Assembly (NCBI GenBank): GCA_964483665.1
Contig: CAZACP010000005.1
Location: 1,910 to 65,909 of the forward strand
Reading direction: 5' to 3'
DNA from: an uncultured Candidatus Saccharibacteria bacterium
GTDB lineage: Bacteria; Patescibacteriota; Doudnabacteria; UBA920
DNA: 64,000 nucleotides
The notes under the pieces were generated by a model that saw only the letters and a list, made by a program, of their open reading frames with translations, did not search any database and was not told the DNA's origin. The position numbers and the translations under genes are program-made. Position 1 is the stretch's first letter; the number at the start of each line of letters is the position of its first letter. This document shows positions 1 through 64,000 of the stretch, piece by piece.

Positions 1-588
1 CTATATTTCTTTTTTAACTAAATATCTGTTTATAGCCCAGAGACCGGCTACAATAAATGCCACCAACAGAACAATAAACACAATTCGGAATGGTTTTGCC
101 ACAAGCGTATAAATGTTGCCAAAGAAGTACCCGAGCAGCATAAGCAGCGCTGTCCAAATAAAGCCCCCGGCTAAATTTAATAGCGCGTATTTTTTAACCG
201 GTACCTTAAGCATGCCGGCTACAAGCAAAGTAGCCAGGGCAAAACCAAAGCCCATGGTTATTTTGGAAATAAACAGAATTCGCGCGTGGTAGGTGTGAAA
301 GCGTTTTTCTATTTTTCCAATTATTTCCGGGGTAATGTTAAAGAAGTGTCCGTATTTGTCTATAAGTTTTCGCGCGCCGTGTCTGCCTATAGCGTACCAT
401 ACCATATCTGCGGTAAAGTCACCGGCCATAAGCGTCAAATAGGCGGGGAGGAGTTCTAGTTGCCCCAGGCGCAGAAAAAAGCCTGAGGTAAGCATTAAAA
501 CCGGCCCTTCCACTATAGCGCCTAAAAACAGGAGAATGTAGCGGGAGGAATGTACAAAATCTAGCAGTGAGTAAAAAACAGCAGGCAT
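1..588 (-). CDS. DedA/SNARE-associated (TVP38/TMEM64) family inner-membrane protein
   Basis: Complete 195-aa ORF, multi-TM, DedA-like motifs (GxxxVEG...G at N-terminus, conserved R/G-rich loop); start ATG abuts stop of upstream gene. Confidence 0.6.
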   Translation of the reverse strand: MPAVFYSLLDFVHSSRYILLFLGAIVEGPVLMLTSGFFLRLGQLELLPAYLTLMAGDFTADMVWYAIGRHGARKLIDKYGHFFNITPEIIGKIEKRFHTYHARILFISKITMGFGFALATLLVAGMLKVPVKKYALLNLAGGFIWTALLMLLGYFFGNIYTLVAKPFRIVFIVLLVAFIVAGLWAINRYLVKKEI

Positions 589-1200
589 TTAGGCTGTGTG
601 GTGTTCGTGAGTATGGTCGTGGCTGGCAAAGTTTTTTTGCATCCATTTTGCCAGCATTAAAGACCAAATGTAGCTGACTATTAAAACCAGCAATAAGGCA
701 ACCCCGGCGCCTTTGGTTAAGAGGCTAATTTTTTTGTCGGTTTCGCTTAAGCTTCTGGCTGTAAGAATAAAGCCGTTTTGTTTTCCGGTGTAGTGTTTAA
801 GCACGGCAGCAAAGCGCTGGCCGGTTTTAGGCTGCCAGGTAAAGCGGTTGTCTGGCATTTTTCTTGCCGCTGCAAAAGCTCCGGCCGGAAGCTGGGGGAG
901 TTCGCCGTTTAGGTAGCCATTGCCAACAACCGGCTTGCCGGTGTCATCATATACCACTAAAAACGGGTTGGAAGTTTGAGTAATATCTGTTTGGCCTAAA
1001 CTGCCGCCAATTAAGCTTAAATCGTCCACCTGGCTTAAGTCTTTTATAGCTTCTGTTGCCATTTGCGCTTGCGGATCGTTGGCACTAAGCCTGTAGTTTT
1101 GCTGAACTGACCAGTAGCTAAAGCCTGTAAGTAAAATGGCGGTTAAGGCTATGGGCAGCCAGAGGCCAAGAGCTAAACTTGAGATTTTTGATTTAGTCAT
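589..1200 (-). CDS. hypothetical membrane-anchored protein with His-rich C-terminus (HDHTHEHH)
   Basis: 203-aa ORF, N-terminal TM/signal segment, C-terminal TM plus histidine-rich tail; no recognisable family. Confidence 0.35.
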   Translation of the reverse strand: MTKSKISSLALGLWLPIALTAILLTGFSYWSVQQNYRLSANDPQAQMATEAIKDLSQVDDLSLIGGSLGQTDITQTSNPFLVVYDDTGKPVVGNGYLNGELPQLPAGAFAAARKMPDNRFTWQPKTGQRFAAVLKHYTGKQNGFILTARSLSETDKKISLLTKGAGVALLLVLIVSYIWSLMLAKWMQKNFASHDHTHEHHTA

Positions 1201-1245
1201 ATTTATTGGTTACTTAGGACTAAAGTCCTATTACTATATTAATGG

Positions 1246-1509
1246 TTAATTTATTATACCAGATATCTTAGCTTTGTTAAGCAACTCGACTTTTTTGCTT
1301 TTCGGCCATTTTTTGACCTCGATTTCGCGTTTGAGGGCCTTACTTTTATTTCTAAATTTTTCCGAGTAGACAATTTTGCCTCCGCCGCGGCTGCGCACGT
1401 ACTTAGAGCCTTTGCCTTGATTATGCAAAGCTTCGCGCTTCTCTAAATTGTCGGTATAACCGCAGTAAAGGCTTTTGTCTTTGCATTTTAAAATGTAAAA
1501 GTAATGCAT
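1246..1509 (-). CDS. GIY-YIG nuclease family protein (small, URI-domain only)
   Basis: YxYILKC...LYCGYT...L..R...H motif typical of GIY-YIG catalytic domain; 87 aa. Confidence 0.6.
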   Translation of the reverse strand: MHYFYILKCKDKSLYCGYTDNLEKREALHNQGKGSKYVRSRGGGKIVYSEKFRNKSKALKREIEVKKWPKSKKVELLNKAKISGIIN

Positions 1510-1513
1510 ACAA

Positions 1514-2200
1514 TTATTTTAAAATAGCCAAAGGGTCAAGCCAATTGCTAAGCTGCTCTTTGTTTTGTACATAGCCTAACAAGCTTATGTTTTCGCCTTT
1601 ATGAATGCTTAAGTGAAGGTGTTTTCTTTCAAAGTCGGTTTCCTTGGTATAACCTTTTCCTAAAACACCAATTATATTGCCGGCTTTTAATTCATAACTT
1701 CCGCCGGCTGGCGGATTATTTTTTACGCTGTCTATGTTTAGGTGGCCGTACAGCACTGTAACATTTTGTCCTTCCAGCTGGCAGCCTTGAATTACAACTC
1801 CGCCATAGCCTGAGACCCATTTTTTTTGTAAAATTTTGCCGCTGCAAACAGCGGTTATGTAAACCTCGGTATTTTGTTCTTCTGCCGCTGCCTCAAAGTC
1901 CACACCTGTGTGATAACCATAAAAGCGCTCTGGACTTACAGGGGAATTTTCCTTGGTAATATATATGCCAAAAGGTTTTTTAGTCACCCTATTTTTTGCT
2001 TCTGAAATCGGGAATTGCCATTCTATATTTGTAGTAGGCGTGGGCGTGGGTTCTTCTGTTTTTGTGGGGGAGGGAGTAGGTGTGTTTTCTGTTAATGTAA
2101 CAGGTTTAGGCTGAATATTTTCCTCGCGTTTAAGCTGGTAAGTATACAAACCATACAAAAGCAAGATGCAAATTATACTTCCGGCTATTTTTTTAAGCAT
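1514..2200 (-). CDS. M23/LytM family metallopeptidase with Pro/Thr-rich linker
   Basis: N-terminal TM, PT-rich linker, C-terminal HxGxD...LYGH...HLH motifs of M23 peptidases. Confidence 0.6.
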   Translation of the reverse strand: MLKKIAGSIICILLLYGLYTYQLKREENIQPKPVTLTENTPTPSPTKTEEPTPTPTTNIEWQFPISEAKNRVTKKPFGIYITKENSPVSPERFYGYHTGVDFEAAAEEQNTEVYITAVCSGKILQKKWVSGYGGVVIQGCQLEGQNVTVLYGHLNIDSVKNNPPAGGSYELKAGNIIGVLGKGYTKETDFERKHLHLSIHKGENISLLGYVQNKEQLSNWLDPLAILK

Positions 2201-2267
2201 ACGGTTATTATAGCAAAAACCCTTGAAAAAATAAGGTGAATATGGTAGAATACGTAAAGTTTTACGA

Positions 2268-2342
2268 GGCGCTATCGTCTAATGGTTAGGACAAGTGGTT
2301 TTCATCCACTAAATCGGAGTTCGATTCTCCGTAGCGCTACCA
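2268..2342 (+). tRNA. tRNA-Glu (anticodon UUC)
   Basis: Cloverleaf with acceptor GGCGCTA/TAGCGCT, D-arm TCGTCTAATGG, anticodon loop TTTTCAT, T-loop GGAGTTCGATTCTCC, encoded CCA; similar to bacterial tRNA-Glu. Confidence 0.8.
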
Positions 2343-3835
2343 AAGTTAACTTTCACTCTGTCGGCAATTACACGAAATTCATTTTTCCAAATAACCGCAA
2401 TAGTTTTATCGCTCTCCGAAGATTGCCAAGACAGGTTTTCCACTAAAGAACGAATAAGCAAACGTTTTTTCTCATCAGAAGCCATCCGATAAGCCAGGGA
2501 TGGCTTTTTGAGTAGTTTTCCAATTTTAGCAATGTGGTTCATAGTTTCTGTATCGGCCTTCTCCAAAGACATCCTTCGTTCACATAATTCTTTGTCCTTG
2601 TTAACCAAATTGGAGCTTGCATGTTTATATTCTTCTTCTGGTATGGTTCCGTTTAGACAAAGAGTTAACAATTTATCTTTTTCCAATCTAATTTTGGACA
2701 ATTCTAAGTCAACCGCTTTAATTTGAGTTAAGCGGTTTAAAGATAAGTCTGCCCTAAACTTAGCTACAGCCCTTAAAAATACAGTAGTTTCCTTTTCAGT
2801 AAACTCAATGTCGCATAAGGATTTAAAAAACTGGTCTTCTATAAACTCTTCTTTTATATTGCACTTGCAGCCAAACCTGCAGTTATAGTATTTGTACCTA
2901 TCACGTGCCGATATAGACCTTAGCTTTTTACCACAAAACGGACACGCCATTAAACCACCAAAAATATAAACAAATTTACGCTGGTGCTTGTAGCTTCTGC
3001 CGTCTAATACTTTTTGGACTTGGTCAAATAAGGCTTTGGTTATTATTGGCTGGTGTGAGCCGCGCTTGAGTGCTTTTTTAAATTTAAATACACCATAATA
3101 GAATGGATTGCGTAGTGTTTTGTATAGCGCCTTAGGATTTAGCGGTTTGGCCGGGTTAGTTTTAGTTCCTTTAGTCATTAAACCCATTTTGGTTAACTGT
3201 TTATGTAAGGCATCAATGCTGTAATTGCCAGTTGAGTAAATTTCAAATGCTCGTTTAACAATGCCGCTCATGACAGGATCTGGTTCTTTAACTCCTTTGC
3301 CTTTGTCCAAATAACCAATAGGTGCTCGTGTAGGACATCTACCGTCTTCCACCATGCCGTTTATGCCTTTATGAATTTCGTGCCGTAAGTTGTCTACGTA
3401 AAATTTTGCAAAACCTACCTGAATGGAAAACAACCGCCAATTTTCATTTTTACTGCTAATACCATCTGAAACAAAATGAATTTCAAAACCTTCCTTGGCC
3501 AAGTCTTCCAAAATTATTGCATCTTTAAAATTCCTTGTAGAACGGTCAATTTTGTGAAAGATTAAGCCTTTGCCTTTGTTTTCTCTTAAGTCTTTTACCA
3601 TTTCTTTAAAAATTTTTCTGTCATCACTTTTAGCGCTTTCAGTTTCTCGGTAAAATGGCTCTTTAATTTGTAAATTATTCCGGCGAGCGTAATCTTTTAA
3701 TTGACGCGCTTGTTCGTTAAGGCTTTCGCCTTCCGCCTGTTCCTTACTGGAAACTCTTACGTAGCAGTAGTAAATATTTTGGTTATTTTCTTTTTGCATA
3801 TATTTTTGACTGCTTGGCAAATTCTGTTCTGGCAA
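2309..3835 (-). CDS. large serine recombinase (resolvase/invertase N-terminal catalytic domain + recombinase domain + zinc ribbon + coiled coil)
   Basis: N-terminal YCYVRVSSKEQ catalytic Ser motif, central recombinase domain, CPFCG...CRFGC zinc ribbon, coiled-coil C-terminus; 3' end of gene overlaps 3' end of tRNA-Glu by 34 nt. Confidence 0.8.
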   Translation of the reverse strand: MPEQNLPSSQKYMQKENNQNIYYCYVRVSSKEQAEGESLNEQARQLKDYARRNNLQIKEPFYRETESAKSDDRKIFKEMVKDLRENKGKGLIFHKIDRSTRNFKDAIILEDLAKEGFEIHFVSDGISSKNENWRLFSIQVGFAKFYVDNLRHEIHKGINGMVEDGRCPTRAPIGYLDKGKGVKEPDPVMSGIVKRAFEIYSTGNYSIDALHKQLTKMGLMTKGTKTNPAKPLNPKALYKTLRNPFYYGVFKFKKALKRGSHQPIITKALFDQVQKVLDGRSYKHQRKFVYIFGGLMACPFCGKKLRSISARDRYKYYNCRFGCKCNIKEEFIEDQFFKSLCDIEFTEKETTVFLRAVAKFRADLSLNRLTQIKAVDLELSKIRLEKDKLLTLCLNGTIPEEEYKHASSNLVNKDKELCERRMSLEKADTETMNHIAKIGKLLKKPSLAYRMASDEKKRLLIRSLVENLSWQSSESDKTIAVIWKNEFRVIADRVKVNFGSATENRTPI

Positions 3836-4028
3836 ACTTTATTCCTTTTAGCAAACTATGCGCCTTTTCAAACTCGCCTGACATAATGCAGGTTTTACGC
3901 TCCTGCTCCATTTGTCGAATTTGACCAGCCGCCGCTTTTAACCACTCCATGCGCTCGGCTCTTGAGGCAAACTTCATAAGTACCAAAATTAAAACGCCAG
4001 ACCTGAAACTGCTTTTGTTGCTACACAA
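3783..4028 (-). CDS. small hypothetical protein upstream of and overlapping recombinase gene (possible directionality factor)
   Basis: 81-aa ORF, start codon lies within 15-bp inverted repeat; no family recognised. Confidence 0.25.
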   Translation of the reverse strand: MCSNKSSFRSGVLILVLMKFASRAERMEWLKAAAGQIRQMEQERKTCIMSGEFEKAHSLLKGIKFARTEFAKQSKIYAKRK

Positions 4029-4168
4029 ACACAGTGGTCTGACGTTTAATTTAGAATACTCTAAACTAATGGCCGTTTCAAGCCGTGTTTGTGTAGCAAA
4101 TTAATTATAATATACGGTGCACCGGTGTACATAGCTGAAATTTTGTGTTGGTTTTACTAGTTATAATT

Positions 4169-4195
4169 GTTAACCTCGTTAACCTAGTTAACTTA
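4169..4195. repeat. three tandem 9-bp direct repeats GTTAACCTC/GTTAACCTA/GTTAACTTA (iteron-like)
   Basis: Read directly; third copy overlaps stop codon of P-loop gene. Confidence 0.6.
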
Positions 4196-5647
4196 AGGGA
4201 GTAGCGGTGTTTGGTCTTCCATTTCCTCTTTTTCTGTACCTAACATGGTTTTTGTTATGCCGTAATACTCTGCTAAATCATGAATTCGTTTATACTCTGA
4301 TGCAGGAACGCTGAATCCTGTTGAATCTCTAAACTTCTTTATGCCTAGCTTGGAAATTATCGTGCCAATCCTTTTGGCCGAAACTACGTAATTCTGGCTA
4401 ACAAGCATTTGTCCGGTTTCTTCGCTTTTGTAATGGGAGTCCGGACGGTCGTTATATTCGTTGTAGAATTTACGGCTATACCAATCAGCAACTTCCTTTA
4501 TACGAATTTTTTTGACGTATGCTTGGTTTTTATCTTTAGCTAACATCTCTTGTAGACAAATAAGTACTTCCGTTTCAAAAGAGTTGTGCAACTGAGACTT
4601 CAATTCGTTGTCTGCTTTAATGCCAAATTCCAAAACTTTATTAACCACGTCTTCGCCTATCAATGCCGCTACTGTTAACATTGCGCTAAAGGTTTGTTTC
4701 ACTCTTGGGGTTTTTATTTTGTCTGTGTATTGCTCAGTAATTTCAACCTTGCCATAATTACTAAATCTGAAAGCAAGAAGCATCCTGCGTAGAAATGCAG
4801 CTATGTCCTCGTTGTCCTTAGACATTGTAATTGGGAAGCCATTTGCTTTGCCGTGATACAGCCACTGTGTTATACAACGACTCTCAAGTGCTTGGTCTCC
4901 AAAGCGTTCTCGTGATGCTAAAATTTTCGGACCAAAAACATCAAAGACTACCGTCTTAAAAGTGCCATCTTTTTTAGGCTCCATTCTCAGGACCGGAAAA
5001 TTCTTTATGTGCCCAGCGTTTAGAATTTTTACGATAATTGACCACATATCCGAATTTTTAAAGTCTGTTTCGTCAAAAACCATAGTACCTTTAATTTGGT
5101 TTAAAGTTCGGAATATTGCCGAATTAGAAGCGGGTCCGCCAAAAAACATAGCCTTATAACAAAGACTACCGACTACTTCTAAAAATCTGGTTTTACCGCT
5201 TCCGAAACCTCCTATAACTCGGAGATAAGGCACAACAGGAAACTTGTCATAAACCCAAGTCATCATTATGTATATGGCCGCTATGGTATAAAATTCTTCG
5301 GGTAAAAATATCCACTTTTTTAAGTGCATCTTAATCGCGGCAAATAACCTATGGTTATCTCCGTAACCTTCAATGTCATTTGGCAATTTCAGAAAGCCGG
5401 ATTTTAACATTTGGTCTGTAGGTGGCCAGGGCAAAATTTTATCCTGCTCGGTATTAATAAGTTCTACGAATTTCACTTCCTCTAAATTTGCTGATTGTCC
5501 GTTTGAAACCACAAATCCGGTTGTGTTAGATTCGGGCTTGTAAAACATTTCCACTAACGAACCATCACTTAAGATGTCTGAAATTTTATAGACATCAGGG
5601 ATTGTTTTGTCCATGTTTAATATCTCCTTTCGCAGCAGCCAGCTCAT
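4193..5647 (-). CDS. P-loop NTPase, putative replication/primase-helicase-associated protein of integrated element
   Basis: Walker A GGFGSGKT and Walker B VVFDETD; 484 aa; context next to recombinase; family not resolved. Confidence 0.5.
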   Translation of the reverse strand: MSWLLRKEILNMDKTIPDVYKISDILSDGSLVEMFYKPESNTTGFVVSNGQSANLEEVKFVELINTEQDKILPWPPTDQMLKSGFLKLPNDIEGYGDNHRLFAAIKMHLKKWIFLPEEFYTIAAIYIMMTWVYDKFPVVPYLRVIGGFGSGKTRFLEVVGSLCYKAMFFGGPASNSAIFRTLNQIKGTMVFDETDFKNSDMWSIIVKILNAGHIKNFPVLRMEPKKDGTFKTVVFDVFGPKILASRERFGDQALESRCITQWLYHGKANGFPITMSKDNEDIAAFLRRMLLAFRFSNYGKVEITEQYTDKIKTPRVKQTFSAMLTVAALIGEDVVNKVLEFGIKADNELKSQLHNSFETEVLICLQEMLAKDKNQAYVKKIRIKEVADWYSRKFYNEYNDRPDSHYKSEETGQMLVSQNYVVSAKRIGTIISKLGIKKFRDSTGFSVPASEYKRIHDLAEYYGITKTMLGTEKEEMEDQTPLLP

Positions 5648-5846
5648 CGTAAATTTCCAAAATACTGCGCGTGTATCCTAGAAGAGTTTCCGAAAGTTGG
5701 CTGCTGTCATTAATTATTTCTTCCGCAGAATCTGCAGAATTTTTAAAGTTTTCTTCTCGCATAAGTTGTGGACGCAAAAAAAGACCTAAGAGCTATGCAC
5801 ACCAAAGGTGCATATAACTCTTAGGTCTCTAATACCTACCCGTTAT

Positions 5847-5876
5847 TTGGGATTTACAGCTGACACCTAGTATAAT
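5847..5876 (+). promoter_or_regulatory. sigma70-like promoter (TTGGGA-N18-TATAAT, alternative TTTACA -35)
   Basis: Consensus -10 TATAAT at 5871-5876 with plausible -35; lies in noncoding ori-like region. Confidence 0.35.
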
Positions 5877-5882
5877 TTCTTA

Positions 5883-6017
5883 CCTAGATGTTCGATGCCG
5901 GTTTGCACCGGTAAACAAGCTAACTGCTTGTAAGATGAACGGTGGATTCCCGTTCGCCACTTATGGCTTTTAAAGCCACAAGATTCCAACAACTGTAAAT
6001 TTTCTATTTTTATTATA
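5883..6017 (+). ncRNA. candidate small RNA: four consecutive stem-loops followed by U-rich tract
   Basis: Hairpins CCGGTttgcACCGG, ACAAGCtaactGCTTGT, GAACGGtggattcCCGTTC, TGGCTTTTAAAGCCA then TTTTCTATTTTTATT; downstream of promoter. Confidence 0.25.
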
Positions 6018-6451
6018 CTCCATCGGTTTAGAGTGTCAAGTTTTTTTGCAAATTTATAAAAATTTTATTAACTTGGTGAACATTGTTAACTTCTAAACAC
6101 TTATAGCAGCCACCATAGGTAGAAATCCTAACGCTTAATATAAATCTATACTGTGCTAAATAAAAATGTACCGAGACTGTCCTGGTGCTTCCGGCAATGC
6201 CGTAAACTGTAAGCCGGTGGTGAATATTTACAAAATGGCCTATTTTTAATACAATATAGCTACAACAAAGCCTAAACCAACAGCTAAAAACTGATGGCAT
6301 GGCGCAATAAAGGTTAATCACCGTGAAGCACAATGACAGCCATCTGTCTTGCCTTTACGCTTCACGGTGTAGCCAGGGAAACCTGGTTTGGCAAGCGGGT
6401 GGCCCTTTTTGTTAGCCACTAGCTTGCAGCATTACAATTAACAATAATAAA

Positions 6452-6775
6452 ATGCTCACAAGCTTTTTGTTAATAGCAACAGCTATTATATTAGTTTCCG
6501 CAAAACTAATTAAAAATGTGGTTATAAAATATAAATTAAAAAATTCTAAACTTGTGCAAAATAAAGAAAACCTGCAGTGCCAGGCATGCGGTTTAGAATT
6601 TCATAAAGATAAATTTTTAGCTCACGTGTTAGATACTGCGACTTTTGATGAAATGGAAATAAAAGAATCTCCGCTTATAAATTTACTTTCTCTAAATAAA
6701 CATAAATATTATATTGGTAAAGCGATTGCTGAAACACAAAAAGCTGGTGGCAACTTGCAGGCTATTAGCGATTAG
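6452..6775 (+). CDS. hypothetical small protein with CxxC
   Basis: 107-aa ORF, N-terminal TM; no family. Confidence 0.3.
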   Translation: MLTSFLLIATAIILVSAKLIKNVVIKYKLKNSKLVQNKENLQCQACGLEFHKDKFLAHVLDTATFDEMEIKESPLINLLSLNKHKYYIGKAIAETQKAGGNLQAISD

Positions 6776-7091
6776 TTGCCTGACTGTTTCTGGCTTTGAT
6801 ATTATTGATAATTTCTTTAAGTTGCGAACTCTGCTCCTGCAGTTTTTGTCGTTCCTGCTGATCGCTAATTTCCAAAAAAGCATTCGCCTTGCCAAATATC
6901 CTGTCCAGCAGTTCCTTTACGGCCGGAATATTGCCTTCGGATGCCTGTTTAATTAAAGCGGCCACTATTGGCCCTTTATTTTTTATAGTTTCTTCAATTA
7001 TATGTTGCCTCAGCGCTTCAGCCTCCAAAGTGTGAGCCGCTTTGCTTCCTTGTGGCCTGCCTGCACCGGTGCGCTTTCCGCCATGTGCCAT
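6765..7091 (-). CDS. phage-associated small protein with N-terminal GGKRxGAGRPxG motif
   Basis: MAHGGKRTGAGRPQGSK N-terminus typical of small phage/mobile-element proteins; divergent from XRE gene. Confidence 0.4.
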   Translation of the reverse strand: MAHGGKRTGAGRPQGSKAAHTLEAEALRQHIIEETIKNKGPIVAALIKQASEGNIPAVKELLDRIFGKANAFLEISDQQERQKLQEQSSQLKEIINNIKARNSQATNR

Positions 7092-7268
7092 AAACTTGAG
7101 TAAAGAATCAAATAATCAAGTTTATCCTATTATTAAGGTTAAAAATTGTACAATTTATAGCTTTTGCACCTGTGGATATTTAAGTGTAAGCTTTTAAATA
7201 TCCTTGATTTTATTGGAAAAAATAAATTATTTGACATAAAATATTCCTTCAGGCATACTAATATTGCT

Positions 7269-7604
7269 ATGAGAAACATAAGCGACCTAGTAAAAAATCA
7301 ACGCACCAAGTTAGGCTTAACAATGGAAGAGGTAGGGGAAAAAGCGAAGCTATCACAAGGATTTGTGTCTAAATTAGAAAAAGGAGACTATAGCGCGGAA
7401 AGTTTGTCCTTGGACACAATAATTCGCCTTGCCGATGCTCTTAAATTAAAGGTTAAAGATTTTCTTGATGACCTTAAAGTTATCGAGTCCGACCAAGCCC
7501 CCTCATTAAATGTATATTTACGACAAAAGTACGACATCCAAAATACGAAAGATGTCCAAATGATTGAAGATATAATTAATAGGTTTATTAATAATAAGCA
7601 ATGA
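7269..7604 (+). CDS. XRE-family helix-turn-helix transcriptional regulator (Cro/CI-type)
   Basis: LVKNQRTKLGLTMEEVGEKAKLSQGFVSKLEKG HTH_3 motif; ORF track start is upstream, first plausible Met at 7269. Confidence 0.7.
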   Translation: MRNISDLVKNQRTKLGLTMEEVGEKAKLSQGFVSKLEKGDYSAESLSLDTIIRLADALKLKVKDFLDDLKVIESDQAPSLNVYLRQKYDIQNTKDVQMIEDIINRFINNKQ

Positions 7605-8113
7605 AGTTTTCGCAGGTCAACCAAAAAGCGGAGCAAACCGCCGCATCAATAATATCAGCCATTGGCAAAGACGAACCGTCCTTGGCTGATTTAATTGCTT
7701 GGTTAACTGAAAATTTTGGAATAAAATTTGAAATTTCTAAAATGGATTTATCCAACCACCCTGTATGCGGTTTGGTATTTCAAAATCCGGCCACGCGAGC
7801 TCATAAAGTAGTTGTTGACCGAAACGATTCAGCAGAAAGGCAGAGGTTTAGCGTATGTCACGAACTCGCTCATATACTGCGGGAAAAGGAATTAGTTTTT
7901 GGTTTTTTTAATGGGGATTTACAAAATCAAGACTATGAAGAACGATTTTGCAACCGCTTTGCCGCGGCTTACCTGATGCCTGAAAAATCTTTTCGGGCAA
8001 AATGGGCATCAACTTCAGAAAACTTTTTAATCAAACGCTACGCAATAGCAGAGTATTTTGGTGTATCAAAAGAAACAGTAATGTACCGAGCATTAGAACT
8101 TGGGCTCCAATAA
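7601..8113 (+). CDS. ImmA/IrrE family metallopeptidase
   Basis: HELAH zinc-binding HExxH motif in conserved context, translationally coupled (ATGA overlap) to XRE gene; classic ImmR/ImmA arrangement. Confidence 0.65.
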   Translation: MKFSQVNQKAEQTAASIISAIGKDEPSLADLIAWLTENFGIKFEISKMDLSNHPVCGLVFQNPATRAHKVVVDRNDSAERQRFSVCHELAHILREKELVFGFFNGDLQNQDYEERFCNRFAAAYLMPEKSFRAKWASTSENFLIKRYAIAEYFGVSKETVMYRALELGLQ

Positions 8114-8204
8114 AACTTCTATGAATAAAACTAACATAAATAATACACTTTTAATTATCTGTTTGAACGGTAAAGCCGATGTTTTTACCAATATTTTAAA
8201 AGTC

Positions 8205-8237
8205 AAAAAAAGCCGCTAAAATTTAGCGGATTTTTTG
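8205..8237 (+). terminator. rho-independent terminator
   Basis: GCCGCTAAA/TTTAGCGG stem followed by TTTTTT. Confidence 0.5.
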
Positions 8238-8387
8238 GGCGTTTAAATCGGAGAAGGGGCTATCCTTCCCGAAAAACCCTGATCGATTTCTTCGAAAAGC
8301 TAGCTATGCAAGAGAAAGCTGTGATATGTTTTACTCTATCATATCTGACGCCTTTAAGCAACTAATTCCTACAGGACCAACTCTTAT

Positions 8388-8528
8388 ATGAGCGAATCCA
8401 AAACCAGCCTTCGTGGCCGGGACGCAAAGACGGGAGAATTCACTACTGTGGAGGAAGCACGCCGCTACCCCACTACTCACGTCGTTGAGCGCGTTCCCAA
8501 GCCCGGTTATGGCGACACAAAAGATTAA
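8388..8528 (+). CDS. candidate 46-aa ORF in GC-rich patch (MSESKTSLRGRDAKTGEFTTVEEARRYPTTHVVERVPKPGYGDTKD)
   Basis: Below ORF-track size cutoff; non-random charged composition, followed by hairpin GCCGCCTT/AAGGCGGC. Confidence 0.3.
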   Translation: MSESKTSLRGRDAKTGEFTTVEEARRYPTTHVVERVPKPGYGDTKD

Positions 8529-8552
8529 TCTGGTATAGCTATTAGTACCAAG

Positions 8553-8580
8553 GCCGCCTTTGGGAAGGAAGGCGGCTTTA
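8553..8580 (+). terminator. stem-loop, weak terminator
   Basis: GCCGCCTT tgggaagg AAGGCGGC then TTTA. Confidence 0.35.
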
Positions 8581-8599
8581 AAAACGGTATTTAGATTAT

Positions 8600-8791
8600 A
8601 TGAATAGCATTTCTTCACCACACAAATTAATAGGGAGCTTAACCCATTGGACTTTCCGACTCCTAATTATTTTAGTTTGCAAACTTTTTGGTATTGAAAT
8701 GTCGCAATGGTTGGAAAGAAAGCTGGCCTATGCCTTAACAGGAATATTTTTGGTTTCCATTGGTGCATGGTCGTATATTAAGTGGTTATAA
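8600..8791 (+). CDS. small two-TM membrane protein
   Basis: 63-aa ORF with two hydrophobic segments. Confidence 0.3.
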   Translation: MNSISSPHKLIGSLTHWTFRLLIILVCKLFGIEMSQWLERKLAYALTGIFLVSIGAWSYIKWL

Positions 8792-8797
8792 CAGATA

Positions 8798-9271
8798 ATG
8801 ACTAAAGACGAACTAATCAAAAAAATAGAAGACAATCCTGAATTTACAGAAGAACAATGGGAGTCTGAAATGCAATCACCTGGAATACAAGTAGAACTTA
8901 CCAGCGGTCCTTTTTCATTTGGCAAGTCACTACCTTGTCCGGTTTGCGAAGTGGTAGGATTCTATGGGCCACGAGTAGCCGGTCAGAGGAAATATAGGGC
9001 TTGTAAGTTCTGCGGTTTTTGGCAGGAAGTACCTAAAGAGCCGCTAACGATTTGGGGTAATAAAGGATATCGCTGTACCCATATTTATTGCCCAAACGGA
9101 CATGAATATGATTGGGTACATCCAAATATAAATGAGTTCAGAAATTGCAAGACATGCAACGCTAAATTGGAAAAAACGGACTGGGCTTCGGATAATCCAA
9201 ATCATCCTTTCCAAAATATAAAGTTAGTAATTACCAATTTTTTAAAAACCCAAACAGCAGCTAATGAATAG
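8798..9271 (+). CDS. Cys-rich zinc-ribbon protein (four CxxC-like pairs)
   Basis: CPVC, CKFC, CTHIYC, CKTC motifs; 157 aa; 8-nt overlap with next gene. Confidence 0.45.
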   Translation: MTKDELIKKIEDNPEFTEEQWESEMQSPGIQVELTSGPFSFGKSLPCPVCEVVGFYGPRVAGQRKYRACKFCGFWQEVPKEPLTIWGNKGYRCTHIYCPNGHEYDWVHPNINEFRNCKTCNAKLEKTDWASDNPNHPFQNIKLVITNFLKTQTAANE

Positions 9272-10082
9272 AAGTGAGTATTTAAAAAATTTTGGCACAT
9301 TAGAAAAGAAAGATAAACGTTATTATCTTTTTAGAGCATTTTTGTTATGCCTAAACGTACAAGAAACTCGTGACCTCATCCAAATAGATTTTTCGCAAGA
9401 TATTCTGACCCGTTTTTTAATAACTAAAAAAATCATAGACGATTTAAAGGTCGGACAAAATAAAAACTTAACAAAATTAGTTGAAGAGATTTTGGAAAGA
9501 ATAGCAACACTTACTTCCTATCATAAAAAACAAGCAGCCTCCAAATTTTTAACTGAAATTTTTGATTTTTTGGAGCCTGAATACCAGGATACGGTAATGG
9601 CCTACTTATTTAATTCACCATATATTAATGACCGAAAGAGGTCTTACGGTCTATTAATGAAAAAGTTTGACGAAAGTTATACTGAAAAATTATTAGAACA
9701 TTTAAATCAATACGATGGTGATTATCCATTAGCCGTAATAGTTAGCTGTTGCCAGCCTAAGGTCTTAAATGAAAATTTTGATTTGATAAATAAATATTTT
9801 GAAGACGACTTAATACAGTACGATTGGCAACTTTTAAAAATCCGTACCAAATTTTATGCTAGGTTGTTAAATTTAAGACCTAAATTTATTAATCAACTAA
9901 AACAGAAAGACCCCATTTCTTACATGTATGTCATGAAAGAGACTGGTAAAAAAATAGATTCGGACATGGCGTGGAAAGCTTTTATGGCAAATCCGAACCG
10001 TAGTAGCTTATTTAGGTTATTTAGTGATTTAAAGCTTTGGGATGTTCTTATAAAAATTGACAGATATCAAAAATCGCATTAA
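9264..10082 (+). CDS. hypothetical all-alpha protein, operonic with Zn-ribbon protein
   Basis: 272-aa ORF, no family recognised. Confidence 0.45.
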   Translation: MNRSEYLKNFGTLEKKDKRYYLFRAFLLCLNVQETRDLIQIDFSQDILTRFLITKKIIDDLKVGQNKNLTKLVEEILERIATLTSYHKKQAASKFLTEIFDFLEPEYQDTVMAYLFNSPYINDRKRSYGLLMKKFDESYTEKLLEHLNQYDGDYPLAVIVSCCQPKVLNENFDLINKYFEDDLIQYDWQLLKIRTKFYARLLNLRPKFINQLKQKDPISYMYVMKETGKKIDSDMAWKAFMANPNRSSLFRLFSDLKLWDVLIKIDRYQKSH

Positions 10083-10312
10083 TAAAAGAGTTTTCCAAAA
10101 GCCCATTGCTCACCCAACAGCACCTCGGCGAACACCCAAAGGCGAATTTGGAAAACTAATTCGGCAGTAATAAAAGAGTTTTCCAAAAGCCTCTTGCTCA
10201 TCCAACAACACCTCGGCGAACACCCAAAGGAGAATTTGGAAAACTAATCTGGCTTAAATTTAAAGGTTTTCCAAATGCACCTTGCTCAAGCAAGTGAACC
10301 TGGAAAACTTTT
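10080..10312. repeat. tandem 88-bp direct repeats (2 full + 1 divergent copy), each an internal inverted repeat AGTTTTCCAAA...TTTGGAAAACT
   Basis: Read directly: copies start 10080 and 10168, third copy 10256-10312 ends in T-tract. Confidence 0.7.
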
Positions 10313-10394
10313 TTGTTTTAAACATAAACAAAATCAGCTATAATATAATAAAGATCGTTATTTTTTAGCTTTTTATAAAGATCAAAGCCATATT

Positions 10395-12767
10395 ATGAGA
10401 GAAAGAAGCATACCCGAATCCCATTTTGAAACCAAGTCTGTCCATAAAAAAAAGACTGAACTCCAACAAGAGCGAGGTGATTTAATGACAGCCAAACAAG
10501 AGCAGCTGGATTATGTTAAGGATGCCTGTATGGAAATTTTTGGAAGCGAACGCCTGCCTAAAGAGATGGTTCAGGAGTTGGTAGACATACGCAAACAAAT
10601 TGCGTCAAAGGTAGAAGAATCGGAATATCTTGAAGAAGTAGAAGTTTTTACTCAGCAACAAATTGCCCAACTTGCAGTAAAAATTGCAAATTATAAAAAT
10701 GCGCGGGGTGTTGAACGTGCGGCGATTGATAATAAAGGGCAAATTTCAGTAGTAACTGCGGATAGCCGCTTACGACCATTGTCTGAAAATGAGGAAGTCT
10801 TAGTCAATTCCTTGGAACTTTACTTTGATACTTACCGGATGGCTCAAAATTCTTTTAGATTTGCAAAAAATGTTAAAGCAGCTGAGGGAGAAATTATACA
10901 TGAAAATGCTAATCGCAAATTAAATTTTTATGCAGAAGGTGATAAAAGAAAAGCTGTAGTCGAGCGTATCCAAGAAAAATATTTAAGTGCAGGATTTACC
11001 AATGGTGAATTAACGGAACTTGTTGAAACTTGTAGCTTGCCCGATTTGGACAAACTCACTATTCACGACCTTAAGGTACTTGTAAAAATTAGAGAGATAT
11101 TTCAAAAATTCATGGGAGGTGACAAAACTAAGTATGTTGCCTTATCAGCCGGGTTACTAGTCCCTGCATTTATAAACGGCTATGCTCCTATGGTGCTTGC
11201 CGATGCCTTTAAAGGTGGTAACATTGATGTAACACAGGTAGGGCTTTATGCATTGCTTTCTTCGGCTTCTGCTGGCAGCTCCATGATTGTTGAAAAACAA
11301 TTCATGAATTTTCTTAATAAGAATTTTAGTAAGGAAAAAGGTATTGGGCAGAGCATTGCAACAAATGTCGCAGAACTACCAGCGGATCAAATTGCCAGCT
11401 TTGGTGTTGATGATATTAAGGTTAATATTTCCGAGGCTAAAGATAGTTATGAAGATATATACAGATTAATCAGCTTTGATATTTTACCCGCTGTTGTTAC
11501 TTTGACTACCAGCGCAGCCATGCTGTATGAAAAAAGCCCCGTGTTAGCTGGTGCTACAGCAATTGGTACAGGGGTGATGATGGCTTTAGATAAATACCTG
11601 GAGAAAGCTACAGCATGGCACAGTAAGAGGAGAGCGGCAAAACAACAGGCTCAGGATGTTTCAAGCCAAATGACTGAGCAATTAAATGCTCATTTAGAGA
11701 TAATTCTTTCTGGAATGAAAGACGAGTTGGCTACAAGAATGGAAGCTTTGCTCACTAAAGAAAGACTGGCTAATTCTGATAAAAAATTCTCGGATACTCT
11801 TAGAGATAATGTTAGAGAATTTTCTGGCTCATTAAATTTAATTATTGCTGGAATTGTAAGTTATCTCACTGGGGCAACTACAGACAAATTTTTTGCTACG
11901 CTGATTTATTCTGGCAACTTTCAAGGAGCAGTATCTAAAATGCTTCACTCAAAAAGTCAGCTACTCGGAGCATTTCGAGAGATTCAAGAGATGGATTTAA
12001 TGTTTAATGGCTATGCGGCCGAAGAGGCAGAAAAGGAAAAAACTCGTGTTGGTGTTGATACAGTACAGAACAGCGATATTGATTTAAAAAATGTTGAAGT
12101 CGCATTTGAGGGTAAAAAAATCATAGAAATTCCTGAACTTCATATCCCTCAAGGTTCAATGGCAAATCTAAGCGGAGCAAGTGGAGCGGGTAAAACCACG
12201 TTAATGAAAGTTATTTCTGGTTATTACCGCCCAACCTCTGGCACAGTTGAGTTCGGCCATGTTGATATGGATCAAATTAAAAAAAGCGGTCCAGACTCAA
12301 TTTATGCGAGGATTAGCTACCTACCTCAATTTCCTTATATACTTGAAGACACAGTCAGAAAAAATATAATTTTTGGTCTTAAAGAAGAAGTGGGTGATGA
12401 CAAAATTTCAGATGTTTTGAAAGAGGTTGGCCTTGCTGAAAGATTCAAAAATTTGAATGAGCCGTTAAAAGGTGGTAGAGGTGATATGGGCACAGCCTCT
12501 GGAGGAGAGGCTTCCAGAATTGGCTTGGCTCGTATACTGCTTAAAATACGTAATGCCAATTCTAGATTAGTATTTTTAGATGAGCCAACGGCCTCGGTAG
12601 ATGAAAAGACAAAAAATGAAATTGCAAACATTATTAATGCTGAAAAAGCAGCAAGACCTCAGGTAACTTTTGTAGTTATTAGCCACGACAAGGACTTTGT
12701 AAGCAAATTGAACTGTGACGTCGAAGTAAGGATGGAAAAGGGCAAGGTCGTAAACGAGAATTCTTAA
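10395..12767 (+). CDS. ABC transporter, fused permease/ATP-binding protein (exporter type) with extra ~230-aa N-terminal domain
   Basis: C-terminal Walker A GASGAGKTT, signature SGGEASRIGLAR, Walker B LVFLDEPT, H-loop ISHD; ~6 TM segments in middle; N-terminal 230 aa soluble, unassigned. Confidence 0.7.
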   Translation: MRERSIPESHFETKSVHKKKTELQQERGDLMTAKQEQLDYVKDACMEIFGSERLPKEMVQELVDIRKQIASKVEESEYLEEVEVFTQQQIAQLAVKIANYKNARGVERAAIDNKGQISVVTADSRLRPLSENEEVLVNSLELYFDTYRMAQNSFRFAKNVKAAEGEIIHENANRKLNFYAEGDKRKAVVERIQEKYLSAGFTNGELTELVETCSLPDLDKLTIHDLKVLVKIREIFQKFMGGDKTKYVALSAGLLVPAFINGYAPMVLADAFKGGNIDVTQVGLYALLSSASAGSSMIVEKQFMNFLNKNFSKEKGIGQSIATNVAELPADQIASFGVDDIKVNISEAKDSYEDIYRLISFDILPAVVTLTTSAAMLYEKSPVLAGATAIGTGVMMALDKYLEKATAWHSKRRAAKQQAQDVSSQMTEQLNAHLEIILSGMKDELATRMEALLTKERLANSDKKFSDTLRDNVREFSGSLNLIIAGIVSYLTGATTDKFFATLIYSGNFQGAVSKMLHSKSQLLGAFREIQEMDLMFNGYAAEEAEKEKTRVGVDTVQNSDIDLKNVEVAFEGKKIIEIPELHIPQGSMANLSGASGAGKTTLMKVISGYYRPTSGTVEFGHVDMDQIKKSGPDSIYARISYLPQFPYILEDTVRKNIIFGLKEEVGDDKISDVLKEVGLAERFKNLNEPLKGGRGDMGTASGGEASRIGLARILLKIRNANSRLVFLDEPTASVDEKTKNEIANIINAEKAARPQVTFVVISHDKDFVSKLNCDVEVRMEKGKVVNENS

Positions 12768-12852
12768 CTTACGTTGTCCAAAACCGGAAGCCGGGTTAAG
12801 TTGAGGTAAATCTCTCTCACCAAAGCCAGAAAAGTTTTCCACCTGTCTCGAC

Positions 12853-12951
12853 TTGGTCTACCACGGCACCATTCGGTGCGTGGCTTGACGCCGTTTTTGG
12901 ATCAAGCCATCACTGAATAAAATAAATTATAGACACGGAATGGTGCCGTGG
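12853..12951. repeat. 14-bp perfect inverted repeat CCACGGCACCATTC / GAATGGTGCCGTGG separated by 71 nt
   Basis: Read directly; lies just upstream of GIY-YIG gene. Confidence 0.6.
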
Positions 12952-12991
12952 TAATCCCGTACCGTATGGTACTGGGATACCAAAATCTTAT

Positions 12992-13243
12992 ATGTATTAT
13001 GTATATATCCTAAGGAACCAAGATGGCCGTTTGTACATAGGTTACACCGAAGATTTACGAAGAAGATTTGAAGAACATAATGATGGATTATCCACCGCAA
13101 CAAAACCATACCGTCCTTGGTTGTTAATTTTTTACGAAGCATATGTTTCAAAAAGAGATGCAAAGCGACGCGAAATGTACTTAAAAACTTCTAAAGGTAG
13201 AACAACAATTAAAACTATGCTTTCAGATACCTTAAATTCATAA
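12992..13243 (+). CDS. GIY-YIG nuclease family protein (second copy in window)
   Basis: YVYILRN..GRLYIGYT..L..R..EH motif; 83 aa. Confidence 0.6.
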   Translation: MYYVYILRNQDGRLYIGYTEDLRRRFEEHNDGLSTATKPYRPWLLIFYEAYVSKRDAKRREMYLKTSKGRTTIKTMLSDTLNS

Positions 13244-13250
13244 TAGCACC

Positions 13251-13280
13251 CGAAAGGGTGTTTTTGATTTGGTTTTATTG
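13251..13280. repeat. 30-bp segment CGAAAGGGTGTTTTTGATTTGGTTTTATTG (copy 1; with CACCC 5' arm forms terminator hairpin)
   Basis: Exact second copy at 13860-13889. Confidence 0.7.
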
Positions 13281-13368
13281 ATGAAGGAATGGTTTTCCAA
13301 AATTTTGGTGTGTAGAAACTTTTTACAAATAAGCGTATAATTAAGACAAATTAGTTTTCAACCATTAG

Positions 13369-13710
13369 TTGGTGCCGAATAAAGAAAATATGAATAATAA
13401 AGAAAGCATTGAATCACAGGACAGCGAGTTTAAGAGTAAGATGGGTGTATCAAAGAAAGTTCATCTTATAAGTCTTTTTGGAACAATAATATCCATAGTT
13501 ATTTTTTTTATTGCATTAGAAAATAAAGATCATATTCAAGGTTGGGCGATATTAACTTATCCCGTGATACTTTTTGCTGCCTCATTCTTTGTCGGTTACT
13601 GGTATACGGGAAAAGCTAGAGATGGCTTTTATTCGATGTTAAAATTTCTTTATTTTTTAATAGCAGCAGTAGTATTAGGACTCTTGGTCAGATTTTTTAA
13701 ACTACATTAA
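13369..13710 (+). CDS. hypothetical membrane protein
   Basis: 113-aa ORF with 3 hydrophobic segments. Confidence 0.4.
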   Translation: MVPNKENMNNKESIESQDSEFKSKMGVSKKVHLISLFGTIISIVIFFIALENKDHIQGWAILTYPVILFAASFFVGYWYTGKARDGFYSMLKFLYFLIAAVVLGLLVRFFKLH

Positions 13711-13859
13711 TAATTTCTGCTTTACAAAGGTACTGATAAACTTCCCTTACCAAAGCCAAATAAGTTTTCCAGCCGTACAGAGCGGGTCTACCAAAGAAAA
13801 ATACCGAAATAAGTTTTCGGTATTTTTCTTTGCCCTGAGCGAAGTCGAAGGGTTAATAA

Positions 13860-13889
13860 CGAAAGGGTGTTTTTGATTTGGTTTTATTG
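13860..13889. repeat. 30-bp segment, exact copy 2 of 13251-13280
   Basis: Exact match; preceded by 18-bp perfect hairpin CAAAGAAAAATACCGAAA/TTTCGGTATTTTTCTTTG at 13790-13832. Confidence 0.7.
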
Positions 13890-13969
13890 TCCAAAGAAAA
13901 ATTTTACAATATAGGGCATTTTAAGTATAAAATATGGTAAACTAAAGAATAATAATAATTTCATAAAAT

Positions 13970-14404
13970 ATGGCTATAGAAACAGCGCCCGGGGTAGCCG
14001 AGTTTAAAGAAGCCGGGCAAAATAAAACAATCGAAACAGTATTGGCGCCAACCCCCGAAGATGTTGAGAGGGCTTTAAAAGCAGGAGCTGACGTTTGTGT
14101 GGCTTTCGGCTATGAAACTCGAATGGTGGAAGATCAGGATTTTGGCAAGATTTACGCTCAACATTCAAACCCTATAAAAAAGGCCTTTGTTGCCGCAAAA
14201 CCTGAGGTTTTTAAAAAGCTTTTTGAAGCTGGTTTGTTTGGGCCGGGTTGGGAAGTTTCTGAAAAAATTTACGCGCCTTTTCCGTGTTTTATTAGTAAAG
14301 ATACCGCTACTAGGAGTGAGGTAAATAAAATACTAAAACAGGTTTTTCCGGAAATGAAATTGTCCGATGCCGATGATTTTGTTTGGAAACAAAAAAATAA
14401 ATGA
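13970..14404 (+). CDS. hypothetical protein
   Basis: 144-aa ORF, no family. Confidence 0.4.
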   Translation: MAIETAPGVAEFKEAGQNKTIETVLAPTPEDVERALKAGADVCVAFGYETRMVEDQDFGKIYAQHSNPIKKAFVAAKPEVFKKLFEAGLFGPGWEVSEKIYAPFPCFISKDTATRSEVNKILKQVFPEMKLSDADDFVWKQKNK

Positions 14405-14425
14405 ATTAGGTTAATTTTATTAATT

Positions 14426-15340
14426 ATGTTTAGCGACATAAAAAAAGTAAAAAGGGTTATAAAAATAACCAGCAGAACCACTGTCAGGCCTTTAAGTTCA
14501 AGTGAAATGAAAGTTTTAAGGCCAAAAACGGTAATACATAGAGCAAAAATCAGTAAAAAGCACTTAGCAGATAGCGGTAACAGAACCGTAACAAAAAAAC
14601 CCCAAACATTTAAGCCGGCTGTTAGTTACAGAACAAAATTAGCAGAAAAAAGGGTTTGGGCTATGCCTAAAATTTTGCCTAGCCGCTATGTATTGGGTGT
14701 CGGGCTGTCTATTTTTCTTTTGCTTTCTACTTATTTGAGCGGCATATGGACAGGTGTCTATACCAGCAGAAGTTACGCTGAATTTGTTTTTTCCGAAAGC
14801 CCGCCCGCCTTACAAAACCAGCAGCCTGCCGTGTTACAAGTTGCCGCCCTAAACGGCCTTGGACAAATTACCCTAAGCAGTTCAGACGAAAATTTGTTCG
14901 CCATGTCCATTGACCAGCTGGAAAATGTGTTTGAAAGAAAAAGAATTCAAATGACCGAAAAGCTGTACGATCAAAGGGCGGAAAAAATTAAGGAGTATTT
15001 AACAGGCAAAAAAGCTCCTTTTGCCGAATACGCCGGCACCATTGCCAGGCAGCCGCATTGGCAGCTAATTCTAGCCATTAGTTTTGCGGAAAGCAGCTGG
15101 GGCAAGAATTGCGTGGACAACAACTGCAGCAATATAGGGGTTAAGCCCGGGCATGAACTTTGGAGAGATTACGACAATTATGGCGAGTGGATAGTGGACT
15201 TTAACAGGCTGCTTGAAAGGCGCTATAAAGACTGGACCTTAAAAGAAATGTGCGGCGTGTATGTTAAGCCCTGCAACAAAAACTGGCTTTTGGCTACCAC
15301 TCAGGTCTTAGGGGAGCTAAAAGAAAACGGTATAAATTGA
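14426..15340 (+). CDS. putative peptidoglycan hydrolase (glucosaminidase-like domain) with N-terminal TM
   Basis: AISFAESSWGKN resembles the glucosaminidase/FlgJ active-site region (ALESGWG); weak. Confidence 0.35.
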   Translation: MFSDIKKVKRVIKITSRTTVRPLSSSEMKVLRPKTVIHRAKISKKHLADSGNRTVTKKPQTFKPAVSYRTKLAEKRVWAMPKILPSRYVLGVGLSIFLLLSTYLSGIWTGVYTSRSYAEFVFSESPPALQNQQPAVLQVAALNGLGQITLSSSDENLFAMSIDQLENVFERKRIQMTEKLYDQRAEKIKEYLTGKKAPFAEYAGTIARQPHWQLILAISFAESSWGKNCVDNNCSNIGVKPGHELWRDYDNYGEWIVDFNRLLERRYKDWTLKEMCGVYVKPCNKNWLLATTQVLGELKENGIN

Positions 15341-15431
15341 AAAGATTTAAAAGAATTAAAAGATTGACAAGATTTGATGTAAGAAATCATTTAAATTTTG
15401 TTCAATCATGTCAATCATTTAAATAAATTCT

Positions 15432-16505
15432 ATGAATTACAAAAGCGTTTTAAAGACCTCTCTGCCGTTTTTTGTGGGGGCTATGATTGCGGTTTCGACC
15501 CATGCGGTTGGCCAAAATATAAAACTAAATCCTATAAAGCCCGGCTCTAACAAAGTCATAACCGACGAACAACAGGCTATATTGGCAGTCAGGAAAATTA
15601 AAGCCAGCGTGGTAAATATTATTGGGGATATAAAACCGACTCAAGGCGAAGCTATAAAACTGCAGGCCGGAGAAGTTTCCGGGACAGGGTTTATATGGTC
15701 AAAAGACGGTTATATTGTTACTAACCAACACGTGGTAGAAAACGAGCAAGGCCAATTTTCCGCGGTCTTTTCCGACGGCACAAGTTTTCCGGCTAAAGTT
15801 ATTGGCCGGGACAAGTATAGCGATGTCGCGCTTTTAAAAATTGAAGCCAGTAATTTAACCCCGGCGGTTTTGGGCGACTCAAACGGACTTGAAACCGGGC
15901 AGAGCGTATTTGCCATAGGCAACTCCGTGGGCAAATACCAAAACACGGTTACAAGGGGGGTAGTGTCCGGACTTTCGCGTGCAATTTCTGTTAACGCGCA
16001 GGGCACCTCGGCTCCGCGCTTGCAAAATTTAATTCAGACAGATGCCTCCATAAACCCGGGCAATAGCGGCGGCCCGTTAATAAACATGGCCGGAGAAGTG
16101 GTGGGCATGAACACAGCTATAGACACTACCGCTCAAGGCATAGGGTTTGCCGTACCCGTGAATGTTGTAAAAGCTTCGGTTGAACAAATAAGAACTTTGG
16201 GTAAGGTTAGCCACCCGTACTTGGGAGTAAGTTTTTTAAGCCTTACTAAAAGCATTCAGGAGTGGAATGGGCTGCCTTTAAACGAAGGCGCATTTATTTC
16301 AGAAGTTGTGGCTAAAGGACCGGCCTTTTTTGCAGGCATAAAGCCCGGCGACATAATTACTGCGGTGGACAGGCAAAAAATTACCCAGTATAACGAACTC
16401 GATTCAATGCTGCTTAAATACCAGGCAGGCAATCAAATTTTAGTCAGCCTACTTAGGGACGGTCAAAATTTAGATTTGCCGGTTATACTCGGAGAATATA
16501 AATAA
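15432..16505 (+). CDS. htrA: HtrA/DegP-family trypsin-like serine protease with PDZ domain
   Basis: Catalytic triad context TNQHVV, DVALLKI, GNSGGPL; C-terminal PDZ-like region; signal peptide. Confidence 0.8.
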   Translation: MNYKSVLKTSLPFFVGAMIAVSTHAVGQNIKLNPIKPGSNKVITDEQQAILAVRKIKASVVNIIGDIKPTQGEAIKLQAGEVSGTGFIWSKDGYIVTNQHVVENEQGQFSAVFSDGTSFPAKVIGRDKYSDVALLKIEASNLTPAVLGDSNGLETGQSVFAIGNSVGKYQNTVTRGVVSGLSRAISVNAQGTSAPRLQNLIQTDASINPGNSGGPLINMAGEVVGMNTAIDTTAQGIGFAVPVNVVKASVEQIRTLGKVSHPYLGVSFLSLTKSIQEWNGLPLNEGAFISEVVAKGPAFFAGIKPGDIITAVDRQKITQYNELDSMLLKYQAGNQILVSLLRDGQNLDLPVILGEYK

Positions 16506-16642
16506 ATGACAAGAATAAAAGACAGGCTGTCATCCCGGAATTTTTACGTCTAGGGTTATATCGGACCGTAAAAAATATCTGGAATCCAGTTAATAATAAT
16601 TGATGTTTGTTAATTAATAATTGATAACAAAAAGACAAGAGA

Positions 16643-16682
16643 AAAGGCCGCGGATCACAAATGTGATACACGCGGCCTTTTA
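16643..16682. terminator. bidirectional rho-independent terminator
   Basis: AAAAGGCCGCG...CGCGGCCTTTT between convergent genes. Confidence 0.5.
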
Positions 16683-16728
16683 AACCAGAAACTTTTGAGT
16701 GAAAGTTATTCAATCCGCGGCAGCGGAC

Positions 16729-16995
16729 TCAATGAAGTTCACTTTCTGTTCCTGATTTCGTCGCCACAATTATTGCGAGCAGCATTATGGCGGCGCTTAT
16801 GTGGACTATGTCCACATGCTCAACTGTCCTTACAAGCTCTGACAGTTGGGCGGTCATTACCAGAGTGGTAATGGCCTTGGGCACTACTTGCTTTTTTGGC
16901 AGCCTTTTTTCCAAAAAGCCGTGTAGCTTTTGGCTGTGGCCTATGCTTACAAGCAAGGCCACTAAGGCAAGCGTGCCTATCAGGAACAGATTCAT
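16729..16995 (-). CDS. small hydrophobic hypothetical protein
   Basis: 88-aa ORF, 2 TM; overlapped by other-frame ORFs; weak. Confidence 0.25.
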   Translation of the reverse strand: MNLFLIGTLALVALLVSIGHSQKLHGFLEKRLPKKQVVPKAITTLVMTAQLSELVRTVEHVDIVHISAAIMLLAIIVATKSGTESELH

Positions 16996-17152
16996 AAGTT
17001 TCCTTTCTTACCCGTAGTTTATACGAGTATGAATAATCTGTCCCTCCTATTTTGTTTCCCCTGTACAGGCGCAGACTTGGCTGCAACTGCAAGAGGACTT
17101 GCCATTATAAGCCTTTTAGAACTAGTTGTCAAGAGGCTTTAAAGTTGATAAA

Positions 17153-17181
17153 ATAAATTTAATTAGCTTCATCTTTGGTCC
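17153..17181 (+). promoter_or_regulatory. candidate promoter TTGTCA-N17-TAAAAT upstream of trxB
   Basis: Read directly. Confidence 0.3.
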
Positions 17182-17238
17182 TTTATGTTCGGCCTAAGAA
17201 GGTTTATGAAATAAAATAAAGGATTAAGGATATTTTTT

Positions 17239-18183
17239 ATGACAAATCAAGAAATACACAATGTAATTATAATCGGTTCAGGACCTGCCGGCCTTACCGC
17301 AGCCTTATATACCGCCAGAGCGGAATTAAAGCCTTTGGTTATTGCGGGTTTAAATCCGGGTGGCCAGCTTATGCAGACAACCGAGGTGGAGAATTTCCCG
17401 GGCTTTGTAAACGGCATAATGGGTCCTGAGTTAATGGATAATATGATGAAGCAGGTAGAAAGGTTTGGCACGGTTATAAAGCAGGAAAATGTAACCGGAG
17501 TGGATTTTAGCAAAAAGCCTTTTGTTGTTAGAACCGAACAGAATGAATATTTGGCCAAAAGCATAATAATCGCAACCGGAGCAGATGCTAACTGGCTTAA
17601 TTTACCAAACGAGCAAAGGCTTAGGGGTAAAGGCGTTTCGGCGTGCGCGACTTGCGACGGTTTTTTCTTTAAAGGCAAGGACTTGGTTGTAGCCGGCGGC
17701 GGAGACAGCGCCATGGAAGAAGCTAGCTTTTTAACCCGCTTTGCGACAAAAGTGACTTTAATCCATCGTCGGCCGGAGTTTAAAGCTTCTAAAATTATGC
17801 TTAATCGGGTAAAAGAAAACCCAAAAATTAAAATTATTGCGGATGCGATTATTACAGATATTTTAGGCCAGGACAAAGTTGAGGGGGTTAAAATTAAACA
17901 CAACCAAACCGGGCAGGAAGAGGTAATCCAGGCCGGCGGGTTTTTTGTGGCTATTGGCCATACGCCAAACGGGAAAATTTTTGCAGAGGCAGGCGTAGAA
18001 GTTGACCAAAAGGGTTATATAAATGTTTCGCACAATACCCATACTAATATAGAGGGAGTCTTTGTAGCCGGCGATGTGAATGATCCGCGTTATAGGCAGG
18101 CCATAACCGCAGCCGGAATGGGCTGTATGGCGGCACTCGACGTAGAGAAATATTTGGCAGAACATGAGGAAAGTAGTAAGTAG
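17239..18183 (+). CDS. trxB: thioredoxin-disulfide reductase
   Basis: GSGPAG FAD motif, CATC redox-active disulfide, GGGDSA NADPH motif; 314 aa. Confidence 0.85.
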   Translation: MTNQEIHNVIIIGSGPAGLTAALYTARAELKPLVIAGLNPGGQLMQTTEVENFPGFVNGIMGPELMDNMMKQVERFGTVIKQENVTGVDFSKKPFVVRTEQNEYLAKSIIIATGADANWLNLPNEQRLRGKGVSACATCDGFFFKGKDLVVAGGGDSAMEEASFLTRFATKVTLIHRRPEFKASKIMLNRVKENPKIKIIADAIITDILGQDKVEGVKIKHNQTGQEEVIQAGGFFVAIGHTPNGKIFAEAGVEVDQKGYINVSHNTHTNIEGVFVAGDVNDPRYRQAITAAGMGCMAALDVEKYLAEHEESSK

Positions 18184-18207
18184 TATGTAGTATGTAGCAA
18201 AATCCTA

Positions 18208-18636
18208 ATGAACAAGATCTACCAACTACCAACTACCAACTACCAACTAACCGGCAAAGTTATTCGTGGTGACGGTTATGGCAGGAAGCTAGGTTTTCCC
18301 ACGGCCAATATAGACCGCAGGCAGTATGTAAAAGATAAATTGAAGGTCAAATTGGGAATTTGGGCAGGAGCTGTGAGTTATCAGTCATCAATTAACAATT
18401 ATCAATCACGTCCCGCAGCTATAGTAATCGGTCCTGTTGATCGTCGTGGTTTACCTAAGCTCGAAGCGCACTTAATAGGCTTTAAAGGCAATTTATATGG
18501 AAAAAAATTAAGTATATACCTGGGTATATACTTAAGGCCGTTTAAAAAGTTTAAAAGTGAATTGGAATTAATAGAGCAAATACATAGGGATATAAAAAAC
18601 ATTTTAAATTTAAAGAAAAAAATATGGCAGAGTTAG
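18208..18636 (+). CDS. riboflavin kinase (monofunctional, RibF C-terminal-domain-like)
   Basis: GxVxxGxGxGRKLGFPTANI motif; first 15 codons encoded by CTACCAA heptad repeat. Confidence 0.6.
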   Translation: MNKIYQLPTTNYQLTGKVIRGDGYGRKLGFPTANIDRRQYVKDKLKVKLGIWAGAVSYQSSINNYQSRPAAIVIGPVDRRGLPKLEAHLIGFKGNLYGKKLSIYLGIYLRPFKKFKSELELIEQIHRDIKNILNLKKKIWQS

Positions 18637-19385
18637 AGGCGTCAGGAGGGCGGGAACTATTATTGGCACAACGAACGGAATTAAGGGAAAAGTGGGATAC
18701 GCAATTTGCCGGTGCCGCGCATTTTGTTATTGACGCTTTGCTAGAGTTTCCTTCTGAAGAAAGAAATGTTCAGCTTATAAAATTAAAAAAAAGGATTGAT
18801 GATTGGGTAAGAGCAAAAAAAGACAAAACCGCAGGGGATTACGAATCACAAGAGTTAACTACAGATATTTTTAGAGAAATTATTTACCGTGTTATTGCAA
18901 GACTTCCTGGCAGAGAAATCATTACAAAAGAAGAGTTGGTAAATATGTACAAGCAGTTGGATTCTGAAGTTTATACCCACTGTCCGCCCGTTAACTGGGG
19001 ATTAATAGGCTCATTGAATTCTGGGGAGCAAAATGATCAAACAGCTTTATATTTAGACCAAATAACTAAAATATGTGATGTTTTAGTAAAAGCTGATGTA
19101 AACGACAAAGACCAGCGTGAAATAATGGAACAAATTATTTATAAGCCCGCAACAGTAAGGGGGACAGAAATAGGTTTTAAGATTGAAGATGCAAGAAAAT
19201 TAAGAATATTCCAAGATTTAATACTTAATTTAATAAATCGACTATCTATAAAAACTGGCGAAACAAAACAAGATTGGCTAAGAACCCTTGAAAAAAATTA
19301 TTTACCCGGTTTGAATGCTACTAAGGTTGAGTTATATAATACTGGTAATCAGATAGAAAAACTATCAAGGTCAACAATATTTTAG
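18624..19385 (+). CDS. hypothetical protein
   Basis: 253-aa ORF, no family. Confidence 0.4.
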   Translation: MAELEASGGRELLLAQRTELREKWDTQFAGAAHFVIDALLEFPSEERNVQLIKLKKRIDDWVRAKKDKTAGDYESQELTTDIFREIIYRVIARLPGREIITKEELVNMYKQLDSEVYTHCPPVNWGLIGSLNSGEQNDQTALYLDQITKICDVLVKADVNDKDQREIMEQIIYKPATVRGTEIGFKIEDARKLRIFQDLILNLINRLSIKTGETKQDWLRTLEKNYLPGLNATKVELYNTGNQIEKLSRSTIF

Positions 19386-19424
19386 TAGTAAAATTATAGT
19401 ATATAAATTTCTAATTCTATCTAT

Positions 19425-20366
19425 ATGCGCAAATACGGAACATACTTTATTTTTATTGCGGCTATGCTGTGGGCGACAGACGCGCCCTTTCGGGCTCATT
19501 TAACCCAAGGGCTTTCCAGTAATTTTATAGTTTTGGTAGAGCATTTTTTTGACGTTTTGGTCGTACTGCCAATTTTGTTGTTAAATTTAAAAGATCTTAA
19601 GCATCTAACAAAGAAAGAGTGGGGGGCTGTATTGTTTATTGCCATTGGCGGCAGCGCTTTAGCCAGTATAGCTTTTACCCAAGCTTTTCATTATGTTAAT
19701 CCTTCCGTGGCTATACTGCTGCAAAAACTCCAGCCTTTAATAGCCATTGGCCTGGCTGCCAGCCTGCTAGGCGAAAGAAGAAACAAAAATTTTTGGATTT
19801 GGGCGACTATTGCCTTAATAGGAGCTTACTTTATAAGTTTTGGTGGCCTTAAGCCGGAACTTTTTCCGGGCGAAAAGCTAAATCCGAATGTAATGGGAGT
19901 TTTGCTTGCCTTAGTCGCCGCATTTTTTTGGGGTGGCAGCACAGTTATGGGCCGTTATATGCTTTCCAGCGTGAATTTTAAAGTTATGACAGCTTTAAGG
20001 TTTTCCGCGGCGTTTGTATTTTTGCTAATTTTAAATTTTTGGCAAAAAAGCATTCCGCCCCTTGCTAGTGTTACCGGCAAAGACTGGCTGTTTTTGTTTA
20101 TTATTGCTATTACTTCCGGCGTAGTTTCGTTGTTTGTATATTACAAAGGTCTGCAGACTACCAAAGCTTCGGTGGCAACAATAGCAGAACTGGGTTTTCC
20201 TTTGGCTGCGGTTTTGGTCAACTATGTTTCTTTTAAAATGGGCTGGATTACCCAAAATACCTCTTTAAATATGGTTCAATTGCTGGGTATGGCAATTTTA
20301 TTATTCTCAGTGTATAATCTTTCAAGGGTAAATGAGCAAATAACCCAGAAATCTAAATTAATATAA
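19425..20366 (+). CDS. DMT-superfamily (EamA-like) transporter
   Basis: ~10 TM segments arranged as two EamA-type halves. Confidence 0.6.
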   Translation: MRKYGTYFIFIAAMLWATDAPFRAHLTQGLSSNFIVLVEHFFDVLVVLPILLLNLKDLKHLTKKEWGAVLFIAIGGSALASIAFTQAFHYVNPSVAILLQKLQPLIAIGLAASLLGERRNKNFWIWATIALIGAYFISFGGLKPELFPGEKLNPNVMGVLLALVAAFFWGGSTVMGRYMLSSVNFKVMTALRFSAAFVFLLILNFWQKSIPPLASVTGKDWLFLFIIAITSGVVSLFVYYKGLQTTKASVATIAELGFPLAAVLVNYVSFKMGWITQNTSLNMVQLLGMAILLFSVYNLSRVNEQITQKSKLI

Positions 20367-20373
20367 TATTTTT

Positions 20374-21597
20374 ATGGTGAATCCTTTTGATAGCGCAAGA
20401 AAGCAGTTAAGCCAGGCGGCAGAAATTGCCAGTTTGGAAAAAAATAAAATCGAACAGCTTATGTCACCGGATAGATACGTAGAAGTAAGCATACCGGTTT
20501 TAATGGACAACGGGCAGCAGAAAATTTTTAAGGGTTTTAGAAGTCAGCACAACAACGCGCGCGGCCCCTATAAAGGCGGTATTCGTTACCACCAAGACGT
20601 AAATTTAGACGAAGTGCGCGCTCTAAGCTTTTGGATGTCGTTTAAGAACGCGGTAGTTAACGTGCCTTTTGGCGGAGGCAAAGGCGGAATTATTGTTAAC
20701 CCAAAAGAACTGTCAGAAAGCGAGCTGGAAAAATTGTCCCGCGGATGGGTTAAAAAAATGTATCCGGTTTTGGGACCCGAGTTCGATGTGCCGGCTCCGG
20801 ACGTAAATACCAACGGGCAAATAATGAACTGGATGGTGGACGAATACAGAAAAATTACAAAAAACGAAAAATCTGAAGCCGTGTTTACGGGTAAGCCCGT
20901 GGGCAAGGGCGGCAGCGAAGGCAGGGAAGAAGCTACCGGTTTTGGAGGCTTTTACGTGTTTGAAGAAGTCGCTAAAAAGCTAAATGTAGCTTTGGGCGCG
21001 AGCATTGCCATACAGGGTTTGGGAAACGTAGCCACTTTTTTTGCTAAAATGGCTGCGCAAAAAGGCTATAAAGTCGTCGCGCTTTCCGATTCTAAGGGCG
21101 GAATTTATAACGAATCCGGTTTAGATGTAGAAAGTGTTTTAGCTTTTAAAAAGCAAAACGGTTCTTTAAAAGATTTTGCAGGCAGTAAAAATATTACAAA
21201 TGCCGAGCTTTTGGAATTGCCGGTAGAAGTACTGGTTCCAGCCGCTTTGGAAAATGTCTTAACAGCGGACAATGCGGGCAAAGTTCAGGCTAAATTTATA
21301 ATCGAAATGGCAAACGGTCCTACCACCCCGGAAGCGGATGAAATTTTTGCAAAAAATAATGTAGCCGTTATTCCCGACATTTTGGCTAACAGCGGGGGAG
21401 TTTGCGTATCGTACTTTGAGTGGTATCAGAATATGAACTCGGAAGTTTGGGGCAAAGAACAGGTTTTAGAGAAATTGTCTAAACAAATTAAGCAAGCTTT
21501 TGCCGATGTGCTGGAAAAGAAAGAAAAATACAACACAACTTTCCGCAACGCAGCATACATTTTAGCCGCGGAGAGAATTATGGAAAAAATGCAGTAG
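20374..21597 (+). CDS. gdh: Glu/Leu/Phe/Val dehydrogenase family (likely glutamate dehydrogenase)
   Basis: KGGIRYHQDV...VNVPFGGGKGG signature; C-terminal NAD(P) Rossmann GxGNVA. Confidence 0.85.
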   Translation: MVNPFDSARKQLSQAAEIASLEKNKIEQLMSPDRYVEVSIPVLMDNGQQKIFKGFRSQHNNARGPYKGGIRYHQDVNLDEVRALSFWMSFKNAVVNVPFGGGKGGIIVNPKELSESELEKLSRGWVKKMYPVLGPEFDVPAPDVNTNGQIMNWMVDEYRKITKNEKSEAVFTGKPVGKGGSEGREEATGFGGFYVFEEVAKKLNVALGASIAIQGLGNVATFFAKMAAQKGYKVVALSDSKGGIYNESGLDVESVLAFKKQNGSLKDFAGSKNITNAELLELPVEVLVPAALENVLTADNAGKVQAKFIIEMANGPTTPEADEIFAKNNVAVIPDILANSGGVCVSYFEWYQNMNSEVWGKEQVLEKLSKQIKQAFADVLEKKEKYNTTFRNAAYILAAERIMEKMQ

Positions 21598-21618
21598 TTT
21601 TTGGTAAGTCAGTGCAAT

Positions 21619-21648
21619 AAAAAAACCCGGGCAAGCCCGGGTTTTTTG
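21619..21648 (+). terminator. rho-independent terminator
   Basis: CCCGGGCAAGCCCGGG + TTTTTTG. Confidence 0.6.
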
Positions 21649-21709
21649 TTTGATGTTATAATTTAGATGTGTTTGGCTACCAACTATTTATTACCAACTA
21701 CTCACTATT

Positions 21710-22207
21710 ATGTACGATGTAATTATTATTGGGGCAGGGCCTGGCGGGATGGCCGCCGCCGCGGCTGCGGCAGAGGCTAGCCTTAAAATTTTAGTAGTGA
21801 CCAAAAACATTTACGAACCAAAGTCCGAGCAGGAAATATTAGGATTTTTTAGCCTGAAGAATTTGGCAAAAAAATTTCAGCAATTAGTTAAAAATAATTT
21901 AATTGAGGTAAAAGACAAAACGGAAATTATAAATTTAGAAAAAAATATTGTTAGTTTTAGTGCGGAGGCTAAGAACGGGAGTCTTTATTACGCTAAAAAT
22001 GTAGTTATTGCTACAGGTAAAAGCAGTTTGGAATTTGATGCAATAACCCAAAAAATGCAAAACGGAAAAATAAAAATAGATGGCGACCAAAAAAGTTCCA
22101 TGCCCGGAGTTTTTGCTATTGGCGAATCTTGCGGTAATTTTTCTAAAAATGCTTTGGTGGAAATAGGTGAAGGGGTGAAAAGTATTTTGGTTTTATTAAA
22201 TCGTTAG
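21710..22207 (+). CDS. truncated FAD-dependent pyridine nucleotide-disulfide oxidoreductase-like protein (165 aa, about half a domain set)
   Basis: IIGAGPGG FAD motif and C-terminal GVFAIGE motif but central NAD(P)H domain missing; possible gene relic. Confidence 0.4.
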   Translation: MYDVIIIGAGPGGMAAAAAAAEASLKILVVTKNIYEPKSEQEILGFFSLKNLAKKFQQLVKNNLIEVKDKTEIINLEKNIVSFSAEAKNGSLYYAKNVVIATGKSSLEFDAITQKMQNGKIKIDGDQKSSMPGVFAIGESCGNFSKNALVEIGEGVKSILVLLNR

Positions 22208-22287
22208 GCTAAAAAAACTTGATAAACATTGACAACTCTGGTTTTTGGAGCCATAATATAATGCTATTAAATATTAATTTTAAATAT

Positions 22288-24639
22288 ATGAAATACTTCA
22301 AAATTGGCTTGTTTACAGCAATTTTTGCATTACTAGGGGCTAATTTTGCAACTCCGGTTTCTGCCCAATATTACTATGGCCGAACGCCTTCGTTGTCCGT
22401 TTCCGGGCAGAGCGGAAGCAATTTAACCTTTAATGTATCTAACGCTGATCCGAATTCCAGAGTTATTTTATATGCCAGAAGCGCCGGAGGCAGCTTGTGG
22501 TCAACTTCTATAGACAGCATTGGCCAGACAGACAGCAGCGGTTATTTGAACACCTCCTTAAACCCCGGAATTAACGGAAACGCTGAGTTTAAAGTTACAG
22601 TTAATGGTTTAGATTCCAATATAGCCCAGTTAGGTTATAATTCTTGCGGCTACGGCCAAAATTGCGTGGGCGGAATTACTTTTAGTCCAGCAAACCCAAG
22701 CCTAAGCGTAGGCCAGACTGTTTCAGTGTCTATTTACCAGCCTTATTTTTATTACGGCAGCTATTATGTGTCCAATAACTCGAATTCTTCGGTTGTTTCA
22801 GCTACCATTTCCGGCAGCAGCTTAAGCCTTTACGGCCTAGCTAATGGGTCAAGCACAATCACAGTTTGCCAAAGCGGCGGTTCTAGTGCTTGCGGTTATG
22901 TCTATGTAACTGTAAGCGGCGGCTCTTATAGCGGCAATATTTGGTTTAGTCCGAGCAGTCCTAGTATGTACGTAGGCCAGAGTTTGGCTGTTTCCATAAA
23001 TAGCAGCGCGTATGCCACCGGCTTGTACGGCTCAAGCAGTTACTATATTTCTTCCAATTCCAACTCAAACGTAGTCTCGGCCTCTGTTTCCGGTACAGTT
23101 ATGAACTTGTACGCCAATCAAACCGGCAGTGCAACAATCGTAGTATGTCATAATTCTTTAAGTTTTTGCGGAAATTTGTATGTAACTGTTTCCGGCAATT
23201 CCGCCTCAGGTAATTTATGGCTAAGTCAATCTTCTGTTAATGTAAGTGTTTCCAATGCACAAAATATAAATATTTATAGCAACAACTCAGCTTTAGGTGC
23301 TTACTATATTTCGTCTAATAGTAATTACAACAATGTACAAGCAAGTATTTCCGGCAGTTTGCTAACCGTGACCGGTATGTCGGTAGGGAGCAGTACCGTA
23401 TTAGTTTGCCAATACAACACCAGTTCCTGTGTAAACTTGTATGTTACAGTCGGTTCGTCTAATTACAACAATATTTGGTTTAGTCCCAGCAGTGTAAATA
23501 TGACCTCAGGACAAACCACCAATGTAAATATTTACAGTTCAGGCGGGTATTATAGTGGGTATTATGTTTCCAGTAACAGTAATTCTTTTGTGGCTGGCGC
23601 AACCATTAACGGCAGCCAGTTAACTATAACAGCTCAAAACAGCGGCAATACCACCGTAATGGTTTGCCAAACCGGCAATAGTTCAGTGTGCGGAAATATT
23701 TCTGTAACCGTCAGCGGCTACGGCGGAAGCGCAATTACTTTTAGTCAGAATTATTTAAATTTAACTTCCGGACAAAGTACAACGGTTACTGTTTATGGCA
23801 ATGGTTCTTATTATATTTCCAGCAACAGCAACTCTTCAGTTGTGTCGGCAAATCTTTCTTCCAATATTCTTAATTTGTATGCCTATAACCAGGGGACCAG
23901 CGCTATTGTAGTTTGCCAAAATAGTCCGTACGGGTGCGGTACTTTGACTGTAAATGTAAGTGGCGGGTATTATGGCGGCGGCAACTTGTATTTTAATTCA
24001 ACTAATTTGCCCAACTTGGTAATTGGGCAATACTATAATTACCAATTGCAGGTTTCAGGCGGGCAAGCGCCGTACAATTTCCAAGTTACAAGCGGGCAGT
24101 TGCCAAGCGGGCTGTATTTAAGTACCGGCGGACTTTTGTATGGAACACCGCAAAATAGCAGTTACTCAAGCTTTACTGTTAGAGTGTCCGACACTTATGG
24201 CCGTAACTCAAGCGCCAACTTTACCATAGGCGGAAGCGGTGGAGTGTTGGGGATTAGTACTTACCCAAACGGCCAGCTTATAAAAGAAAACGGAACCGTG
24301 TATATAGTTTACCGCGGGCAAAAAAGCGGCTTTGCTTCAGCTTCTGCGTTTACTGGCTTAGGCTTTAAATTCAGCAATGTTTTAACTACCGGCTATACCG
24401 GTCTTTCAGACAGCGGTTATGTAGTTAACAGCGCAAACACTTCACACCCGTGGGGCAGTTGGGTACAAAGTGGCCAGGCAATATATTTTGTTCATCAGGA
24501 CGGACTAATACCCGTGCCAACCTGGGATGTGTTTATAAACAACAGGGGACAAAGCAGCTTTGTTGTTCCGGCCAACCTATTTGATTTTCAAAGACCTATT
24601 TTAAGCCAAATGGTGAGTAATGACTCAAGGCTATATTAG
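22288..24639 (+). CDS. secreted cell-surface protein with ~8 tandem Ig-like (BIG2-like) repeats and C-terminal cadherin-like/putative-Ig region
   Basis: Signal peptide MKYFKIGLFTAIFALLGANFATPVSA; repeated SSNSNSxVVSAxISGxxLxLYxxxxGSxTIxVCQ units; QAPYNFQVTSGQLPSGLYLS. Confidence 0.55.
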   Translation: MKYFKIGLFTAIFALLGANFATPVSAQYYYGRTPSLSVSGQSGSNLTFNVSNADPNSRVILYARSAGGSLWSTSIDSIGQTDSSGYLNTSLNPGINGNAEFKVTVNGLDSNIAQLGYNSCGYGQNCVGGITFSPANPSLSVGQTVSVSIYQPYFYYGSYYVSNNSNSSVVSATISGSSLSLYGLANGSSTITVCQSGGSSACGYVYVTVSGGSYSGNIWFSPSSPSMYVGQSLAVSINSSAYATGLYGSSSYYISSNSNSNVVSASVSGTVMNLYANQTGSATIVVCHNSLSFCGNLYVTVSGNSASGNLWLSQSSVNVSVSNAQNINIYSNNSALGAYYISSNSNYNNVQASISGSLLTVTGMSVGSSTVLVCQYNTSSCVNLYVTVGSSNYNNIWFSPSSVNMTSGQTTNVNIYSSGGYYSGYYVSSNSNSFVAGATINGSQLTITAQNSGNTTVMVCQTGNSSVCGNISVTVSGYGGSAITFSQNYLNLTSGQSTTVTVYGNGSYYISSNSNSSVVSANLSSNILNLYAYNQGTSAIVVCQNSPYGCGTLTVNVSGGYYGGGNLYFNSTNLPNLVIGQYYNYQLQVSGGQAPYNFQVTSGQLPSGLYLSTGGLLYGTPQNSSYSSFTVRVSDTYGRNSSANFTIGGSGGVLGISTYPNGQLIKENGTVYIVYRGQKSGFASASAFTGLGFKFSNVLTTGYTGLSDSGYVVNSANTSHPWGSWVQSGQAIYFVHQDGLIPVPTWDVFINNRGQSSFVVPANLFDFQRPILSQMVSNDSRLY

Positions 24640-24781
24640 TAGAACTAAATACTACAAAAACCCTTCCCTTGCGGGAAGGGTTTTTGTATCCCGTTAGAAA
24701 TAATTTGGTACTAGATTTTATTTCTTAATTTGTTATATACTAAAATAAATATAATTTAAAAGTAAATAAATTTCTAACGGG

Positions 24782-25588
24782 ATGATTATTAAGTATATTA
24801 ATTTGAATATTTGGATGGGGGAGCTTTTTAAAAGTACCCTGCAATTTTTAAAAGAACAAAAAGCTGACATTGTGGTTTTGCAGGAAGTAATGCACCATGA
24901 GAATGCGGAAAAATTGTCTTTAAAGCATCAGACTAAAGTTATTTTAGAAAGAGAGTTGGGTTTAAAATACAGCGAGTATTTTCCTTTAGTTTTAGACAAA
25001 AGGTTTAATCCGCCCGCGCTATTTGGCAACCTGATTTTGTCTAGGTTTCCTATAGAAAATAGCAAGAAAGTTTTTTTTGACCGCCCGTTTCGGGAATGGG
25101 ACAACAGTTTGCCAAATGAGGAATTTACTCGCGGTCTTTTGGTTTGTGAAATTAATGTAAATAATACTTTGCTAACCGTGGGAAACATTCACGGTATATG
25201 GGGCAAACATGGGGCAGATACCGACAGAAGGCTGAATATGATAGATATTGTGCTTAAAGAGTTAAAGGGTCAAGAGCGGGTAATTTTGTCAGGCGACTTT
25301 AATTTAAATGAAAGGGTGTATCCGGAAATTAACGGTAAAGCGGATTTGTCTAAACCGCAAAGAACAAAATCGGTGGCTTTGCTTGAAGAAAAATTTGTAA
25401 ATATTTTTAAGGACGAACGCATAACTTCTTTTAATCCAAATTATAAAGATTTTGTTACTACAGGTTACGCACACGCTGTAGTTGATATGGTTTTTGTAAC
25501 GCCAAATATTAAAATTTTGTCGCACATACAGCCCGATGTTGACGTTTCTGATCACATGCCGCAAATTGTTGAACTGGAAATAAACTAA
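24782..25588 (+). CDS. endonuclease/exonuclease/phosphatase (EEP) family protein
   Basis: DIVVLQEV, GNIHG, SGDFNL, SDHMP motifs. Confidence 0.55.
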   Translation: MIIKYINLNIWMGELFKSTLQFLKEQKADIVVLQEVMHHENAEKLSLKHQTKVILERELGLKYSEYFPLVLDKRFNPPALFGNLILSRFPIENSKKVFFDRPFREWDNSLPNEEFTRGLLVCEINVNNTLLTVGNIHGIWGKHGADTDRRLNMIDIVLKELKGQERVILSGDFNLNERVYPEINGKADLSKPQRTKSVALLEEKFVNIFKDERITSFNPNYKDFVTTGYAHAVVDMVFVTPNIKILSHIQPDVDVSDHMPQIVELEIN

Positions 25589-25664
25589 CGACCACGGATA
25601 TTTACAGAAAAACACGGAGTTTAGATCCGTGTTAGTCTGTTTTTGTGTCCGTGTTGATCGGTTT

Positions 25665-26222
25665 TTATTGCGCTACCCTTTCCACGTACTGGCCGTCTCT
25701 TGTGTCTACTTTTAATATGTCGCCTTCTTTTATAAACATTGGTACGTCTACCACGTGGCCGGTTTCTAAGGTTACAGGTTTAGTTACATTGCCGCCGCTG
25801 TTGCCTTTGGTGTCGGGGGGAGCCTGGGTAACTTTGAGCTCAACTTTTATAGGCAGTTCTATTGAAACGGGGTTGCCGTTAAATTTTAGAATGGAAACTT
25901 CCATGCCTTCTTTTAAGAATTTTTCCTGCTCCTCTGTTACGTCTTTATTTATGTCTACCTGTTCAAAGGTGGTTTGGTTCATAAAGTGCGTACCTTCTGA
26001 ATCTGCGTAAAGAAAGCTGGCTTTTTCCCTTTCAACGTCTGCCTCTTCAATGCTTTCGCCAAATTTGAAGGAGTATTCGTAAACTTTTCCGGTAATTACG
26101 TTTTTTAATTTGGTCTGCATAACCGGTTTTCTTTGCGCTGTGCGCATGCGGTTAGACCAAATAACCTGCACCGGCTGGTTTTCCCATAAGATTATGGTGC
26201 CGATTTTTAAGTCGTTTAAATC
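25665..26222 (-). CDS. efp: elongation factor P
   Basis: MDLNDLKIGTII...KPVMQTKLKNV; ORF-track N-terminal extension rejected, start at MDLNDLK. Confidence 0.85.
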   Translation of the reverse strand, partial: DLNDLKIGTIILWENQPVQVIWSNRMRTAQRKPVMQTKLKNVITGKVYEYSFKFGESIEEADVEREKASFLYADSEGTHFMNQTTFEQVDINKDVTEEQEKFLKEGMEVSILKFNGNPVSIELPIKVELKVTQAPPDTKGNSGGNVTKPVTLETGHVVDVPMFIKEGDILKVDTRDGQYVERVAQ

Positions 26223-26327
26223 CATAAGTGAAATGACAAAAATGACATAATTGACAAAAATGAGCAAAAATTGCTGTATCAAAATTTTGTCAATTTTGAT
26301 TAATTTTATTTAATTTTTTTCAGTAAA

Positions 26328-26588
26328 TTAGGCGCTTACAAACGGCAAGAGCGCCATGTGTCTGGCGTGTTTAAGTGCCAAAGTCACCATTCTTTGGTGT
26401 TTTGGGCAAGATCCGGTTCTGTTGTGACCCATAATTTTTGCATGAGGGGTCATAAAGCGTCTTAATACCGCTGTATCTTTGTAGTCTACAGTGGTCATTT
26501 TGTTGGAGCAAAAATAACACTGTTTTTTAACCGCAGGCTGGGAATCCCTGCTGTTTCGATTGTTGTAATGGTTGTTGTTAGGGCGCAT
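26328..26588 (-). CDS. rpsR: 30S ribosomal protein S18
   Basis: CYFC...VDYKD...RFMT..KI...RTG.C.KHQR...A.K.AR..ALLP pattern. Confidence 0.8.
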   Translation of the reverse strand: MRPNNNHYNNRNSRDSQPAVKKQCYFCSNKMTTVDYKDTAVLRRFMTPHAKIMGHNRTGSCPKHQRMVTLALKHARHMALLPFVSA

Positions 26589-26697
26589 AAATGAATTTAA
26601 TAATTGATCAAAATTAAGTAAAATTAAATAAAATTGAAATACAAAAATGCAGTTTAATTTTACTTAATTAATAAATTTTACTTAATTTTATTTAATT

Positions 26698-27216
26698 CTA
26701 AAATGGAATGTCTTCTACTCTTACTCCTTCGTCGCTGCCTTGGTCTATGGTCGGCAGTTCTTCCTCCTTCGCTAAAGCTCCGAAGGATGAATTGGTAGGC
26801 ATTGGGGCTGCGGCAGGGGAAGCGGCCGCAAATGCGGGTTTAGCAGCAGCCGGAGCAAAAGAACCAGAAGGAGCTGATCCTGCCGGGCGGTCGCCCAGCA
26901 TTATCATGTTATCGGCTACTATTTCGGTTCTGTAGCGTTTTTGCCCGTCCTGCCCGTCCCAGGAACGAGTTTGAAGGCGCCCTTCAATGTAAACCCTGGC
27001 GCCTTTTTTTAAATACTGAGCCGCAATTTCACCCAGCTTTCGCCAGAGGACCACGTTATGAAATTCAGTAGATTCAACTTTCTGGCCGGTTTGCTGGTTG
27101 GTATAAACGTAGCCGGTCGCTACGCCCATTTGGCAGACACTGGCGCCGGAAGGGATGGTTCTAAGTTCAGGGTCGCGTGTTAAGCGGCCTATTATCATAA
27201 CTTTGTTTAAGTCCAT
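26698..27216 (-). CDS. ssb: single-stranded DNA-binding protein
   Basis: OB-fold N-terminus MDLNKVMIIGRLTRDPELR, Gly/Ala-rich linker, acidic DIPF tail. Confidence 0.85.
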   Translation of the reverse strand: MDLNKVMIIGRLTRDPELRTIPSGASVCQMGVATGYVYTNQQTGQKVESTEFHNVVLWRKLGEIAAQYLKKGARVYIEGRLQTRSWDGQDGQKRYRTEIVADNMIMLGDRPAGSAPSGSFAPAAAKPAFAAASPAAAPMPTNSSFGALAKEEELPTIDQGSDEGVRVEDIPF

Positions 27217-27284
27217 AAGTTTTAGAAATTTTTAATTATCAATTTTTAATTTTTAAATAATTTACAAAATTAAAAATTTAAAAA

Positions 27285-27773
27285 TTATTTCGTTAAGTCC
27301 TCAGTTAACGCTTCTTCGATTTTTTTGTCCAAAGCCGCGTCGTCTATGTCTTCAAGTTTTAATGCAGGCTTTTCTTCTTTAACTTTTTCTATAGGCATAG
27401 CCTTTGCCACTTCCGCGTTAGTTTCGACGGTGCGTTTTGAAAGCTTGGCTTGCGCGACTTTGTCTTTAGCCAGGCGTTTAATATGCTCGTCTTGGTTAAC
27501 TAAAATGTAACGAATAATGTCGTGTTCTTGGGTGCGAATACGGGCATCGAGTTCGTTAACTTTTTTGCCGTCCATATTAAAATTCACCACAACATATACG
27601 CCGTTGCGGGTTTTTTTAATTGGGTAGGCTAGTTTTTTCTTACCTAAGTTTTCTTCCTTGACGTCTGTGCCTTGGAAGTCCGAAATATGTTTTAGTACTC
27701 TCTGGGAAATAGCCGGCACGTCTGTGTCAGCTACATGTGACCCTAAAAGGTACATAAGTTCATACTTTGGCAT
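27285..27773 (-). CDS. rpsF: 30S ribosomal protein S6 with acidic C-terminal extension
   Basis: MPKYELMYLL start, conserved rpsF-ssb-rpsR order. Confidence 0.8.
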   Translation of the reverse strand: MPKYELMYLLGSHVADTDVPAISQRVLKHISDFQGTDVKEENLGKKKLAYPIKKTRNGVYVVVNFNMDGKKVNELDARIRTQEHDIIRYILVNQDEHIKRLAKDKVAQAKLSKRTVETNAEVAKAMPIEKVKEEKPALKLEDIDDAALDKKIEEALTEDLTK

Positions 27774-27910
27774 AGAAAGATTTCCTTTCTATCCCTGCCC
27801 AGAATAGGGTAGGGAATATGATTAATTGTTTACAAATTATAGCAATTATAGGGGGTTTTGTCTATTGACTTTTTTATTTAAATATGATTTAATACACCTT
27901 AATTACAAGG

Positions 27911-28240
27911 ATGAATAAACTACTATGCTTAGTTTTCCTGGTTCTGAGCCAATTTGGCTCAGGGCAGGCACCAACAACTCTCTCCAAGGCGTGCGTGGCT
28001 GAGTTTGAAAATTCTTTGGAGATTTACTTCGAGGAGCATGTCTGGGCTCCGGAAGGAGTAAAAACCGTCAAACAGACAGCACAGCTCCGCCTTGGCTACG
28101 TAGCCGGAAAGACGGCGGTCTGTTGGGATGACCGTTGCGGTCCGGCCGCAGAAGATTATCGTATCACGGTAACAACCGTTAGTACGAGAAAGTTGTTACG
28201 CTTCACTGTCATGGGGAATAAGTGGATTCGTAATAAGTAG
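27911..28240 (+). CDS. hypothetical secreted protein in GC-rich island
   Basis: Signal peptide, Cys-containing; local GC ~50% vs ~38% background. Confidence 0.35.
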   Translation: MNKLLCLVFLVLSQFGSGQAPTTLSKACVAEFENSLEIYFEEHVWAPEGVKTVKQTAQLRLGYVAGKTAVCWDDRCGPAAEDYRITVTTVSTRKLLRFTVMGNKWIRNK

Positions 28241-28416
28241 TCAATCGAGTAGAAATACTCGAATTCTTTTGGTGTGTACAATGGGCTGTGCACACCAATT
28301 TTTTTGTCTATAGACAAAAATTGGCATTTAATTTAAACTTTTCCTAGGAGTATTCGACCCCGTTCTGACGACGGGGTTAGATTTTTGGTGGAGTAAAATG
28401 AGAAGGAGGTTTCTTT

Positions 28417-28857
28417 GTGGATACGTTGAATACGTTTGGTTGGCTTCCGCTCTGTGTCGTGGTGTGTGGACTGGTGGCAGGCTGGTTATTTTTTCAGAAC
28501 ACAATCAAGAAAGACGATCCAGGTAAGGATGTAATAAGGACTTTGGCTGGCGCCCTGCTGTGCTTTGCGCCTTTTGTTTGGCGTCAGATGTCTGGCGGCA
28601 CTAGTATGGAGTATTCGCTCCTGCTGCTCTGTTTTACCGGGGGATTTTCCTTTTTGATCTTCCAAGGCCTGCTTACACAAAGTAAGCACGTGGGTAAAGA
28701 CAGAGATCATGGGCTGATGCCTGTGTCCGTGCTAAGTCTTGTCATGTGCTCATTTCTGGTGCTTGGCTATGGTTTTTTGAGCTGGTACGACCAGCATCAG
28801 ATCGCGCGCGCGTCTTCAGTGGGCAAATCCGCACCACCAACACCATTCAAGAAGTGA
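28417..28857 (+). CDS. hypothetical 4-TM membrane protein in GC-rich island
   Basis: 146-aa ORF, hydrophobic; GC-rich. Confidence 0.35.
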   Translation: MDTLNTFGWLPLCVVVCGLVAGWLFFQNTIKKDDPGKDVIRTLAGALLCFAPFVWRQMSGGTSMEYSLLLLCFTGGFSFLIFQGLLTQSKHVGKDRDHGLMPVSVLSLVMCSFLVLGYGFLSWYDQHQIARASSVGKSAPPTPFKK

Positions 28858-28872
28858 GTCAACTATAGCAGA

Positions 28873-28919
28873 GACCCCCCAGGGTTCATTATGAATTTTG
28901 GGGGGTCGTGTGTTTTTTG
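28873..28919 (+). terminator. rho-independent terminator
   Basis: GACCCCCCAGGG...TGGGGGGTC stem then TTTTTT. Confidence 0.5.
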
Positions 28920-29100
28920 TTAATTAAACGTTAAACAGAAAATGCACTACATCACCATCTTCTCGTCAGACTTGCTTCCGCCCGTTCGTTTTGGCTTTTA
29001 GCCAAAAATCACAGGCTTCAGAAGTCTTCCTCTTCCCAAAAATCCGTGCTCGTCACGCCAAGTATTGGCGGAGGACTCGGGCTCCTAATTTTCGGGAGCC

Positions 29101-30261
29101 CTAAGTATTGAAGCGAAAGTGTACCACATCGCCATCTTGTATTATATATTCTTTACCTTCAACTCTTAACCATCCTTTATCTCTTGCACCCGCGTACCCT
29201 TTCGCTTCAAGGAGCTTGTCCCATTGTATAACTTCTGCGCGTATGAAGCCTTTTTCAAAGTCAGTGTGGATTTTGCCCGCCGCTTGAGGCGCCTTTGAGC
29301 CGGCAGTACATGTCCAGGCTTTGCTTTCTTTTGGCCCGGCGGTTATGAACGTTATAAGGCCTAAAGTTTTGTAGGCCTGTTTAATTATTTTGTCTAACCC
29401 TGACTCGGGTAGTCCGAGTTCTTTTAAATATTGCTGTCTATCGGCGTCATCGAGTTCGGCGAGTTCAGATTCTAATTGAGCGTCGATGATAATCATACCG
29501 GCGTCATCCTGAACGCCGAGGCTTTGCGAGGCGTGAAGGATCCCTTCCTTGCTTTTAAGAGATTCTTCGGCCTCGGATGCACTCGGCCTCAGAATGACGT
29601 CATTGGAGGCGTAGTTTTTTTTATCTAAATCAAACTTTTCATTCGCCACAAACATTATAGGTTTGGTAGTAAGCAGCTGAATGTCTTTACTGTGTTCTTT
29701 TTCTTCATCGGTCAGGGTAACTGTATTGGCCATTTCGCCTTTTTCAAGCGCGGCTTTATATTTTTCCAAAATTCCTTTTTTAATTACAGCTTCGCGCTCG
29801 CCGCTCTTTACCTGGCGGGCGAGTGTGCTAAGTCTGTTTTCTATGTTTTGCAAGTCTGCCAATTGCAGTTCTATGCCAATAGTTTCCATATCGCGCTTTG
29901 GGTCAACCGAGCCGTTTACGTGAATAATGTCTTTACTTTCAAAAAAGCGTACTACTTCCATTATGGCGTCTACTTCACGAATATGAGAAAGAAATTTGTT
30001 GCCCAAGCCTTCGCCCGTGCTTGCGCCTTTAACCAAGCCTGCTATGTCTACGAATTCTATGGTGGTTGGCACAACTTTTTCTGATTTTTCCAATTCAGCT
30101 AGCTTGGCTAGCCTTTTGTCGGGCACGGCAACCACGCCTACGTTTGGGTCTATGGTGGCAAACGGGTAGTTAGCGGCTTCGACTTTACTTTTGGTAATGG
30201 CGTTAAAGAGGGTGCTTTTGCCTACGTTTGGCAAGCCCACAATGCCGATTTTAAAACTCAT
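29101..30261 (-). CDS. ychF: ribosome-binding ATPase YchF (Obg-family GTPase)
   Basis: G1 GLPNVGKST, TGS C-terminal domain; 386 aa with an internal insertion. Confidence 0.85.
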   Translation of the reverse strand: MSFKIGIVGLPNVGKSTLFNAITKSKVEAANYPFATIDPNVGVVAVPDKRLAKLAELEKSEKVVPTTIEFVDIAGLVKGASTGEGLGNKFLSHIREVDAIMEVVRFFESKDIIHVNGSVDPKRDMETIGIELQLADLQNIENRLSTLARQVKSGEREAVIKKGILEKYKAALEKGEMANTVTLTDEEKEHSKDIQLLTTKPIMFVANEKFDLDKKNYASNDVILRPSASEAEESLKSKEGILHASQSLGVQDDAGMIIIDAQLESELAELDDADRQQYLKELGLPESGLDKIIKQAYKTLGLITFITAGPKESKAWTCTAGSKAPQAAGKIHTDFEKGFIRAEVIQWDKLLEAKGYAGARDKGWLRVEGKEYIIQDGDVVHFRFNT

Positions 30262-30579
30262 AAACTTTACGGGTTACAAATAAATACGGATATACAGATA
30301 ACTACACGTTCTGTAGGCATCTGTAGTGTTTCCACCGTAGAGTATTGTAGAGGAATTTTGGGTTTTAGGAAAGAGTGATTTGACTAAAAATATTACGGGT
30401 GTATGCTTAAAGCAAAGAAAGCTACGGGGCTAAAAACCCCCTGCGCAAACTTTGGACCAAGGCCATCCTCTCACCGGAAGAAACGGTATCCTTAAAGCAC
30501 TGAGCGCCAAGAGGAGTATAGAGGTGGAACAGCTGGTCTTAAGTGGGCATCTTTAAAACCTGTTAGGAGGGTTAAGAAG

Positions 30580-31353
30580 ATGTTCGAAAATGAGGTTCGT
30601 TTTAAAACCGGCAGCCGGTGGAGTTTTCCAATGGCTGTGGTAGTGGTAATGGCTGTTTTGGCGTTGTTGGTTTTGGCCAGCAGCGTCAAGGGCGGGGTTA
30701 AAACCGTAAGGCAGAAAGAAAAAATTTACTTGCCCATTGAGCTGAAGCAGTTGCCGGCAAAACAGCCGGCTACTGTGGAGCAAAATAGGGCAGGGATTTC
30801 TAAAGCTTCCGAGCAGCCTTGGGTGGTTGTTAGTAAGCCGACTAAGGTGTTTCGGGCTCCGTCAAGAATTCCCGCGCAGGTGGCGGAAATAAATGACAGA
30901 GATCTCGGGGCGCCGGAAGTGGCTTATGGACATACCGATAATCCAGGTAGTGGTAAGCCCGGGGACAGAGGTTGCCCTGCAGAAGTTTGCGGAAATGTTG
31001 TCAACGTTTCGCCGCCGCCTGTTACCGAAGCAAAGCCAGAGCCAAAAGCTGAACCTTCCGAGCCCGTAAGGGTAAGAAGGGGAGGTGAGGTAATGGCTGC
31101 GCAATTGGTTCGTCAGCCAAAGCCAGTTTACCCGCAGCTAGCCAAAGCGAGTCGGGTTTCGGGATTAGTGCGTCTTACGGCAGTCATTCGCCGTGATGGC
31201 ACTATTTCGGAACTAAGGCTTGTGTCAGGTCATGCGTTGCTGGTGCCCGCTGCCATAGATGCTGTAAAGCAGTGGGTTTACCGCCCAACGCTCCTTAACG
31301 GGGAAGCGGTTGAGGTGGTTACGCAAATAGACGTGCATTTTACGCTTTTGTAG
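30580..31353 (+). CDS. TonB C-terminal-domain protein (N-terminal TM, Pro-rich spacer, TonB_C)
   Basis: PVYPQLAKASRVSGLVRLTAVIRRDGTISELRLVSGHALLVPAAIDAVKQWVYRPTLLNGEAVEV matches the TonB C-terminal fold; GC-rich (~55%). Confidence 0.55.
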   Translation: MFENEVRFKTGSRWSFPMAVVVVMAVLALLVLASSVKGGVKTVRQKEKIYLPIELKQLPAKQPATVEQNRAGISKASEQPWVVVSKPTKVFRAPSRIPAQVAEINDRDLGAPEVAYGHTDNPGSGKPGDRGCPAEVCGNVVNVSPPPVTEAKPEPKAEPSEPVRVRRGGEVMAAQLVRQPKPVYPQLAKASRVSGLVRLTAVIRRDGTISELRLVSGHALLVPAAIDAVKQWVYRPTLLNGEAVEVVTQIDVHFTLL

Positions 31354-31519
31354 TTTGGGTGAATGCGAGGCGTAAATAAGCGTCTGCCAGGATGCTATAG
31401 AGGGGCGGTTCTGAGTGAAGAACTCAGGGCCGCCCAAAATTTAAGCCGTATAGGGCTTTTTATTTCAAACAAGGTTACTTAAAATATTTAAGTTTTTTGG
31501 CGCCTAGACAAAATCTAGC

Positions 31520-31900
31520 TTGTTTTTTTATGCTAAAATAATAAATATGAATAAATTTGAACAAAATCAAAATGGATTTTTAGGGGAAAAACCTATAAAT
31601 AACAACATTTCTTTAGCCAGAATTGAAAATGTGCCGTTTGAAACACTGGAGAGGCTGCATTCAACATTGCGTAAAGCAGGTTTGCTTATAAACAAAGAGC
31701 ATAACCCTAAGACCCCAATTGGGTTTTTATCCCAAAGACTGAATGCTTTAGGTATAACAACTGAGTTAGAAGAAGGAAATGCATTAAAAATTATATTTCC
31801 TACAAAAAATAATAAACTTAGTTCAAGCGTTAAAGGAACATCGGAACAAATTTACAAAGCGTATCTTCATTACGAAAATATTATGAAGAAAAGAAAATAA
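31520..31900 (+). CDS. hypothetical protein
   Basis: 126-aa ORF (possible start at MNKFEQ). Confidence 0.3.
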   Translation: MFFYAKIINMNKFEQNQNGFLGEKPINNNISLARIENVPFETLERLHSTLRKAGLLINKEHNPKTPIGFLSQRLNALGITTELEEGNALKIIFPTKNNKLSSSVKGTSEQIYKAYLHYENIMKKRK

Positions 31901-31903
31901 TTT

Positions 31904-32677
31904 ATGAATTTATATTCAAAAAAACTTATAGTCTTTGATTTAGACGGTACACTTGCGCCGACTAAGGCACAAATGGACGCAGAAATGGCAGAGTTAGTTA
32001 AGCGTTTATTGGAGGTAAAAAAAGTCGCCATAATCGGCGGCGGGAAATTGCAATTATTTAAACACCAATTTTTAAGCCAGTTAAAAATCCCAAAAAATTT
32101 ATACCATAATCTTTTTTTGTTTCCGACTACGGCCACAACCTTTTTAAAATATCAGAAAGGCTGGAAAAAAGTCTACGCGCATAATTTAACCAAGGCGGAA
32201 GTAAAAAAAATCCGCGAAGCTTTTAAAAAAGTATATAAAGAAATAAATTATAAAAATCCGGAAAAAACTTACGGCAAGGTCATAGAAAACCGCGGCAGCC
32301 AGGTGACCTGGTCGGCTTTAGGGCAGGACGTGGTTAAGGCATTGGGTAAAAAGGGGATAGAGCTAAAAAATCAGTGGCGCGACAAAAATACGTCGCTTAA
32401 ATTAAAAATTGCCCAACATTTAAAAAAATACGTGGGTAATTTGGAAGTCCATGCGGCAGGGCATACATCTATAGACGTAACCAAAAAAGGCATAGACAAG
32501 GGTTATGGCCTTCACCAAATAGAAAAATATTTAGGCGTGAAAATTCAAGATATGCTGTTTGTTGGGGACGCTATATTTCCGGGAGGCAATGACTACGCGG
32601 TAGTAAAGACCGGGGTAGATTATAAAAAAGTTAAAGACCCGGAAGAAACCAAAAAAATTATAAAAAGCTTAATATAA
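31904..32677 (+). CDS. HAD-superfamily hydrolase (HAD-IIB/Cof-like)
   Basis: Motif I VFDLDGTL, motif IV GDAIFPGGND. Confidence 0.65.
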   Translation: MNLYSKKLIVFDLDGTLAPTKAQMDAEMAELVKRLLEVKKVAIIGGGKLQLFKHQFLSQLKIPKNLYHNLFLFPTTATTFLKYQKGWKKVYAHNLTKAEVKKIREAFKKVYKEINYKNPEKTYGKVIENRGSQVTWSALGQDVVKALGKKGIELKNQWRDKNTSLKLKIAQHLKKYVGNLEVHAAGHTSIDVTKKGIDKGYGLHQIEKYLGVKIQDMLFVGDAIFPGGNDYAVVKTGVDYKKVKDPEETKKIIKSLI

Positions 32678-32714
32678 AAAAAGAGAGATGGCAGTCGTGG
32701 GGTACGACTGCCGC

Positions 32715-33369
32715 CTAAATGCGTGCTTGCCGGCAAGCTGCCGAGGGGTACACCAGCAGAGGCGTTGGGTCGCTCATAGCCTCTTGTAAATGCCAGGTGT
32801 TGTGTAAGCGTACCGCTTGAGCGTCCAATACCCACCAGTTGATGCGTGTTTGGTGCAGGTTTTGAATCGTAAAGTACACCTTTGCGAAAACTCTGCTATC
32901 CTTGACTGTAACGCGAGCTCTGGAGAGAAGGCGAAATACCGTCCACGGTTTTTTCATCTTCACAACGTCTTCAATGGAGGTAGCCAGTAGATTTGCGTCT
33001 TCTGGGGAACAGGTTACTATCTCCAAAATCCAAACTTCCTTCCAGGGTATTACTTTAGTTAGCATTGCGATCCCCTTGCTTATTTCGGTACTTTTGTTTC
33101 TTTTTGAGCAAGTTGGTCACCCATGCGGGATTTTGGTTTTCCACCAGTTCGCAACTTTTGACTCCCGAGTTTTTTCCGCTACCTTCGGGCATTCTAAGCT
33201 GTCCGTCCATCACTGCGATCAAAAGCGTGTTGCCTTCAAGAATGCTTCTGGCTGTTGGGTGTGGGGTTAGGCCAAAATTTGTTGGCCAGTTGAGGTTGTT
33301 TCTGTACGCGCCGGCTTGGGCGCGGTTGTGGAATGTAACCACCAAAACATGTGTCGCGCAAACCGACAT
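32715..33369 (-). pseudogene. two adjacent same-strand ORFs in different frames (104 aa + 116 aa) in GC-rich patch; probable frameshifted gene
   Basis: ORFs 33055..33369 and 32715..33065 overlap by 11 nt in different frames; GC ~50%. Confidence 0.3.
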
Positions 33370-33424
33370 TTAAGCCTCCTTTCTCTTGTAAACAAAAACC
33401 CCCGCATAAAGCAGGGGCAAATGT

Positions 33425-34402
33425 TTATAAAAGACCAATTTTTTGTTTAACTTCAAGCAGGGTAGCAGAGGCGACTTCGCGGGCGCTGCGCGCGCCATCG
33501 CCTAGGACTTGGGCTAAGTAGTCTGTACGCGATAGTAATTCAGCTTTCTTTTCCCTAAATTCCGCAAAGTAGTTAGTTATATCTTCCGCAAGTTTGGTTT
33601 TTAGCTCGCTGTATTGCAGGTTGCCAAATTCCTGTTTTTCTTTAAAGTATTTTATTTCCGGCGCCTTGCCAAAATGCTCTAGTAAGTACATAAGGTTTTC
33701 CGCGCCTGGGTTTTTGCCGTCTGGGGAAGAACCGGTTACGGCTTTTTTTAGTTTACGCGCTATTTCTTCGGGTGAATCATCTAACAGCAATGCTTCATCT
33801 CCGGTCTTGCTCATTTTTTTGTTTGGATCTGAAAGGGACATTATTCTTAACGGTTTCCTAAGGTAAGTTTTCGGTTCCGGAAAAGTTTGGCCGAATTTGT
33901 TGTTAAATTTTCTGGCTACAACTCTGGCTAGTTCTACATGCTGTATTTGGTCCTCGCCTACGGGAATACTGCTTGGTTTATAAAGCAATATATCGGCCGC
34001 CATTAAAGCAGGGTAGGTTAGAAGCCCGGCATTTATATTTTGTTTATGCTGTTTAGCCTTGTCTTTGTACTGAGTCATTCTTTCAAGTTCCGAAAGGGGG
34101 GTAATGCAATTAAAAATCCAGGCTAAGTAAGCATGCTCCATAACCTGGTTTTGAGCAAAAAATACGGTTTTGTTTGGGTCTATGCCGAGAGCCAAATAAC
34201 TTGCCGCAACCTCTAAGGTATTTTGAGTTAATTCTTTTGGCTCGAAAGGAGTAGTTAAAGCGTGAAGGTCTGCAATAAAATAAAAGCGTTGTAAATTTTC
34301 TGTTTCTTGAGTTTTAAGCAAGTCTTTGACCAAGCCTAAATAATTGCCAATATGTAATTTTCCGCTGGCTCTGCAGCCGGCTACGTAGGTTTCTTTATGC
34401 AT
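33425..34402 (-). CDS. trpS: tryptophan--tRNA ligase
   Basis: HIGN (GKLHIGNYLG) and KMSKT class-I motifs; start set at MHKETY. Confidence 0.8.
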   Translation of the reverse strand: MHKETYVAGCRASGKLHIGNYLGLVKDLLKTQETENLQRFYFIADLHALTTPFEPKELTQNTLEVAASYLALGIDPNKTVFFAQNQVMEHAYLAWIFNCITPLSELERMTQYKDKAKQHKQNINAGLLTYPALMAADILLYKPSSIPVGEDQIQHVELARVVARKFNNKFGQTFPEPKTYLRKPLRIMSLSDPNKKMSKTGDEALLLDDSPEEIARKLKKAVTGSSPDGKNPGAENLMYLLEHFGKAPEIKYFKEKQEFGNLQYSELKTKLAEDITNYFAEFREKKAELLSRTDYLAQVLGDGARSAREVASATLLEVKQKIGLL

Positions 34403-34436
34403 AAAATTATTATAGCAAGAATCAAAATACTTGCAA

Positions 34437-34454
34437 AACGCACGGCCGTGCGTT
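34437..34454. promoter_or_regulatory. 18-bp perfect GC-rich palindrome AACGCACGGCCGTGCGTT in divergent promoter region
   Basis: Identical core recurs at 34999-35016. Confidence 0.6.
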
Positions 34455-34472
34455 ATTATAGTAGGGTAATGT

Positions 34473-34997
34473 ATGCCTAAAAAGATAAATACATTTGTCA
34501 ATAATTTTTTATTTTTTTTGGAAGAAGCTTCTAAACTTTTACCCTTGCCTTTTGAAACTCCATATGAATGGACAAAAAAGCAAAGAGGTTTTAGCAATAA
34601 GGGTTACGCGTCTATGTTGTCTAACCTGGGCAAACAAGGGACAATAAAAGTTTTTTCAAAAAATGGCGAGAAATTTTTACAGCTTACTAATAAAGGACAG
34701 TTAGAAGTTTTACTGGCAAAAGCAGCTTTAATTGAGCAAAATAAGTGGGATGGTAAGTGGAGATTGTTTATGTTCGACATTCCTGAAGACCAGCGCGATA
34801 AGCGTGACAAGCTCAGGCGTCTTTTAAAACGAAATAATTTTATTAAGCTTCAGGCTAGTGTGTTTATTAGCCCTTATGCTTTAAACAAACAAGCAATAGA
34901 GTACTTAAAGGAAACAGGACTAGATGAATATATAAGAATATTAAGGGTAGATGCAATTGATAAAGACGAAGATTTAAAAAAGAAATTCAAACTCTAA
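34473..34997 (+). CDS. Cas2-like / PaaX-C-like fold protein, function unknown
   Basis: C-terminal WRLFMFDIPEDQRDKRDKLRRLLKRNNFIKLQASVF resembles Cas2/PaaX_C; no CRISPR array or other cas genes in window. Confidence 0.35.
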   Translation: MPKKINTFVNNFLFFLEEASKLLPLPFETPYEWTKKQRGFSNKGYASMLSNLGKQGTIKVFSKNGEKFLQLTNKGQLEVLLAKAALIEQNKWDGKWRLFMFDIPEDQRDKRDKLRRLLKRNNFIKLQASVFISPYALNKQAIEYLKETGLDEYIRILRVDAIDKDEDLKKKFKL

Positions 34998-35023
34998 AAA
35001 CGCACGGCCGTGCGTTTTTAGAG
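34994..35023. terminator. 30-bp perfect palindrome TCTAAAAACGCACGGCCGTGCGTTTTTAGA (bidirectional terminator between convergent genes)
   Basis: Stem flanked by A/T tracts on both sides. Confidence 0.55.
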
Positions 35024-35093
35024 TAAGGTGATATTCTACAAATTTGTAATATTTTTAAACTAAAACACCCCAAATTTTGGGGTGTTTTGCTGT

Positions 35094-36932
35094 CTATATT
35101 TCAATAATGACCGGCAAGACCATTGGGCGTCTTTCCGTTTTTTGGTAAAGGTATTCGCCGACTTCGTCGCGAATTACATTTCTAAGGTAAGCGTAATTAG
35201 GTTCTAATTTTTCTTTACCCTTAGTTTCCACCAACTTTCTTACTTCGTGTTTAACTTCCCTTATTAAGTCGTCATTTCCTTTCATGTAAATAAAGCCGCG
35301 GGAAATTATGTCGGGTTGGTTAACCAGCTTGCCGTCTCTTCGGTTTAAGGTAATTATAATCACAAACATACCGTCCTGCGCCATAACCTGGCGGTCTCTT
35401 ATAACCACTTCACCCACGTCGCCAACTCCCAGACCATCTATGAACACATAGCCGGAAGCTATTTTTTCGTCGGTAGTGGCTTTGGCTACGCGGTCACTGC
35501 CTACTTCCAGAATTTGGCCGTTGTCTAAAGTAAATATATTGTCGGCCGGAATGCCCATAGTTTTTGCCAATTCCGCGTGTGCCACTATCATATGGTGTTC
35601 GCCGTGGATGGGCATAAAGTATTTGGGCTTGGTCAAAGCTATCATTAGCTTTAACTCTTCCTGGTGCGCGTGGCCGGAAGTATGGATGTCTAAAGTTTTG
35701 TTGTAAATAACATGGCTGCCTAAGCGGGTCAGGTTAGAAAGCATTGCGGAAATAGCCCGTTCATTGCCCGGAATAGGGGAGGCGGAGACAATAGTGGTGT
35801 CGCCCTTTTTAATTTTCACGGTTTTGTGGTCGCCGCGCGCAATTCTGGCAAGTCCGGCCGCTTCTTCGCCTTGGGCGCCGGTAGTTAAAATAACTATTTG
35901 GTTGTCCGGGAATTTTTTAGACTGCTCGGACTTAATAATTATTTTTGGCTGGATTTTTAAGTAACCCAAAGACAAAGCAATTTCAATGTTATTGACCAAG
36001 CTTCTGCCGGTGACTATGACTTTTCTGTTGTATTTTGCGGCAGCGTCAAACACTTGCTGAATACGGGCGATGTTAGTAGAAAAGTTGGCAAAAATAATTC
36101 TACCTTTTATATCCGCAAAAGTTCGGTCTATAGTAATGCCAATCTCCCTTTCGCTAATACAGTAACCGGGCTTAACCGCGTTGGTGGAGTCGGACATTAA
36201 AAGCAATACGCCTTCTGCGCCGAATTTGGCAATTTTGTCGAATTCTGTCGGTTTGCCGTCGGCCGGAGTGTGGTCGAATTTCCAGTCAGTGGCATAAATA
36301 ATTTGCCCGACCGGAGTGGTAATGCATAAACCCATACCGTCCGGAATGCTGTGGTTAGTGCGGAAAAAGCGAATTTTAAAATTACCCAAAGGCAAAACAT
36401 CGTCTTTGGTTAAGACATTTATTTTGCTGCGGCCTAAAAGGCCAAATTCTTCCAAACGTTTTTTTATAAAGCCCGCAGTCAGCGCCATGGTATACACCGG
36501 AGGGTCGCCAAGCTTGGGTAGTATGTAAGGCACCGCGCCAATGTGGTCTAAGTGGCCGTGAGTAATAACTACGCCCCTTATGCGGCGCTTATTTTCTTCC
36601 AGCCACTTGGTGTCGGGAATAATATAGTCTATGCCCGGCATGGTGTCGTCCGGAAAAGCAAGACCCATATCTATGACTATAATGTCATCGCCAAATTCTA
36701 TGGCTGTCATATTTTCACCGACTTCTTCAACGCCACCCATTGGGATAATGCGTAAATTTTGTCTAGAAGCGGTGTATTTGCTGGTTTGGCCAAGGCCGGA
36801 AACCAAGCTGGTGGCCTTGTTAATAAGCATATCTAAACGGTCTGGTTTTTCACCTGTCTTGTTTGCAGGGGAAGAGGACGGAGTCGGCCGATTATGTTGG
36901 CCAAACCGCCTTGGATGTGTTTTTTTTATCAT
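35094..36932 (-). CDS. rnj: ribonuclease J (MBL-fold, beta-CASP) with ~60-aa low-complexity N-terminal extension
   Basis: HxHxDH motif VITHGHLDHIG, beta-CASP motifs, RNase J C-terminal domain. Confidence 0.8.
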   Translation of the reverse strand: MIKKTHPRRFGQHNRPTPSSSPANKTGEKPDRLDMLINKATSLVSGLGQTSKYTASRQNLRIIPMGGVEEVGENMTAIEFGDDIIVIDMGLAFPDDTMPGIDYIIPDTKWLEENKRRIRGVVITHGHLDHIGAVPYILPKLGDPPVYTMALTAGFIKKRLEEFGLLGRSKINVLTKDDVLPLGNFKIRFFRTNHSIPDGMGLCITTPVGQIIYATDWKFDHTPADGKPTEFDKIAKFGAEGVLLLMSDSTNAVKPGYCISEREIGITIDRTFADIKGRIIFANFSTNIARIQQVFDAAAKYNRKVIVTGRSLVNNIEIALSLGYLKIQPKIIIKSEQSKKFPDNQIVILTTGAQGEEAAGLARIARGDHKTVKIKKGDTTIVSASPIPGNERAISAMLSNLTRLGSHVIYNKTLDIHTSGHAHQEELKLMIALTKPKYFMPIHGEHHMIVAHAELAKTMGIPADNIFTLDNGQILEVGSDRVAKATTDEKIASGYVFIDGLGVGDVGEVVIRDRQVMAQDGMFVIIITLNRRDGKLVNQPDIISRGFIYMKGNDDLIREVKHEVRKLVETKGKEKLEPNYAYLRNVIRDEVGEYLYQKTERRPMVLPVIIEI

Positions 36933-37325
36933 AATAATAAAACAATAAAAATTTTCAGATCTATTGCGCTTAGATCTTAAATATTAAATCATCGGCAAGA
37001 AAAAACTTGTTGATGAATCTGAACTTAGTGGCTTATGCAGCCGGGCCAAACTCAGACTTGCTCGCAATTAGCAAACAATAGACCGCAGATACGCAGATCT
37101 AAACAGATCATGCAGATAAATACAAACTATGGTTTGGTAACTGACTTTGGTTTCAAATAAACTAACTAATTTAATACATTATAGCACAGCGGGTGTTGCT
37201 TGTCAACAAGTTTTTTATACAAAAGTCCTTAGGTAAATTACTGGTGCCGCTGAAGAGACCCCGGTACCAGTCACTACGACCCCTAAAGGGGGCGGTTCCG
37301 GTACGGGGCAGGTTTGAACTTAGAA

Positions 37326-37414
37326 TGGTGCTCGAGGTGGGACTTGAACCCACACGGGATTGCTCCCACACGTACCTGAAACGTGCGCGTATGCCAGTTC
37401 CGCCACTCGAGCGC
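37326..37414 (-). tRNA. tRNA-Leu (anticodon CAG), type II with long variable arm
   Basis: Minus-strand GCGCTCGAGTGGCGGAACTGGCA...TTTCAGG...GGGTTCAAGTCCCACCTCGAGCACCA; close to bacterial tRNA-Leu(CAG). Confidence 0.8.
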
Positions 37415-37567
37415 AATTAATGTTTTGTTTGTGTCTGCCAGCTTGCCCCGTAGCGTACCGAGTGCATCCGAGGGACTGCTACTGGGGTTTCGCCACCGCG
37501 GCATGAAGATAGTATAAAGTATTTATTATAAGGTATAAAGGTTTAACTATCTACACATCTGTGGATT

Positions 37568-39361
37568 CTATTTCCAGACTCTTTTAGTATTTATGTACCA
37601 GTTAGGCAGGTCGTAAAAACGGTAAGAGGTGTCGTTTAAACTTGTTAAATTTATATTTTGAACTTTTGAATTTATAAAATAAAAATACTGGTTTTGGTTG
37701 AGCAATATAACAGCATATTTGCCAGAAATGACTTTTCCTAATTCCGAATACTTTGCTAAACGGGCTTCTTGGTTAGTTGTGTTCCGTGCGTCTGTTAATA
37801 GCTTGTCTAAATTTCCGTCGGAAAGTCCGGTTAGGTTAAGACCCGGGTCTTTGCTTTGGCTGGAATGCCAAAAAAAGAACGGATCCGGATCTGCACCGAA
37901 TTTTTGTGAATAAATTAAAACTTGAAATTTACGGGGGCGTAAAGTTTCGTCCATTAACTGTTTGGAAGGTTTTATATCCACATTTATTTCTAAGCCAAGT
38001 TTTTCCCACTGGCTTTTTAAGTTTTGTGCTGTTTCTTTGGCAGAAACTGAATCGCTCGCGGTTATAGTAAGCCCGAGTTTTTGATCTTTTTTCTGCCGTA
38101 TGTTTTCTTGTCCTAATGTCCAACCGGCTTGGTCTAAAATTTTTGCGGCCTCAGGCATATTTGCCGTGTCCGAAATTACTTGCTTGGTTAAAGGGTCGAG
38201 CGGAAGCTGTCTTTCAGATAAATACACCTCGTCTATAATAGCCTGCTTATTGGTAGCTAAATTTAGGCTTTTACGAATAAATTCTTGCGAGGTCAAGCCT
38301 TCATTTAAATTAAAAAATGCGGTTTGATATTGGGGTAAGGGAAGTTTTATCAGCTTGTAATTAGAACTAATGTCGGAAAGGTCTTCTCCGGCAGCCGGTA
38401 AGGAGCCGGCTAAGTCTATTTCTTTTCCTCTTAAGCCGTTTATTATATCCTCAGCCGAATCGTAGAACTTTATATTGAAGGTTTCAATGTTTGGACGGCT
38501 TTTGTAGAAATCATTAAAACTTTTTAAAGTTATAGATTCAATTTTACCGTTGGGAAGCTTTTTTATTTGTGAAATGGCGTAAGGCCCGCTACCCACGGCT
38601 TCTAAATTGGTTTTGTTGAGCAAAAAACCGGAAGCATCAACTTTTTGCCAAATATTTTTCGGCAGAATGGGTAAAGTTAAATTAAAAATAAAAGGTCCGG
38701 AAATGTCTTTATTTATAAATTTGATCTGATTATCGGAAATTTTTTCAACTCTGGTGTTTAGCCAAAAACCGCGCAAAGGACTTTTAAACTCCGGGTTTTT
38801 TAAGGTTTCTACTGTAAAAATTATGTCTTCCACCGTTACCGGGGTATTATTATGCCAAACCGCGTTCTTTTTTAAGGTAATTATGTAGTTTTTTTGGTCA
38901 TCGGAAATTTCAGGCAAATTTTCGGCTAGATCCGGAATTAATTCGCCGTTTGGACCGTATTTATAAAGTCCTGAAAAAATTAATCTTGTTAAGCTTTGAT
39001 CGGTATCTGAAATTGCTAAGAGGGGATTTATGTATTGGGGTTGGCCCAGTAAACCTTCGGTCAACTGTCCGCCAAAAGCCGGAACTATTTTTGTATTACT
39101 AATGTAAAAATTTTTTTCTGACACAAGCAGGCTTATGAGCGCGGCCAAAGTTAGAGCCAAAAGCGCAATTTTTTCGTTTTTGCCCATTAATGAAAAAACT
39201 TTCCGAAGGTCGGAAAGATGGAAGTTTTTTAAGGCTTTAAAACCGCTAACAATTTGCCTTAAGCTTGATATTGGGTTGTGGGAATAACCGTTCATGTTCA
39301 CAGATACACAGATGCCGCAGGTTGCACAGATTCGGATTAAGTAAATCTTATTCAGAATCAA
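37568..39361 (-). CDS. ABC transporter substrate-binding protein, family 5 (peptide/nickel type), membrane-anchored
   Basis: Size and motif pattern of SBP_bac_5; N-terminal TM anchor. Confidence 0.55.
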   Translation of the reverse strand: MILNKIYLIRICATCGICVSVNMNGYSHNPISSLRQIVSGFKALKNFHLSDLRKVFSLMGKNEKIALLALTLAALISLLVSEKNFYISNTKIVPAFGGQLTEGLLGQPQYINPLLAISDTDQSLTRLIFSGLYKYGPNGELIPDLAENLPEISDDQKNYIITLKKNAVWHNNTPVTVEDIIFTVETLKNPEFKSPLRGFWLNTRVEKISDNQIKFINKDISGPFIFNLTLPILPKNIWQKVDASGFLLNKTNLEAVGSGPYAISQIKKLPNGKIESITLKSFNDFYKSRPNIETFNIKFYDSAEDIINGLRGKEIDLAGSLPAAGEDLSDISSNYKLIKLPLPQYQTAFFNLNEGLTSQEFIRKSLNLATNKQAIIDEVYLSERQLPLDPLTKQVISDTANMPEAAKILDQAGWTLGQENIRQKKDQKLGLTITASDSVSAKETAQNLKSQWEKLGLEINVDIKPSKQLMDETLRPRKFQVLIYSQKFGADPDPFFFWHSSQSKDPGLNLTGLSDGNLDKLLTDARNTTNQEARLAKYSELGKVISGKYAVILLNQNQYFYFINSKVQNINLTSLNDTSYRFYDLPNWYINTKRVWK

Positions 39362-39391
39362 GTTTTGTAGTAACCGGCGTCTATTTGGATA

Positions 39392-39610
39392 TCATTTTAG
39401 AAACAGGAAACCTATATTAATTACAACAAATAAAATACCAATTATTATTGTCGCGTAAAAAAGCCATTTATCAAAGCCTCGTCTGGTAGCTACTATGTTG
39501 CCTGCGCCCCCAAAAACATTGGACAAACCGGAAGATTTGTTCTGAAGGGAAATAACAATTATTAATATTACCATTACCAATATGTCAATAAATTGCAGTA
39601 TTTGGCGCAT
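39392..39610 (-). CDS. secG: preprotein translocase subunit SecG
   Basis: 72 aa, two TM, LQ..KSSGLSNVFGG....RRG motif. Confidence 0.7.
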   Translation of the reverse strand: MRQILQFIDILVMVILIIVISLQNKSSGLSNVFGGAGNIVATRRGFDKWLFYATIIIGILFVVINIGFLFLK

Positions 39611-39773
39611 ATTTTATATATTTTAACTTAACTCAACTGGCTTATTGTACAAAGTTTATAAGGCAAAGTCAAGAAGGGGGTTTGAACTGACAAAAATGAC
39701 AAAATCGAGGTAATTGACAAAATTATTTATGCATATTTGATGCCTAAATTATGATTATGTCAATTTTCATCAA

Positions 39774-41675
39774 CTATAATTTCAGCTTAATCATATTGGC
39801 TAGTTTTTTTCCAACCACTTTTTCCAATTCCTCAAAACTTGCTAGCTTAATAGTTGCGACTGTGCCGAATTTTTCTTTTAAGAGTTTTTTGGTTTTGGGT
39901 CCAATGCCTGAAATATCATCTAGCGCAGATTTTACCGCCTGCTTGCTCCTTAAGTTTCTGTGGAAAGTTATGCCAAAACGGTGGGCTTCGTCCCTAAGTC
40001 TTTGAAGTAGCTGCAAGGCCGGCTGGTCGTGGCCAAGTATAATTGGGTTTGGATTATTGGGGAGGAAAATTTCCTCAATCCTTTTAGCTAAACCAACGAC
40101 TGGAATTATGAATTTGGAATTATGAATTATGGATACGGCGACACTAAGTTGGCCTTTGCCGCCATCAATTACTATTAAATCCGGTAGTGGCCATTTATCT
40201 TTTTCCATAATTCCAGACTCCTGATTTGTAATTCTACTGAGTCTTCGACTTAACATTTCTCTCATCATGGCGAAATCGTCGGGGGTTTGCTGGCCGCGAA
40301 TTTTAAACTTGCGATACTGCGATTTTAAAGGCTTGCCGTCAACAAAAACCACCATGCTTCCAACCGGGTTGGTTCCTTGAGTGTTTGAAATATCGTAACA
40401 TTCTATTCTTTTTGGCACTTGAGGCAATTTTAAAACTTCTTTTAGCTGGTTAAGCGCGGAATTAATTTTGTCTATTTCGCCGGCTTTTTGAGAAAGGCTC
40501 TGTTTTAAATATTCACCCGCGTTTTGTTCAGCCATATTTAAGAGCCGTAAAGGCTCTTTTTGAGTGGCTTTTATTATGGAGGTTTTTTTGTGAAAGCGGT
40601 TTTTTAACAGCTGTTCTATAAGCGGCTTATTTTCAGGATTGTCTTTTACATAAATTTTGTCAGGCCTGTCAGAAGTTTCTATATAGTAGTCTTCTAAAAA
40701 TTTTTGCAGAATCTCATTCTTTCCGTAGGTATCTGTAGGCGCATTTATTTCTGTGGTTGTGTAGATAAAGTTTTCCTTGTCTATTAATTTTCCTCCGCGG
40801 ACTTTAAACAAATTAATGCAGGTATTTTCGTCTTGTGAAAACAGACCTATTAAGTCCCAATTAACTTTTTTTGGAATTATTACACTTTGTTTTTGTTCTA
40901 CCATTAAAAGGCCCCTAAGCTGGTTTCTTAAGCGCGCGGCTTTTTCAAAGAGCTTTTTGCTTGACGCAATTTTCATTTCTTTTTCTATGTCTTTTTTTAC
41001 GGTTTTAAAATCGCCCTTTAAAAACAGTTTAATTTTTTCTAAATGATCTTTATATTCATTAAGCGGCATAACGCCAATGCATACTCCCGGACAGCGGTGC
41101 AAATGATAGTAAAAACATGGATTGCTTGAAACCTTTGTGTTTGTGCAGTAGGGGAATATGTAGCGTATGGTTTTTAAAACTTCTCTGACTTTGTAGGCAG
41201 CGGTGTAAGGGCCGAAATAATCAGATTTTAGATTTAAGATTTTAGATTTTAGATTTGTTTCATCCCAAAAACGGCGTTTTTCAAAAGCTTGATCCGCGAT
41301 TTTTCGTGTAAGCAGAATTTGCGGTATTTCTGTTGTATAGTCAAAAGCTATAAAGGTGTAGCTTTTGTCGTCGCGCAAAAGAATATTGTATTTGGGCGTG
41401 TGTTTTTGTATTAAAGTGCGTTCTAAATAAAGGCTTTCAAGTTCATTTGAAACTAAAGTGTATTCTAAGTCCGTTGCCTCCTGCATTAAAAACGGGATTT
41501 GCGGACGGTCGTCGTGATTTTGAAAATACTGCTTAACGCGGGCTTTTAAGTTTTTAGCTTTGCCAATATAAAGAATCTTCCCTGTTTTGTCTTTATATAT
41601 ATAGACACCGGGAGTAATAGGAAGAGCAGATATTTTTGATTTTAGATATTGGGATATTGGTTCAGACATATACAA
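39774..41675 (-). CDS. uvrC: excinuclease ABC subunit C
   Basis: N-terminal GIY-YIG, UvrBC-interacting region, endonuclease V-like domain, C-terminal (HhH)2 ISGIGPKTKKLL. Confidence 0.9.
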   Translation of the reverse strand: MYMSEPISQYLKSKISALPITPGVYIYKDKTGKILYIGKAKNLKARVKQYFQNHDDRPQIPFLMQEATDLEYTLVSNELESLYLERTLIQKHTPKYNILLRDDKSYTFIAFDYTTEIPQILLTRKIADQAFEKRRFWDETNLKSKILNLKSDYFGPYTAAYKVREVLKTIRYIFPYCTNTKVSSNPCFYYHLHRCPGVCIGVMPLNEYKDHLEKIKLFLKGDFKTVKKDIEKEMKIASSKKLFEKAARLRNQLRGLLMVEQKQSVIIPKKVNWDLIGLFSQDENTCINLFKVRGGKLIDKENFIYTTTEINAPTDTYGKNEILQKFLEDYYIETSDRPDKIYVKDNPENKPLIEQLLKNRFHKKTSIIKATQKEPLRLLNMAEQNAGEYLKQSLSQKAGEIDKINSALNQLKEVLKLPQVPKRIECYDISNTQGTNPVGSMVVFVDGKPLKSQYRKFKIRGQQTPDDFAMMREMLSRRLSRITNQESGIMEKDKWPLPDLIVIDGGKGQLSVAVSIIHNSKFIIPVVGLAKRIEEIFLPNNPNPIILGHDQPALQLLQRLRDEAHRFGITFHRNLRSKQAVKSALDDISGIGPKTKKLLKEKFGTVATIKLASFEELEKVVGKKLANMIKLKL

Positions 41676-41863
41676 ATTATATCGGCTGTTTGAAAGAGTG
41701 TCTATTTAGCCTTAAAGACTTGTTAATTCTTGACTTCTATGGTAGAATTGCAACTAAGTTTGCAAATTTACGAAATACGAATCGGTACGAATATACTAAT
41801 GAGAATTCCAACGAGTCGTATATTAGTATCCGCCAGCTGGCGGAATTAGTATTTGGTAAAGTT

Positions 41864-44722
41864 ATGAATAATATTATTTCAATTCGCGGGGCGAGAATGC
41901 ACAACCTAAAAGGGGTTGATTTAGACATACCGCGCAATAAGTTAATAGTATTTACAGGTTTGTCCGGCTCGGGCAAATCTTCTTTGGCGTTTGATACTTT
42001 ATATGCCGAAGGACAGCGTCGTTATGTAGAAAGCTTATCGGCTTACGCCAGGCAGTTCATTGGCCTTATGGACAAGCCGGATGTAGATAAAATAGAGGGG
42101 CTTTCGCCAGCCATCTCAATCGATCAAAAAAGTGCAAGCCATAATCCTCGTTCTACTGTTGGGACAGTAACGGAAATTTATGATTATATGAGACTGCTTT
42201 GGGCGCGTGTGGGTGTGCCTCATTGTCCGGAGTGCGGAAAAAAAATTGAAGGCCAGACCATAAGAGCCATGACTGACCAGCTTTTAGCCTTGCCTCAGGG
42301 CACAAAACTTATGCTGCTTGCGCCATTGGTAAAAGACCAGAAAGGCGAGCATCGTCATGTTTTTGAGCACATTAAAAAAGCCGGTTTTGCCAGAGTCAGG
42401 TTAGATGGCACGGTTATGGATTTAAATGAAGCGCAAAATATAACTTTAGACAAACAAAAAAAACATTCCGTTGAAGTTGTGGTGGACAGGATAGTTGTAG
42501 AGGATTCGGAAAAAGGCAGAATAAGCGAAAGTTTGGAAAAAGCTCTGGATTTAGGCGACGGCATAGTCTATGCAGCAAGGATGGCCACGGAAAAAAATAC
42601 GGAAGATCACGGAAAGGATGTTATTTTGTCCCAACACTTTGCCTGTCCGGACGGCCACGTGCAGCTTTCCGAGCTTGACCCAAGAGACTTTTCTTTTAAC
42701 AGCCCGCACGGCGCTTGCGGCGAATGCAAAGGCCTTGGAACCAAGCTAACAGTTGAGCCGGATTTGGTTATTCCCAACCAAAAACTAACTCTAGCAGAAG
42801 GCGCAATTAGGCCTTGGAGCAAAACCGCTGCCAGGCAGGGCTGGTATTTTAATATGCTTTCGGCAGTCAGCAGGGAATATGGGTTTTCTTTAAATACGCC
42901 AGTTAAAGATTTGCCGAAAAAATTTATAGACGTAGTTTTGTACGGAACCGGCGAGAGAAAAATAAAAGTGGCGGGCGAATTTTCCAGCCGGGACGGCGGC
43001 TACGAAATGAATACGGTTTTTGAAGGGGTAATTCCAAACTTAGAACGGCGCTATAAAGAAACTGACTCCGACTATATTCGCGGAGAAATAGAAGCCTATA
43101 TGCGCGTTCGCAAATGCGATTCCTGCAAAGGCTTAAGGCTCAGGCGGGAAGTTTTAGGCGTCACTATTGCCAAAAAAAATATTGTGGAGGTTTCTGCTAT
43201 GACCATTGAGTCAGCGGAAAAGTACTTTAAAGATTTAAGCAAAACGCTTTCGCAAAAAGATTTAATTATTGGCAAGCAGGTTTTAAAAGAAATAAACGCG
43301 AGGCTTTCATTTTTATTAAATGTCGGTCTTTCGTATTTGTCACTCGATAGAACCGCCGACACGCTCTCCGGCGGGGAAGCCCAGCGTATCCGCTTGGCTA
43401 CCCAAATCGGCAGTGGCCTTACCGGTGTTTTGTATATTTTAGACGAGCCAAGTATTGGTTTACACCAGAGAGACAATGGACGTTTGTTAGAAACGCTTAA
43501 AAATCTGCGCGACTTGGGCAATACCGTAATTGTTGTTGAGCACGACGAAGAAACTATAAGAGAAGCCGATTGGGTGGTAGACATAGGTCCGGGCGCGGGC
43601 AAGCATGGGGGCGAAGTGGTGGGTGAAGGCACGCCTTCGCAAATTGAGAAAAATCAAAAAAGCATTACCGGGCATTATTTAAGCGGCAAAGAATTTATAG
43701 CCGTGCCAAAAAGGCGCAGAGCCGGCAACGGCAAGAAACTGCAAATTTTTGGCGCCAGTGAATTTAATTTGAGGGATTTAAACGTGGAAATTCCGCTGGC
43801 TAAATTTGTTTGTGTAACCGGCGTTTCCGGCAGCGGCAAATCTACCTTGTTTAATGACATTTTGGCCAGGGCGCTTTCCAAGTATTTTTATAACAGCAAG
43901 GAAGAGCCGGGCGCGCATAAAAAAATATTGGGTATGGACCATATAGACAAAGTTATAAATATTGACCAAAGCCCAATCGGCCGAACGCCCCGTTCTAACC
44001 CTTCTACTTACACCGGACTTTTTACGCCTATTCGCGAACTTTTCGCGGAAACTAAAGAAGCAAAAATGCGCGGCTATCAGGCCGGGCGCTTTAGCTTTAA
44101 CGTTAAGGGCGGCAGGTGCGAAAAGTGCGCGGGTGACGGCGTTATTCAAGTAGAAATGAATTTTTTGCCGGACGTATATATAACCTGCGAAGACTGCAAT
44201 GGCAAACGTTACAACAGGGAGGCTTTGGAAATTCATTACAAGGAAAAAACTATTTCCGATGTTTTGGAAATGACTGTAGACGAAGCCAAGCATTTTTTTG
44301 CCAGTATCCCAATTATTCACAAGAAATTGGAAACTTTAAGCGAGGTAGGCTTAGGATATATGCGGCTTGGCCAAAATGCCACAACTTTGTCCGGCGGTGA
44401 GGCGCAGCGCATAAAATTAGCAACCGAACTTTCAAGGGCTAGTACAGGCAGAACTTTGTATCTTTTAGACGAGCCAACAACAGGTTTACATTTTGCCGAT
44501 GTAAAGAGACTTATACATGTGTTGAATAAATTGGTAGAAAAGGGTAATAGCGTGGTAGTTATAGAACACAACTTAGATATGATTAAAACTGCTGACTGGC
44601 TTATAGATTTAGGCCCTGAAGGCGGGGACAAGGGCGGAATGCTGGTTGCGGCCGGCACGCCCGAAGACGTAGCCAAGGTAAAGAGCAGTTTTACCGGCCA
44701 ATATTTAAAGAAAATTTTGTAA
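41864..44722 (+). CDS. uvrA: excinuclease ABC subunit A
   Basis: Two ABC ATPase modules (GLSGSGKSS, GVSGSGKST), zinc fingers CPECG, CEKCAGDG; start set at MNNIISIRGA. Confidence 0.9.
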   Translation: MNNIISIRGARMHNLKGVDLDIPRNKLIVFTGLSGSGKSSLAFDTLYAEGQRRYVESLSAYARQFIGLMDKPDVDKIEGLSPAISIDQKSASHNPRSTVGTVTEIYDYMRLLWARVGVPHCPECGKKIEGQTIRAMTDQLLALPQGTKLMLLAPLVKDQKGEHRHVFEHIKKAGFARVRLDGTVMDLNEAQNITLDKQKKHSVEVVVDRIVVEDSEKGRISESLEKALDLGDGIVYAARMATEKNTEDHGKDVILSQHFACPDGHVQLSELDPRDFSFNSPHGACGECKGLGTKLTVEPDLVIPNQKLTLAEGAIRPWSKTAARQGWYFNMLSAVSREYGFSLNTPVKDLPKKFIDVVLYGTGERKIKVAGEFSSRDGGYEMNTVFEGVIPNLERRYKETDSDYIRGEIEAYMRVRKCDSCKGLRLRREVLGVTIAKKNIVEVSAMTIESAEKYFKDLSKTLSQKDLIIGKQVLKEINARLSFLLNVGLSYLSLDRTADTLSGGEAQRIRLATQIGSGLTGVLYILDEPSIGLHQRDNGRLLETLKNLRDLGNTVIVVEHDEETIREADWVVDIGPGAGKHGGEVVGEGTPSQIEKNQKSITGHYLSGKEFIAVPKRRRAGNGKKLQIFGASEFNLRDLNVEIPLAKFVCVTGVSGSGKSTLFNDILARALSKYFYNSKEEPGAHKKILGMDHIDKVINIDQSPIGRTPRSNPSTYTGLFTPIRELFAETKEAKMRGYQAGRFSFNVKGGRCEKCAGDGVIQVEMNFLPDVYITCEDCNGKRYNREALEIHYKEKTISDVLEMTVDEAKHFFASIPIIHKKLETLSEVGLGYMRLGQNATTLSGGEAQRIKLATELSRASTGRTLYLLDEPTTGLHFADVKRLIHVLNKLVEKGNSVVVIEHNLDMIKTADWLIDLGPEGGDKGGMLVAAGTPEDVAKVKSSFTGQYLKKIL

Positions 44723-44728
44723 AAACAT

Positions 44729-44765
44729 AAAAACCACCTTTCGACAGCCTCAGGGTGGTTTTTAT
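44729..44765 (+). terminator. rho-independent terminator
   Basis: AAACCACC...GGTGGTTT + TTTAT. Confidence 0.5.
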
Positions 44766-44806
44766 GTTATAATTAGTTTAAGTTTACACCTAAAAATAAA
44801 AAGTTT

Positions 44807-47365
44807 ATGGGCTTAGGATTTTTAAACAGGCTAAAATTTGGCGGGGAAGAAGCCGCTATAACTAATAAAGATTTTTCAGTTTCCACTACGGAAAATAAGG
44901 AAAAAAAAGAAAAAAGCCTAGTTCTTGATATTGGCAACAGTGTGTCAATGTCAGAAAAATCCCAAAATCAAGAAAGCGGTGACCAGGCTTTGGTTGTTAA
45001 AGCTTCCAAAAATTCACCGGTCACTGTACTGGGCGTTTTTGATACAGTTAACGAAAATAAAACCGGACCACAACCTGCAAAGATAGCGAAAAATTTTTTT
45101 AAAAATAATTTTGCTAAAATTTTCTCTGGGAAAGAAAAGCCTAAAACCGACGAAGATTTGCCGAATTACAAATCAGAAATGACAACTTTGTTTAGTGAAG
45201 CGGCAAAAAATGGAGCAGAGCAAAATCCTCCCAAAGGTTCAAGAACTACCGCGACAGTTTTGGGATTAACGGAAAATGTGGAAGGTAAAGATATGACAGC
45301 CGTTGTTGGCAATGTTGGTGATAGCGCTGTTTTTGTTTTAGAGGATGGAGAATTGAAAAAAATAACCCAAGAAAAGCACAAAAGTGTTATAACTTTGCCG
45401 GGCGGAAGAACTCAAACTGAGTTTAGTAAGATATTGTCTTTTTCAAAATCAAATACTATGCGTTCAGCCGGAATGTCTGTTCCTGAAGTAGCGACTTTCA
45501 AAGTTAAGCCCGGGAGTGTAATTTTGCTTGCTACAGACGGAATAGCGGAAAAATTATCTTTGGACCAAATAAAGGAATTACTCGCTTCTAGCGAAAATTC
45601 ACAACAAATTGCAGAAAAATTTATTGAAGCAGGTTATCAGAATGCTGACAGGGCTGCTGTTGTGGTAAAAATAAAAAATCCCGAATATACGGTGCCGGCA
45701 AAAAATAATGCACCTGCTGATACGGTTTTGGAAAATTTACCTTCAGTACAGGAAAGTAAAGTGCAAGAAGCTGAGCCTGAAATAACTAAGGAAGAAAAAC
45801 AAAAGTGGTACAGTGTGGTTAAAAATACGCTTAAAGAGGCAAAAAACTATTTACCGTCATTACCCAAAGTAAAGATGCCGAGTTTTAGCATGCCAAAGGT
45901 AAGTATGCCGAATGTGAAAATACCGGAAATGCCCAAGTTAAGTATGCCTGAATTTAACATGCCTAAGTTGCCTAATGTAAAAATGTCGGAAGTTAAAATG
46001 CCCAAGTTTGAAAGGCCCGGATTTTTAAAAAGAAATAAAACTGAGCAGTCCACAGAGCCCGAAAAACAGCCGGTGGAAGTAAATGTAGAAAAAGAGCTGC
46101 AAAAACCCGCGGTGGAAAGAAAAATTGGGGAAAGGGTTATGGCGCAGTTAAAAAATTTAAGGCCTATTGGTCTGAAGGAAATTGCGCTTTCGGCCGGGGC
46201 GGGAGCCGCGGTTAGAATTGGGGCAAAACTCACCATGGAAACCTTAAGTTTTGGAGCAAAAACTGCTGTGGCAGCCGCGGCAGGAGGCGTAACCTCAGGG
46301 GTTAGGGAATATTTTAAGCAAAGAAGAGAAGCAGACGAGCATATAAACAAATTTGTGGAAGAATTAAGCAGTAAGGGGATGCCGGACATAAAAAGCGGGA
46401 ATGCCCAAATGTTTAAAGTCCCTGAAACTTTAGTTGAATTGGCTGAAAAAAAACAAAGAGGCGAAAAAATGACAGTTAAAGATTTTAAAGAATTTTTAAA
46501 AGTAGATATGCACGCAGCTTTAGAGTTGTCCGACAAAGATGCTGAAGTTAGAAATAAAATTTTAGAAGAAATAGAAAAGTTGAAAATAGACAAAATGAAA
46601 ATCGCAGTAGCGGCTGCACAAGGCGCGGTAGCAGGCGCGATTGGCAGTATGGTAGTGGGCGAAATTATAGAATTCGGCAGCTCCCATAACTGGTTTAATG
46701 TGGACGAAAAAGCCAAAGATTTTATAGCCTGGGCGAAAAAAGGATTAAGCGGTTTTGGCGAACCGCATAATACTGCGGTAGCCGGATCAGTAGGCAAGGA
46801 AATTATTAAACAACAAATGCCAGGTTTAGAACAAGCTCCTGAATTAAAAATTCCGGATGAAATAATGCCGGATATTCTTCAAAATAAAGATTCGGCTTTT
46901 GAATATCAGGAAGTTGTTAAACAAAAACTGTATCAGTTTAATTCGGAAAGGGTGGAAAGTTTGACCAAAGCCTCAAGGGGTTTAATTCATGACTATTTGA
47001 ACAACGAAACATTGCTTAAAACATCTTTAGGCAAAGAAAATTTGTCTATTGAGAAAATGGTTTATGCGGAAGACTATTTAAGGAAGGCTTTGGAAAAAAT
47101 GCAAATTTCAGGGGGCAAACAAGTTGCGATTCCCGGAAATGTTATAGCCGAAGCCGTGGAAAAAGCCAGGCACTTAACCCAAGGACAGCTCGATAATTTA
47201 AAACAGCTTATAAATTCACCGGAACATAAGCTTGGTCAGGCTGCAAAAAACTTTATGGAATCGCAAGATTATGCCGAGAAAGCAAATGATACTAGAAAAT
47301 TTTTTGGCACTAAAGCCGACGGTTCAAAAATTGCGGGTTTATTAATTGTTGACGCAGTAAAATAA
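44807..47365 (+). CDS. large hypothetical protein with N-terminal PP2C-like (SpoIIE-type) phosphatase-like region and internal MPxxx pentapeptide tandem repeats
   Basis: TATVLGL...AVVGNVGDSAVFVLEDG...LLATDGIAEKL resembles PP2C motifs; 9 tandem 15-bp repeats at 45870-46010. Confidence 0.45.
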   Translation: MGLGFLNRLKFGGEEAAITNKDFSVSTTENKEKKEKSLVLDIGNSVSMSEKSQNQESGDQALVVKASKNSPVTVLGVFDTVNENKTGPQPAKIAKNFFKNNFAKIFSGKEKPKTDEDLPNYKSEMTTLFSEAAKNGAEQNPPKGSRTTATVLGLTENVEGKDMTAVVGNVGDSAVFVLEDGELKKITQEKHKSVITLPGGRTQTEFSKILSFSKSNTMRSAGMSVPEVATFKVKPGSVILLATDGIAEKLSLDQIKELLASSENSQQIAEKFIEAGYQNADRAAVVVKIKNPEYTVPAKNNAPADTVLENLPSVQESKVQEAEPEITKEEKQKWYSVVKNTLKEAKNYLPSLPKVKMPSFSMPKVSMPNVKIPEMPKLSMPEFNMPKLPNVKMSEVKMPKFERPGFLKRNKTEQSTEPEKQPVEVNVEKELQKPAVERKIGERVMAQLKNLRPIGLKEIALSAGAGAAVRIGAKLTMETLSFGAKTAVAAAAGGVTSGVREYFKQRREADEHINKFVEELSSKGMPDIKSGNAQMFKVPETLVELAEKKQRGEKMTVKDFKEFLKVDMHAALELSDKDAEVRNKILEEIEKLKIDKMKIAVAAAQGAVAGAIGSMVVGEIIEFGSSHNWFNVDEKAKDFIAWAKKGLSGFGEPHNTAVAGSVGKEIIKQQMPGLEQAPELKIPDEIMPDILQNKDSAFEYQEVVKQKLYQFNSERVESLTKASRGLIHDYLNNETLLKTSLGKENLSIEKMVYAEDYLRKALEKMQISGGKQVAIPGNVIAEAVEKARHLTQGQLDNLKQLINSPEHKLGQAAKNFMESQDYAEKANDTRKFFGTKADGSKIAGLLIVDAVK

Positions 47366-47369
47366 ATAT

Positions 47370-47678
47370 ATGATTAATTTAGACCAAACATTAAACAGCC
47401 TAATTCAGGAATTAGATTTAGAGGGGAGCGAGCAGGAAGTTTTAGAAGTAAAAGCCGAGTTAAAAGACAAATTTTATAAAGTGGTTATAGACACTCTTGT
47501 AAATAATTTAACTCCAGAGCAAAAACAGGAGTTTTTGCGTATTCTTAAAGAACAGCAGGATCCGAGTGTAGAAATAGAAAAGCTGGCAGCAAGCGTGCCC
47601 GGCCTTTTAGGCCAAATAACCGACGCCTTAGACAGAGAACTAAAGCTAATAAGGTCGTTTTTTGGTAAAAATCAATAA
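47370..47678 (+). CDS. hypothetical coiled-coil protein
   Basis: 102-aa ORF. Confidence 0.3.
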   Translation: MINLDQTLNSLIQELDLEGSEQEVLEVKAELKDKFYKVVIDTLVNNLTPEQKQEFLRILKEQQDPSVEIEKLAASVPGLLGQITDALDRELKLIRSFFGKNQ

Positions 47679-47692
47679 ACTATATAAAGAGA

Positions 47693-47727
47693 AAAGACCG
47701 GAGCTTTGCGGGCGTCCGGTCTTTTTT
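47693..47727 (+). terminator. rho-independent terminator
   Basis: AAGACCGGAG...TCCGGTCTTTTTT. Confidence 0.5.
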
Positions 47728-47758
47728 GGTTGTGAAGCGAAATCTGGCCGCTCTTATC

Positions 47759-48505
47759 TTATGGCCGGGAGCGGCGGAGAAGAGCGATGGCGGCGAGGCT
47801 GATGCCTATGAGCCCTAACGTGGTTGGTTCAGGGACGTCGGACTCGAAGTCGAATTTCGTGTTTGCATCACGGGTGTTAATCGTGAAGTTGTCCACGTTA
47901 CCTACAAACCCTGTCCAGCCACCGCCAGCTTTGAACTGTGTTACGCCGCCAGCACGGACACCGGCGTTGGGGAACGCAGTCAACACTTGGGCCCAGGTGC
48001 ACGGACTGCCAATGGAGCAAGCGGCGTTTCCGGGTGCGCCGGAAAACCACCAATTGGCGCCAGTGGCCATGGTATCCCAGGTTTGCCAAGTGTTGTCGGC
48101 AACGGCTTGGGTGTAATAGGCTTCGTATACCAGCCTTCCCATCCATGCGTTGTTGGTGTCCGTCAGATCGGTGTCTATATCGAATTGCAGCGACGGGGCG
48201 AGCGCCGGCCCGCCAGCTGAACGGTACGTGCTGTACGACAGCGTGGAAATGGCAGCAAGAGGCATGAGCTGGTACGCGAGTGTGCCGAGCAACATCCTGT
48301 CGCCGGCGGCGTCAACGCTGAGTTGCGCAGAGCCTGTGCCGAGCGGGGGAGTACCGGGTCCTTCCATTATTGTGCCGGATGCACCGGAACCACTCTCCAC
48401 GACAAATGCCCACCCGTTCATGTTGGACGGGTTTACCACGATGGTTGCGGCGCTGACTGTGAGGCCGAGCGCGAGAAACGCAATAAAGGCGGTTGCCTTC
48501 ATCAT
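47759..48505 (-). CDS. PEP-CTERM sorting-domain secreted protein
   Basis: Signal peptide, C-terminal VPEPTTLGLIGISLAAIALLRRSRP (PEP + TM + basic tail); ~60% GC. Confidence 0.65.
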   Translation of the reverse strand: MMKATAFIAFLALGLTVSAATIVVNPSNMNGWAFVVESGSGASGTIMEGPGTPPLGTGSAQLSVDAAGDRMLLGTLAYQLMPLAAISTLSYSTYRSAGGPALAPSLQFDIDTDLTDTNNAWMGRLVYEAYYTQAVADNTWQTWDTMATGANWWFSGAPGNAACSIGSPCTWAQVLTAFPNAGVRAGGVTQFKAGGGWTGFVGNVDNFTINTRDANTKFDFESDVPEPTTLGLIGISLAAIALLRRSRP

Positions 48506-48583
48506 AATAATTCACTCCTGTTTGTGTAGTGACAAAAAAAGAGGGCTCTAGATTTCGCTAGGATCCTCCTTAATTGACATAAA

Positions 48584-48612
48584 AGTATATCTTTTATTAG
48601 GGTTTTTGTCAA
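48584..48612 (-). promoter_or_regulatory. consensus sigma70 promoter TTGACA-N17-TATACT for PEP-CTERM gene
   Basis: Minus-strand TTGACAAAAACCCTAATAAAAGATATACT. Confidence 0.45.
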
Positions 48613-48725
48613 TTAAATGGTGAAGCCTGATTCCTGCGGCCTCTTTCATTTCGGTGACGGAGGCTGCTTTTTATATTCAAATTATTTATTTTAAAGGCTC
48701 ATCTCCGCCAGCCGGCGGATGAGCC

Positions 48726-48771
48726 TTTAAAAAATGTTTATAAACAAATTAAAAACCCCCTAAAGGGGGTT
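48726..48771 (-). terminator. rho-independent terminator downstream of tRNA-Ala
   Basis: AACCCCCTTTAGGGGGTT followed (minus strand) by T-rich tract; second 15-bp-stem hairpin at 48693-48728. Confidence 0.45.
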
Positions 48772-48781
48772 AAATTTTCTC

Positions 48782-48855
48782 TGGTGGACCTTGGGAGAAT
48801 CGAACTCCCGCATGCCGGATGCAAACCGGCCGCACTACCACTATGCTAAAGGCCC
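48782..48855 (-). tRNA. tRNA-Ala (anticodon UGC)
   Basis: GGGCCTTTAGCATAGTGGTAG...TTTGCAT...GGGAGTTCGATTCTCCCAAGGTCCACCA; G3:U70 pair present. Confidence 0.8.
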
Positions 48856-48912
48856 TTTAAAAGATTTTGGATTGCTGATTTGAGATTTTAGATTTAAAAA
48901 CGGACAATTAGA

Positions 48913-49155
48913 TTAAACAGTAGAGCCCAAGCCCCCAACTCCGGTAGGGAGCATATTAAATAGCCATAAAACAGACAAAATACACATAAGTAAACCAAAC
49001 AGTTTCCACCAGGTATAAGTGCCGGCACCAACGCCGGTACCTAGGTATTTTTCCGCTAAATCTATTTTACCTGAGAATTGGTCGGTTATCTGAACGGAAT
49101 ATTTCATTATTAACACTCCGGCAACAAACAAAAAGGGAGCAAATATAAAGCGCAT
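48913..49155 (-). CDS. small hydrophobic hypothetical protein
   Basis: 80-aa, 2-3 TM. Confidence 0.3.
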   Translation of the reverse strand: MRFIFAPFLFVAGVLIMKYSVQITDQFSGKIDLAEKYLGTGVGAGTYTWWKLFGLLMCILSVLWLFNMLPTGVGGLGSTV

Positions 49156-49411
49156 TTGGTTTTGTTTTAAGGTTTTATTATTGTCCTACTTCGCTCCGCT
49201 ACCGCGGGAGCTTCGAAGGACACTTCTTCGCGATGTATGTTTATCGGATAGCTCTATATTTAGAGGTTATCTACTATCCGTGCTCGCACTTCGCAGCCTT
49301 GGCGAAGAAGTGGTGGGCGTGCCAAGAATCGAACCCCAGTATTAGAAGCCAAAGGCTTCACTACGGGGCGCGCTTGGGACCTAGTCATTACGTGCCCTGT
49401 AGTAAATTTTA

Positions 49412-49486
49412 TGGTGGGTGCGGGAAGGATCGAACTTCCGACCCCGTCATTATCAGTGACGTGCTCTACCACTGAGCTACGCACCC
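49412..49486 (-). tRNA. tRNA-Ile (anticodon GAU)
   Basis: GGGTGCGTAGCTCAGTGGTAGAGCACGTCACTGATAATGACGGGGTCGGAAGTTCGATCCTTCCCGCACCCACCA. Confidence 0.8.
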
Positions 49487-49728
49487 AGGTATAAAAATTT
49501 TACTTCAGGGTCAGTGACCCCGATACCAGAAACGCTTGTTGCGTTTTGGTACGGGGCACGGCTCGCTTCCTGTCTGCCAAAAGGCAGGAAACCATCTGCT
49601 TGTCCGCCATAGCTTTAGCGACGGCGGAAGCTACACGCCCTTTATACTATATAAATAGCTTTTTTCTACCCAATACAACATATTTTAACATAAAGACTCT
49701 TACTTTGACAACCATATAGGAATATAGT

Positions 49729-50805
49729 ATGCTGAAATTAAGAAAATCAACGGTAGAAACAAAAATCTTTGAAAATTGTAAAATGCTTTTCGATAAATTT
49801 TTTGCAAAAAAAACTTCGGTTTTAGGTGTGGATATAGGCACTTCGAATATTAAAATTGCCCAAATTTCTCACCAAGCATCCCCGGTTTTAGAAACTTACG
49901 GCATGGTAAATTCTCCGTACCAGTTTTCCGGCAAGCAAGACTCAGAAGCAGTAAAAAAAACTTCCGATATTCTTAAAAAATTAATAGATAAAGCCGGAGT
50001 TACGACCAACGCTTGCGTTATTAGTTTCCCAAATAGCTCGGTTTTTACCTCTGTTTTAGAACTGCCGCAAATGAATGAGGTGGAAATGAAGTCTGCGGTG
50101 GAATTTGAAGCAAAAAAATATGTCCCGCTAGCTCTTTCTGACATTGACCTGTCTTGGACTGTGCTTTCAGTAGACCCACTTTCAGGTAAAACGGTCAAAA
50201 TACTGCTAACTGCGGTGCCTAAACAAATTACCCAAAACTATTTGGCTATTTTGGAAAATTTAGGCTTAAAGGCCCAAGCCGGGGAAATTGAGGCTTTGGC
50301 TTTAATTCGCTCGTTAATAGGTGGGGATAATATAAATTGTGTTATAATAGATATAGGTGCAAAGTCTACCAGTTTGAATATTGTTGAAAATGGATTTTTA
50401 AGACTCAGTCGAAATTTAAATATCGGTGGAGATACAATTACCCAAAAAATCGCGGAAAGTTTAAGGCTCTCTTTTCCGCGGGCAGAACAATTTAAGAAAG
50501 ATTTTGGGGTAAGCGGCTCGACTTTTATTCCAGAAACTATAAAACCCGTATTGAATATTGTAAAAAATGAGGTTAAACAGCTGTTGATGATATACCAGTC
50601 GCAGAATGTAAAAGTAGACAAGCTGGTGTTGGTGGGGGGCGGAGCTATGCTTCCCGGGATCAGCGACTACTTTTCTGACTTAAAGGTGGGCGTTGAATTA
50701 GGAAACCCTCTAAAATTAGTGGCTTATTCTAAAGAGCTGGAGCCACTAATAAAAAGATATACATTAAATTTAGCAGTGGCTATAGGGTTAGGTTTAAGGA
50801 AATAA
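49729..50805 (+). CDS. pilM: type IV pilus assembly protein PilM (actin-like ATPase fold)
   Basis: VLGVDIGTSNIKIAQ N-terminal motif, size, position at head of pil operon; start may be internal Met at ~49786. Confidence 0.75.
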   Translation: MLKLRKSTVETKIFENCKMLFDKFFAKKTSVLGVDIGTSNIKIAQISHQASPVLETYGMVNSPYQFSGKQDSEAVKKTSDILKKLIDKAGVTTNACVISFPNSSVFTSVLELPQMNEVEMKSAVEFEAKKYVPLALSDIDLSWTVLSVDPLSGKTVKILLTAVPKQITQNYLAILENLGLKAQAGEIEALALIRSLIGGDNINCVIIDIGAKSTSLNIVENGFLRLSRNLNIGGDTITQKIAESLRLSFPRAEQFKKDFGVSGSTFIPETIKPVLNIVKNEVKQLLMIYQSQNVKVDKLVLVGGGAMLPGISDYFSDLKVGVELGNPLKLVAYSKELEPLIKRYTLNLAVAIGLGLRK

Positions 50806-50879
50806 AAATTTTTTAAACTGTAATATAAAAATAAATAATTTTACTTACTTAGATTTTAGCTAAGGCTACTAAAATAAAT

Positions 50880-51443
50880 ATGGCGGAAATAAATTTATTA
50901 AAAACCCCTGGGTCTGAGCGAAATATTTTTCAAGACTTGTCTAGTTGGCTGGTAAAAATTTTAGTTGTGTTGGCTTTGGCTGTAATCGGCTATTACGGGT
51001 ATGTTTTTTTCAAGGTTAAGGCTACTACTAAAGAAATTGGGGAAATTCAGCAAGATATTGAAAAAAACAAAGTTGAAGCTTTGTCCCTGCCGGGCAGAGA
51101 CGAATTTTTGTTAAGACAGTCTCAGTTAAAAGACTTTGCGGCCTTAACAGGGGCGCACATTTATTATTCGAAACTTATTCCGGCGTTGGCAAAGGTCACA
51201 TATAAATTAGCTAACTATAGCGGTATAAACGTAACCACACAAGGAAAAATTACAATGCAGGCTACTGTGCCTAGTTTGGCTGATTTAGACAAATTTTTAC
51301 AGGTTTTTGATGATTCTGAAGTTAGTAAAAATTTTTACAATGTACGCGTGGGTGGTTTTAGTCAAATTGAGGTTTCCGACGGGAAAGCTTATATTTTTAC
51401 AGTCCAAATGGATTATAATCCCGCAATTTTAGCAGCTAACTAA
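50880..51443 (+). CDS. pilN: PilN-like type IV pilus assembly protein (single N-terminal TM)
   Basis: Topology and position after pilM. Confidence 0.5.
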   Translation: MAEINLLKTPGSERNIFQDLSSWLVKILVVLALAVIGYYGYVFFKVKATTKEIGEIQQDIEKNKVEALSLPGRDEFLLRQSQLKDFAALTGAHIYYSKLIPALAKVTYKLANYSGINVTTQGKITMQATVPSLADLDKFLQVFDDSEVSKNFYNVRVGGFSQIEVSDGKAYIFTVQMDYNPAILAAN

Positions 51444-51449
51444 ATTTTT

Positions 51450-52070
51450 ATGAACGAACTTCCAAAAACTTTTGCTAAAATTCAACTGCCCCCGATTAAT
51501 AAGCAAAACCAGGTAAGTATGATAGAAATGTTTTTATTGGTAGTTATTATTACACTTTTTTATTTTTTTGTTATTTCCCCTAAAAAGGCAGAGCTTGTTA
51601 GTTTAAATACAAAAGCCGAAGCTTTAAGAGCAGAACAAGGCAAAATACAAACTCAAAAAAAGGATTTAGAGAATTTTATTAGCAATATGAAGGCAAGTCC
51701 GGATTTAATAACTAAATTAGACGAAGCTCTTCCACTAAATGGGAAAGTTATGACACTCCATTTAATAATGGATAAGCTGGTAAGCGAGGCGGGTGTTAGT
51801 GCTGACAGTATTTCGTTTAGCGGAAGTTCAGAATCACCCCTTGCTGGCAATAGAGATTTAATTTTAAATCCGTATGGTACTAAACGGTCTCTAAAAAAAA
51901 TATTGGGTAGCCTTAGTGTTAAAGGTACATTTGAACAAATACAAATTTTTTTAAAAAAACTCGAGGAGAGTGGCAGACTTTTTGACTTAAGTGATATGCA
52001 AATGAATATAGATGCAATGGGATTAGTCCATTTAAATTCCACTTTATCAACTTATTACTTTGCGCCTTAA
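51450..52070 (+). CDS. pilO: PilO-like type IV pilus assembly protein
   Basis: Single TM + coiled coil + periplasmic domain; position. Confidence 0.45.
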   Translation: MNELPKTFAKIQLPPINKQNQVSMIEMFLLVVIITLFYFFVISPKKAELVSLNTKAEALRAEQGKIQTQKKDLENFISNMKASPDLITKLDEALPLNGKVMTLHLIMDKLVSEAGVSADSISFSGSSESPLAGNRDLILNPYGTKRSLKKILGSLSVKGTFEQIQIFLKKLEESGRLFDLSDMQMNIDAMGLVHLNSTLSTYYFAP

Positions 52071-52087
52071 GAATTAAGACTAAACGG

Positions 52088-52414
52088 ATGAACAAAAAAA
52101 ATTTGGTTCAGATAGTTATAATATTTGCTTGTTTTTCGGCGAGCGGTGTTGTTATTTATAATAATTTTCTTAAAAAAGCCGATCTACCTTCTGAACTAAC
52201 AGGACAAGTAATTAAACCTGGAGTACAGCCGGACGCACCTATTTTGCCAGGAGGAGCCTCTTTTGATTTAGATGTAATTTCTAAGGCTAAATTTAGATTT
52301 AATTTATTAGATTACCCTAAACTTAAGCCTGAAAGCGAAGTTGGCGTAGAAGAGCAAAATGTTTTAAAGCCTTTGGTTCAATCTCAATCAGGAACTAACA
52401 CAACAAAAAATTAA
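52088..52414 (+). CDS. small membrane-anchored protein (possible PilP-like)
   Basis: 108 aa, N-terminal TM; position between pilO and pilB. Confidence 0.3.
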   Translation: MNKKNLVQIVIIFACFSASGVVIYNNFLKKADLPSELTGQVIKPGVQPDAPILPGGASFDLDVISKAKFRFNLLDYPKLKPESEVGVEEQNVLKPLVQSQSGTNTTKN

Positions 52415-52417
52415 GTT

Positions 52418-54172
52418 ATGGCTACAACTAATAGAACCGCAGTAGATGATGGCCAGACTTTTGCTAAATTTTTAGCTCAGAATGGTTTTGTGCCAGAGCA
52501 AGTTGTGCAGCAGCTAGAAACAGTCAGGCAAAAAACCGGCCAAGATTTAACACAGCTACTAATTGCCAGGAATATTTTGCAGGAAGAGGACGCCACTAAA
52601 GCAAAAGCGGCTTTTTTCAACATTCCTTATGTCGATTTAAGACAGTTGCAAATTCCTCCCCAAGTAACGACCTTAATACCCCAAGAATCAATTAATTTTT
52701 ATAATTTTGTTCCATTTGAATTAAAAGGAAATTTACTTAAGGTTGCAATTACTGACCCTGGAAATTTGTCCGCTTTACAGGCATTGGAATTTTTAGGTCA
52801 AAAACAAAATTTGCAAGTACAACTCTATTTGGCCTCTGAAACTTCGGTGGGTATTGTCAGTGGAAAAAGGCAAAATTTAAAAAAAGTGGTTGGGCAGGCT
52901 TTAAAAGACATACAAACAAAGGAAGATGTTGAACAAAAGCCCATTTTGGAGCAAAAAGAAGCCAAGCCCCAAGTAATTGAAGACGCCCCTATAATCAAAA
53001 TTGTTGAGGTTATCCTTAGCAACGCTATTGAGGCGAATGCTTCAGATATCCACGTTGAGCCTTCAGAAAAGGATGTGAGAGTTCGCTATAGAATAGACGG
53101 TATTTTACATACCTCGTTGGTGTTACCCAGAAATGTGCTTTCTGCTATTGTTACCCGCGTAAAAATCTTGTCGAATTTAAAAATAGACGAATCGCGTCTT
53201 CCGCAAGACGGCAGATTTCATATGGAGGTAGGAAAAAAATCGGTTGATTTGCGTGTTTCGATTTTGCCCTTAATATATGGCGAAAAGATAGTGATGCGTA
53301 TTTTGGACAAGACCGGGTCGGTGCCAACACTTGAACAGCTTGGGCTTAGGGGGATTGCGCTCAAATGGGTGCAGGAAAATATAAAAAAGACCCATGGAAT
53401 TTTTCTTATTACCGGACCTACGGGTAGCGGTAAATCAACAACTTTATATGCAATTTTGTCTATTTTAAATACCCCCAGTGTCAACATTATTACTTTGGAG
53501 GATCCGGTTGAATACTTTATGGAAGGGGTAAACCAGAGCCAGGTTAATTCGGAAATTGGTTTAACTTTTGCGGCTGGACTCCGTTCTATTTTGCGTCAAG
53601 ACCCTAATATCGTTATGGTTGGTGAAATTCGAGACAAGGAAACCGCGGAAATCGCCGTTCATGCAGCCTTAACGGGGCACTTACTTTTTTCGACCCTTCA
53701 CACTAATAATGCAATTGGCGCTATGCCGAGAATGATAGATATGGGCATAGAACCGTTTTTGCTAACCGCTTCTGTCAATGTAGTTATGGCTCAGCGTTTA
53801 GTTAGAAAGATTTGCCCGCACTGCAAGAAAGAAGCAGAAATCCAACCCGCGTTTTTAGAGGAAATTAAAAAAGATTTATTAACTGTGCCTAAGGAGTATT
53901 TAGAAGGATTAGATCAAAGTAATTTAAAGGTATATAAAGGAGCCGGCTGCGAGAAATGCGGCCATACCGGTTATACAAGCCGGTTTGGAATTTTTGAAGT
54001 TTTGGCGGTTACCAATGAAATTCAGGACATGGTTCTTTCGAAAGCCTCTACTCATAAAATTTACGAAGCAGGGGCAAAAATGGGCATGATAACAATGAAA
54101 CAAGATGGGTATTTAAAAGCATTACGAGGAGAAACCACAATAGATGAAATAATTAGGGTGACGACGGAATAA
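52418..54172 (+). CDS. pilB: type IV pilus assembly ATPase PilB (GspE family)
   Basis: N-terminal GSPII_E_N domain, Walker A GPTGSGKST, Asp/His boxes, tetracysteine CPHC...CEKCGH. Confidence 0.85.
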   Translation: MATTNRTAVDDGQTFAKFLAQNGFVPEQVVQQLETVRQKTGQDLTQLLIARNILQEEDATKAKAAFFNIPYVDLRQLQIPPQVTTLIPQESINFYNFVPFELKGNLLKVAITDPGNLSALQALEFLGQKQNLQVQLYLASETSVGIVSGKRQNLKKVVGQALKDIQTKEDVEQKPILEQKEAKPQVIEDAPIIKIVEVILSNAIEANASDIHVEPSEKDVRVRYRIDGILHTSLVLPRNVLSAIVTRVKILSNLKIDESRLPQDGRFHMEVGKKSVDLRVSILPLIYGEKIVMRILDKTGSVPTLEQLGLRGIALKWVQENIKKTHGIFLITGPTGSGKSTTLYAILSILNTPSVNIITLEDPVEYFMEGVNQSQVNSEIGLTFAAGLRSILRQDPNIVMVGEIRDKETAEIAVHAALTGHLLFSTLHTNNAIGAMPRMIDMGIEPFLLTASVNVVMAQRLVRKICPHCKKEAEIQPAFLEEIKKDLLTVPKEYLEGLDQSNLKVYKGAGCEKCGHTGYTSRFGIFEVLAVTNEIQDMVLSKASTHKIYEAGAKMGMITMKQDGYLKALRGETTIDEIIRVTTE

Positions 54173-54255
54173 AATAAATGACAAAAATTAAAAAAATGAT
54201 AAAAATTAAGTGCAGAAATACAGGAATATTTTTGCCATTTATGTTCATTTAAATT

Positions 54256-54678
54256 ATGGCTTATTTTGAAAAACAAAAATTTAATATTTTAGAGTTAGTT
54301 TTAAGAAAAGATTCGCCAAGGAAAATTTTGTTGGTAGAACCCGAGTATTATTTGCGGGTACTGTTAAAAAATTTATTGGAAAAAGAAAATTTTTTGGTTG
54401 CCAGCGCAGAAAAGATATCCGAAAGCAAGTTAATTTTAGAATTTTTTGAGCCAGATATTGCTGTTATCAGCCCGCATTCTGAAAAAGATCTGCAAGTTTT
54501 TTTATTAGGGCTTTCTGATTTAAGAAAGCAGTACCAAACTTTACGTATCTTAACTGTAGGGCACCGTTTACCGGTTGAAGCAATGAAGAAAATTATGGAT
54601 TTAGGAGTGTCTTCTCATTTGGAAAGAGCCTTAACAAGACCGCATGATATTGCTGCGGTAATAAAAACTTTATTTTAG
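54256..54678 (+). CDS. receiver-domain-like protein lacking canonical phospho-acceptor residues
   Basis: CheY-like alternating pattern KILLVEPE...DIAVISP but the acidic pocket DD and phospho-Asp appear replaced. Confidence 0.35.
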   Translation: MAYFEKQKFNILELVLRKDSPRKILLVEPEYYLRVLLKNLLEKENFLVASAEKISESKLILEFFEPDIAVISPHSEKDLQVFLLGLSDLRKQYQTLRILTVGHRLPVEAMKKIMDLGVSSHLERALTRPHDIAAVIKTLF

Positions 54679-54719
54679 AAAATGAAGTCATGGTGAATTT
54701 TAAAAATTAATAAATTCAT

Positions 54720-55790
54720 ATGTATAAAGTTAGCGAACTTGAGTTAAATAAGCTTTTGTCTTTGCTATTAGAGCGCGATGCCTCGGATTTGCATTTAATG
54801 GTAGGCGAACCGCCTATTATTCGTGTTGATACCCAGTTAATCCGCTTAGACACTTACCAGGCATTGAGTTCAGATAGTATAAAAGATTTATTAAATGTTT
54901 TACTCAAGCCGCAACAAAAAAAGATTTTTGAAGACAGGCTTCAAGTAGATTTTTCATACGCCTTTAAAGAAAATATAAGATTCCGTGTTAATGCGTATTT
55001 ACACAAGGGAATGCCGGCTATTGCGATGCGCGTAATTCCTACTCATATTAAAACTTTGGAAGAGTTAAATTTGCCCGGTATTTTAAAAAAATTCACCGAC
55101 AGGAAACAGGGTCTGGTATTGATGGTGGGTCCTACAGGACATGGAAAATCTACTGCCCTGGCCTCTTTAATAAATGAAATAAATAATACAAGATCTGAAC
55201 ATATTTTAACTATTGAAGATCCGGTGGAATTTATGTTTACTGCAAATAAATCTATTATTAGCCAAAGGGAAGTGCTTTTGGATACACCGGATTTTGCCAG
55301 TGCCTTAAGGTCAGCATTGCGCGAAGACATTAATGTTGTATTGGTTGGTGAAATGCGGGACTTAGAATCAATTTCTAGCGCTTTGACAATCGCTGAAACA
55401 GGCCACCTGGTTTTTGCCACCTTGCATACCAATGATGCAGCTCAAAGCATTGACCGTATAGTAGACGTTTTTCCGCCCGGCCAGCAAGGTCAAATAAGAA
55501 GTCAATTAGCCAGCGTTTTGGTGGGTGTGGTTAGTTTGCGCCTTTTGCCGAAAGTGGGGGGCGGGCGAGTACCGGCTTACGAAATTTTAGTCACTAATCA
55601 CGCAGTTAGGAATGTTATCCGCGATAATAAAGTTTATGAAATTCCTAATATTATTCACACTTCCATGGAAGAGGGTATGATACCTTTAGACAAAACCTTA
55701 GCTTTGCTTGTTAAGCAGGGTGTTGTTGAGCTTGAGACTGCGCAGAATTTTGTTTTAGACAATGAGTATTTTTTGTCATTAATATCTTGA
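54720..55790 (+). CDS. pilT: twitching motility ATPase PilT
   Basis: Walker A GPTGHGKST, HLVFATLHTN, size 356 aa. Confidence 0.85.
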   Translation: MYKVSELELNKLLSLLLERDASDLHLMVGEPPIIRVDTQLIRLDTYQALSSDSIKDLLNVLLKPQQKKIFEDRLQVDFSYAFKENIRFRVNAYLHKGMPAIAMRVIPTHIKTLEELNLPGILKKFTDRKQGLVLMVGPTGHGKSTALASLINEINNTRSEHILTIEDPVEFMFTANKSIISQREVLLDTPDFASALRSALREDINVVLVGEMRDLESISSALTIAETGHLVFATLHTNDAAQSIDRIVDVFPPGQQGQIRSQLASVLVGVVSLRLLPKVGGGRVPAYEILVTNHAVRNVIRDNKVYEIPNIIHTSMEEGMIPLDKTLALLVKQGVVELETAQNFVLDNEYFLSLIS

Positions 55791-55868
55791 AGGCTACGAA
55801 AGTGCTAAAATTACGAAAATACTAAAATCATTTTTCGTACTTTAGTGCCTTTCGTACTTTAGTAGCCT

Positions 55869-57074
55869 ATGAAATTTCAATACAAAGCCAGAAGCAAAGA
55901 TGGTCCAATAAAATCAGGATTGGTTGTCGCCGCAGACCAAGAAAGAGCCGAGCAGCTTTTGAGCGAGAACGGTTTAATTATTATTTCTTTAGAACAAGAA
56001 AAGGAAAGTCTTTTTGCGCGCATAAATCCGTTTGGTAAATCAGTAAGTAATAAAGATATAGTCTTATTTTCCAGGCAATTGGCAACTTTGGTTTCCGCAA
56101 GAGTTCCGATCTTACAGGCCTTAAGAATTCTTGAAGAGCAAATTTCTAATCAATATTTAATTACAATCGTTCAGGATTTGATCAAATCCGTAGAAAATGG
56201 AGAGTCGTTGTCGCTTGCTATGAATAAGCATGAAAAAGTTTTTAGCAGCGTTTATGTGAGTTTAGTTAAGTCTGGCGAGGTTTCGGGCAGTTTAGACAAG
56301 TCCTTAAGCTATTTGGCTGATCAGCAGGAAAAAGATTATGAGCTTAGGGCTAAGGTTAAAAGCGCCATGACTTACCCTGGGTTTGTGTTGGGAGCTTTAG
56401 GTGTTGTGGGTGTTTTAATGTTTAAATTTGTATTGCCCAAATTAACCTCTGTTTTAGAAGAACAAGGCGGCGAGTTACCGGTAATTTCTAAAGGTCTTAT
56501 TGCTTTTACCCATTTTTTTGACAAATTCTGGTGGATGGTAATTTTACTGTTTGCTTGTTTAGTGGTTGCCGTGCGTTTTTATGTTTCAACTGAAAAAGGC
56601 CGCTATAACTGGGATAGTCTAAAAATTAGGCTGCCTATTGTTGGAGATATTTTTAAAAAAATCTATCTAGCTAGATTTGCAAGAAATCTTTCTACTTTAG
56701 TTATTGGAGGCATACCTATTATTAAGGCTTTGCAAATTGTGGCGGATGTTATAAACAACGTAGTTTATAGGGAAATTGTTTTGGAGTCTGTAACAAAAAT
56801 TTCAGCTGGCAAAAGCATAAGCGAAGGGCTTTCGGGGCACCCGGAGTTTCCGAATATTGTTACCCAGATGGTTAAGGTTGGGGAGCAGACAGCTCAATTG
56901 GACGAAATTATGAATAAGTTAGCATTATTTTACGAAAAGGAAGTGGATACGAAAGTTGCAACGTTATCCACTTTGCTGGAGCCAATTATTATGATAATTT
57001 TAGGCCTAGGAGTAGGCTTGTTGGTAGCCGGTGTATTGATGCCGATTTATAATTTAGCCAGTACTATCCAATAG
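55869..57074 (+). CDS. pilC: type IV pilus platform protein PilC (GspF family)
   Basis: Two T2SSF repeats, 3 TM topology, 401 aa. Confidence 0.8.
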   Translation: MKFQYKARSKDGPIKSGLVVAADQERAEQLLSENGLIIISLEQEKESLFARINPFGKSVSNKDIVLFSRQLATLVSARVPILQALRILEEQISNQYLITIVQDLIKSVENGESLSLAMNKHEKVFSSVYVSLVKSGEVSGSLDKSLSYLADQQEKDYELRAKVKSAMTYPGFVLGALGVVGVLMFKFVLPKLTSVLEEQGGELPVISKGLIAFTHFFDKFWWMVILLFACLVVAVRFYVSTEKGRYNWDSLKIRLPIVGDIFKKIYLARFARNLSTLVIGGIPIIKALQIVADVINNVVYREIVLESVTKISAGKSISEGLSGHPEFPNIVTQMVKVGEQTAQLDEIMNKLALFYEKEVDTKVATLSTLLEPIIMIILGLGVGLLVAGVLMPIYNLASTIQ

Positions 57075-57199
57075 GCAAACTTGGCTTAGTCCACTCGCTG
57101 TTGATAAGTATTTTGCTAAATTATTGATTTTTTGCTTTAATAATATTAATAAGTTGAATTGCCAGAAGGTAACTTTTTGCAATCTCATCCACATTAAGA

Positions 57200-57664
57200 T
57201 TGGGGGTGAAAACTTTGAGAAACAAAAACGAAAAAGGTTTTACTTTAATTGAATTATTGGTGGTTATTGCGATTATCGGTCTTTTAGCGTCCGTGGTCTT
57301 GTTGGCCTTAAATTCGGCTCGAGCCAAATCCAGAGACGCCAAGAGATTAGCGGACGTTAGACAGATGGCATCTGCCCTTGAATTATATTTCAATGATGTC
57401 AGCTCTTATCCGACTTCGAACGGCGCAACTGTTACCTTAATAACAGGTCAGCCAACTCTAACCCCTACTTATTTAGGATTAATACCAACAGCTCCTTCAC
57501 CAGCAGATGGTAGCTGTGATGCAACCTCTAATGGATATCGTTATTTAGCAGGTGTGGCCAGTCAAAACATAACTGGAACCTATAGTCTAGGCTTTTGTCT
57601 TGGTGCGGCAACCGGCGGTTACTCGGCAGGACAACACACTTTAACTCCTGCTGGTATACAATAG
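57200..57664 (+). CDS. type IV pilin (major pilin candidate)
   Basis: Prepilin leader ...KG/FTLIELLVVIAIIGLLA (G-1, F+1, E+5). Confidence 0.7.
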   Translation: MGVKTLRNKNEKGFTLIELLVVIAIIGLLASVVLLALNSARAKSRDAKRLADVRQMASALELYFNDVSSYPTSNGATVTLITGQPTLTPTYLGLIPTAPSPADGSCDATSNGYRYLAGVASQNITGTYSLGFCLGAATGGYSAGQHTLTPAGIQ

Positions 57665-57752
57665 TTCGATATTTACAAAAGGATGCTTTTCTTTAGAAAA
57701 GCATCCTTTTTTGCTATAATATAGACAATATTAGGAAGCTTTTTTAAAAATA

Positions 57753-58142
57753 ATGGATTTATATATTTCTTCGAACATTCGAAACAGTTTAATAATAGTT
57801 ATTTTGGCTATAGTGGTGTTGGTATTGGTTTTTGTTGGTATTTCCGACGGAAAGAGACAGGCTAAAAGCGCTTTAATTTTAAATTGGGCATCGGAAGAAA
57901 CTTTAGCCTTAGAATATTTTTACAGGGACAATAATCGTTTTCCCACAGCAGATGAATTTGCCAGGCCTGAAGTAATGGGAAATTATTTTGTTAAAGCCCC
58001 GGAAGGAGTAAATATTCAAACAGAGCAGTGCCCGGAAATTTTAAAGTATACTAGGCCTAGGTCAGAAAGTTATGAACTGTACTTTTGCCTGCCAAGGGCG
58101 CAAGACGGCTATAATCTTGGCTTAAATCAATTTGTCAGGTAG
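57753..58142 (+). CDS. hypothetical TM protein
   Basis: 129 aa, N-terminal TM, no prepilin motif. Confidence 0.3.
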   Translation: MDLYISSNIRNSLIIVILAIVVLVLVFVGISDGKRQAKSALILNWASEETLALEYFYRDNNRFPTADEFARPEVMGNYFVKAPEGVNIQTEQCPEILKYTRPRSESYELYFCLPRAQDGYNLGLNQFVR

Positions 58143-58188
58143 GTTTTATAATTATAAAGTAGCTAATAAAGTTCCTAATTAATTTATT

Positions 58189-60153
58189 ATGATTTCATTG
58201 CCAAGGCTGCCGTACAGAGAAGATAAGCTATTTTCAGTTCTCGTTCTGCTGGTTTTAGTTGTTCCGTTAGCTTTTTCTTGGGAATTTTATGAAAAATTTG
58301 AAACAATAAAATTAGTATTATGGGCAGTATTACTTTCGGCATGTTTGGTTTTACTGAGTGTTAAAAAAGAGATTTACCAAATTAATCGGGTAGTCGTGTT
58401 TTTGTTCGGCGGGCTTTTATTTTTTGGTCTTTTTGCCGCGCTACTTGCGCCAAATATTAGTAACGGTTTTTTGGGCAGTTACCCCCGGTTTACCAGTAGT
58501 TTTTTATTTTATTTTTTACTTATTTTTACACTTTGGTTATTTTCTGCAAATCTTGATATAAAAAAATGGAAATTTTTGCTTTGGGTTGTATATTTTGATG
58601 CCGTGGTTGTTGCTCTTGTGGGTATAATGCAGAGTTATGGCGTGGGGTACTATACCGGCATCGAGCAGACACAGATTTCACGCGCCCCCGGTCTTTTGGG
58701 CAACCCTAATTTTTCTAGTATGTTTTTGGTGGCGGTAATGCCTTTTACCTTGCCTTTTTTTTATTACGCAAGAAATTTTGCCGCCAAAATGTATTATTTA
58801 GTTTCTGGAATTTTAATGCTTTTTGCAGTTATACTTTTTTCTAGCCGGGGATCTTGGCTTGCGCTGGCAGCTGGTCTTGGCAGCCTTCTTTTAATACTGT
58901 TGTTGTCTAGGCTCCCCAAAAAATTTTTTTTGAGCTTATTATTAGTAACTTTTATAATATTTGCTTTTATAGGCTTCTTTGAGAAATTTGCCCGGCCAGG
59001 AACCTTAAAAGCTACTTTTCGGCTTTCAGAAACAAATATTGACTATAGGTTATATGCTTGGGATTTGGCCCGTAAGGCGATATCTGAGCACCCCGTGCTG
59101 GGTTTTGGCCCGGGCAGTACCCAAATATATTTTGAGCGTTTTAGAGATTCCAATTTAATGCAAGGCGCTGGAATATTTGACGATGTTCATAACCTGCCGC
59201 TTCAAATGGCTGTAAGCGCCGGGCTGCCTTTTATGCTTTGTTTTTTAGGAATTTGGGCGATAGTTTTTTGGCAATCGTATAAAAAGTTAAAAGTTGACCC
59301 AAGGGATTTTTGGACTATTGCCCAGGTGGTTTCTTTAGTGGCATGGTTTGCGGCCAGCTGTTTTAATCCGGTTTCAACTGCTAATTTTTTATTGTTGGCG
59401 GTTGTGTTTTCAGGTTCTTTAATTAACGGCAGTGAAAATATTAAGTTAAGTATTTGGACGAAGCCAGCTTTTTTACTTGCGGCTCTGAGCCTGGCTATTT
59501 TTGGCTTTAGTTTGGCTTTTGGTGAATTTTTCTTTTACCAGTCAGTTAAAAATTACCAAAGTCAAAATTTTGAAAAATGCCAAAAAAATGCTCGATTGGC
59601 TAGGTACGCTAATCCAACCAATCAGCTCTATTATGTATATGAAACTGCTTGTAAAATTATAATTAACCCAGACCCGGAAACTTTAAAACAAGATTTAAAA
59701 CATATTACGAGTTTACAGGCTCAAAGCGCAAAGACAGAAGTTTTAGCCTCAAATTTGTCTTATTTGATGTATATCCGTACAAATGACTCAACATTTTTAG
59801 ATTTAGCAATAAATTATATTCAAAAATCCTTAGAAAAAGATAAAAGTTATGCTCCCCGCTATACTCACGCAGCCTTTTATTTAGCTGAAAATAACCAATT
59901 ACTTGAATCTAAAGAATATTTAAAAGTTTCTCTTTCAATAGACAAAACAAGCTTGCCGGCTTGGTTATTGCTTGCCAGAGTCTATCAGTTGCTCGATAGG
60001 CCGGAGCAAATGAGGTACGCTCTTAATGAAGCGTTTAAACTGAGTCCGCTGGACTCAAATTTAAATCGCTTAAATCAGGCGGCAAAAAATGAAAAGGAAA
60101 TTAAAAATTTAAATATTCCGGCATTAATTAATTTTTTACAAATTGAGTCTTAG
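58189..60153 (+). CDS. O-antigen ligase (Wzy_C) family polytopic membrane protein with C-terminal TPR repeats; candidate pilin O-oligosaccharyltransferase
   Basis: ~12 TM with FSSRGSWLALAAGLGS loop motif typical of the Wzy_C/WaaL/PglL family; C-terminal TPR-like helical repeats; sits between pilin and pilD. Confidence 0.5.
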   Translation: MISLPRLPYREDKLFSVLVLLVLVVPLAFSWEFYEKFETIKLVLWAVLLSACLVLLSVKKEIYQINRVVVFLFGGLLFFGLFAALLAPNISNGFLGSYPRFTSSFLFYFLLIFTLWLFSANLDIKKWKFLLWVVYFDAVVVALVGIMQSYGVGYYTGIEQTQISRAPGLLGNPNFSSMFLVAVMPFTLPFFYYARNFAAKMYYLVSGILMLFAVILFSSRGSWLALAAGLGSLLLILLLSRLPKKFFLSLLLVTFIIFAFIGFFEKFARPGTLKATFRLSETNIDYRLYAWDLARKAISEHPVLGFGPGSTQIYFERFRDSNLMQGAGIFDDVHNLPLQMAVSAGLPFMLCFLGIWAIVFWQSYKKLKVDPRDFWTIAQVVSLVAWFAASCFNPVSTANFLLLAVVFSGSLINGSENIKLSIWTKPAFLLAALSLAIFGFSLAFGEFFFYQSVKNYQSQNFEKCQKNARLARYANPTNQLYYVYETACKIIINPDPETLKQDLKHITSLQAQSAKTEVLASNLSYLMYIRTNDSTFLDLAINYIQKSLEKDKSYAPRYTHAAFYLAENNQLLESKEYLKVSLSIDKTSLPAWLLLARVYQLLDRPEQMRYALNEAFKLSPLDSNLNRLNQAAKNEKEIKNLNIPALINFLQIES

Positions 60154-60952
60154 TACACTAGCTACAATTTTAGTTTTTATTTTTGGCGCCTGCATGGGAA
60201 GCTTTTTAAACGTTGTCGTCTGGCGGCTGCCCAGGGGAGAAAAGCTAACAGGAAGGTCTATGTGCCCGCACTGCGGGCATACGTTAGACCCGGTTGATTT
60301 GGTGCCGTTTTTAAGTTTTGCTCTGCTTAAGGCCAAGTGCCGGAATTGCCAAAAAAAAATTTCTCCTCGTTACCCACTAGTCGAGTTAACGGTCGGCGTT
60401 TTATTCGTTTTTACCTTTTTATTTTTAATGCCTGGGACTGTTTTGGAGTGGATTTTTTTTGCTCGGACAATTATATTGGTTTTTTTCTTAACGGCTATTT
60501 TTATTATTGACTTAGAGCATTTTTTAATTTTAGACAGCATAATACTGGTTGGATCAGTAATTTTGACAGTTCTAAATTTGGTGCTTGATTTTTATTCAGG
60601 AGCAAAAGTTTTTAGTCTCGCATCTTTTGGTGTTGGGGGGATTTTTGCCGGCTTGCTTGCCGCATTACCATTTTTTGCGATTTGGTTTTTTTCAAAAGGG
60701 CTGTATATGGGTTTTGGAGACGTAAAGTTAGCTATATTTTTAGGTATTGCCCTTGGTTTGAAGCTGGTTTGGGTGGCGGTTTTTTTAGGGGTTTTACTAG
60801 GGGGAATTGTCAGCATATTTTTGCTGTTTGGTTATAAAAAAGACTTAAAGACAAAGTTGCCGTTCGGAACTTTTTTGGCTTTGGGGGCATTTATCGCAAT
60901 CTTTTATGGTTCGCCGCTGTTAAAATGGTATTTAGCCATCTTGGGAATTTAA
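60143..60952 (+). CDS. pilD: prepilin peptidase (A24 family)
   Basis: N-terminal CxxC...CxxC zinc motif (CPHCGH...CRNC), polytopic, catalytic Asp region FGDVKL. Confidence 0.8.
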   Translation: MSLSTLATILVFIFGACMGSFLNVVVWRLPRGEKLTGRSMCPHCGHTLDPVDLVPFLSFALLKAKCRNCQKKISPRYPLVELTVGVLFVFTFLFLMPGTVLEWIFFARTIILVFFLTAIFIIDLEHFLILDSIILVGSVILTVLNLVLDFYSGAKVFSLASFGVGGIFAGLLAALPFFAIWFFSKGLYMGFGDVKLAIFLGIALGLKLVWVAVFLGVLLGGIVSIFLLFGYKKDLKTKLPFGTFLALGAFIAIFYGSPLLKWYLAILGI

Positions 60953-61131
60953 TGGTATAATATTCACACCTGCCCGCAATGCCTACTCAAATAATCTAAG
61001 CAAATTTTGTGTGTTTGGTTATTTTGTTAATTCATCAGTACTTTGAAATTATATAGAGGTAGGCAGGCGGGGATACGCAGATAATATAGCAGATTACACA
61101 GACAGGAGTACTAAAACTTGACGAAACAAAA

Positions 61132-61887
61132 ATGTCTTCAAGGCCTCAAATATCAAATATCAAATATCAAATACCCGAAAAAGGTTTTACTGTTGTTGAA
61201 CTAATGGTTGTTTTGGTAATATTTGCAACAATTACCGGGATTGTCCTGGCTAATTACGCCGGCCTTAGGACTGCCCGTAATTTGAAAATTGCCCAGAATG
61301 AATTAGTAACCAATTTAAGAAAAATTTCCAGCTATACACTCTCTTCTAGAGCTATAAACGGTTCTCAGGCTGTTCAATTTTATTTACTAAAGTTAGATAC
61401 TCAAGCACCGGGAAAATATACTATAGAAGCAATTTACGATGTAACTACTTCTCCTAAACTTGCAGCCGAAATCGAAACAATATATTTGCCGCAGGGAATA
61501 CAATTTTCAAGCATAGCGCCTTTTGTTATAGACAGACCTGATCCGAATATCGACTTTCCGAACACTATTCCGCCTACAGGTTCTTTAGATGTTTCGGCTC
61601 TAAATGGTAATATCAGTTCTTGCGCTTTAGTAGCGTACAAACTTCCGTTTGGAAACATAATTGTAAATTCCGGACGCGATAATTTAAATACTTCTAACAC
61701 CGGCTGCACTTTTAACAATTTTAGCAATGACGATTACGTAAAAATCAAGAATTTTGTGGCCAACAGCCCGACTAATACGGCGGTCAACAATTCTGTTTTA
61801 ATTATAACTTTAAGCTCAACTGATGGGACGCTAACTAAAACCGTGACTGTAAACGGCTTAACCGGCGCAATAACTTTTAGTCCTTAA
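61132..61887 (+). CDS. type IV pilin-like (minor pilin)
   Basis: Leader ...EKG/FTVVELMVVLVIFA. Confidence 0.55.
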   Translation: MSSRPQISNIKYQIPEKGFTVVELMVVLVIFATITGIVLANYAGLRTARNLKIAQNELVTNLRKISSYTLSSRAINGSQAVQFYLLKLDTQAPGKYTIEAIYDVTTSPKLAAEIETIYLPQGIQFSSIAPFVIDRPDPNIDFPNTIPPTGSLDVSALNGNISSCALVAYKLPFGNIIVNSGRDNLNTSNTGCTFNNFSNDDYVKIKNFVANSPTNTAVNNSVLIITLSSTDGTLTKTVTVNGLTGAITFSP

Positions 61888-61888
61888 T

Positions 61889-62611
61889 ATGAAATTTTCT
61901 CTGAAAGAAAACAAAAAATATCAGCTGGGTCAGACCTTAATAGAAACTGTGGTCGCGGTGTTTATTTTAGTTATGGGAATAGTCGCGGCTTTGGGACTGG
62001 CTATTTACGCGCTTAATGCTTCAAGTAATGTATCTAAACAAATTATTGGCATTGGTCTTGCCAGGGAGGGAATAGAAGCTGTAAAAAATATGCGCGATAC
62101 AAATTGGCTTAAATCAAGTGTTTCAACTAATTGTTATAATTATTCTTCAGGTTCAAATAATGCAAGTTGTTATGATAAGTGGCTAGGAGACTCCGGCTGT
62201 GGGGGAACAGGGAATGACAAAGGTTTTTGTATTTTTAACACCGGAAGCGGAACAAAAAGTTTTCGTTTAAGCGTTCAGCCAAATATTGCGGATAAATTTT
62301 GGGCTTTTGACGAAGAAAATCAAAATGAATTTGGTTTAAATTTGGATTCAAATGTTTCAAATAGTAGCTTTGTTGGTTTTTATGTTTCAGCCAATGGTTT
62401 GTCGAATGGTAGCTCCGATTTTTATAGAGAAATAGTTTTAACTAAAGACACTTCCGGAGCATTTACCCAAAATAATATGGAAAGACTTCAGGTGAAAGCT
62501 CGTGTTTGGTGGGTGGATAAAAAGTGTCCAAGAGTTGTTGCCTTCAGTTCAGCTAAAGTAACCTGTAGAATTGAACTTCAATCGTACTTAACTAATTGGA
62601 AAAACTGGTAA
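61889..62611 (+). CDS. type IV pilin-like (minor pilin)
   Basis: Leader ...QLG/QTLIETVVAVFIL (E+5). Confidence 0.5.
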   Translation: MKFSLKENKKYQLGQTLIETVVAVFILVMGIVAALGLAIYALNASSNVSKQIIGIGLAREGIEAVKNMRDTNWLKSSVSTNCYNYSSGSNNASCYDKWLGDSGCGGTGNDKGFCIFNTGSGTKSFRLSVQPNIADKFWAFDEENQNEFGLNLDSNVSNSSFVGFYVSANGLSNGSSDFYREIVLTKDTSGAFTQNNMERLQVKARVWWVDKKCPRVVAFSSAKVTCRIELQSYLTNWKNW

Positions 62612-62659
62612 AATAAACCAAAAAGCGGTTTACCCCGCACCACTTTTATTAATTAAAGT

Positions 62660-63409
62660 ATGAGAAAATTTATCTTTATACAACAAAAAAAAAATCTAAA
62701 TAAACCCTCATTTTCTAAAAATGGTGCCGGGTTTACTTTAATGGAAATAGTGGTGGCTACCACCATTTTCGCGCTGGTGGGAACGGCTATGATGGGGCTT
62801 TTTAACTACACTTTAAAAATAAACCGTAGAACCGAAGCCTTAAGGCAGGCAACGCAAGGTATGAGAACTTTTGTTGAAGGTTTGGTTAAGCAGGTTAGAA
62901 ATGGACAGGTGTATTATGGACTGGATAATTCTTTTAGTCCGCCAACCCCGGCAGTAGACAACAGCACAGTGTGCGGAGCTGGTGCGGCATATAACAGGTA
63001 TTATCAGGACATAGAAAACAGGCTTAGGATTACTGATACTGACGGAGCTGATGTTTGTTTTTATTTAGCTAATAGTTCAGGAGCTTACGTGAACGCAGGA
63101 AATTTTAGCGGCAGCCAGTTAATAATGGAAAAAAATGTTGGCAGTGGTTATGTAAAACAGGTTTTAAGCCCTTCCAATTTTTATGTCGACAACCTTGTCT
63201 TTTTTGTTCGTCCTGTTTGCGACCCGTATAATCATTGTGATGCGGCTTCCGGTAATATTTATTCGCCTGGTCAGCCGCCTAAAATTCAACCTTCAGTCAG
63301 TATATTTTTAAAACTCAGGGTTTTACTTGCTACCGGTGAAACAGTAAGAATAAATTACCAAACTTCAGTTTCCAGCAATAAATATGATATACCAAATGTC
63401 TATCCATAA
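62660..63409 (+). CDS. type IV pilin-like (minor pilin, PilW/V-like)
   Basis: Leader ...NGAG/FTLMEIVVATTIFA. Confidence 0.55.
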   Translation: MRKFIFIQQKKNLNKPSFSKNGAGFTLMEIVVATTIFALVGTAMMGLFNYTLKINRRTEALRQATQGMRTFVEGLVKQVRNGQVYYGLDNSFSPPTPAVDNSTVCGAGAAYNRYYQDIENRLRITDTDGADVCFYLANSSGAYVNAGNFSGSQLIMEKNVGSGYVKQVLSPSNFYVDNLVFFVRPVCDPYNHCDAASGNIYSPGQPPKIQPSVSIFLKLRVLLATGETVRINYQTSVSSNKYDIPNVYP

Positions 63410-64000
63410 ATTTTCAAGTAAAAAATCTCAGTCGGGTGTTACTTTAATGCTGTCTATTTTGGTCTTGGCTGCTATTTTGTCTATAGCTTTTTCTTTGGCT
63501 ACAGTGACTTTTGTAGAAATTAGGTCTTCGGGCGATTTAATTAGAACTGAACCTGCATATTATGCTGCTGACGCACTTTCGGAAGAGGCTTTGTTTAAAA
63601 TTAAACGAAATATTCCGGATAATAATTTTACTTATGATTCCGGCATAGGGAACGTTACTCTAACCTCTCAAAGTAGTTACACTTCGACGGCTATTTTTCG
63701 CACTGTTGTAAAGAAAAGTAGTTACGATTTTGTTTCTACAAAGTCTCATTTTCCTATATATGATACGCGCTGTCCAGCCCCAAATTCCGACTCAACCTTA
63801 CCTTCTCACTGTTTAACTGGTGGAAGCGGTTATGGGCGAATAAAAATCACCTTTTTAGATACAGGGAATAATGATACCTTAAAAGCTTTTTTGTGCCAGT
63901 TTGACCCACAGAAACCCATAAATTCAGCTTCGCTTGACGGCAGTGCATATACGAATGTACCGTGCTCTAATCCGAATGATACATCTAACGGATATTGGCT
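63396..64000 (+). CDS. PilX-like minor pilin, 3'-truncated by window end
   Basis: Not in ORF track (runs off the window); MSIHKFSSKKSQSGVTLMLSILVLAAILSIAF N-terminus typical of PilX. Confidence 0.4.
   Translation, partial: MSIHKFSSKKSQSGVTLMLSILVLAAILSIAFSLATVTFVEIRSSGDLIRTEPAYYAADALSEEALFKIKRNIPDNNFTYDSGIGNVTLTSQSSYTSTAIFRTVVKKSSYDFVSTKSHFPIYDTRCPAPNSDSTLPSHCLTGGSGYGRIKITFLDTGNNDTLKAFLCQFDPQKPINSASLDGSAYTNVPCSNPNDTSNGYW

What the first reader, a model, noticed from the sequence alone, without database searches (positions are those of the whole stretch)
34437..35023. Cas2-like/PaaX-C-like gene bracketed by the same GC-rich palindrome (AACGCACGGCCGTGCGTT) at its promoter and its terminator
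The 18-bp perfect palindrome sits in the divergent trpS promoter region (34437-34454). It recurs as the core of a 30-bp perfect palindrome right after the stop codon (34994-35023). A GC-rich palindrome repeated at both ends of one small gene could be a self-operator for a PaaX-like regulator. It could also be a pair of hairpin ends of a minimal mobile cassette. The encoded protein has a Cas2-like C-terminal block, and no CRISPR array or other cas gene is present.
Basis: seen in the sequence. Interest (0 to 1): 0.55.

Follow-up and report, generated by a model that had tools for sequence, protein, structure and literature searches.

The report
Repressor gene bracketed by two operators
A small gene in an uncultured ultra-small bacterium (Patescibacteria) encodes a DNA-binding protein whose second half resembles the CRISPR protein Cas2, and the gene sits between two copies of its own probable 36-bp binding site, a layout shared by most of about 80 related genes, each with its own private site sequence.

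Summary
AACGCACGGCCGTGCGTT occurs only at 34437-34454 and 34999-35016. The second copy is the centre of a 34-bp, not 30-bp, perfect palindrome (34991-35024).

The gene (34473-34997, 174 aa) encodes a winged-helix domain plus a Cas2-like/PaaX_M domain. It lacks the PaaX C-terminal domain, and no CRISPR array is present.

Among 77-79 homologous Patescibacteria loci, about 60 carry the same layout. A 36-bp palindrome overlaps the promoter, and a second copy sits at or just after the stop codon.
- The centre, ACGGCCGT, is conserved across the family.
- Positions ±5 and ±12-18 are private to each locus but match between its two copies (75-93% against about 30% for mismatched loci).
- The A/T-rich spacer between them matches less well.
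- Distal bases covary with residues of the recognition helix and wing.
- Mismatches show no G·U bias.

I read this as a mini-PaaX-type autorepressor with two double-stranded DNA operators. Here the 3' copy also looks like a bidirectional terminator, and the 5' copy abuts the trpS promoter.

The cassette is also dynamic. It is absent from the same rnj-trpS site in relatives, one of which keeps a solo degenerate palindrome. Another locus shows an allele swap between close genomes. A selfish or mobile role is therefore not excluded. The family is known; the architecture appears undescribed.

The parts
34428..34463 (.). Upstream (promoter) operator. This is the 36-bp site centred between 34445 and 34446. 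The perfect 18-bp palindrome AACGCACGGCCGTGCGTT is at 34437-34454. The right distal arm TATAGT matches the downstream copy's TAGAGT at 5 of 6 positions. The left distal arm is replaced by the -35 hexamer.
   Evidence: The family-wide profile defines an 18-bp arm.
34431..34436 (.). TTGCAA, a self-complementary -35-like hexamer shared by the two back-to-back promoters (gene on the plus strand, trpS on the minus strand).
   Evidence: One search finds promoter-like matches on both strands that use this hexamer.
34454..34459 (+). TATTAT, a -10-like hexamer of the gene's promoter, 17 bp after TTGCAA. The 18-bp palindrome fills the spacer.
   Evidence: consensus match only. Relatives show the same overlap of operator and promoter.
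34409..34414 (-). TATAAT (preceded by TG), the -10 of the divergent trpS promoter. It lies 6 nt before the trpS ATG, so the mRNA is probably leaderless. The operator edge covers its -35.
   Evidence: The same TATAAT-N6-ATG arrangement occurs in relatives without the cassette.
34473..34997 (+). Gene for a 174-aa protein with a winged helix-turn-helix domain (helices 8-22, 31-36 and 42-55; wing 58-71) and a Cas2-like ferredoxin-fold domain (96-171). It keeps the Cas2 motif FDIPE...R...LQxSVF with invariant D102. There is no PaaX C-terminal domain.
34990..35025 (.). Downstream operator copy. The 34-bp perfect palindrome is at 34991-35024 and overlaps the stop codon. The inner stem ACGCAC/GTGCGT, flanked by A5 and T5, also makes it an intrinsic-terminator-like hairpin on both strands (RNA fold -22.4 and -23.1 kcal/mol).
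35062..35088 (.). Separate hairpin AAAACACCCCAAA-T-TTTGGGGTGTTTT, 6 nt after the rnj stop. It is rnj's own terminator. This is context only: it shows that the palindrome is not needed to terminate rnj.
   Evidence: I9. It is conserved in L133.
33425..34402 (-). trpS (tryptophanyl-tRNA synthetase), the divergent neighbour.
35094..36932 (-). rnj (RNase J), the convergent neighbour. In relatives without the cassette, rnj is followed directly by trpS.

Best explanation
The gene encodes a truncated PaaX-type repressor: a winged-helix domain plus a Cas2-like dimerisation/DNA-contact domain, with no ligand-binding C-terminal domain. It binds double-stranded DNA at a two-fold symmetric 36-bp operator.

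Inferred binding geometry. A Cas2-like dimer sits over the family-invariant centre ACGGCCGT and position ±5. The two winged-helix domains read the locus-specific distal arms (±12-18) across an A/T-rich spacer.

Inferred roles of the two copies.
- The copy that overlaps the gene's own -35/-10 gives negative autoregulation. In this window it also covers the -35 shared with the back-to-back trpS promoter.
- The second copy at the stop codon is a second operator for the same protein. It could act as an auxiliary site that raises local occupancy, or as a roadblock or insulator. In this window it also has the form of a bidirectional intrinsic terminator.

Each paralogue (up to at least 5 per genome) has its own private operator, and the operator co-evolves with the recognition helix.

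Shown: the anatomy, the family-wide conservation, the concerted divergence of the two copies, the promoter overlap, the fold, and the covariation.

Inferred: binding itself, repression, the domain-to-subsite assignment, and the role of the 3' copy.
For: 1. Of 79 non-redundant loci, 59 have a CGGCCG-type palindrome on both sides of the gene. In a test that ignores the core, 60 of 77 loci share more sequence between their own upstream and downstream regions than the 99th percentile of mismatched loci.

2. The position profile is bipartite.
- ±1-4 is invariant across the family.
- ±5 and ±12-18 have almost no family-wide information (about 0.1-0.3 bit; up to 0.5 bit at +18 of the upstream copy), yet the two copies of a locus agree at 75-93% (61-68% at the outermost position, ±18), against 27-35% when loci are shuffled.
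- The ±6-11 spacer is A/T-rich and agrees less (58-83%).
- There is no similarity beyond ±18, and no preference for direct over inverted orientation.

This is the pattern expected of a protein footprint, not of a simple duplication or gene conversion.

3. Palindrome mismatches show no G·U bias: 18 against 15 downstream and 29 against 21 upstream. The symmetry is therefore at the DNA level.

4. Upstream copies overlap core promoters in two arrangements. Either the -35 TTGACG is built from palindrome positions -7 to -2 with the -10 at +16, or the palindrome centre lies in the spacer. Downstream copies carry no promoters (window).

5. Among 36 independent sister pairs, changes at S47, G44 (helix 3) and K63 (wing) track changes at DNA positions -16, -17 and -14 (p = 2e-4, 1e-4, 3e-4; rank 1 of 143 residues each). 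R/K51 goes with C at -13, and D112 with C and N112 with G at -5.

6. Fold: the AlphaFold2 model has pLDDT 82. The best PDB matches are PaaX 8a39, Rv0674 3kfw and 3l09, with type II-A Cas2 for the C-terminal half.

7. Precedent: E. coli PaaX autorepresses Px and binds TGATTC-N27-GAATCA (PMC9493321).

8. Distal-arm identity between loci falls to background below about 55-60% protein identity, while the two copies of each locus stay alike.
Against: - No binding or expression data exist.
- A regulator whose only visible targets flank its own gene has no obvious physiological output. Only 64 kb of this genome could be scanned. A few relatives do have third copies nearby.
- Operator spacing shows no helical phasing, so looping gains no support.
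- The invariant Cas2 catalytic-position Asp (D102) and the FDIPE motif, which are lost in true PaaX (alignment), hint at an activity beyond DNA binding.
- Presence/absence and allele-replacement events fit a selfish element as well.
- The covariation for the core and the Cas2-like domain is weak after multiple testing and is confounded by phylogeny.
Confidence: 0.6

Rival explanations
1. Selfish or mobile single-gene cassette. The two palindromes are the element's ends, as with REP sequences around a RAYT gene. The Cas2-like domain, with its conserved Asp, nicks or cuts at the conserved ACGGCCGT core, or otherwise promotes excision, insertion or retention of the cassette. Autoregulation would be secondary.
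For: - The cassette is absent from the identical rnj-trpS junction in L134, L135, L136 and L139.
- L134 keeps one degenerate palindrome that is colinear with the product expected from recombination between the window's two copies.
- In L138 the same site holds a Y1_Tnp gene flanked by its own hairpins.
- L074 and L075 have identical flanks (CysS 96%) but a sharply bounded replacement of about 900 bp; the family proteins are 60% identical and the operators unrelated.
- There are several paralogues per genome at varied positions between housekeeping genes.
- D102 and the Cas2 motif are invariant.
Against: - Within-genome paralogues are old: at most 66% and a median of 47% identity. No recent copy-and-paste is visible.
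- Orthologues keep synteny across genomes (cysS-linked, 9 loci; others).
- In the window's lineage the cassette's divergence tracks its flanks: 92% against 87-88% in L133, and 70% against 64-85% in L095.
- The L074/L075 breakpoints lie about 150 bp outside the palindromes.
- No dispersed solo copies occur in 64 kb or in about 450 kb of related loci, apart from a few local extras.
- No copies were found in viral contigs.
- No recombinase is present.
- Deletion between two 18-36-bp repeats needs no element-encoded activity.
Confidence: 0.15
2. RNA-level element. The palindromes act as hairpins in transcripts, as terminators or stability elements. The Cas2/VapD-like domain binds or cleaves the 3' hairpin of its own mRNA, giving post-transcriptional autoregulation.
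For: - The downstream copy is transcribed and folds strongly (-22.4 kcal/mol, z = -6.7). In this window it has a U-run after the GC stem.
- In most loci the upstream neighbour is co-directional (59 of 73), so the upstream copy could terminate it.
Against: - Mismatches show no G·U enrichment on the transcribed strand.
- In this window the upstream copy lies between divergent promoters, inside the -35/-10 spacer, so it is probably not transcribed and no unit ends there.
- The family consensus has no U-tract after the full stem.
- The spacer is less conserved between copies than the distal arms, which a stem would not require.
- VapD scores 16 bits against a cut-off of 100.
Confidence: 0.08
3. 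Two unrelated functions that happen to share a sequence: an operator at the promoter and an ordinary intrinsic terminator at the 3' end. The similarity would come from an old duplication or from chance, with no binding at the 3' copy.
For: - In this window the 3' copy is a textbook bidirectional terminator shape.
- Downstream copies are more perfect palindromes than upstream ones, with 85 against 158 mismatches.
Against: - The locus-specific distal arms and ±5 stay matched between the two copies, while they diverge to background between orthologues. A terminator needs only self-complementarity, not identity with the promoter site.
- The pattern recurs in about 60 independent loci.
- The chance expectation in the window is 0.
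Confidence: 0.1

Closest known systems
PaaX, the phenylacetyl-CoA-responsive repressor of the paa operons (E. coli, Pseudomonas; PDB 8a39, 3l09; TIGR02277)
   Same: - An N-terminal winged helix followed by the Cas2-like middle domain (PF20803, E = 2.3e-24).
- The best structural match.
- Autorepression through a long palindrome with distal half-sites: TGATTC-N27-GAATCA, 39 bp, against 36 bp here.
   Different: - 174 aa against about 316 aa. The C-terminal helical domain is absent; the review read assigns phenylacetyl-CoA binding to the PaaX C-terminus.
- It scores 42 bits against the TIGR02277 cut-off of 264.55.
- No paa genes lie nearby.
- It keeps the Cas2 motif FDIPE/D102, which E. coli PaaX has lost.
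- It has an invariant GC-rich centre in the operator.
- It has a second operator at the 3' end of the gene.
- It is multi-copy, with private operators.
Cas2 (CRISPR adaptation protein, especially type II-A; TIGR01573, PF09827)
   Same: - The C-terminal half passes both curated Cas2 thresholds.
- It aligns over beta1-alpha1-beta2 with S. thermophilus and S. pyogenes Cas2, including the Asp at the end of beta1.
- Foldseek gives 25-32% identity.
- Some databases name family members 'CRISPR-associated endonuclease Cas2'.
   Different: - It is fused to a winged helix.
- No CRISPR array is present in the window. No cas1 or other cas gene appears among the called neighbours of related loci.
- It is flanked by two palindromes rather than lying next to a repeat-spacer array.
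REP sequences and their RAYT (Y1/HUH) transposase genes
   Same: - A single gene bracketed by copies of a GC-centred palindrome whose sequence goes with the gene.
- A RAYT-like gene with its own hairpins occupies the very same rnj-trpS site in relative L138.
- In unrelated bacteria the exact 18-mer is the core of repeats around Y1_Tnp-like genes (L099, L110).
   Different: - The protein family is different: no HUH/Y1 match.
- There are no dispersed genomic copies, only 2 in 64 kb.
- The upstream copy is integrated into the promoter.
Repressors with auxiliary operators flanking the regulated unit (lac O1/O2/O3, gal OE/OI) and autoregulated toxin-antitoxin or R-M controller operators
   Same: - Palindromic operator in the promoter plus a second copy some hundreds of bp away.
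- Tight negative autoregulation of a small self-contained module.
   Different: - The second operator sits precisely at the stop codon of the repressor's own gene.
- There is no helical phasing.
- No partner toxin, antitoxin or R-M gene is present.

This comparison rests on my own knowledge of those systems and was not tested here.

Membership tests
PaaX (TIGR02277 equivalog) | Whole-protein score at or above the curated cut-off (264.55 bits) | tested here: not met
   42 bits, aligned over residues 45-156 only.
PaaX (TIGR02277 equivalog) | Central Cas2-like domain (PF20803, PaaX_M) | tested here: met
   E = 2.3e-24, 85.7 bits against a cut-off of 24, residues 90-167.
PaaX (TIGR02277 equivalog) | C-terminal helical (PaaX_C) domain, to which the review read assigns phenylacetyl-CoA binding | tested here: not met
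   The protein ends at residue 174, straight after the Cas2-like domain. No PaaX_C match at E <= 1. The model has no further domain.
PaaX (TIGR02277 equivalog) | [quoted passage not shown] | tested here: met
   The AlphaFold2 model shows H8-22, H31-36, H42-55 and a beta-hairpin at 58-71. Foldseek matches PaaX, MarR-type and other winged-helix proteins.
PaaX (TIGR02277 equivalog) | Linked to paa catabolic genes | tested here: not met
   The neighbours are trpS and rnj here. In relatives they include cysS, hisS, comEC-like (Competence/DUF4131) and other genes.
PaaX (TIGR02277 equivalog) | Binds a long palindromic operator overlapping its own promoter (autorepression) | not testable with these tools
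   The sequence anatomy agrees, and there is precedent in PMC9493321. Binding itself was not measured.
Cas2 (TIGR01573 / PF09827) | Sequence score above the curated thresholds | tested here: met
   TIGR01573: 31.8 bits against 24.5. PF09827: 26.4 bits against 23.8. PADLOC Cas2 models: E = 3e-8.
Cas2 (TIGR01573 / PF09827) | Conserved Asp at the end of beta1 (metal-binding/catalytic position) | tested here: met
   D102 is invariant in 98 sequences. It aligns with the Asp of FDMP in type II-A Cas2. Catalysis was not tested.
Cas2 (TIGR01573 / PF09827) | Encoded next to cas1 and a CRISPR array | tested here: not met
   No CRISPR-like array in the 64 kb. No cas domains among the called genes around L001, L002 or L133-L139. 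A full cas search of the window was not done.
VapD (NF041506) | Score above the curated cut-off (100 bits) | tested here: not met
   16.2 bits.
REP/RAYT system | Gene encodes a Y1/HUH transposase-like protein | tested here: not met
   No PF01797 match. The domains are PaaX_M and Cas2.
REP/RAYT system | Gene flanked by copies of the palindrome | tested here: met
REP/RAYT system | Many dispersed extragenic copies of the same palindrome in the genome | tested here: inconclusive
   Only the two flanking copies occur in 64 kb. In about 450 kb of related loci there are 11 extra palindromes, mostly local third copies. A whole genome was not available.
Integron gene cassette | Promoterless ORF with a single 3' attC site, in an array next to intI | tested here: not met
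   The gene has its own promoter-like site, palindromes on both sides, no array and no integrase among its neighbours.

The most novel reading that the evidence does not exclude
The wHTH-Cas2-like genes are autonomous, palindrome-bounded selfish cassettes. The conserved Cas2-type active-site residues act on the invariant ACGGCCGT centre of the two flanking 36-bp repeats to excise, exchange or retain the cassette. This would be a repeat-gene-repeat unit built around a Cas2 homologue that recognises its own repeats. It would parallel REP/RAYT and could bear on how Cas2 came to work on palindromic CRISPR repeats.
Probability: 0.12. Interest if true: 0.9.

Novelty: new variant of a known kind. Interest (0 to 1): 0.62.

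Why it matters
1. Annotation. Some public records and JGI annotations name members of this family 'CRISPR-associated endonuclease Cas2' in genomes where no CRISPR is visible. If they are transcription factors, those labels would be misleading for surveys of CRISPR in Patescibacteria.

2. Size of the family. It is large: 885 clusters at 50% identity with E <= 1e-10, and up to at least 5 paralogues in small genomes of about 1 Mb (the genome size is my estimate, not measured). It may be a major and unrecognised class of regulators in bacteria thought to have few.

3. A natural toolkit. Each member carries its own readable operator twice, next to its own gene. The family is therefore a ready-made set of repressor-operator pairs, with first hints of a recognition code (residues 44, 47, 51 and 63 against bases -17 to -13).

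4. Evolution. The family sits between Cas2 and PaaX in sequence. It suggests a DNA-contacting role for the Cas2 fold at the centre of a palindrome.

5. Dynamics. The gain, loss and swap events at fixed chromosomal sites raise the question of whether these are regulators or selfish modules.

Tried and rejected
- Generic terminator or chance: rejected. There are only 2 copies against 0 expected, and the window's other terminator-like hairpins have different sequences.
- Other paralogues or orphan operators in the window: none.
- Known RNA family at the palindromes: none above noise.
- CRISPR array: none.
- Phage origin: no relatives in viral contigs. PHROGs gave only E = 0.014.
- Defence-system library: only the Cas2 models match.
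- Exact 18-mer in JGI metagenomes: 47 stretches, but only L095 lies next to a family gene. The rest are unrelated contexts, including REP/RAYT-like loci and a marine phage-like palindrome. For a single 18-mer in a collection of that size, I estimate the number is not far above chance plus a few repeat families.
- Suspected horizontal transfer of the cassette between the window and L001: rejected. The whole region is 98% identical.
- Helical phasing of the two operators, as a looping signature: none.
- Direct against inverted orientation of the two copies: no preference.
- RNA-hairpin selection (G·U bias): none.
- Congruence of cassette and neighbour divergence: weak or negative in two syntenic groups. 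This fits fast evolution or replacement but is not decisive.
- Literature: no paper in the held library combines PaaX with Cas2 or describes this family.
Full report
**The observation**

The 18-mer AACGCACGGCCGTGCGTT occurs exactly twice in the window, at 34437-34454 and 34999-35016. No further site appears with up to two mismatches, and none occurred in 100 shuffles. It overlaps the TAA stop and is the best zero-loop palindrome in the 64 kb.

The upstream copy lies in the 70-bp gap between divergent trpS (ATG at 34402, minus strand) and the 174-codon gene (34473-34997). It exactly fills the 17-bp spacer between TTGCAA (34431-34436) and TATTAT (34454-34459). TTGCAA is self-complementary. It also serves as the -35 of a minus-strand promoter-like site whose TG-TATAAT (34414-34409) ends 6 nt before the trpS ATG.

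Similarity between the two copies continues 3' of the 18-mer: 34435-34470 and 34997-35032 are 89% identical.

**The protein**

- Pfam gives PaaX_M, 'PaaX central Cas2-like domain' (E = 2.3e-24, residues 90-167), and Cas2 just above threshold.
- NCBIfam gives cas2 at 31.8 bits (cut-off 24.5), PaaX at 42 bits (cut-off 264.55) and VapD at 16 bits (cut-off 100).
- There is no PaaX C-terminal domain.
- An AlphaFold2 model from 98 homologues (pLDDT 82) shows a winged helix-turn-helix (helices 8-22, 31-36 and 42-55; hairpin 58-71), a linker helix, and a ferredoxin-fold domain at 96-171.
- Foldseek ranks E. coli PaaX (8a39) first, then Rv0674 and 3l09. Type II-A Cas2 matches the C-terminal half at 25-32% identity.
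- A profile of the family aligns FDIPE...R...LRxLLK..F.KLQASVF with FDMPTD...[21 protein letters not shown] of streptococcal Cas2.
- D102, at the Cas2 catalytic position, is invariant. E. coli PaaX has lost it (alignment).
- No CRISPR-like array is present in the window.

**The family and its architecture**

Homologues number more than 560 in the word-indexed search and 885 clusters at 50% identity (E <= 1e-10) in the exhaustive search. Almost all are 170-200 aa and come from Patescibacteria (Doudnabacteria, Moraniibacteriota and others). Genomes often hold several: five loci in one Doudnabacteria bin and four in two others.

I extracted the gene with its flanks from 79 non-redundant loci. In 59, a palindrome centred on CGGCCG (or on CGATCG, TGGCCA or CGGTCG in small clades) lies both upstream and at or after the stop codon.
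- The median distance from the upstream centre to the ATG is 35 nt.
- The median distance from the stop to the downstream centre is 19 nt.
- The palindrome sometimes overlaps the last codons, giving ...SRP*.
- A test that ignores the core shows that 60 of 77 loci share more sequence between their own two flanks than the 99th percentile of mismatched loci.
- Most of the remainder still show a pair by eye.

**What the site looks like**

Aligned on their centres, the sites are 36-bp palindromes with 18-bp arms.
- Positions ±1-4 (ACGGCCGT) are conserved family-wide.
- Position ±5 and positions ±12-18 carry almost no family-wide information. Even so, the two copies of the same locus agree at 75-93% (61-68% at the outermost position, ±18), against 27-35% for shuffled pairs.
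- The ±6-11 segment is A/T-rich and less alike between copies (58-83%).
- Beyond ±18 there is no similarity.
- The two copies show no preference for direct over inverted orientation.

Mismatches within palindromes show no excess of G·T over A·C, so there is no sign of selection on an RNA hairpin.

Upstream copies overlap core promoter elements in two recurrent arrangements, and downstream copies do not. In the first arrangement the -35 TTGACG is formed by palindrome positions -7 to -2, with the -10 at +16. This often leaves only 5-6 nt before the ATG, which suggests leaderless mRNAs. In the second, the palindrome centre lies within the spacer, as in the window.

**Co-evolution with the protein**

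- The N-terminal half, including helix 3, is the most variable part of the protein, and the Cas2-like domain is the most conserved.
- Distal-arm identity between different loci is about 0.65 above 70% protein identity. It falls to the background of 0.29 below about 55%, while the two copies within each locus stay about 82% alike.
- In 36 phylogenetically independent sister pairs, changes at S47, G44 and K63 coincide with changes at DNA positions -16, -17 and -14 (p = 2e-4, 1e-4 and 3e-4). Each residue is the top-ranked of 143 tested.
- Contingency tables are chemically sensible. R/K51 goes with C at -13 (G on the other strand), and Q51 with T. D112 goes with C and N112 with G at -5. K128 occurs only in the CGATCG clade.
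- The associations for the core and the Cas2-like domain are suggestive only (p about 0.01-0.03, with clade confounding).

**Interpretation**

The simplest reading is a truncated PaaX-type repressor that binds duplex DNA at a private 36-bp operator. The winged helices would sit on the distal arms and the Cas2-like dimer over the invariant centre. E. coli PaaX represses its own promoter and recognises TGATTC-N27-GAATCA, a 39-bp palindrome with distal half-sites (PMC9493321), so the logic has a precedent.

The promoter copy would give negative autoregulation. In this window its footprint (34428-34463) also covers the -35 shared with trpS.

The 3' copy is the unusual feature. It stays matched to the promoter copy in its locus-specific positions, which a mere terminator would not require, so I infer that the protein binds it too. 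In this window it also has the shape of a bidirectional intrinsic terminator: a GC stem between A5 and T5, folding at -22 to -23 kcal/mol. That is not a family-wide property.

Its role is inferred, not shown. It could be an auxiliary operator, a roadblock or insulator toward the usually co-directional downstream gene (56 of 73 loci), or both. Operator spacing shows no helical phasing.

Some relatives have third copies in the adjacent intergenic region or, in one case, 2.9 kb away (L010, L077, L050, L027). Small local regulons therefore exist.

**Dynamics**

The cassette is not fixed.
- Relatives with trpS 77-80% and rnj 83-89% identical (L134, L135, L136, L139) have rnj followed directly by trpS, with no cassette.
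- L134 retains one degenerate palindrome, AAAAACACGCGCCCGCGCGTTTTG. It aligns colinearly with the sequence obtained by recombining the window's two copies in silico.
- L133 (family protein 92%, trpS 87%) and L095 (70%, 64%; rnj 85%) keep the cassette with the same core. In this lineage, inheritance therefore looks vertical with losses.
- In L138 (trpS 82%) the same site holds a Y1-transposase (RAYT-like) gene flanked by its own hairpins.
- At a cysS-linked site, L074 and L075 are identical right up to sharp breakpoints. CysS is 96% identical, but a roughly 900-bp segment differs: the family proteins are 60% identical, the operators are unrelated, and the breakpoints lie about 150 bp outside the palindromes. 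This looks like allele replacement by flanking homology.
- Within genomes, paralogues are old (at most 66% identity). No copy was found on viral contigs.

These facts keep a selfish-cassette reading alive. They are equally expected for a repeat-flanked gene under diversifying selection.

**The 18-mer elsewhere**

The JGI metagenome scan found 47 stretches, and only L095 lies beside a family gene. The others include repeats around Y1_Tnp-like genes in unrelated bacteria (L099, L110), short arrays (L090, L109), and a 32-bp palindrome in marine phage-like contigs. The motif is therefore not a generic element of this genome. Its exact sequence has arisen independently as a REP-type repeat elsewhere.

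**Verdict**

The 'self-operator' interpretation is supported, and the 'mobile cassette' reading remains a minority possibility. The family and its domains are in the databases, but I found no description of the architecture in the held literature. That architecture is two concertedly evolving private operators bracketing each gene, with a bipartite site that has an invariant centre.

Noticed in passing
L138:1-925 (relative with trpS 82% identical): At the same rnj-trpS intergenic site, and in the same orientation as the cassette, lies a 212-aa Y1_Tnp (PF01797; HUH motif HFHLLI) gene. It is flanked on both sides by its own hairpin repeats (GAAGATGCCCATCTG...CAGATGGGCATCTTC). The site appears to be a hotspot for palindrome-flanked single-gene inserts.
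   Followed up: partly
L110:1300-3200; L099:7390-8030; L090, L092, L109, L120: In unrelated metagenome contigs the exact 18-mer is the core of multi-copy repeats. In L110, GGGACGCACGGCCGTGCGTCCC occurs six times around a 208-aa gene. In L099 the gene next to the repeats matches Y1_Tnp (E = 6e-7). The other four contigs hold short arrays of the motif. These look like REP/RAYT-type systems that have converged on the same palindrome.
   Followed up: partly
L086, L087, L093, L098, L104, L108, L111, L113, L119, L124, L126-L128, L132: About 14 marine metagenome contigs share a 32-bp perfect palindrome, TAGAATGAACGCACGGCCGTGCGTTCATTCTA. The context looks phage-like: L086 has a terminase RNaseH-like domain. 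No family gene lies nearby.
   Followed up: no
window 34400-34436 (minus strand): trpS appears to be leaderless: TG-TATAAT (34414-34409) is followed by 6 nt and then the ATG (34402). The same TATAAT-N6-ATG arrangement is kept in relatives that lack the cassette (L134-L136, L139). Many family genes also have only 5-6 nt between the -10 and the ATG.
   Followed up: partly
window 31440-31900 vs L001:650-1431: In two strains that are otherwise 98% identical, the segment between a TonB_C-like gene and the HAD hydrolase gene is non-homologous. The window has a 126-aa ORF there and L001 has a different 131-aa ORF. This is another small hypervariable slot.
   Followed up: no
window 32700-33400: This roughly 700-bp stretch between the HAD hydrolase gene and trpS has only overlapping, unconvincing ORFs on both strands. 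In L001 these are called as 116-aa and 104-aa genes without Pfam hits. It ends in terminator-like hairpins near 33352-33418. No Rfam family matches. It could be an unrecognised non-coding RNA or fast-evolving small proteins.
   Followed up: partly
L010:2783,3627,4034; L077:2813,3756,4054; L050:679,771; L027:135: Some relatives carry a third copy of their private operator. In L010, L077 and L050 it lies in the long intergenic region before a large downstream membrane-protein gene. In L027 it lies 2.9 kb upstream. This hints at small local regulons.
   Followed up: partly
L074:2668-3567 vs L075:2188-3112: Two genomes with about 90% identical flanks (CysS 96% at the protein level) differ by a sharply bounded segment of about 900 bp. 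It holds the family gene (60% identity), unrelated operators and about 150 bp of unalignable intergenic DNA on each side. This looks like an allele replacement.
   Followed up: yes
L020, L031, L056, L019, L053 and others (downstream palindrome overlapping the stop): In several loci the left half of the 3' operator is coding. The protein's C-terminal extension ...(N)SRP* is encoded by ...TCA CGG CCG TGA, so the operator core fixes the last codons.
   Followed up: partly

Follow-up and report, generated by a model that had tools for sequence, protein, structure and literature searches.

Sorting of surface proteins by the PEP-CTERM/exosortase system is regarded as a property of EPS-producing bacteria of the Gram-negative type. 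The CPR bacteria are not known to have an outer membrane or the EPS loci that usually accompany exosortases. In known genomes, PEP-CTERM proteins co-occur strictly with an exosortase (bioRxiv 10.1101/2023.06.07.544157). In Haloferax volcanii, ArtA removes the C-terminal helix of the abundant PGF-CTERM S-layer glycoprotein, which is left lipid-anchored (bioRxiv 10.1101/2023.06.07.544157). No paper on PEP-CTERM proteins or exosortases in CPR was found in the searchable literature.

In the window studied here (the whole stretch of DNA that was analysed, 64,000 nucleotides), an earlier note had pointed to a gene for a PEP-CTERM protein with no exosortase in view. The protein resembles substrates of the XrtA/EpsH system of diderms: it has the same VPEPxT motif, hydrophobic helix and Arg cluster at the extreme C-terminus, it begins with a signal peptide, and related genomes have paralogous genes with PEP-CTERM tails. 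In contrast to that system, the host is a CPR bacterium without sign of an outer membrane, and neither an exosortase nor an EPS locus nor PrsK/PrsR is in view. The promoter is of the sigma-70 consensus type, whereas the title of an Aquincola floc-gene paper names RpoN dependence. The Haloferax ArtA/PGF-CTERM system is a precedent for an exosortase-family enzyme in a single-membrane cell; unlike the ArtA substrate, the window protein carries PEP rather than PGF and is small and bacterial, and no ArtA-like gene was seen. Zoogloea-type PepA (NF033554) is matched by the second PEP-CTERM gene of a related contig (L096) over ~150 residues (E = 1.5e-7), whereas the ectodomain of the window protein is unrelated to it.

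Results

Protein Architecture and C-Terminal Signal

The features of the gene and its immediate surroundings are listed below, with positions counted from the first nucleotide of the window.

47692..47725, both strands: bidirectional intrinsic terminator, GACCGGA...UCCGGUC plus T-run (from folding)
47759..48505, minus strand: coding sequence of the secreted PEP-CTERM protein, 248 aa plus stop
47762..47836, minus strand: PEP-CTERM sorting signal, aa 224-248 (TIGR02595, PF07589, predicted helix)
47843..48448, minus strand: predicted beta-sandwich ectodomain (jelly-roll, CBM/ConA-like), aa 20-221 (AF2, Foldseek)
48449..48505, minus strand: predicted Sec-type signal peptide, aa 1-19, MMKATAFIAFLALGLTVSA/A (read from the sequence)
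48506..48577, minus strand: 5' leader, ~72 nt; the ATG follows 78 nt after the end of the -10 box
48519-48515, minus strand: Shine-Dalgarno sequence AGGAG, 9 nt before the ATG
48540-48534, minus strand: U-run of the leader
48571-48538, minus strand: 5'-proximal hairpin AAGGAGG ... CUAG-CGAAAU-CUAG ... CCUCUUU (from folding)
48584..48612, minus strand: sigma-70-type promoter, -35 box TTGACA at 48612-48607, 17-nt spacer, -10 box TATACT at 48589-48584
48782..48855, minus strand: tRNA-Ala(TGC), just upstream of the PEP-CTERM gene
49412-49486: tRNA-Ile(GAT), upstream context

The C-terminus of the protein reads VPEPTTLGLIGISLAAIALLRRSRP and consists of a VPEP motif, the TM helix TTLGLIGISLAAIALL and the basic cluster RRSR, so that the tripartite signal that defines PEP-CTERM proteins stands at the very end of the chain. 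Two curated models recognised the tail, TIGR02595 at 23.0 bits, where the cut-off is 16, and PF07589 at 26.0 bits, where it is 20.7; with both cut-offs passed, the signal that had been called canonical is genuine. A further mark of such proteins is an N-terminal Sec signal peptide, which is predicted here from a basic n-region, a hydrophobic core and a VSA/A cleavage site, read by eye. Two ectodomain cysteines, C163 and C169, are nearly invariant, which is consistent with an extracytoplasmic location. Neither an LPXTG nor a PGF signature precedes the terminal helix, where the tail reads VPEPTT, and the protein does not have the form of a sortase or archaeosortase substrate. The best NCBIfam match of the tail was NF033554 (PepA), which reached 35 bits over residues 193-247 only; the equivalog cut-off of this model is 80 bits and there was no full-length match, so the protein is not a member of that family. 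No Pfam or NCBIfam model matched over the ectodomain. In all six frames of the window this was the sole convincing PEP-CTERM ORF; a second ORF, at 37215-37304, with VPEPPPLG... at its end, was set aside as spurious; it overlaps the tRNA-Leu region. The product is confirmed as a genuine PEP-CTERM protein in an unexpected host.

The AF2 model, for which 120 homologs were used, had a mean pLDDT of 92.3, with values of 97-99 over the beta-sandwich (aa 20-221), a terminal helix predicted at 227-245 and low values in the signal-peptide region. Foldseek matched it to CBM11, CBM4 and CBM30 modules and to tailspike and tail-fibre domains of phages, with E-values of 5e-5 to 1e-3 and probabilities of ~1.0, but TM-scores of only 0.34-0.50. 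The jelly-roll fold class is thus common to the window protein, the beta-sandwich CBMs and phage receptor-binding domains, at a sequence identity of ~10-14%, and no PDB chain was matched at the sequence level. The model places the ectodomain in the jelly-roll binding-module class. The fold matches are weak and suggest, at most, binding of glycans or matrix by the ectodomain.

Host and Contiguity

The RNase J encoded in the window belongs to the same 90%-identity cluster as NCBI proteins named 'Candidatus Doudnabacteria'. On this clustering, the host is confirmed as a member of Candidatus Doudnabacteria, CPR, and the earlier impression of a CPR-like background is borne out. The closest named ortholog (P0006) is listed at NCBI as 'PEP-CTERM sorting domain-containing protein [Candidatus Doudnabacteria bacterium]', and the presence of the signal in this group is therefore already in the databases. 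Exactly the same protein was called on 17 contigs, and the gene with 1 kb on each side was 100% identical in six assemblies from different samples. The contiguity of the locus, which had been questioned, holds, and an assembly chimera is excluded by the identity of these six independent assemblies across both junctions.

A type IV pilus cluster occupies 49729-64000 (+) and encodes PilM, PilB, PilT, PilC, pilins and PilD (prepilin peptidase). No secretin was found in this cluster, which is compatible with a single-membrane envelope. No EPS locus is in view at the window either, so the gene stands outside the setting of a diderm envelope with an EPS locus that is typical of PEP-CTERM proteins, though not strictly defining.

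Expression Signals

The promoter TTGACA-17-TATACT described earlier was recovered with a match of 11/12 to the consensus, at 48612..48584 on the minus strand. Matches of at least 11/12 occurred 8 times in the window versus 3.1 times in shuffles. The leader of ~72 nt agrees with the ~70 nt estimated before. Its fold had an energy of -16.5 kcal/mol (z = -1.8), and near its 5' end the motif AGGAGG-N3-CTAGCGAAANCTAG folds into the hairpin, which is followed by the U-run. This motif is common to the window (48534-48571, -) and the related contigs L094 (445-467) and L095 (82-104); it occurs once in the window and was found only upstream of three orthologs of the PEP-CTERM gene. No Rfam family matched the leader, with nothing above sub-threshold noise. 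Each of the orthologs is preceded by a near-consensus promoter with a spacer of 17 nt, a leader of ~40-120 nt and a strong Shine-Dalgarno sequence. 5' stabilisers of abundant mRNAs exist, and the leader hairpin may likewise act as an mRNA stabiliser or as an attenuator. By analogy, the leader could shield the transcript from the RNase J encoded in the window, with attenuation as the alternative.

The terminator serves both the PEP-CTERM gene and the convergent gene at 47370-47678, and with a fold of -22.8 kcal/mol (z = -3.15) it was more stable than all shuffles (0/200 as stable). We infer high expression of the PEP-CTERM gene from these sequence signals and from its codon usage.

GC Content and Codon Usage

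The gene had been estimated at ~60% GC, which is accurate (59.4%). It has a GC content of 0.594 and a GC3 of 0.675, against 0.385 and 0.379 in its flanks and a GC content of 0.3975 in the window, and is the strongest GC outlier among 74 ORFs. The step in GC falls at the ends of the CDS, and the promoter and leader are AT-rich, as in the host. The CPR orthologs are similar (GC 0.55-0.59, GC3 0.60-0.75) and lie in contexts of 0.35-0.42 GC, or 0.46-0.50 on two short contigs, L094 and L096.

Between pairs of orthologs, 54-65% of the conserved degenerate positions use different codons, and third-position differences from GC to AT and from AT to GC are balanced. With synonymous sites saturated, exchanges balanced and GC3 nevertheless held, the high GC is maintained, and the GC3 of the gene is an equilibrium and not the trace of a recent transfer. 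The excess lies mainly in C-ending codons (C3 0.45 vs 0.20 in the host), and the GC3 expected under host codon usage would be 0.44. The host genes for SSB, S6, EF-P and RNase J likewise prefer C-ending codons, without heavy use of CTC. Selection tied to high expression is the simplest explanation for this GC-rich usage of codons that end in C. Such selection is not the whole cause of the bias, because CTC makes up 57% of the Leu codons in the PEP-CTERM gene vs 9% in host housekeeping genes, and by this measure the codon usage of the gene is foreign-looking.

Relatives and Origin of the Gene

The ectodomain belongs to a large family: a word-indexed search returned 158 matches, and an exhaustive one yielded 4,024 clusters at 50% identity. 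It is common in Chloroflexota, Acidobacteriota, Saccharibacteria and Paceibacteria, whose ectodomains are 40-60% identical to that of the window protein. The C-terminal ends are interchangeable within the family, being a PEP-CTERM signal, a Cys-containing module 'CKNGGW...FKNQGxCVS' or a TM helix with an RRR tail. Unlike the window protein, members in these lineages mostly carry the Cys module or the TM helix with RRR, or stand at the N-terminus of giant multi-domain proteins. The Cys module ('D/ExCKxGGW...FKNQGxCVS', ~35 aa) ends most of the homologs P0009-P0120 and had no Pfam annotation in the match table. Several Chloroflexota homologs have short tails of the 'FLPL...R' type, resembling another lineage-specific C-terminal signal. 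In the low-GC CPR homologs (L052, L062, L069), the GC content of the gene matches that of the genome, unlike in the window gene. A metagenome scan with the window protein returned no close relatives, the best match being 54%.

A neighbour-joining tree grouped the PEP-CTERM copies of high GC that lie on low-GC contigs (window, P0002-P0005, P0007, L014 and L017) in a single clade, and the sister of this CPR clade was a PEP-CTERM protein of Solibacteraceae, whose gene has a GC content of 0.57 in a genome of 0.58. This supplies the protein phylogeny that had been called for. One further protein with the same tail (P0014, contig L110) grouped elsewhere in the tree and was placed with the CPR orthologs by synteny. 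At least five other Doudnabacteria-like genomes have orthologs, and the synteny around these is conserved. Between the window and L008, where the ortholog also lies beside UvrA, UvrC and SBP, the identities were 82% (UvrA), 57% (UvrC), 46% (SBP) and 63% (PEP protein). L007, L009 and L110 share the order SelR-PEP-207aa-6PGD, with neighbours 60-76% and the PEP protein 55-63% identical.

This pattern of gene order and divergence shows vertical inheritance of the gene within the Doudnabacteria group. The tree suggests a single old acquisition from an Acidobacteria-like diderm: an acquisition is probable because the CPR clade has as its sister a protein of Solibacteraceae whose gene has the GC content of its genome, and it is old because the orthologs are syntenic and have diverged like their neighbours. 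The earlier suggestion of an acquired surface protein is thus probably right as regards acquisition, but not as regards a recent import, which is rejected on synteny and saturated synonymous sites.

Search for a Sorting Enzyme

Annotation with Pfam and NCBIfam, which within the window took in all sizeable ORFs and all polytopic proteins, revealed neither an exosortase nor an archaeosortase there or in the 10 kb flanking it at each end (~84 kb, perhaps a tenth of the genome), and the statement that no exosortase is in view holds for this region. The polytopic proteins of the window were identified as EamA, Wzy_C, prepilin peptidase, PilC and a DedA/VTT protein. In ~85 kb of Doudnabacteria-like loci (L007, L008, L009, L017, L094-L096 and L110), neither enzyme was detected either. 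A regex for Cys/Arg exosortase motifs, possibly too strict, gave only one spurious reverse-frame match among the multi-TM ORFs of all loci. Pfam assigned all ten multi-TM ORFs taken from related loci and others to transporters and the like, and a plasmid tblastn with the PepA-like relative, aimed at an annotated exosortase, returned nothing.

Selection has acted on the sorting signal. Eight diverged CPR orthologs, which differ at 23-45% of their residues, keep PEPxT invariant, whereas the preceding linker and the helix vary freely. One PEP-CTERM gene is present in the visible 84 kb of the host, and two lie side by side in both L008 and L096. The further genes of these relatives, both above the TIGR02595 cut-off, encode a 69-aa Cys protein with a PEP-CTERM tail (L008 1296-1505, GC-rich) and a 227-aa PepA-like PEP-CTERM protein directly downstream of the ortholog (L096 3057-3740); a weak XDD4-like fragment on L094 is also listed among the further GC-rich PEP-CTERM genes. 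The unrelated PEP-CTERM proteins of the relatives also keep VPEP.

Discussion

We propose that the product of the gene is a strongly expressed surface protein of Candidatus Doudnabacteria, which would be exported by Sec and would turn a ~200-aa, disulfide-containing beta-sandwich of CBM type outward. The C-terminal PEP-CTERM helix and Arg cluster would first hold the protein in the cytoplasmic membrane. The family would have entered the ancestor of the Doudnabacteria group once, probably in the direction from an Acidobacteria-like diderm, and would then have been inherited vertically under purifying selection, PEPxT included. Since this selection extends to PEPxT, an exosortase-type enzyme, presumably encoded outside the window, would still read the tail, cut the protein at the motif and anchor it anew, in the manner of XrtA in diderms and of ArtA in archaea. 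The role may be adhesion to glycans or matrix on the envelope. We put the probability of this explanation as a whole, that of a strongly expressed, Sec-exported, PEP-CTERM-anchored and enzyme-processed surface protein acquired once in ancient times, at roughly 0.55.

The empty searches of ~84 kb of the genome and ~85 kb of its relatives would also be expected if the genome had no exosortase and the tail were only a stop-transfer anchor to the single membrane of a monoderm, in which case the PEP motif may be kept for structural reasons, e.g., as a helix cap at the membrane interface. This would suit a CPR host with a small genome; the helix and RRSR are enough for anchoring, and homologs of other lineages make do with a plain TM helix and RRR tail. 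However, the search covered less than about 10-15% of the genome, and a bare anchor accords poorly with the invariance of PEPxT over eight orthologs whose linker and helix are free to vary, with the VPEP retained in unrelated PEP-CTERM proteins of relatives and with the rule of strict co-occurrence. The invariant PEPxT, the extra PEP-CTERM genes of the relatives and the co-occurrence rule together speak for, though they do not prove, an enzyme outside the visible region that processes the tail, and against a bare anchor. The exosortase-independent use that the earlier note had offered found no positive support, as the first two of these observations favour recognition by an enzyme, and we would not expect it to be correct, although it deserves to be kept in mind.

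If an enzyme does process the tail, the product might even be a major envelope protein of S-layer type, lipid-anchored after cleavage like the Haloferax PGF-CTERM glycoprotein, with codon bias and leader reflecting extreme expression. The near-consensus promoter, the 5'-proximal hairpin with its SD-like AAGGAGG, the strong Shine-Dalgarno sequence and the strong terminator are in line with such a role, as are a C-ending codon bias above even that of ribosomal and SSB genes, a GC3 at equilibrium and the ArtA/S-layer precedent in monoderm archaea. On the other hand, a mature size of ~21 kDa is small for an S-layer protein, and the predicted fold resembles binding modules and not lattice formers. 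We consider this improbable, and it would be a special case of the enzyme-processed surface protein proposed above instead of a true alternative to it. The sharp GC step at the CDS ends, the adjacent tRNA-Ala and the foreign-looking Leu codon usage could also be read as marks of a recently transferred passenger gene, or of an assembly or binning artefact behind the GC island. That reading has very little probability in the face of six independent assemblies identical across both junctions, syntenic orthologs in diverged genomes with saturated synonymous sites, and a promoter and leader as AT-rich as the host.

A PEP-CTERM protein that is conserved in Doudnabacteria and, it appears, highly expressed there would lie outside the supposed range of this sorting system among Gram-negative EPS producers. 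The questions raised are whether an exosortase exists in CPR, how the signal acts in a one-membrane cell and whether the protein belongs to an apparatus by which an episymbiont attaches. The gene is also a clear case of a compositional island without recent transfer, which calls for caution in the detection of horizontal transfer by GC content.

More speculatively, and with considerable doubt on our part, single-membraned Doudnabacteria might have taken a whole PEP-CTERM repertoire (the beta-sandwich family, the PepA-like protein, the small Cys protein and the XDD4-like protein) from an Acidobacteria-like diderm and kept it for long, with an undescribed CPR exosortase or with none, as GC islands at equilibrium that perhaps form a dominant adhesin or envelope layer. 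Were this tentative picture true, episymbionts may attach via such a layer to PEP-CTERM/EPS-producing hosts or flocs.

Other Features of the Window and Related Contigs

Several further envelope genes were noted. Between a pilin gene and the prepilin peptidase gene lies a gene for a Wzy_C/O-antigen-ligase-like protein of 654 aa with 12 TM helices (58189-60153), and a 694-aa Laminin_G_3 protein is encoded downstream, past the end of the window (L012). A protein of canonical TonB type (30580-31353, +), in which a TM helix at the N-terminus is followed by a Pro/Lys/Glu-rich linker and a TonB_C domain, scored 58 bits against PF03544 and 29.5 bits against TIGR01352 (cut-off 27.1) and is a second diderm-type envelope protein in the window. 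Its gene, which has a raised GC content (0.526), is conserved across the species cluster, and neither ExbB/ExbD nor a TonB-dependent receptor was found near it. The gene at 22219-24639 (+), with a putative TTG start, encodes an 806-aa secreted, Ser/Asn/Tyr-rich protein with ~90-aa repeats, weak He_PIG and Big_2 matches and no NCBIfam match, which is probably another surface adhesin. Two ORFs without family match, at 27911-28240 (+) and 28417-28857 (+), have GC contents of 0.49-0.50 and GC3 values of 0.53-0.55; one encodes a 109-aa Cys-containing secreted protein and the other a 146-aa membrane protein with 3-4 helices.

Further gene-sized GC-rich islands occur on the related contigs, at L096 3-485, 1095-2033 and 3057-3740, L110 2-790 and L008 1296-1505. 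They have a GC content of 0.55-0.61 with AT-rich intergenic DNA between them, and each corresponds to a secreted or membrane-anchored protein; PEP-CTERM tails are present in two of these proteins and absent from the others. Low-GC Doudnabacteria-like genomes may thus have a class of surface-protein genes that are rich in GC. The L110 gene call at 119-754 (-), 211 aa, lies on the wrong strand, over a GC-rich secreted-protein gene on the plus strand, and was rejected.

A segment of 10.45 kb at 2355-12805 begins 12 nt past tRNA-Glu (2268-2342). Its genes include those for a serine recombinase (2309-3835), for an HTH/Peptidase_M78 pair and for an SMC/ABC-type ATPase of 790 aa. A second assembly of this species (L010) has an SSF-transporter segment of 1.6 kb in its place, with flanks 97-99.9% identical, and the 10.45-kb segment is probably an integrative element. 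On L110, a bAvd (DGR accessory) gene at 6323-6691 lies two genes away from the ortholog, and L007, a Doudnabacteria MAG contig, carries at 1538-6278 a COX1-COX4 haem-copper oxidase (Pfam COX1, COX2, COX3 and COX4_pro) and UbiA cluster.
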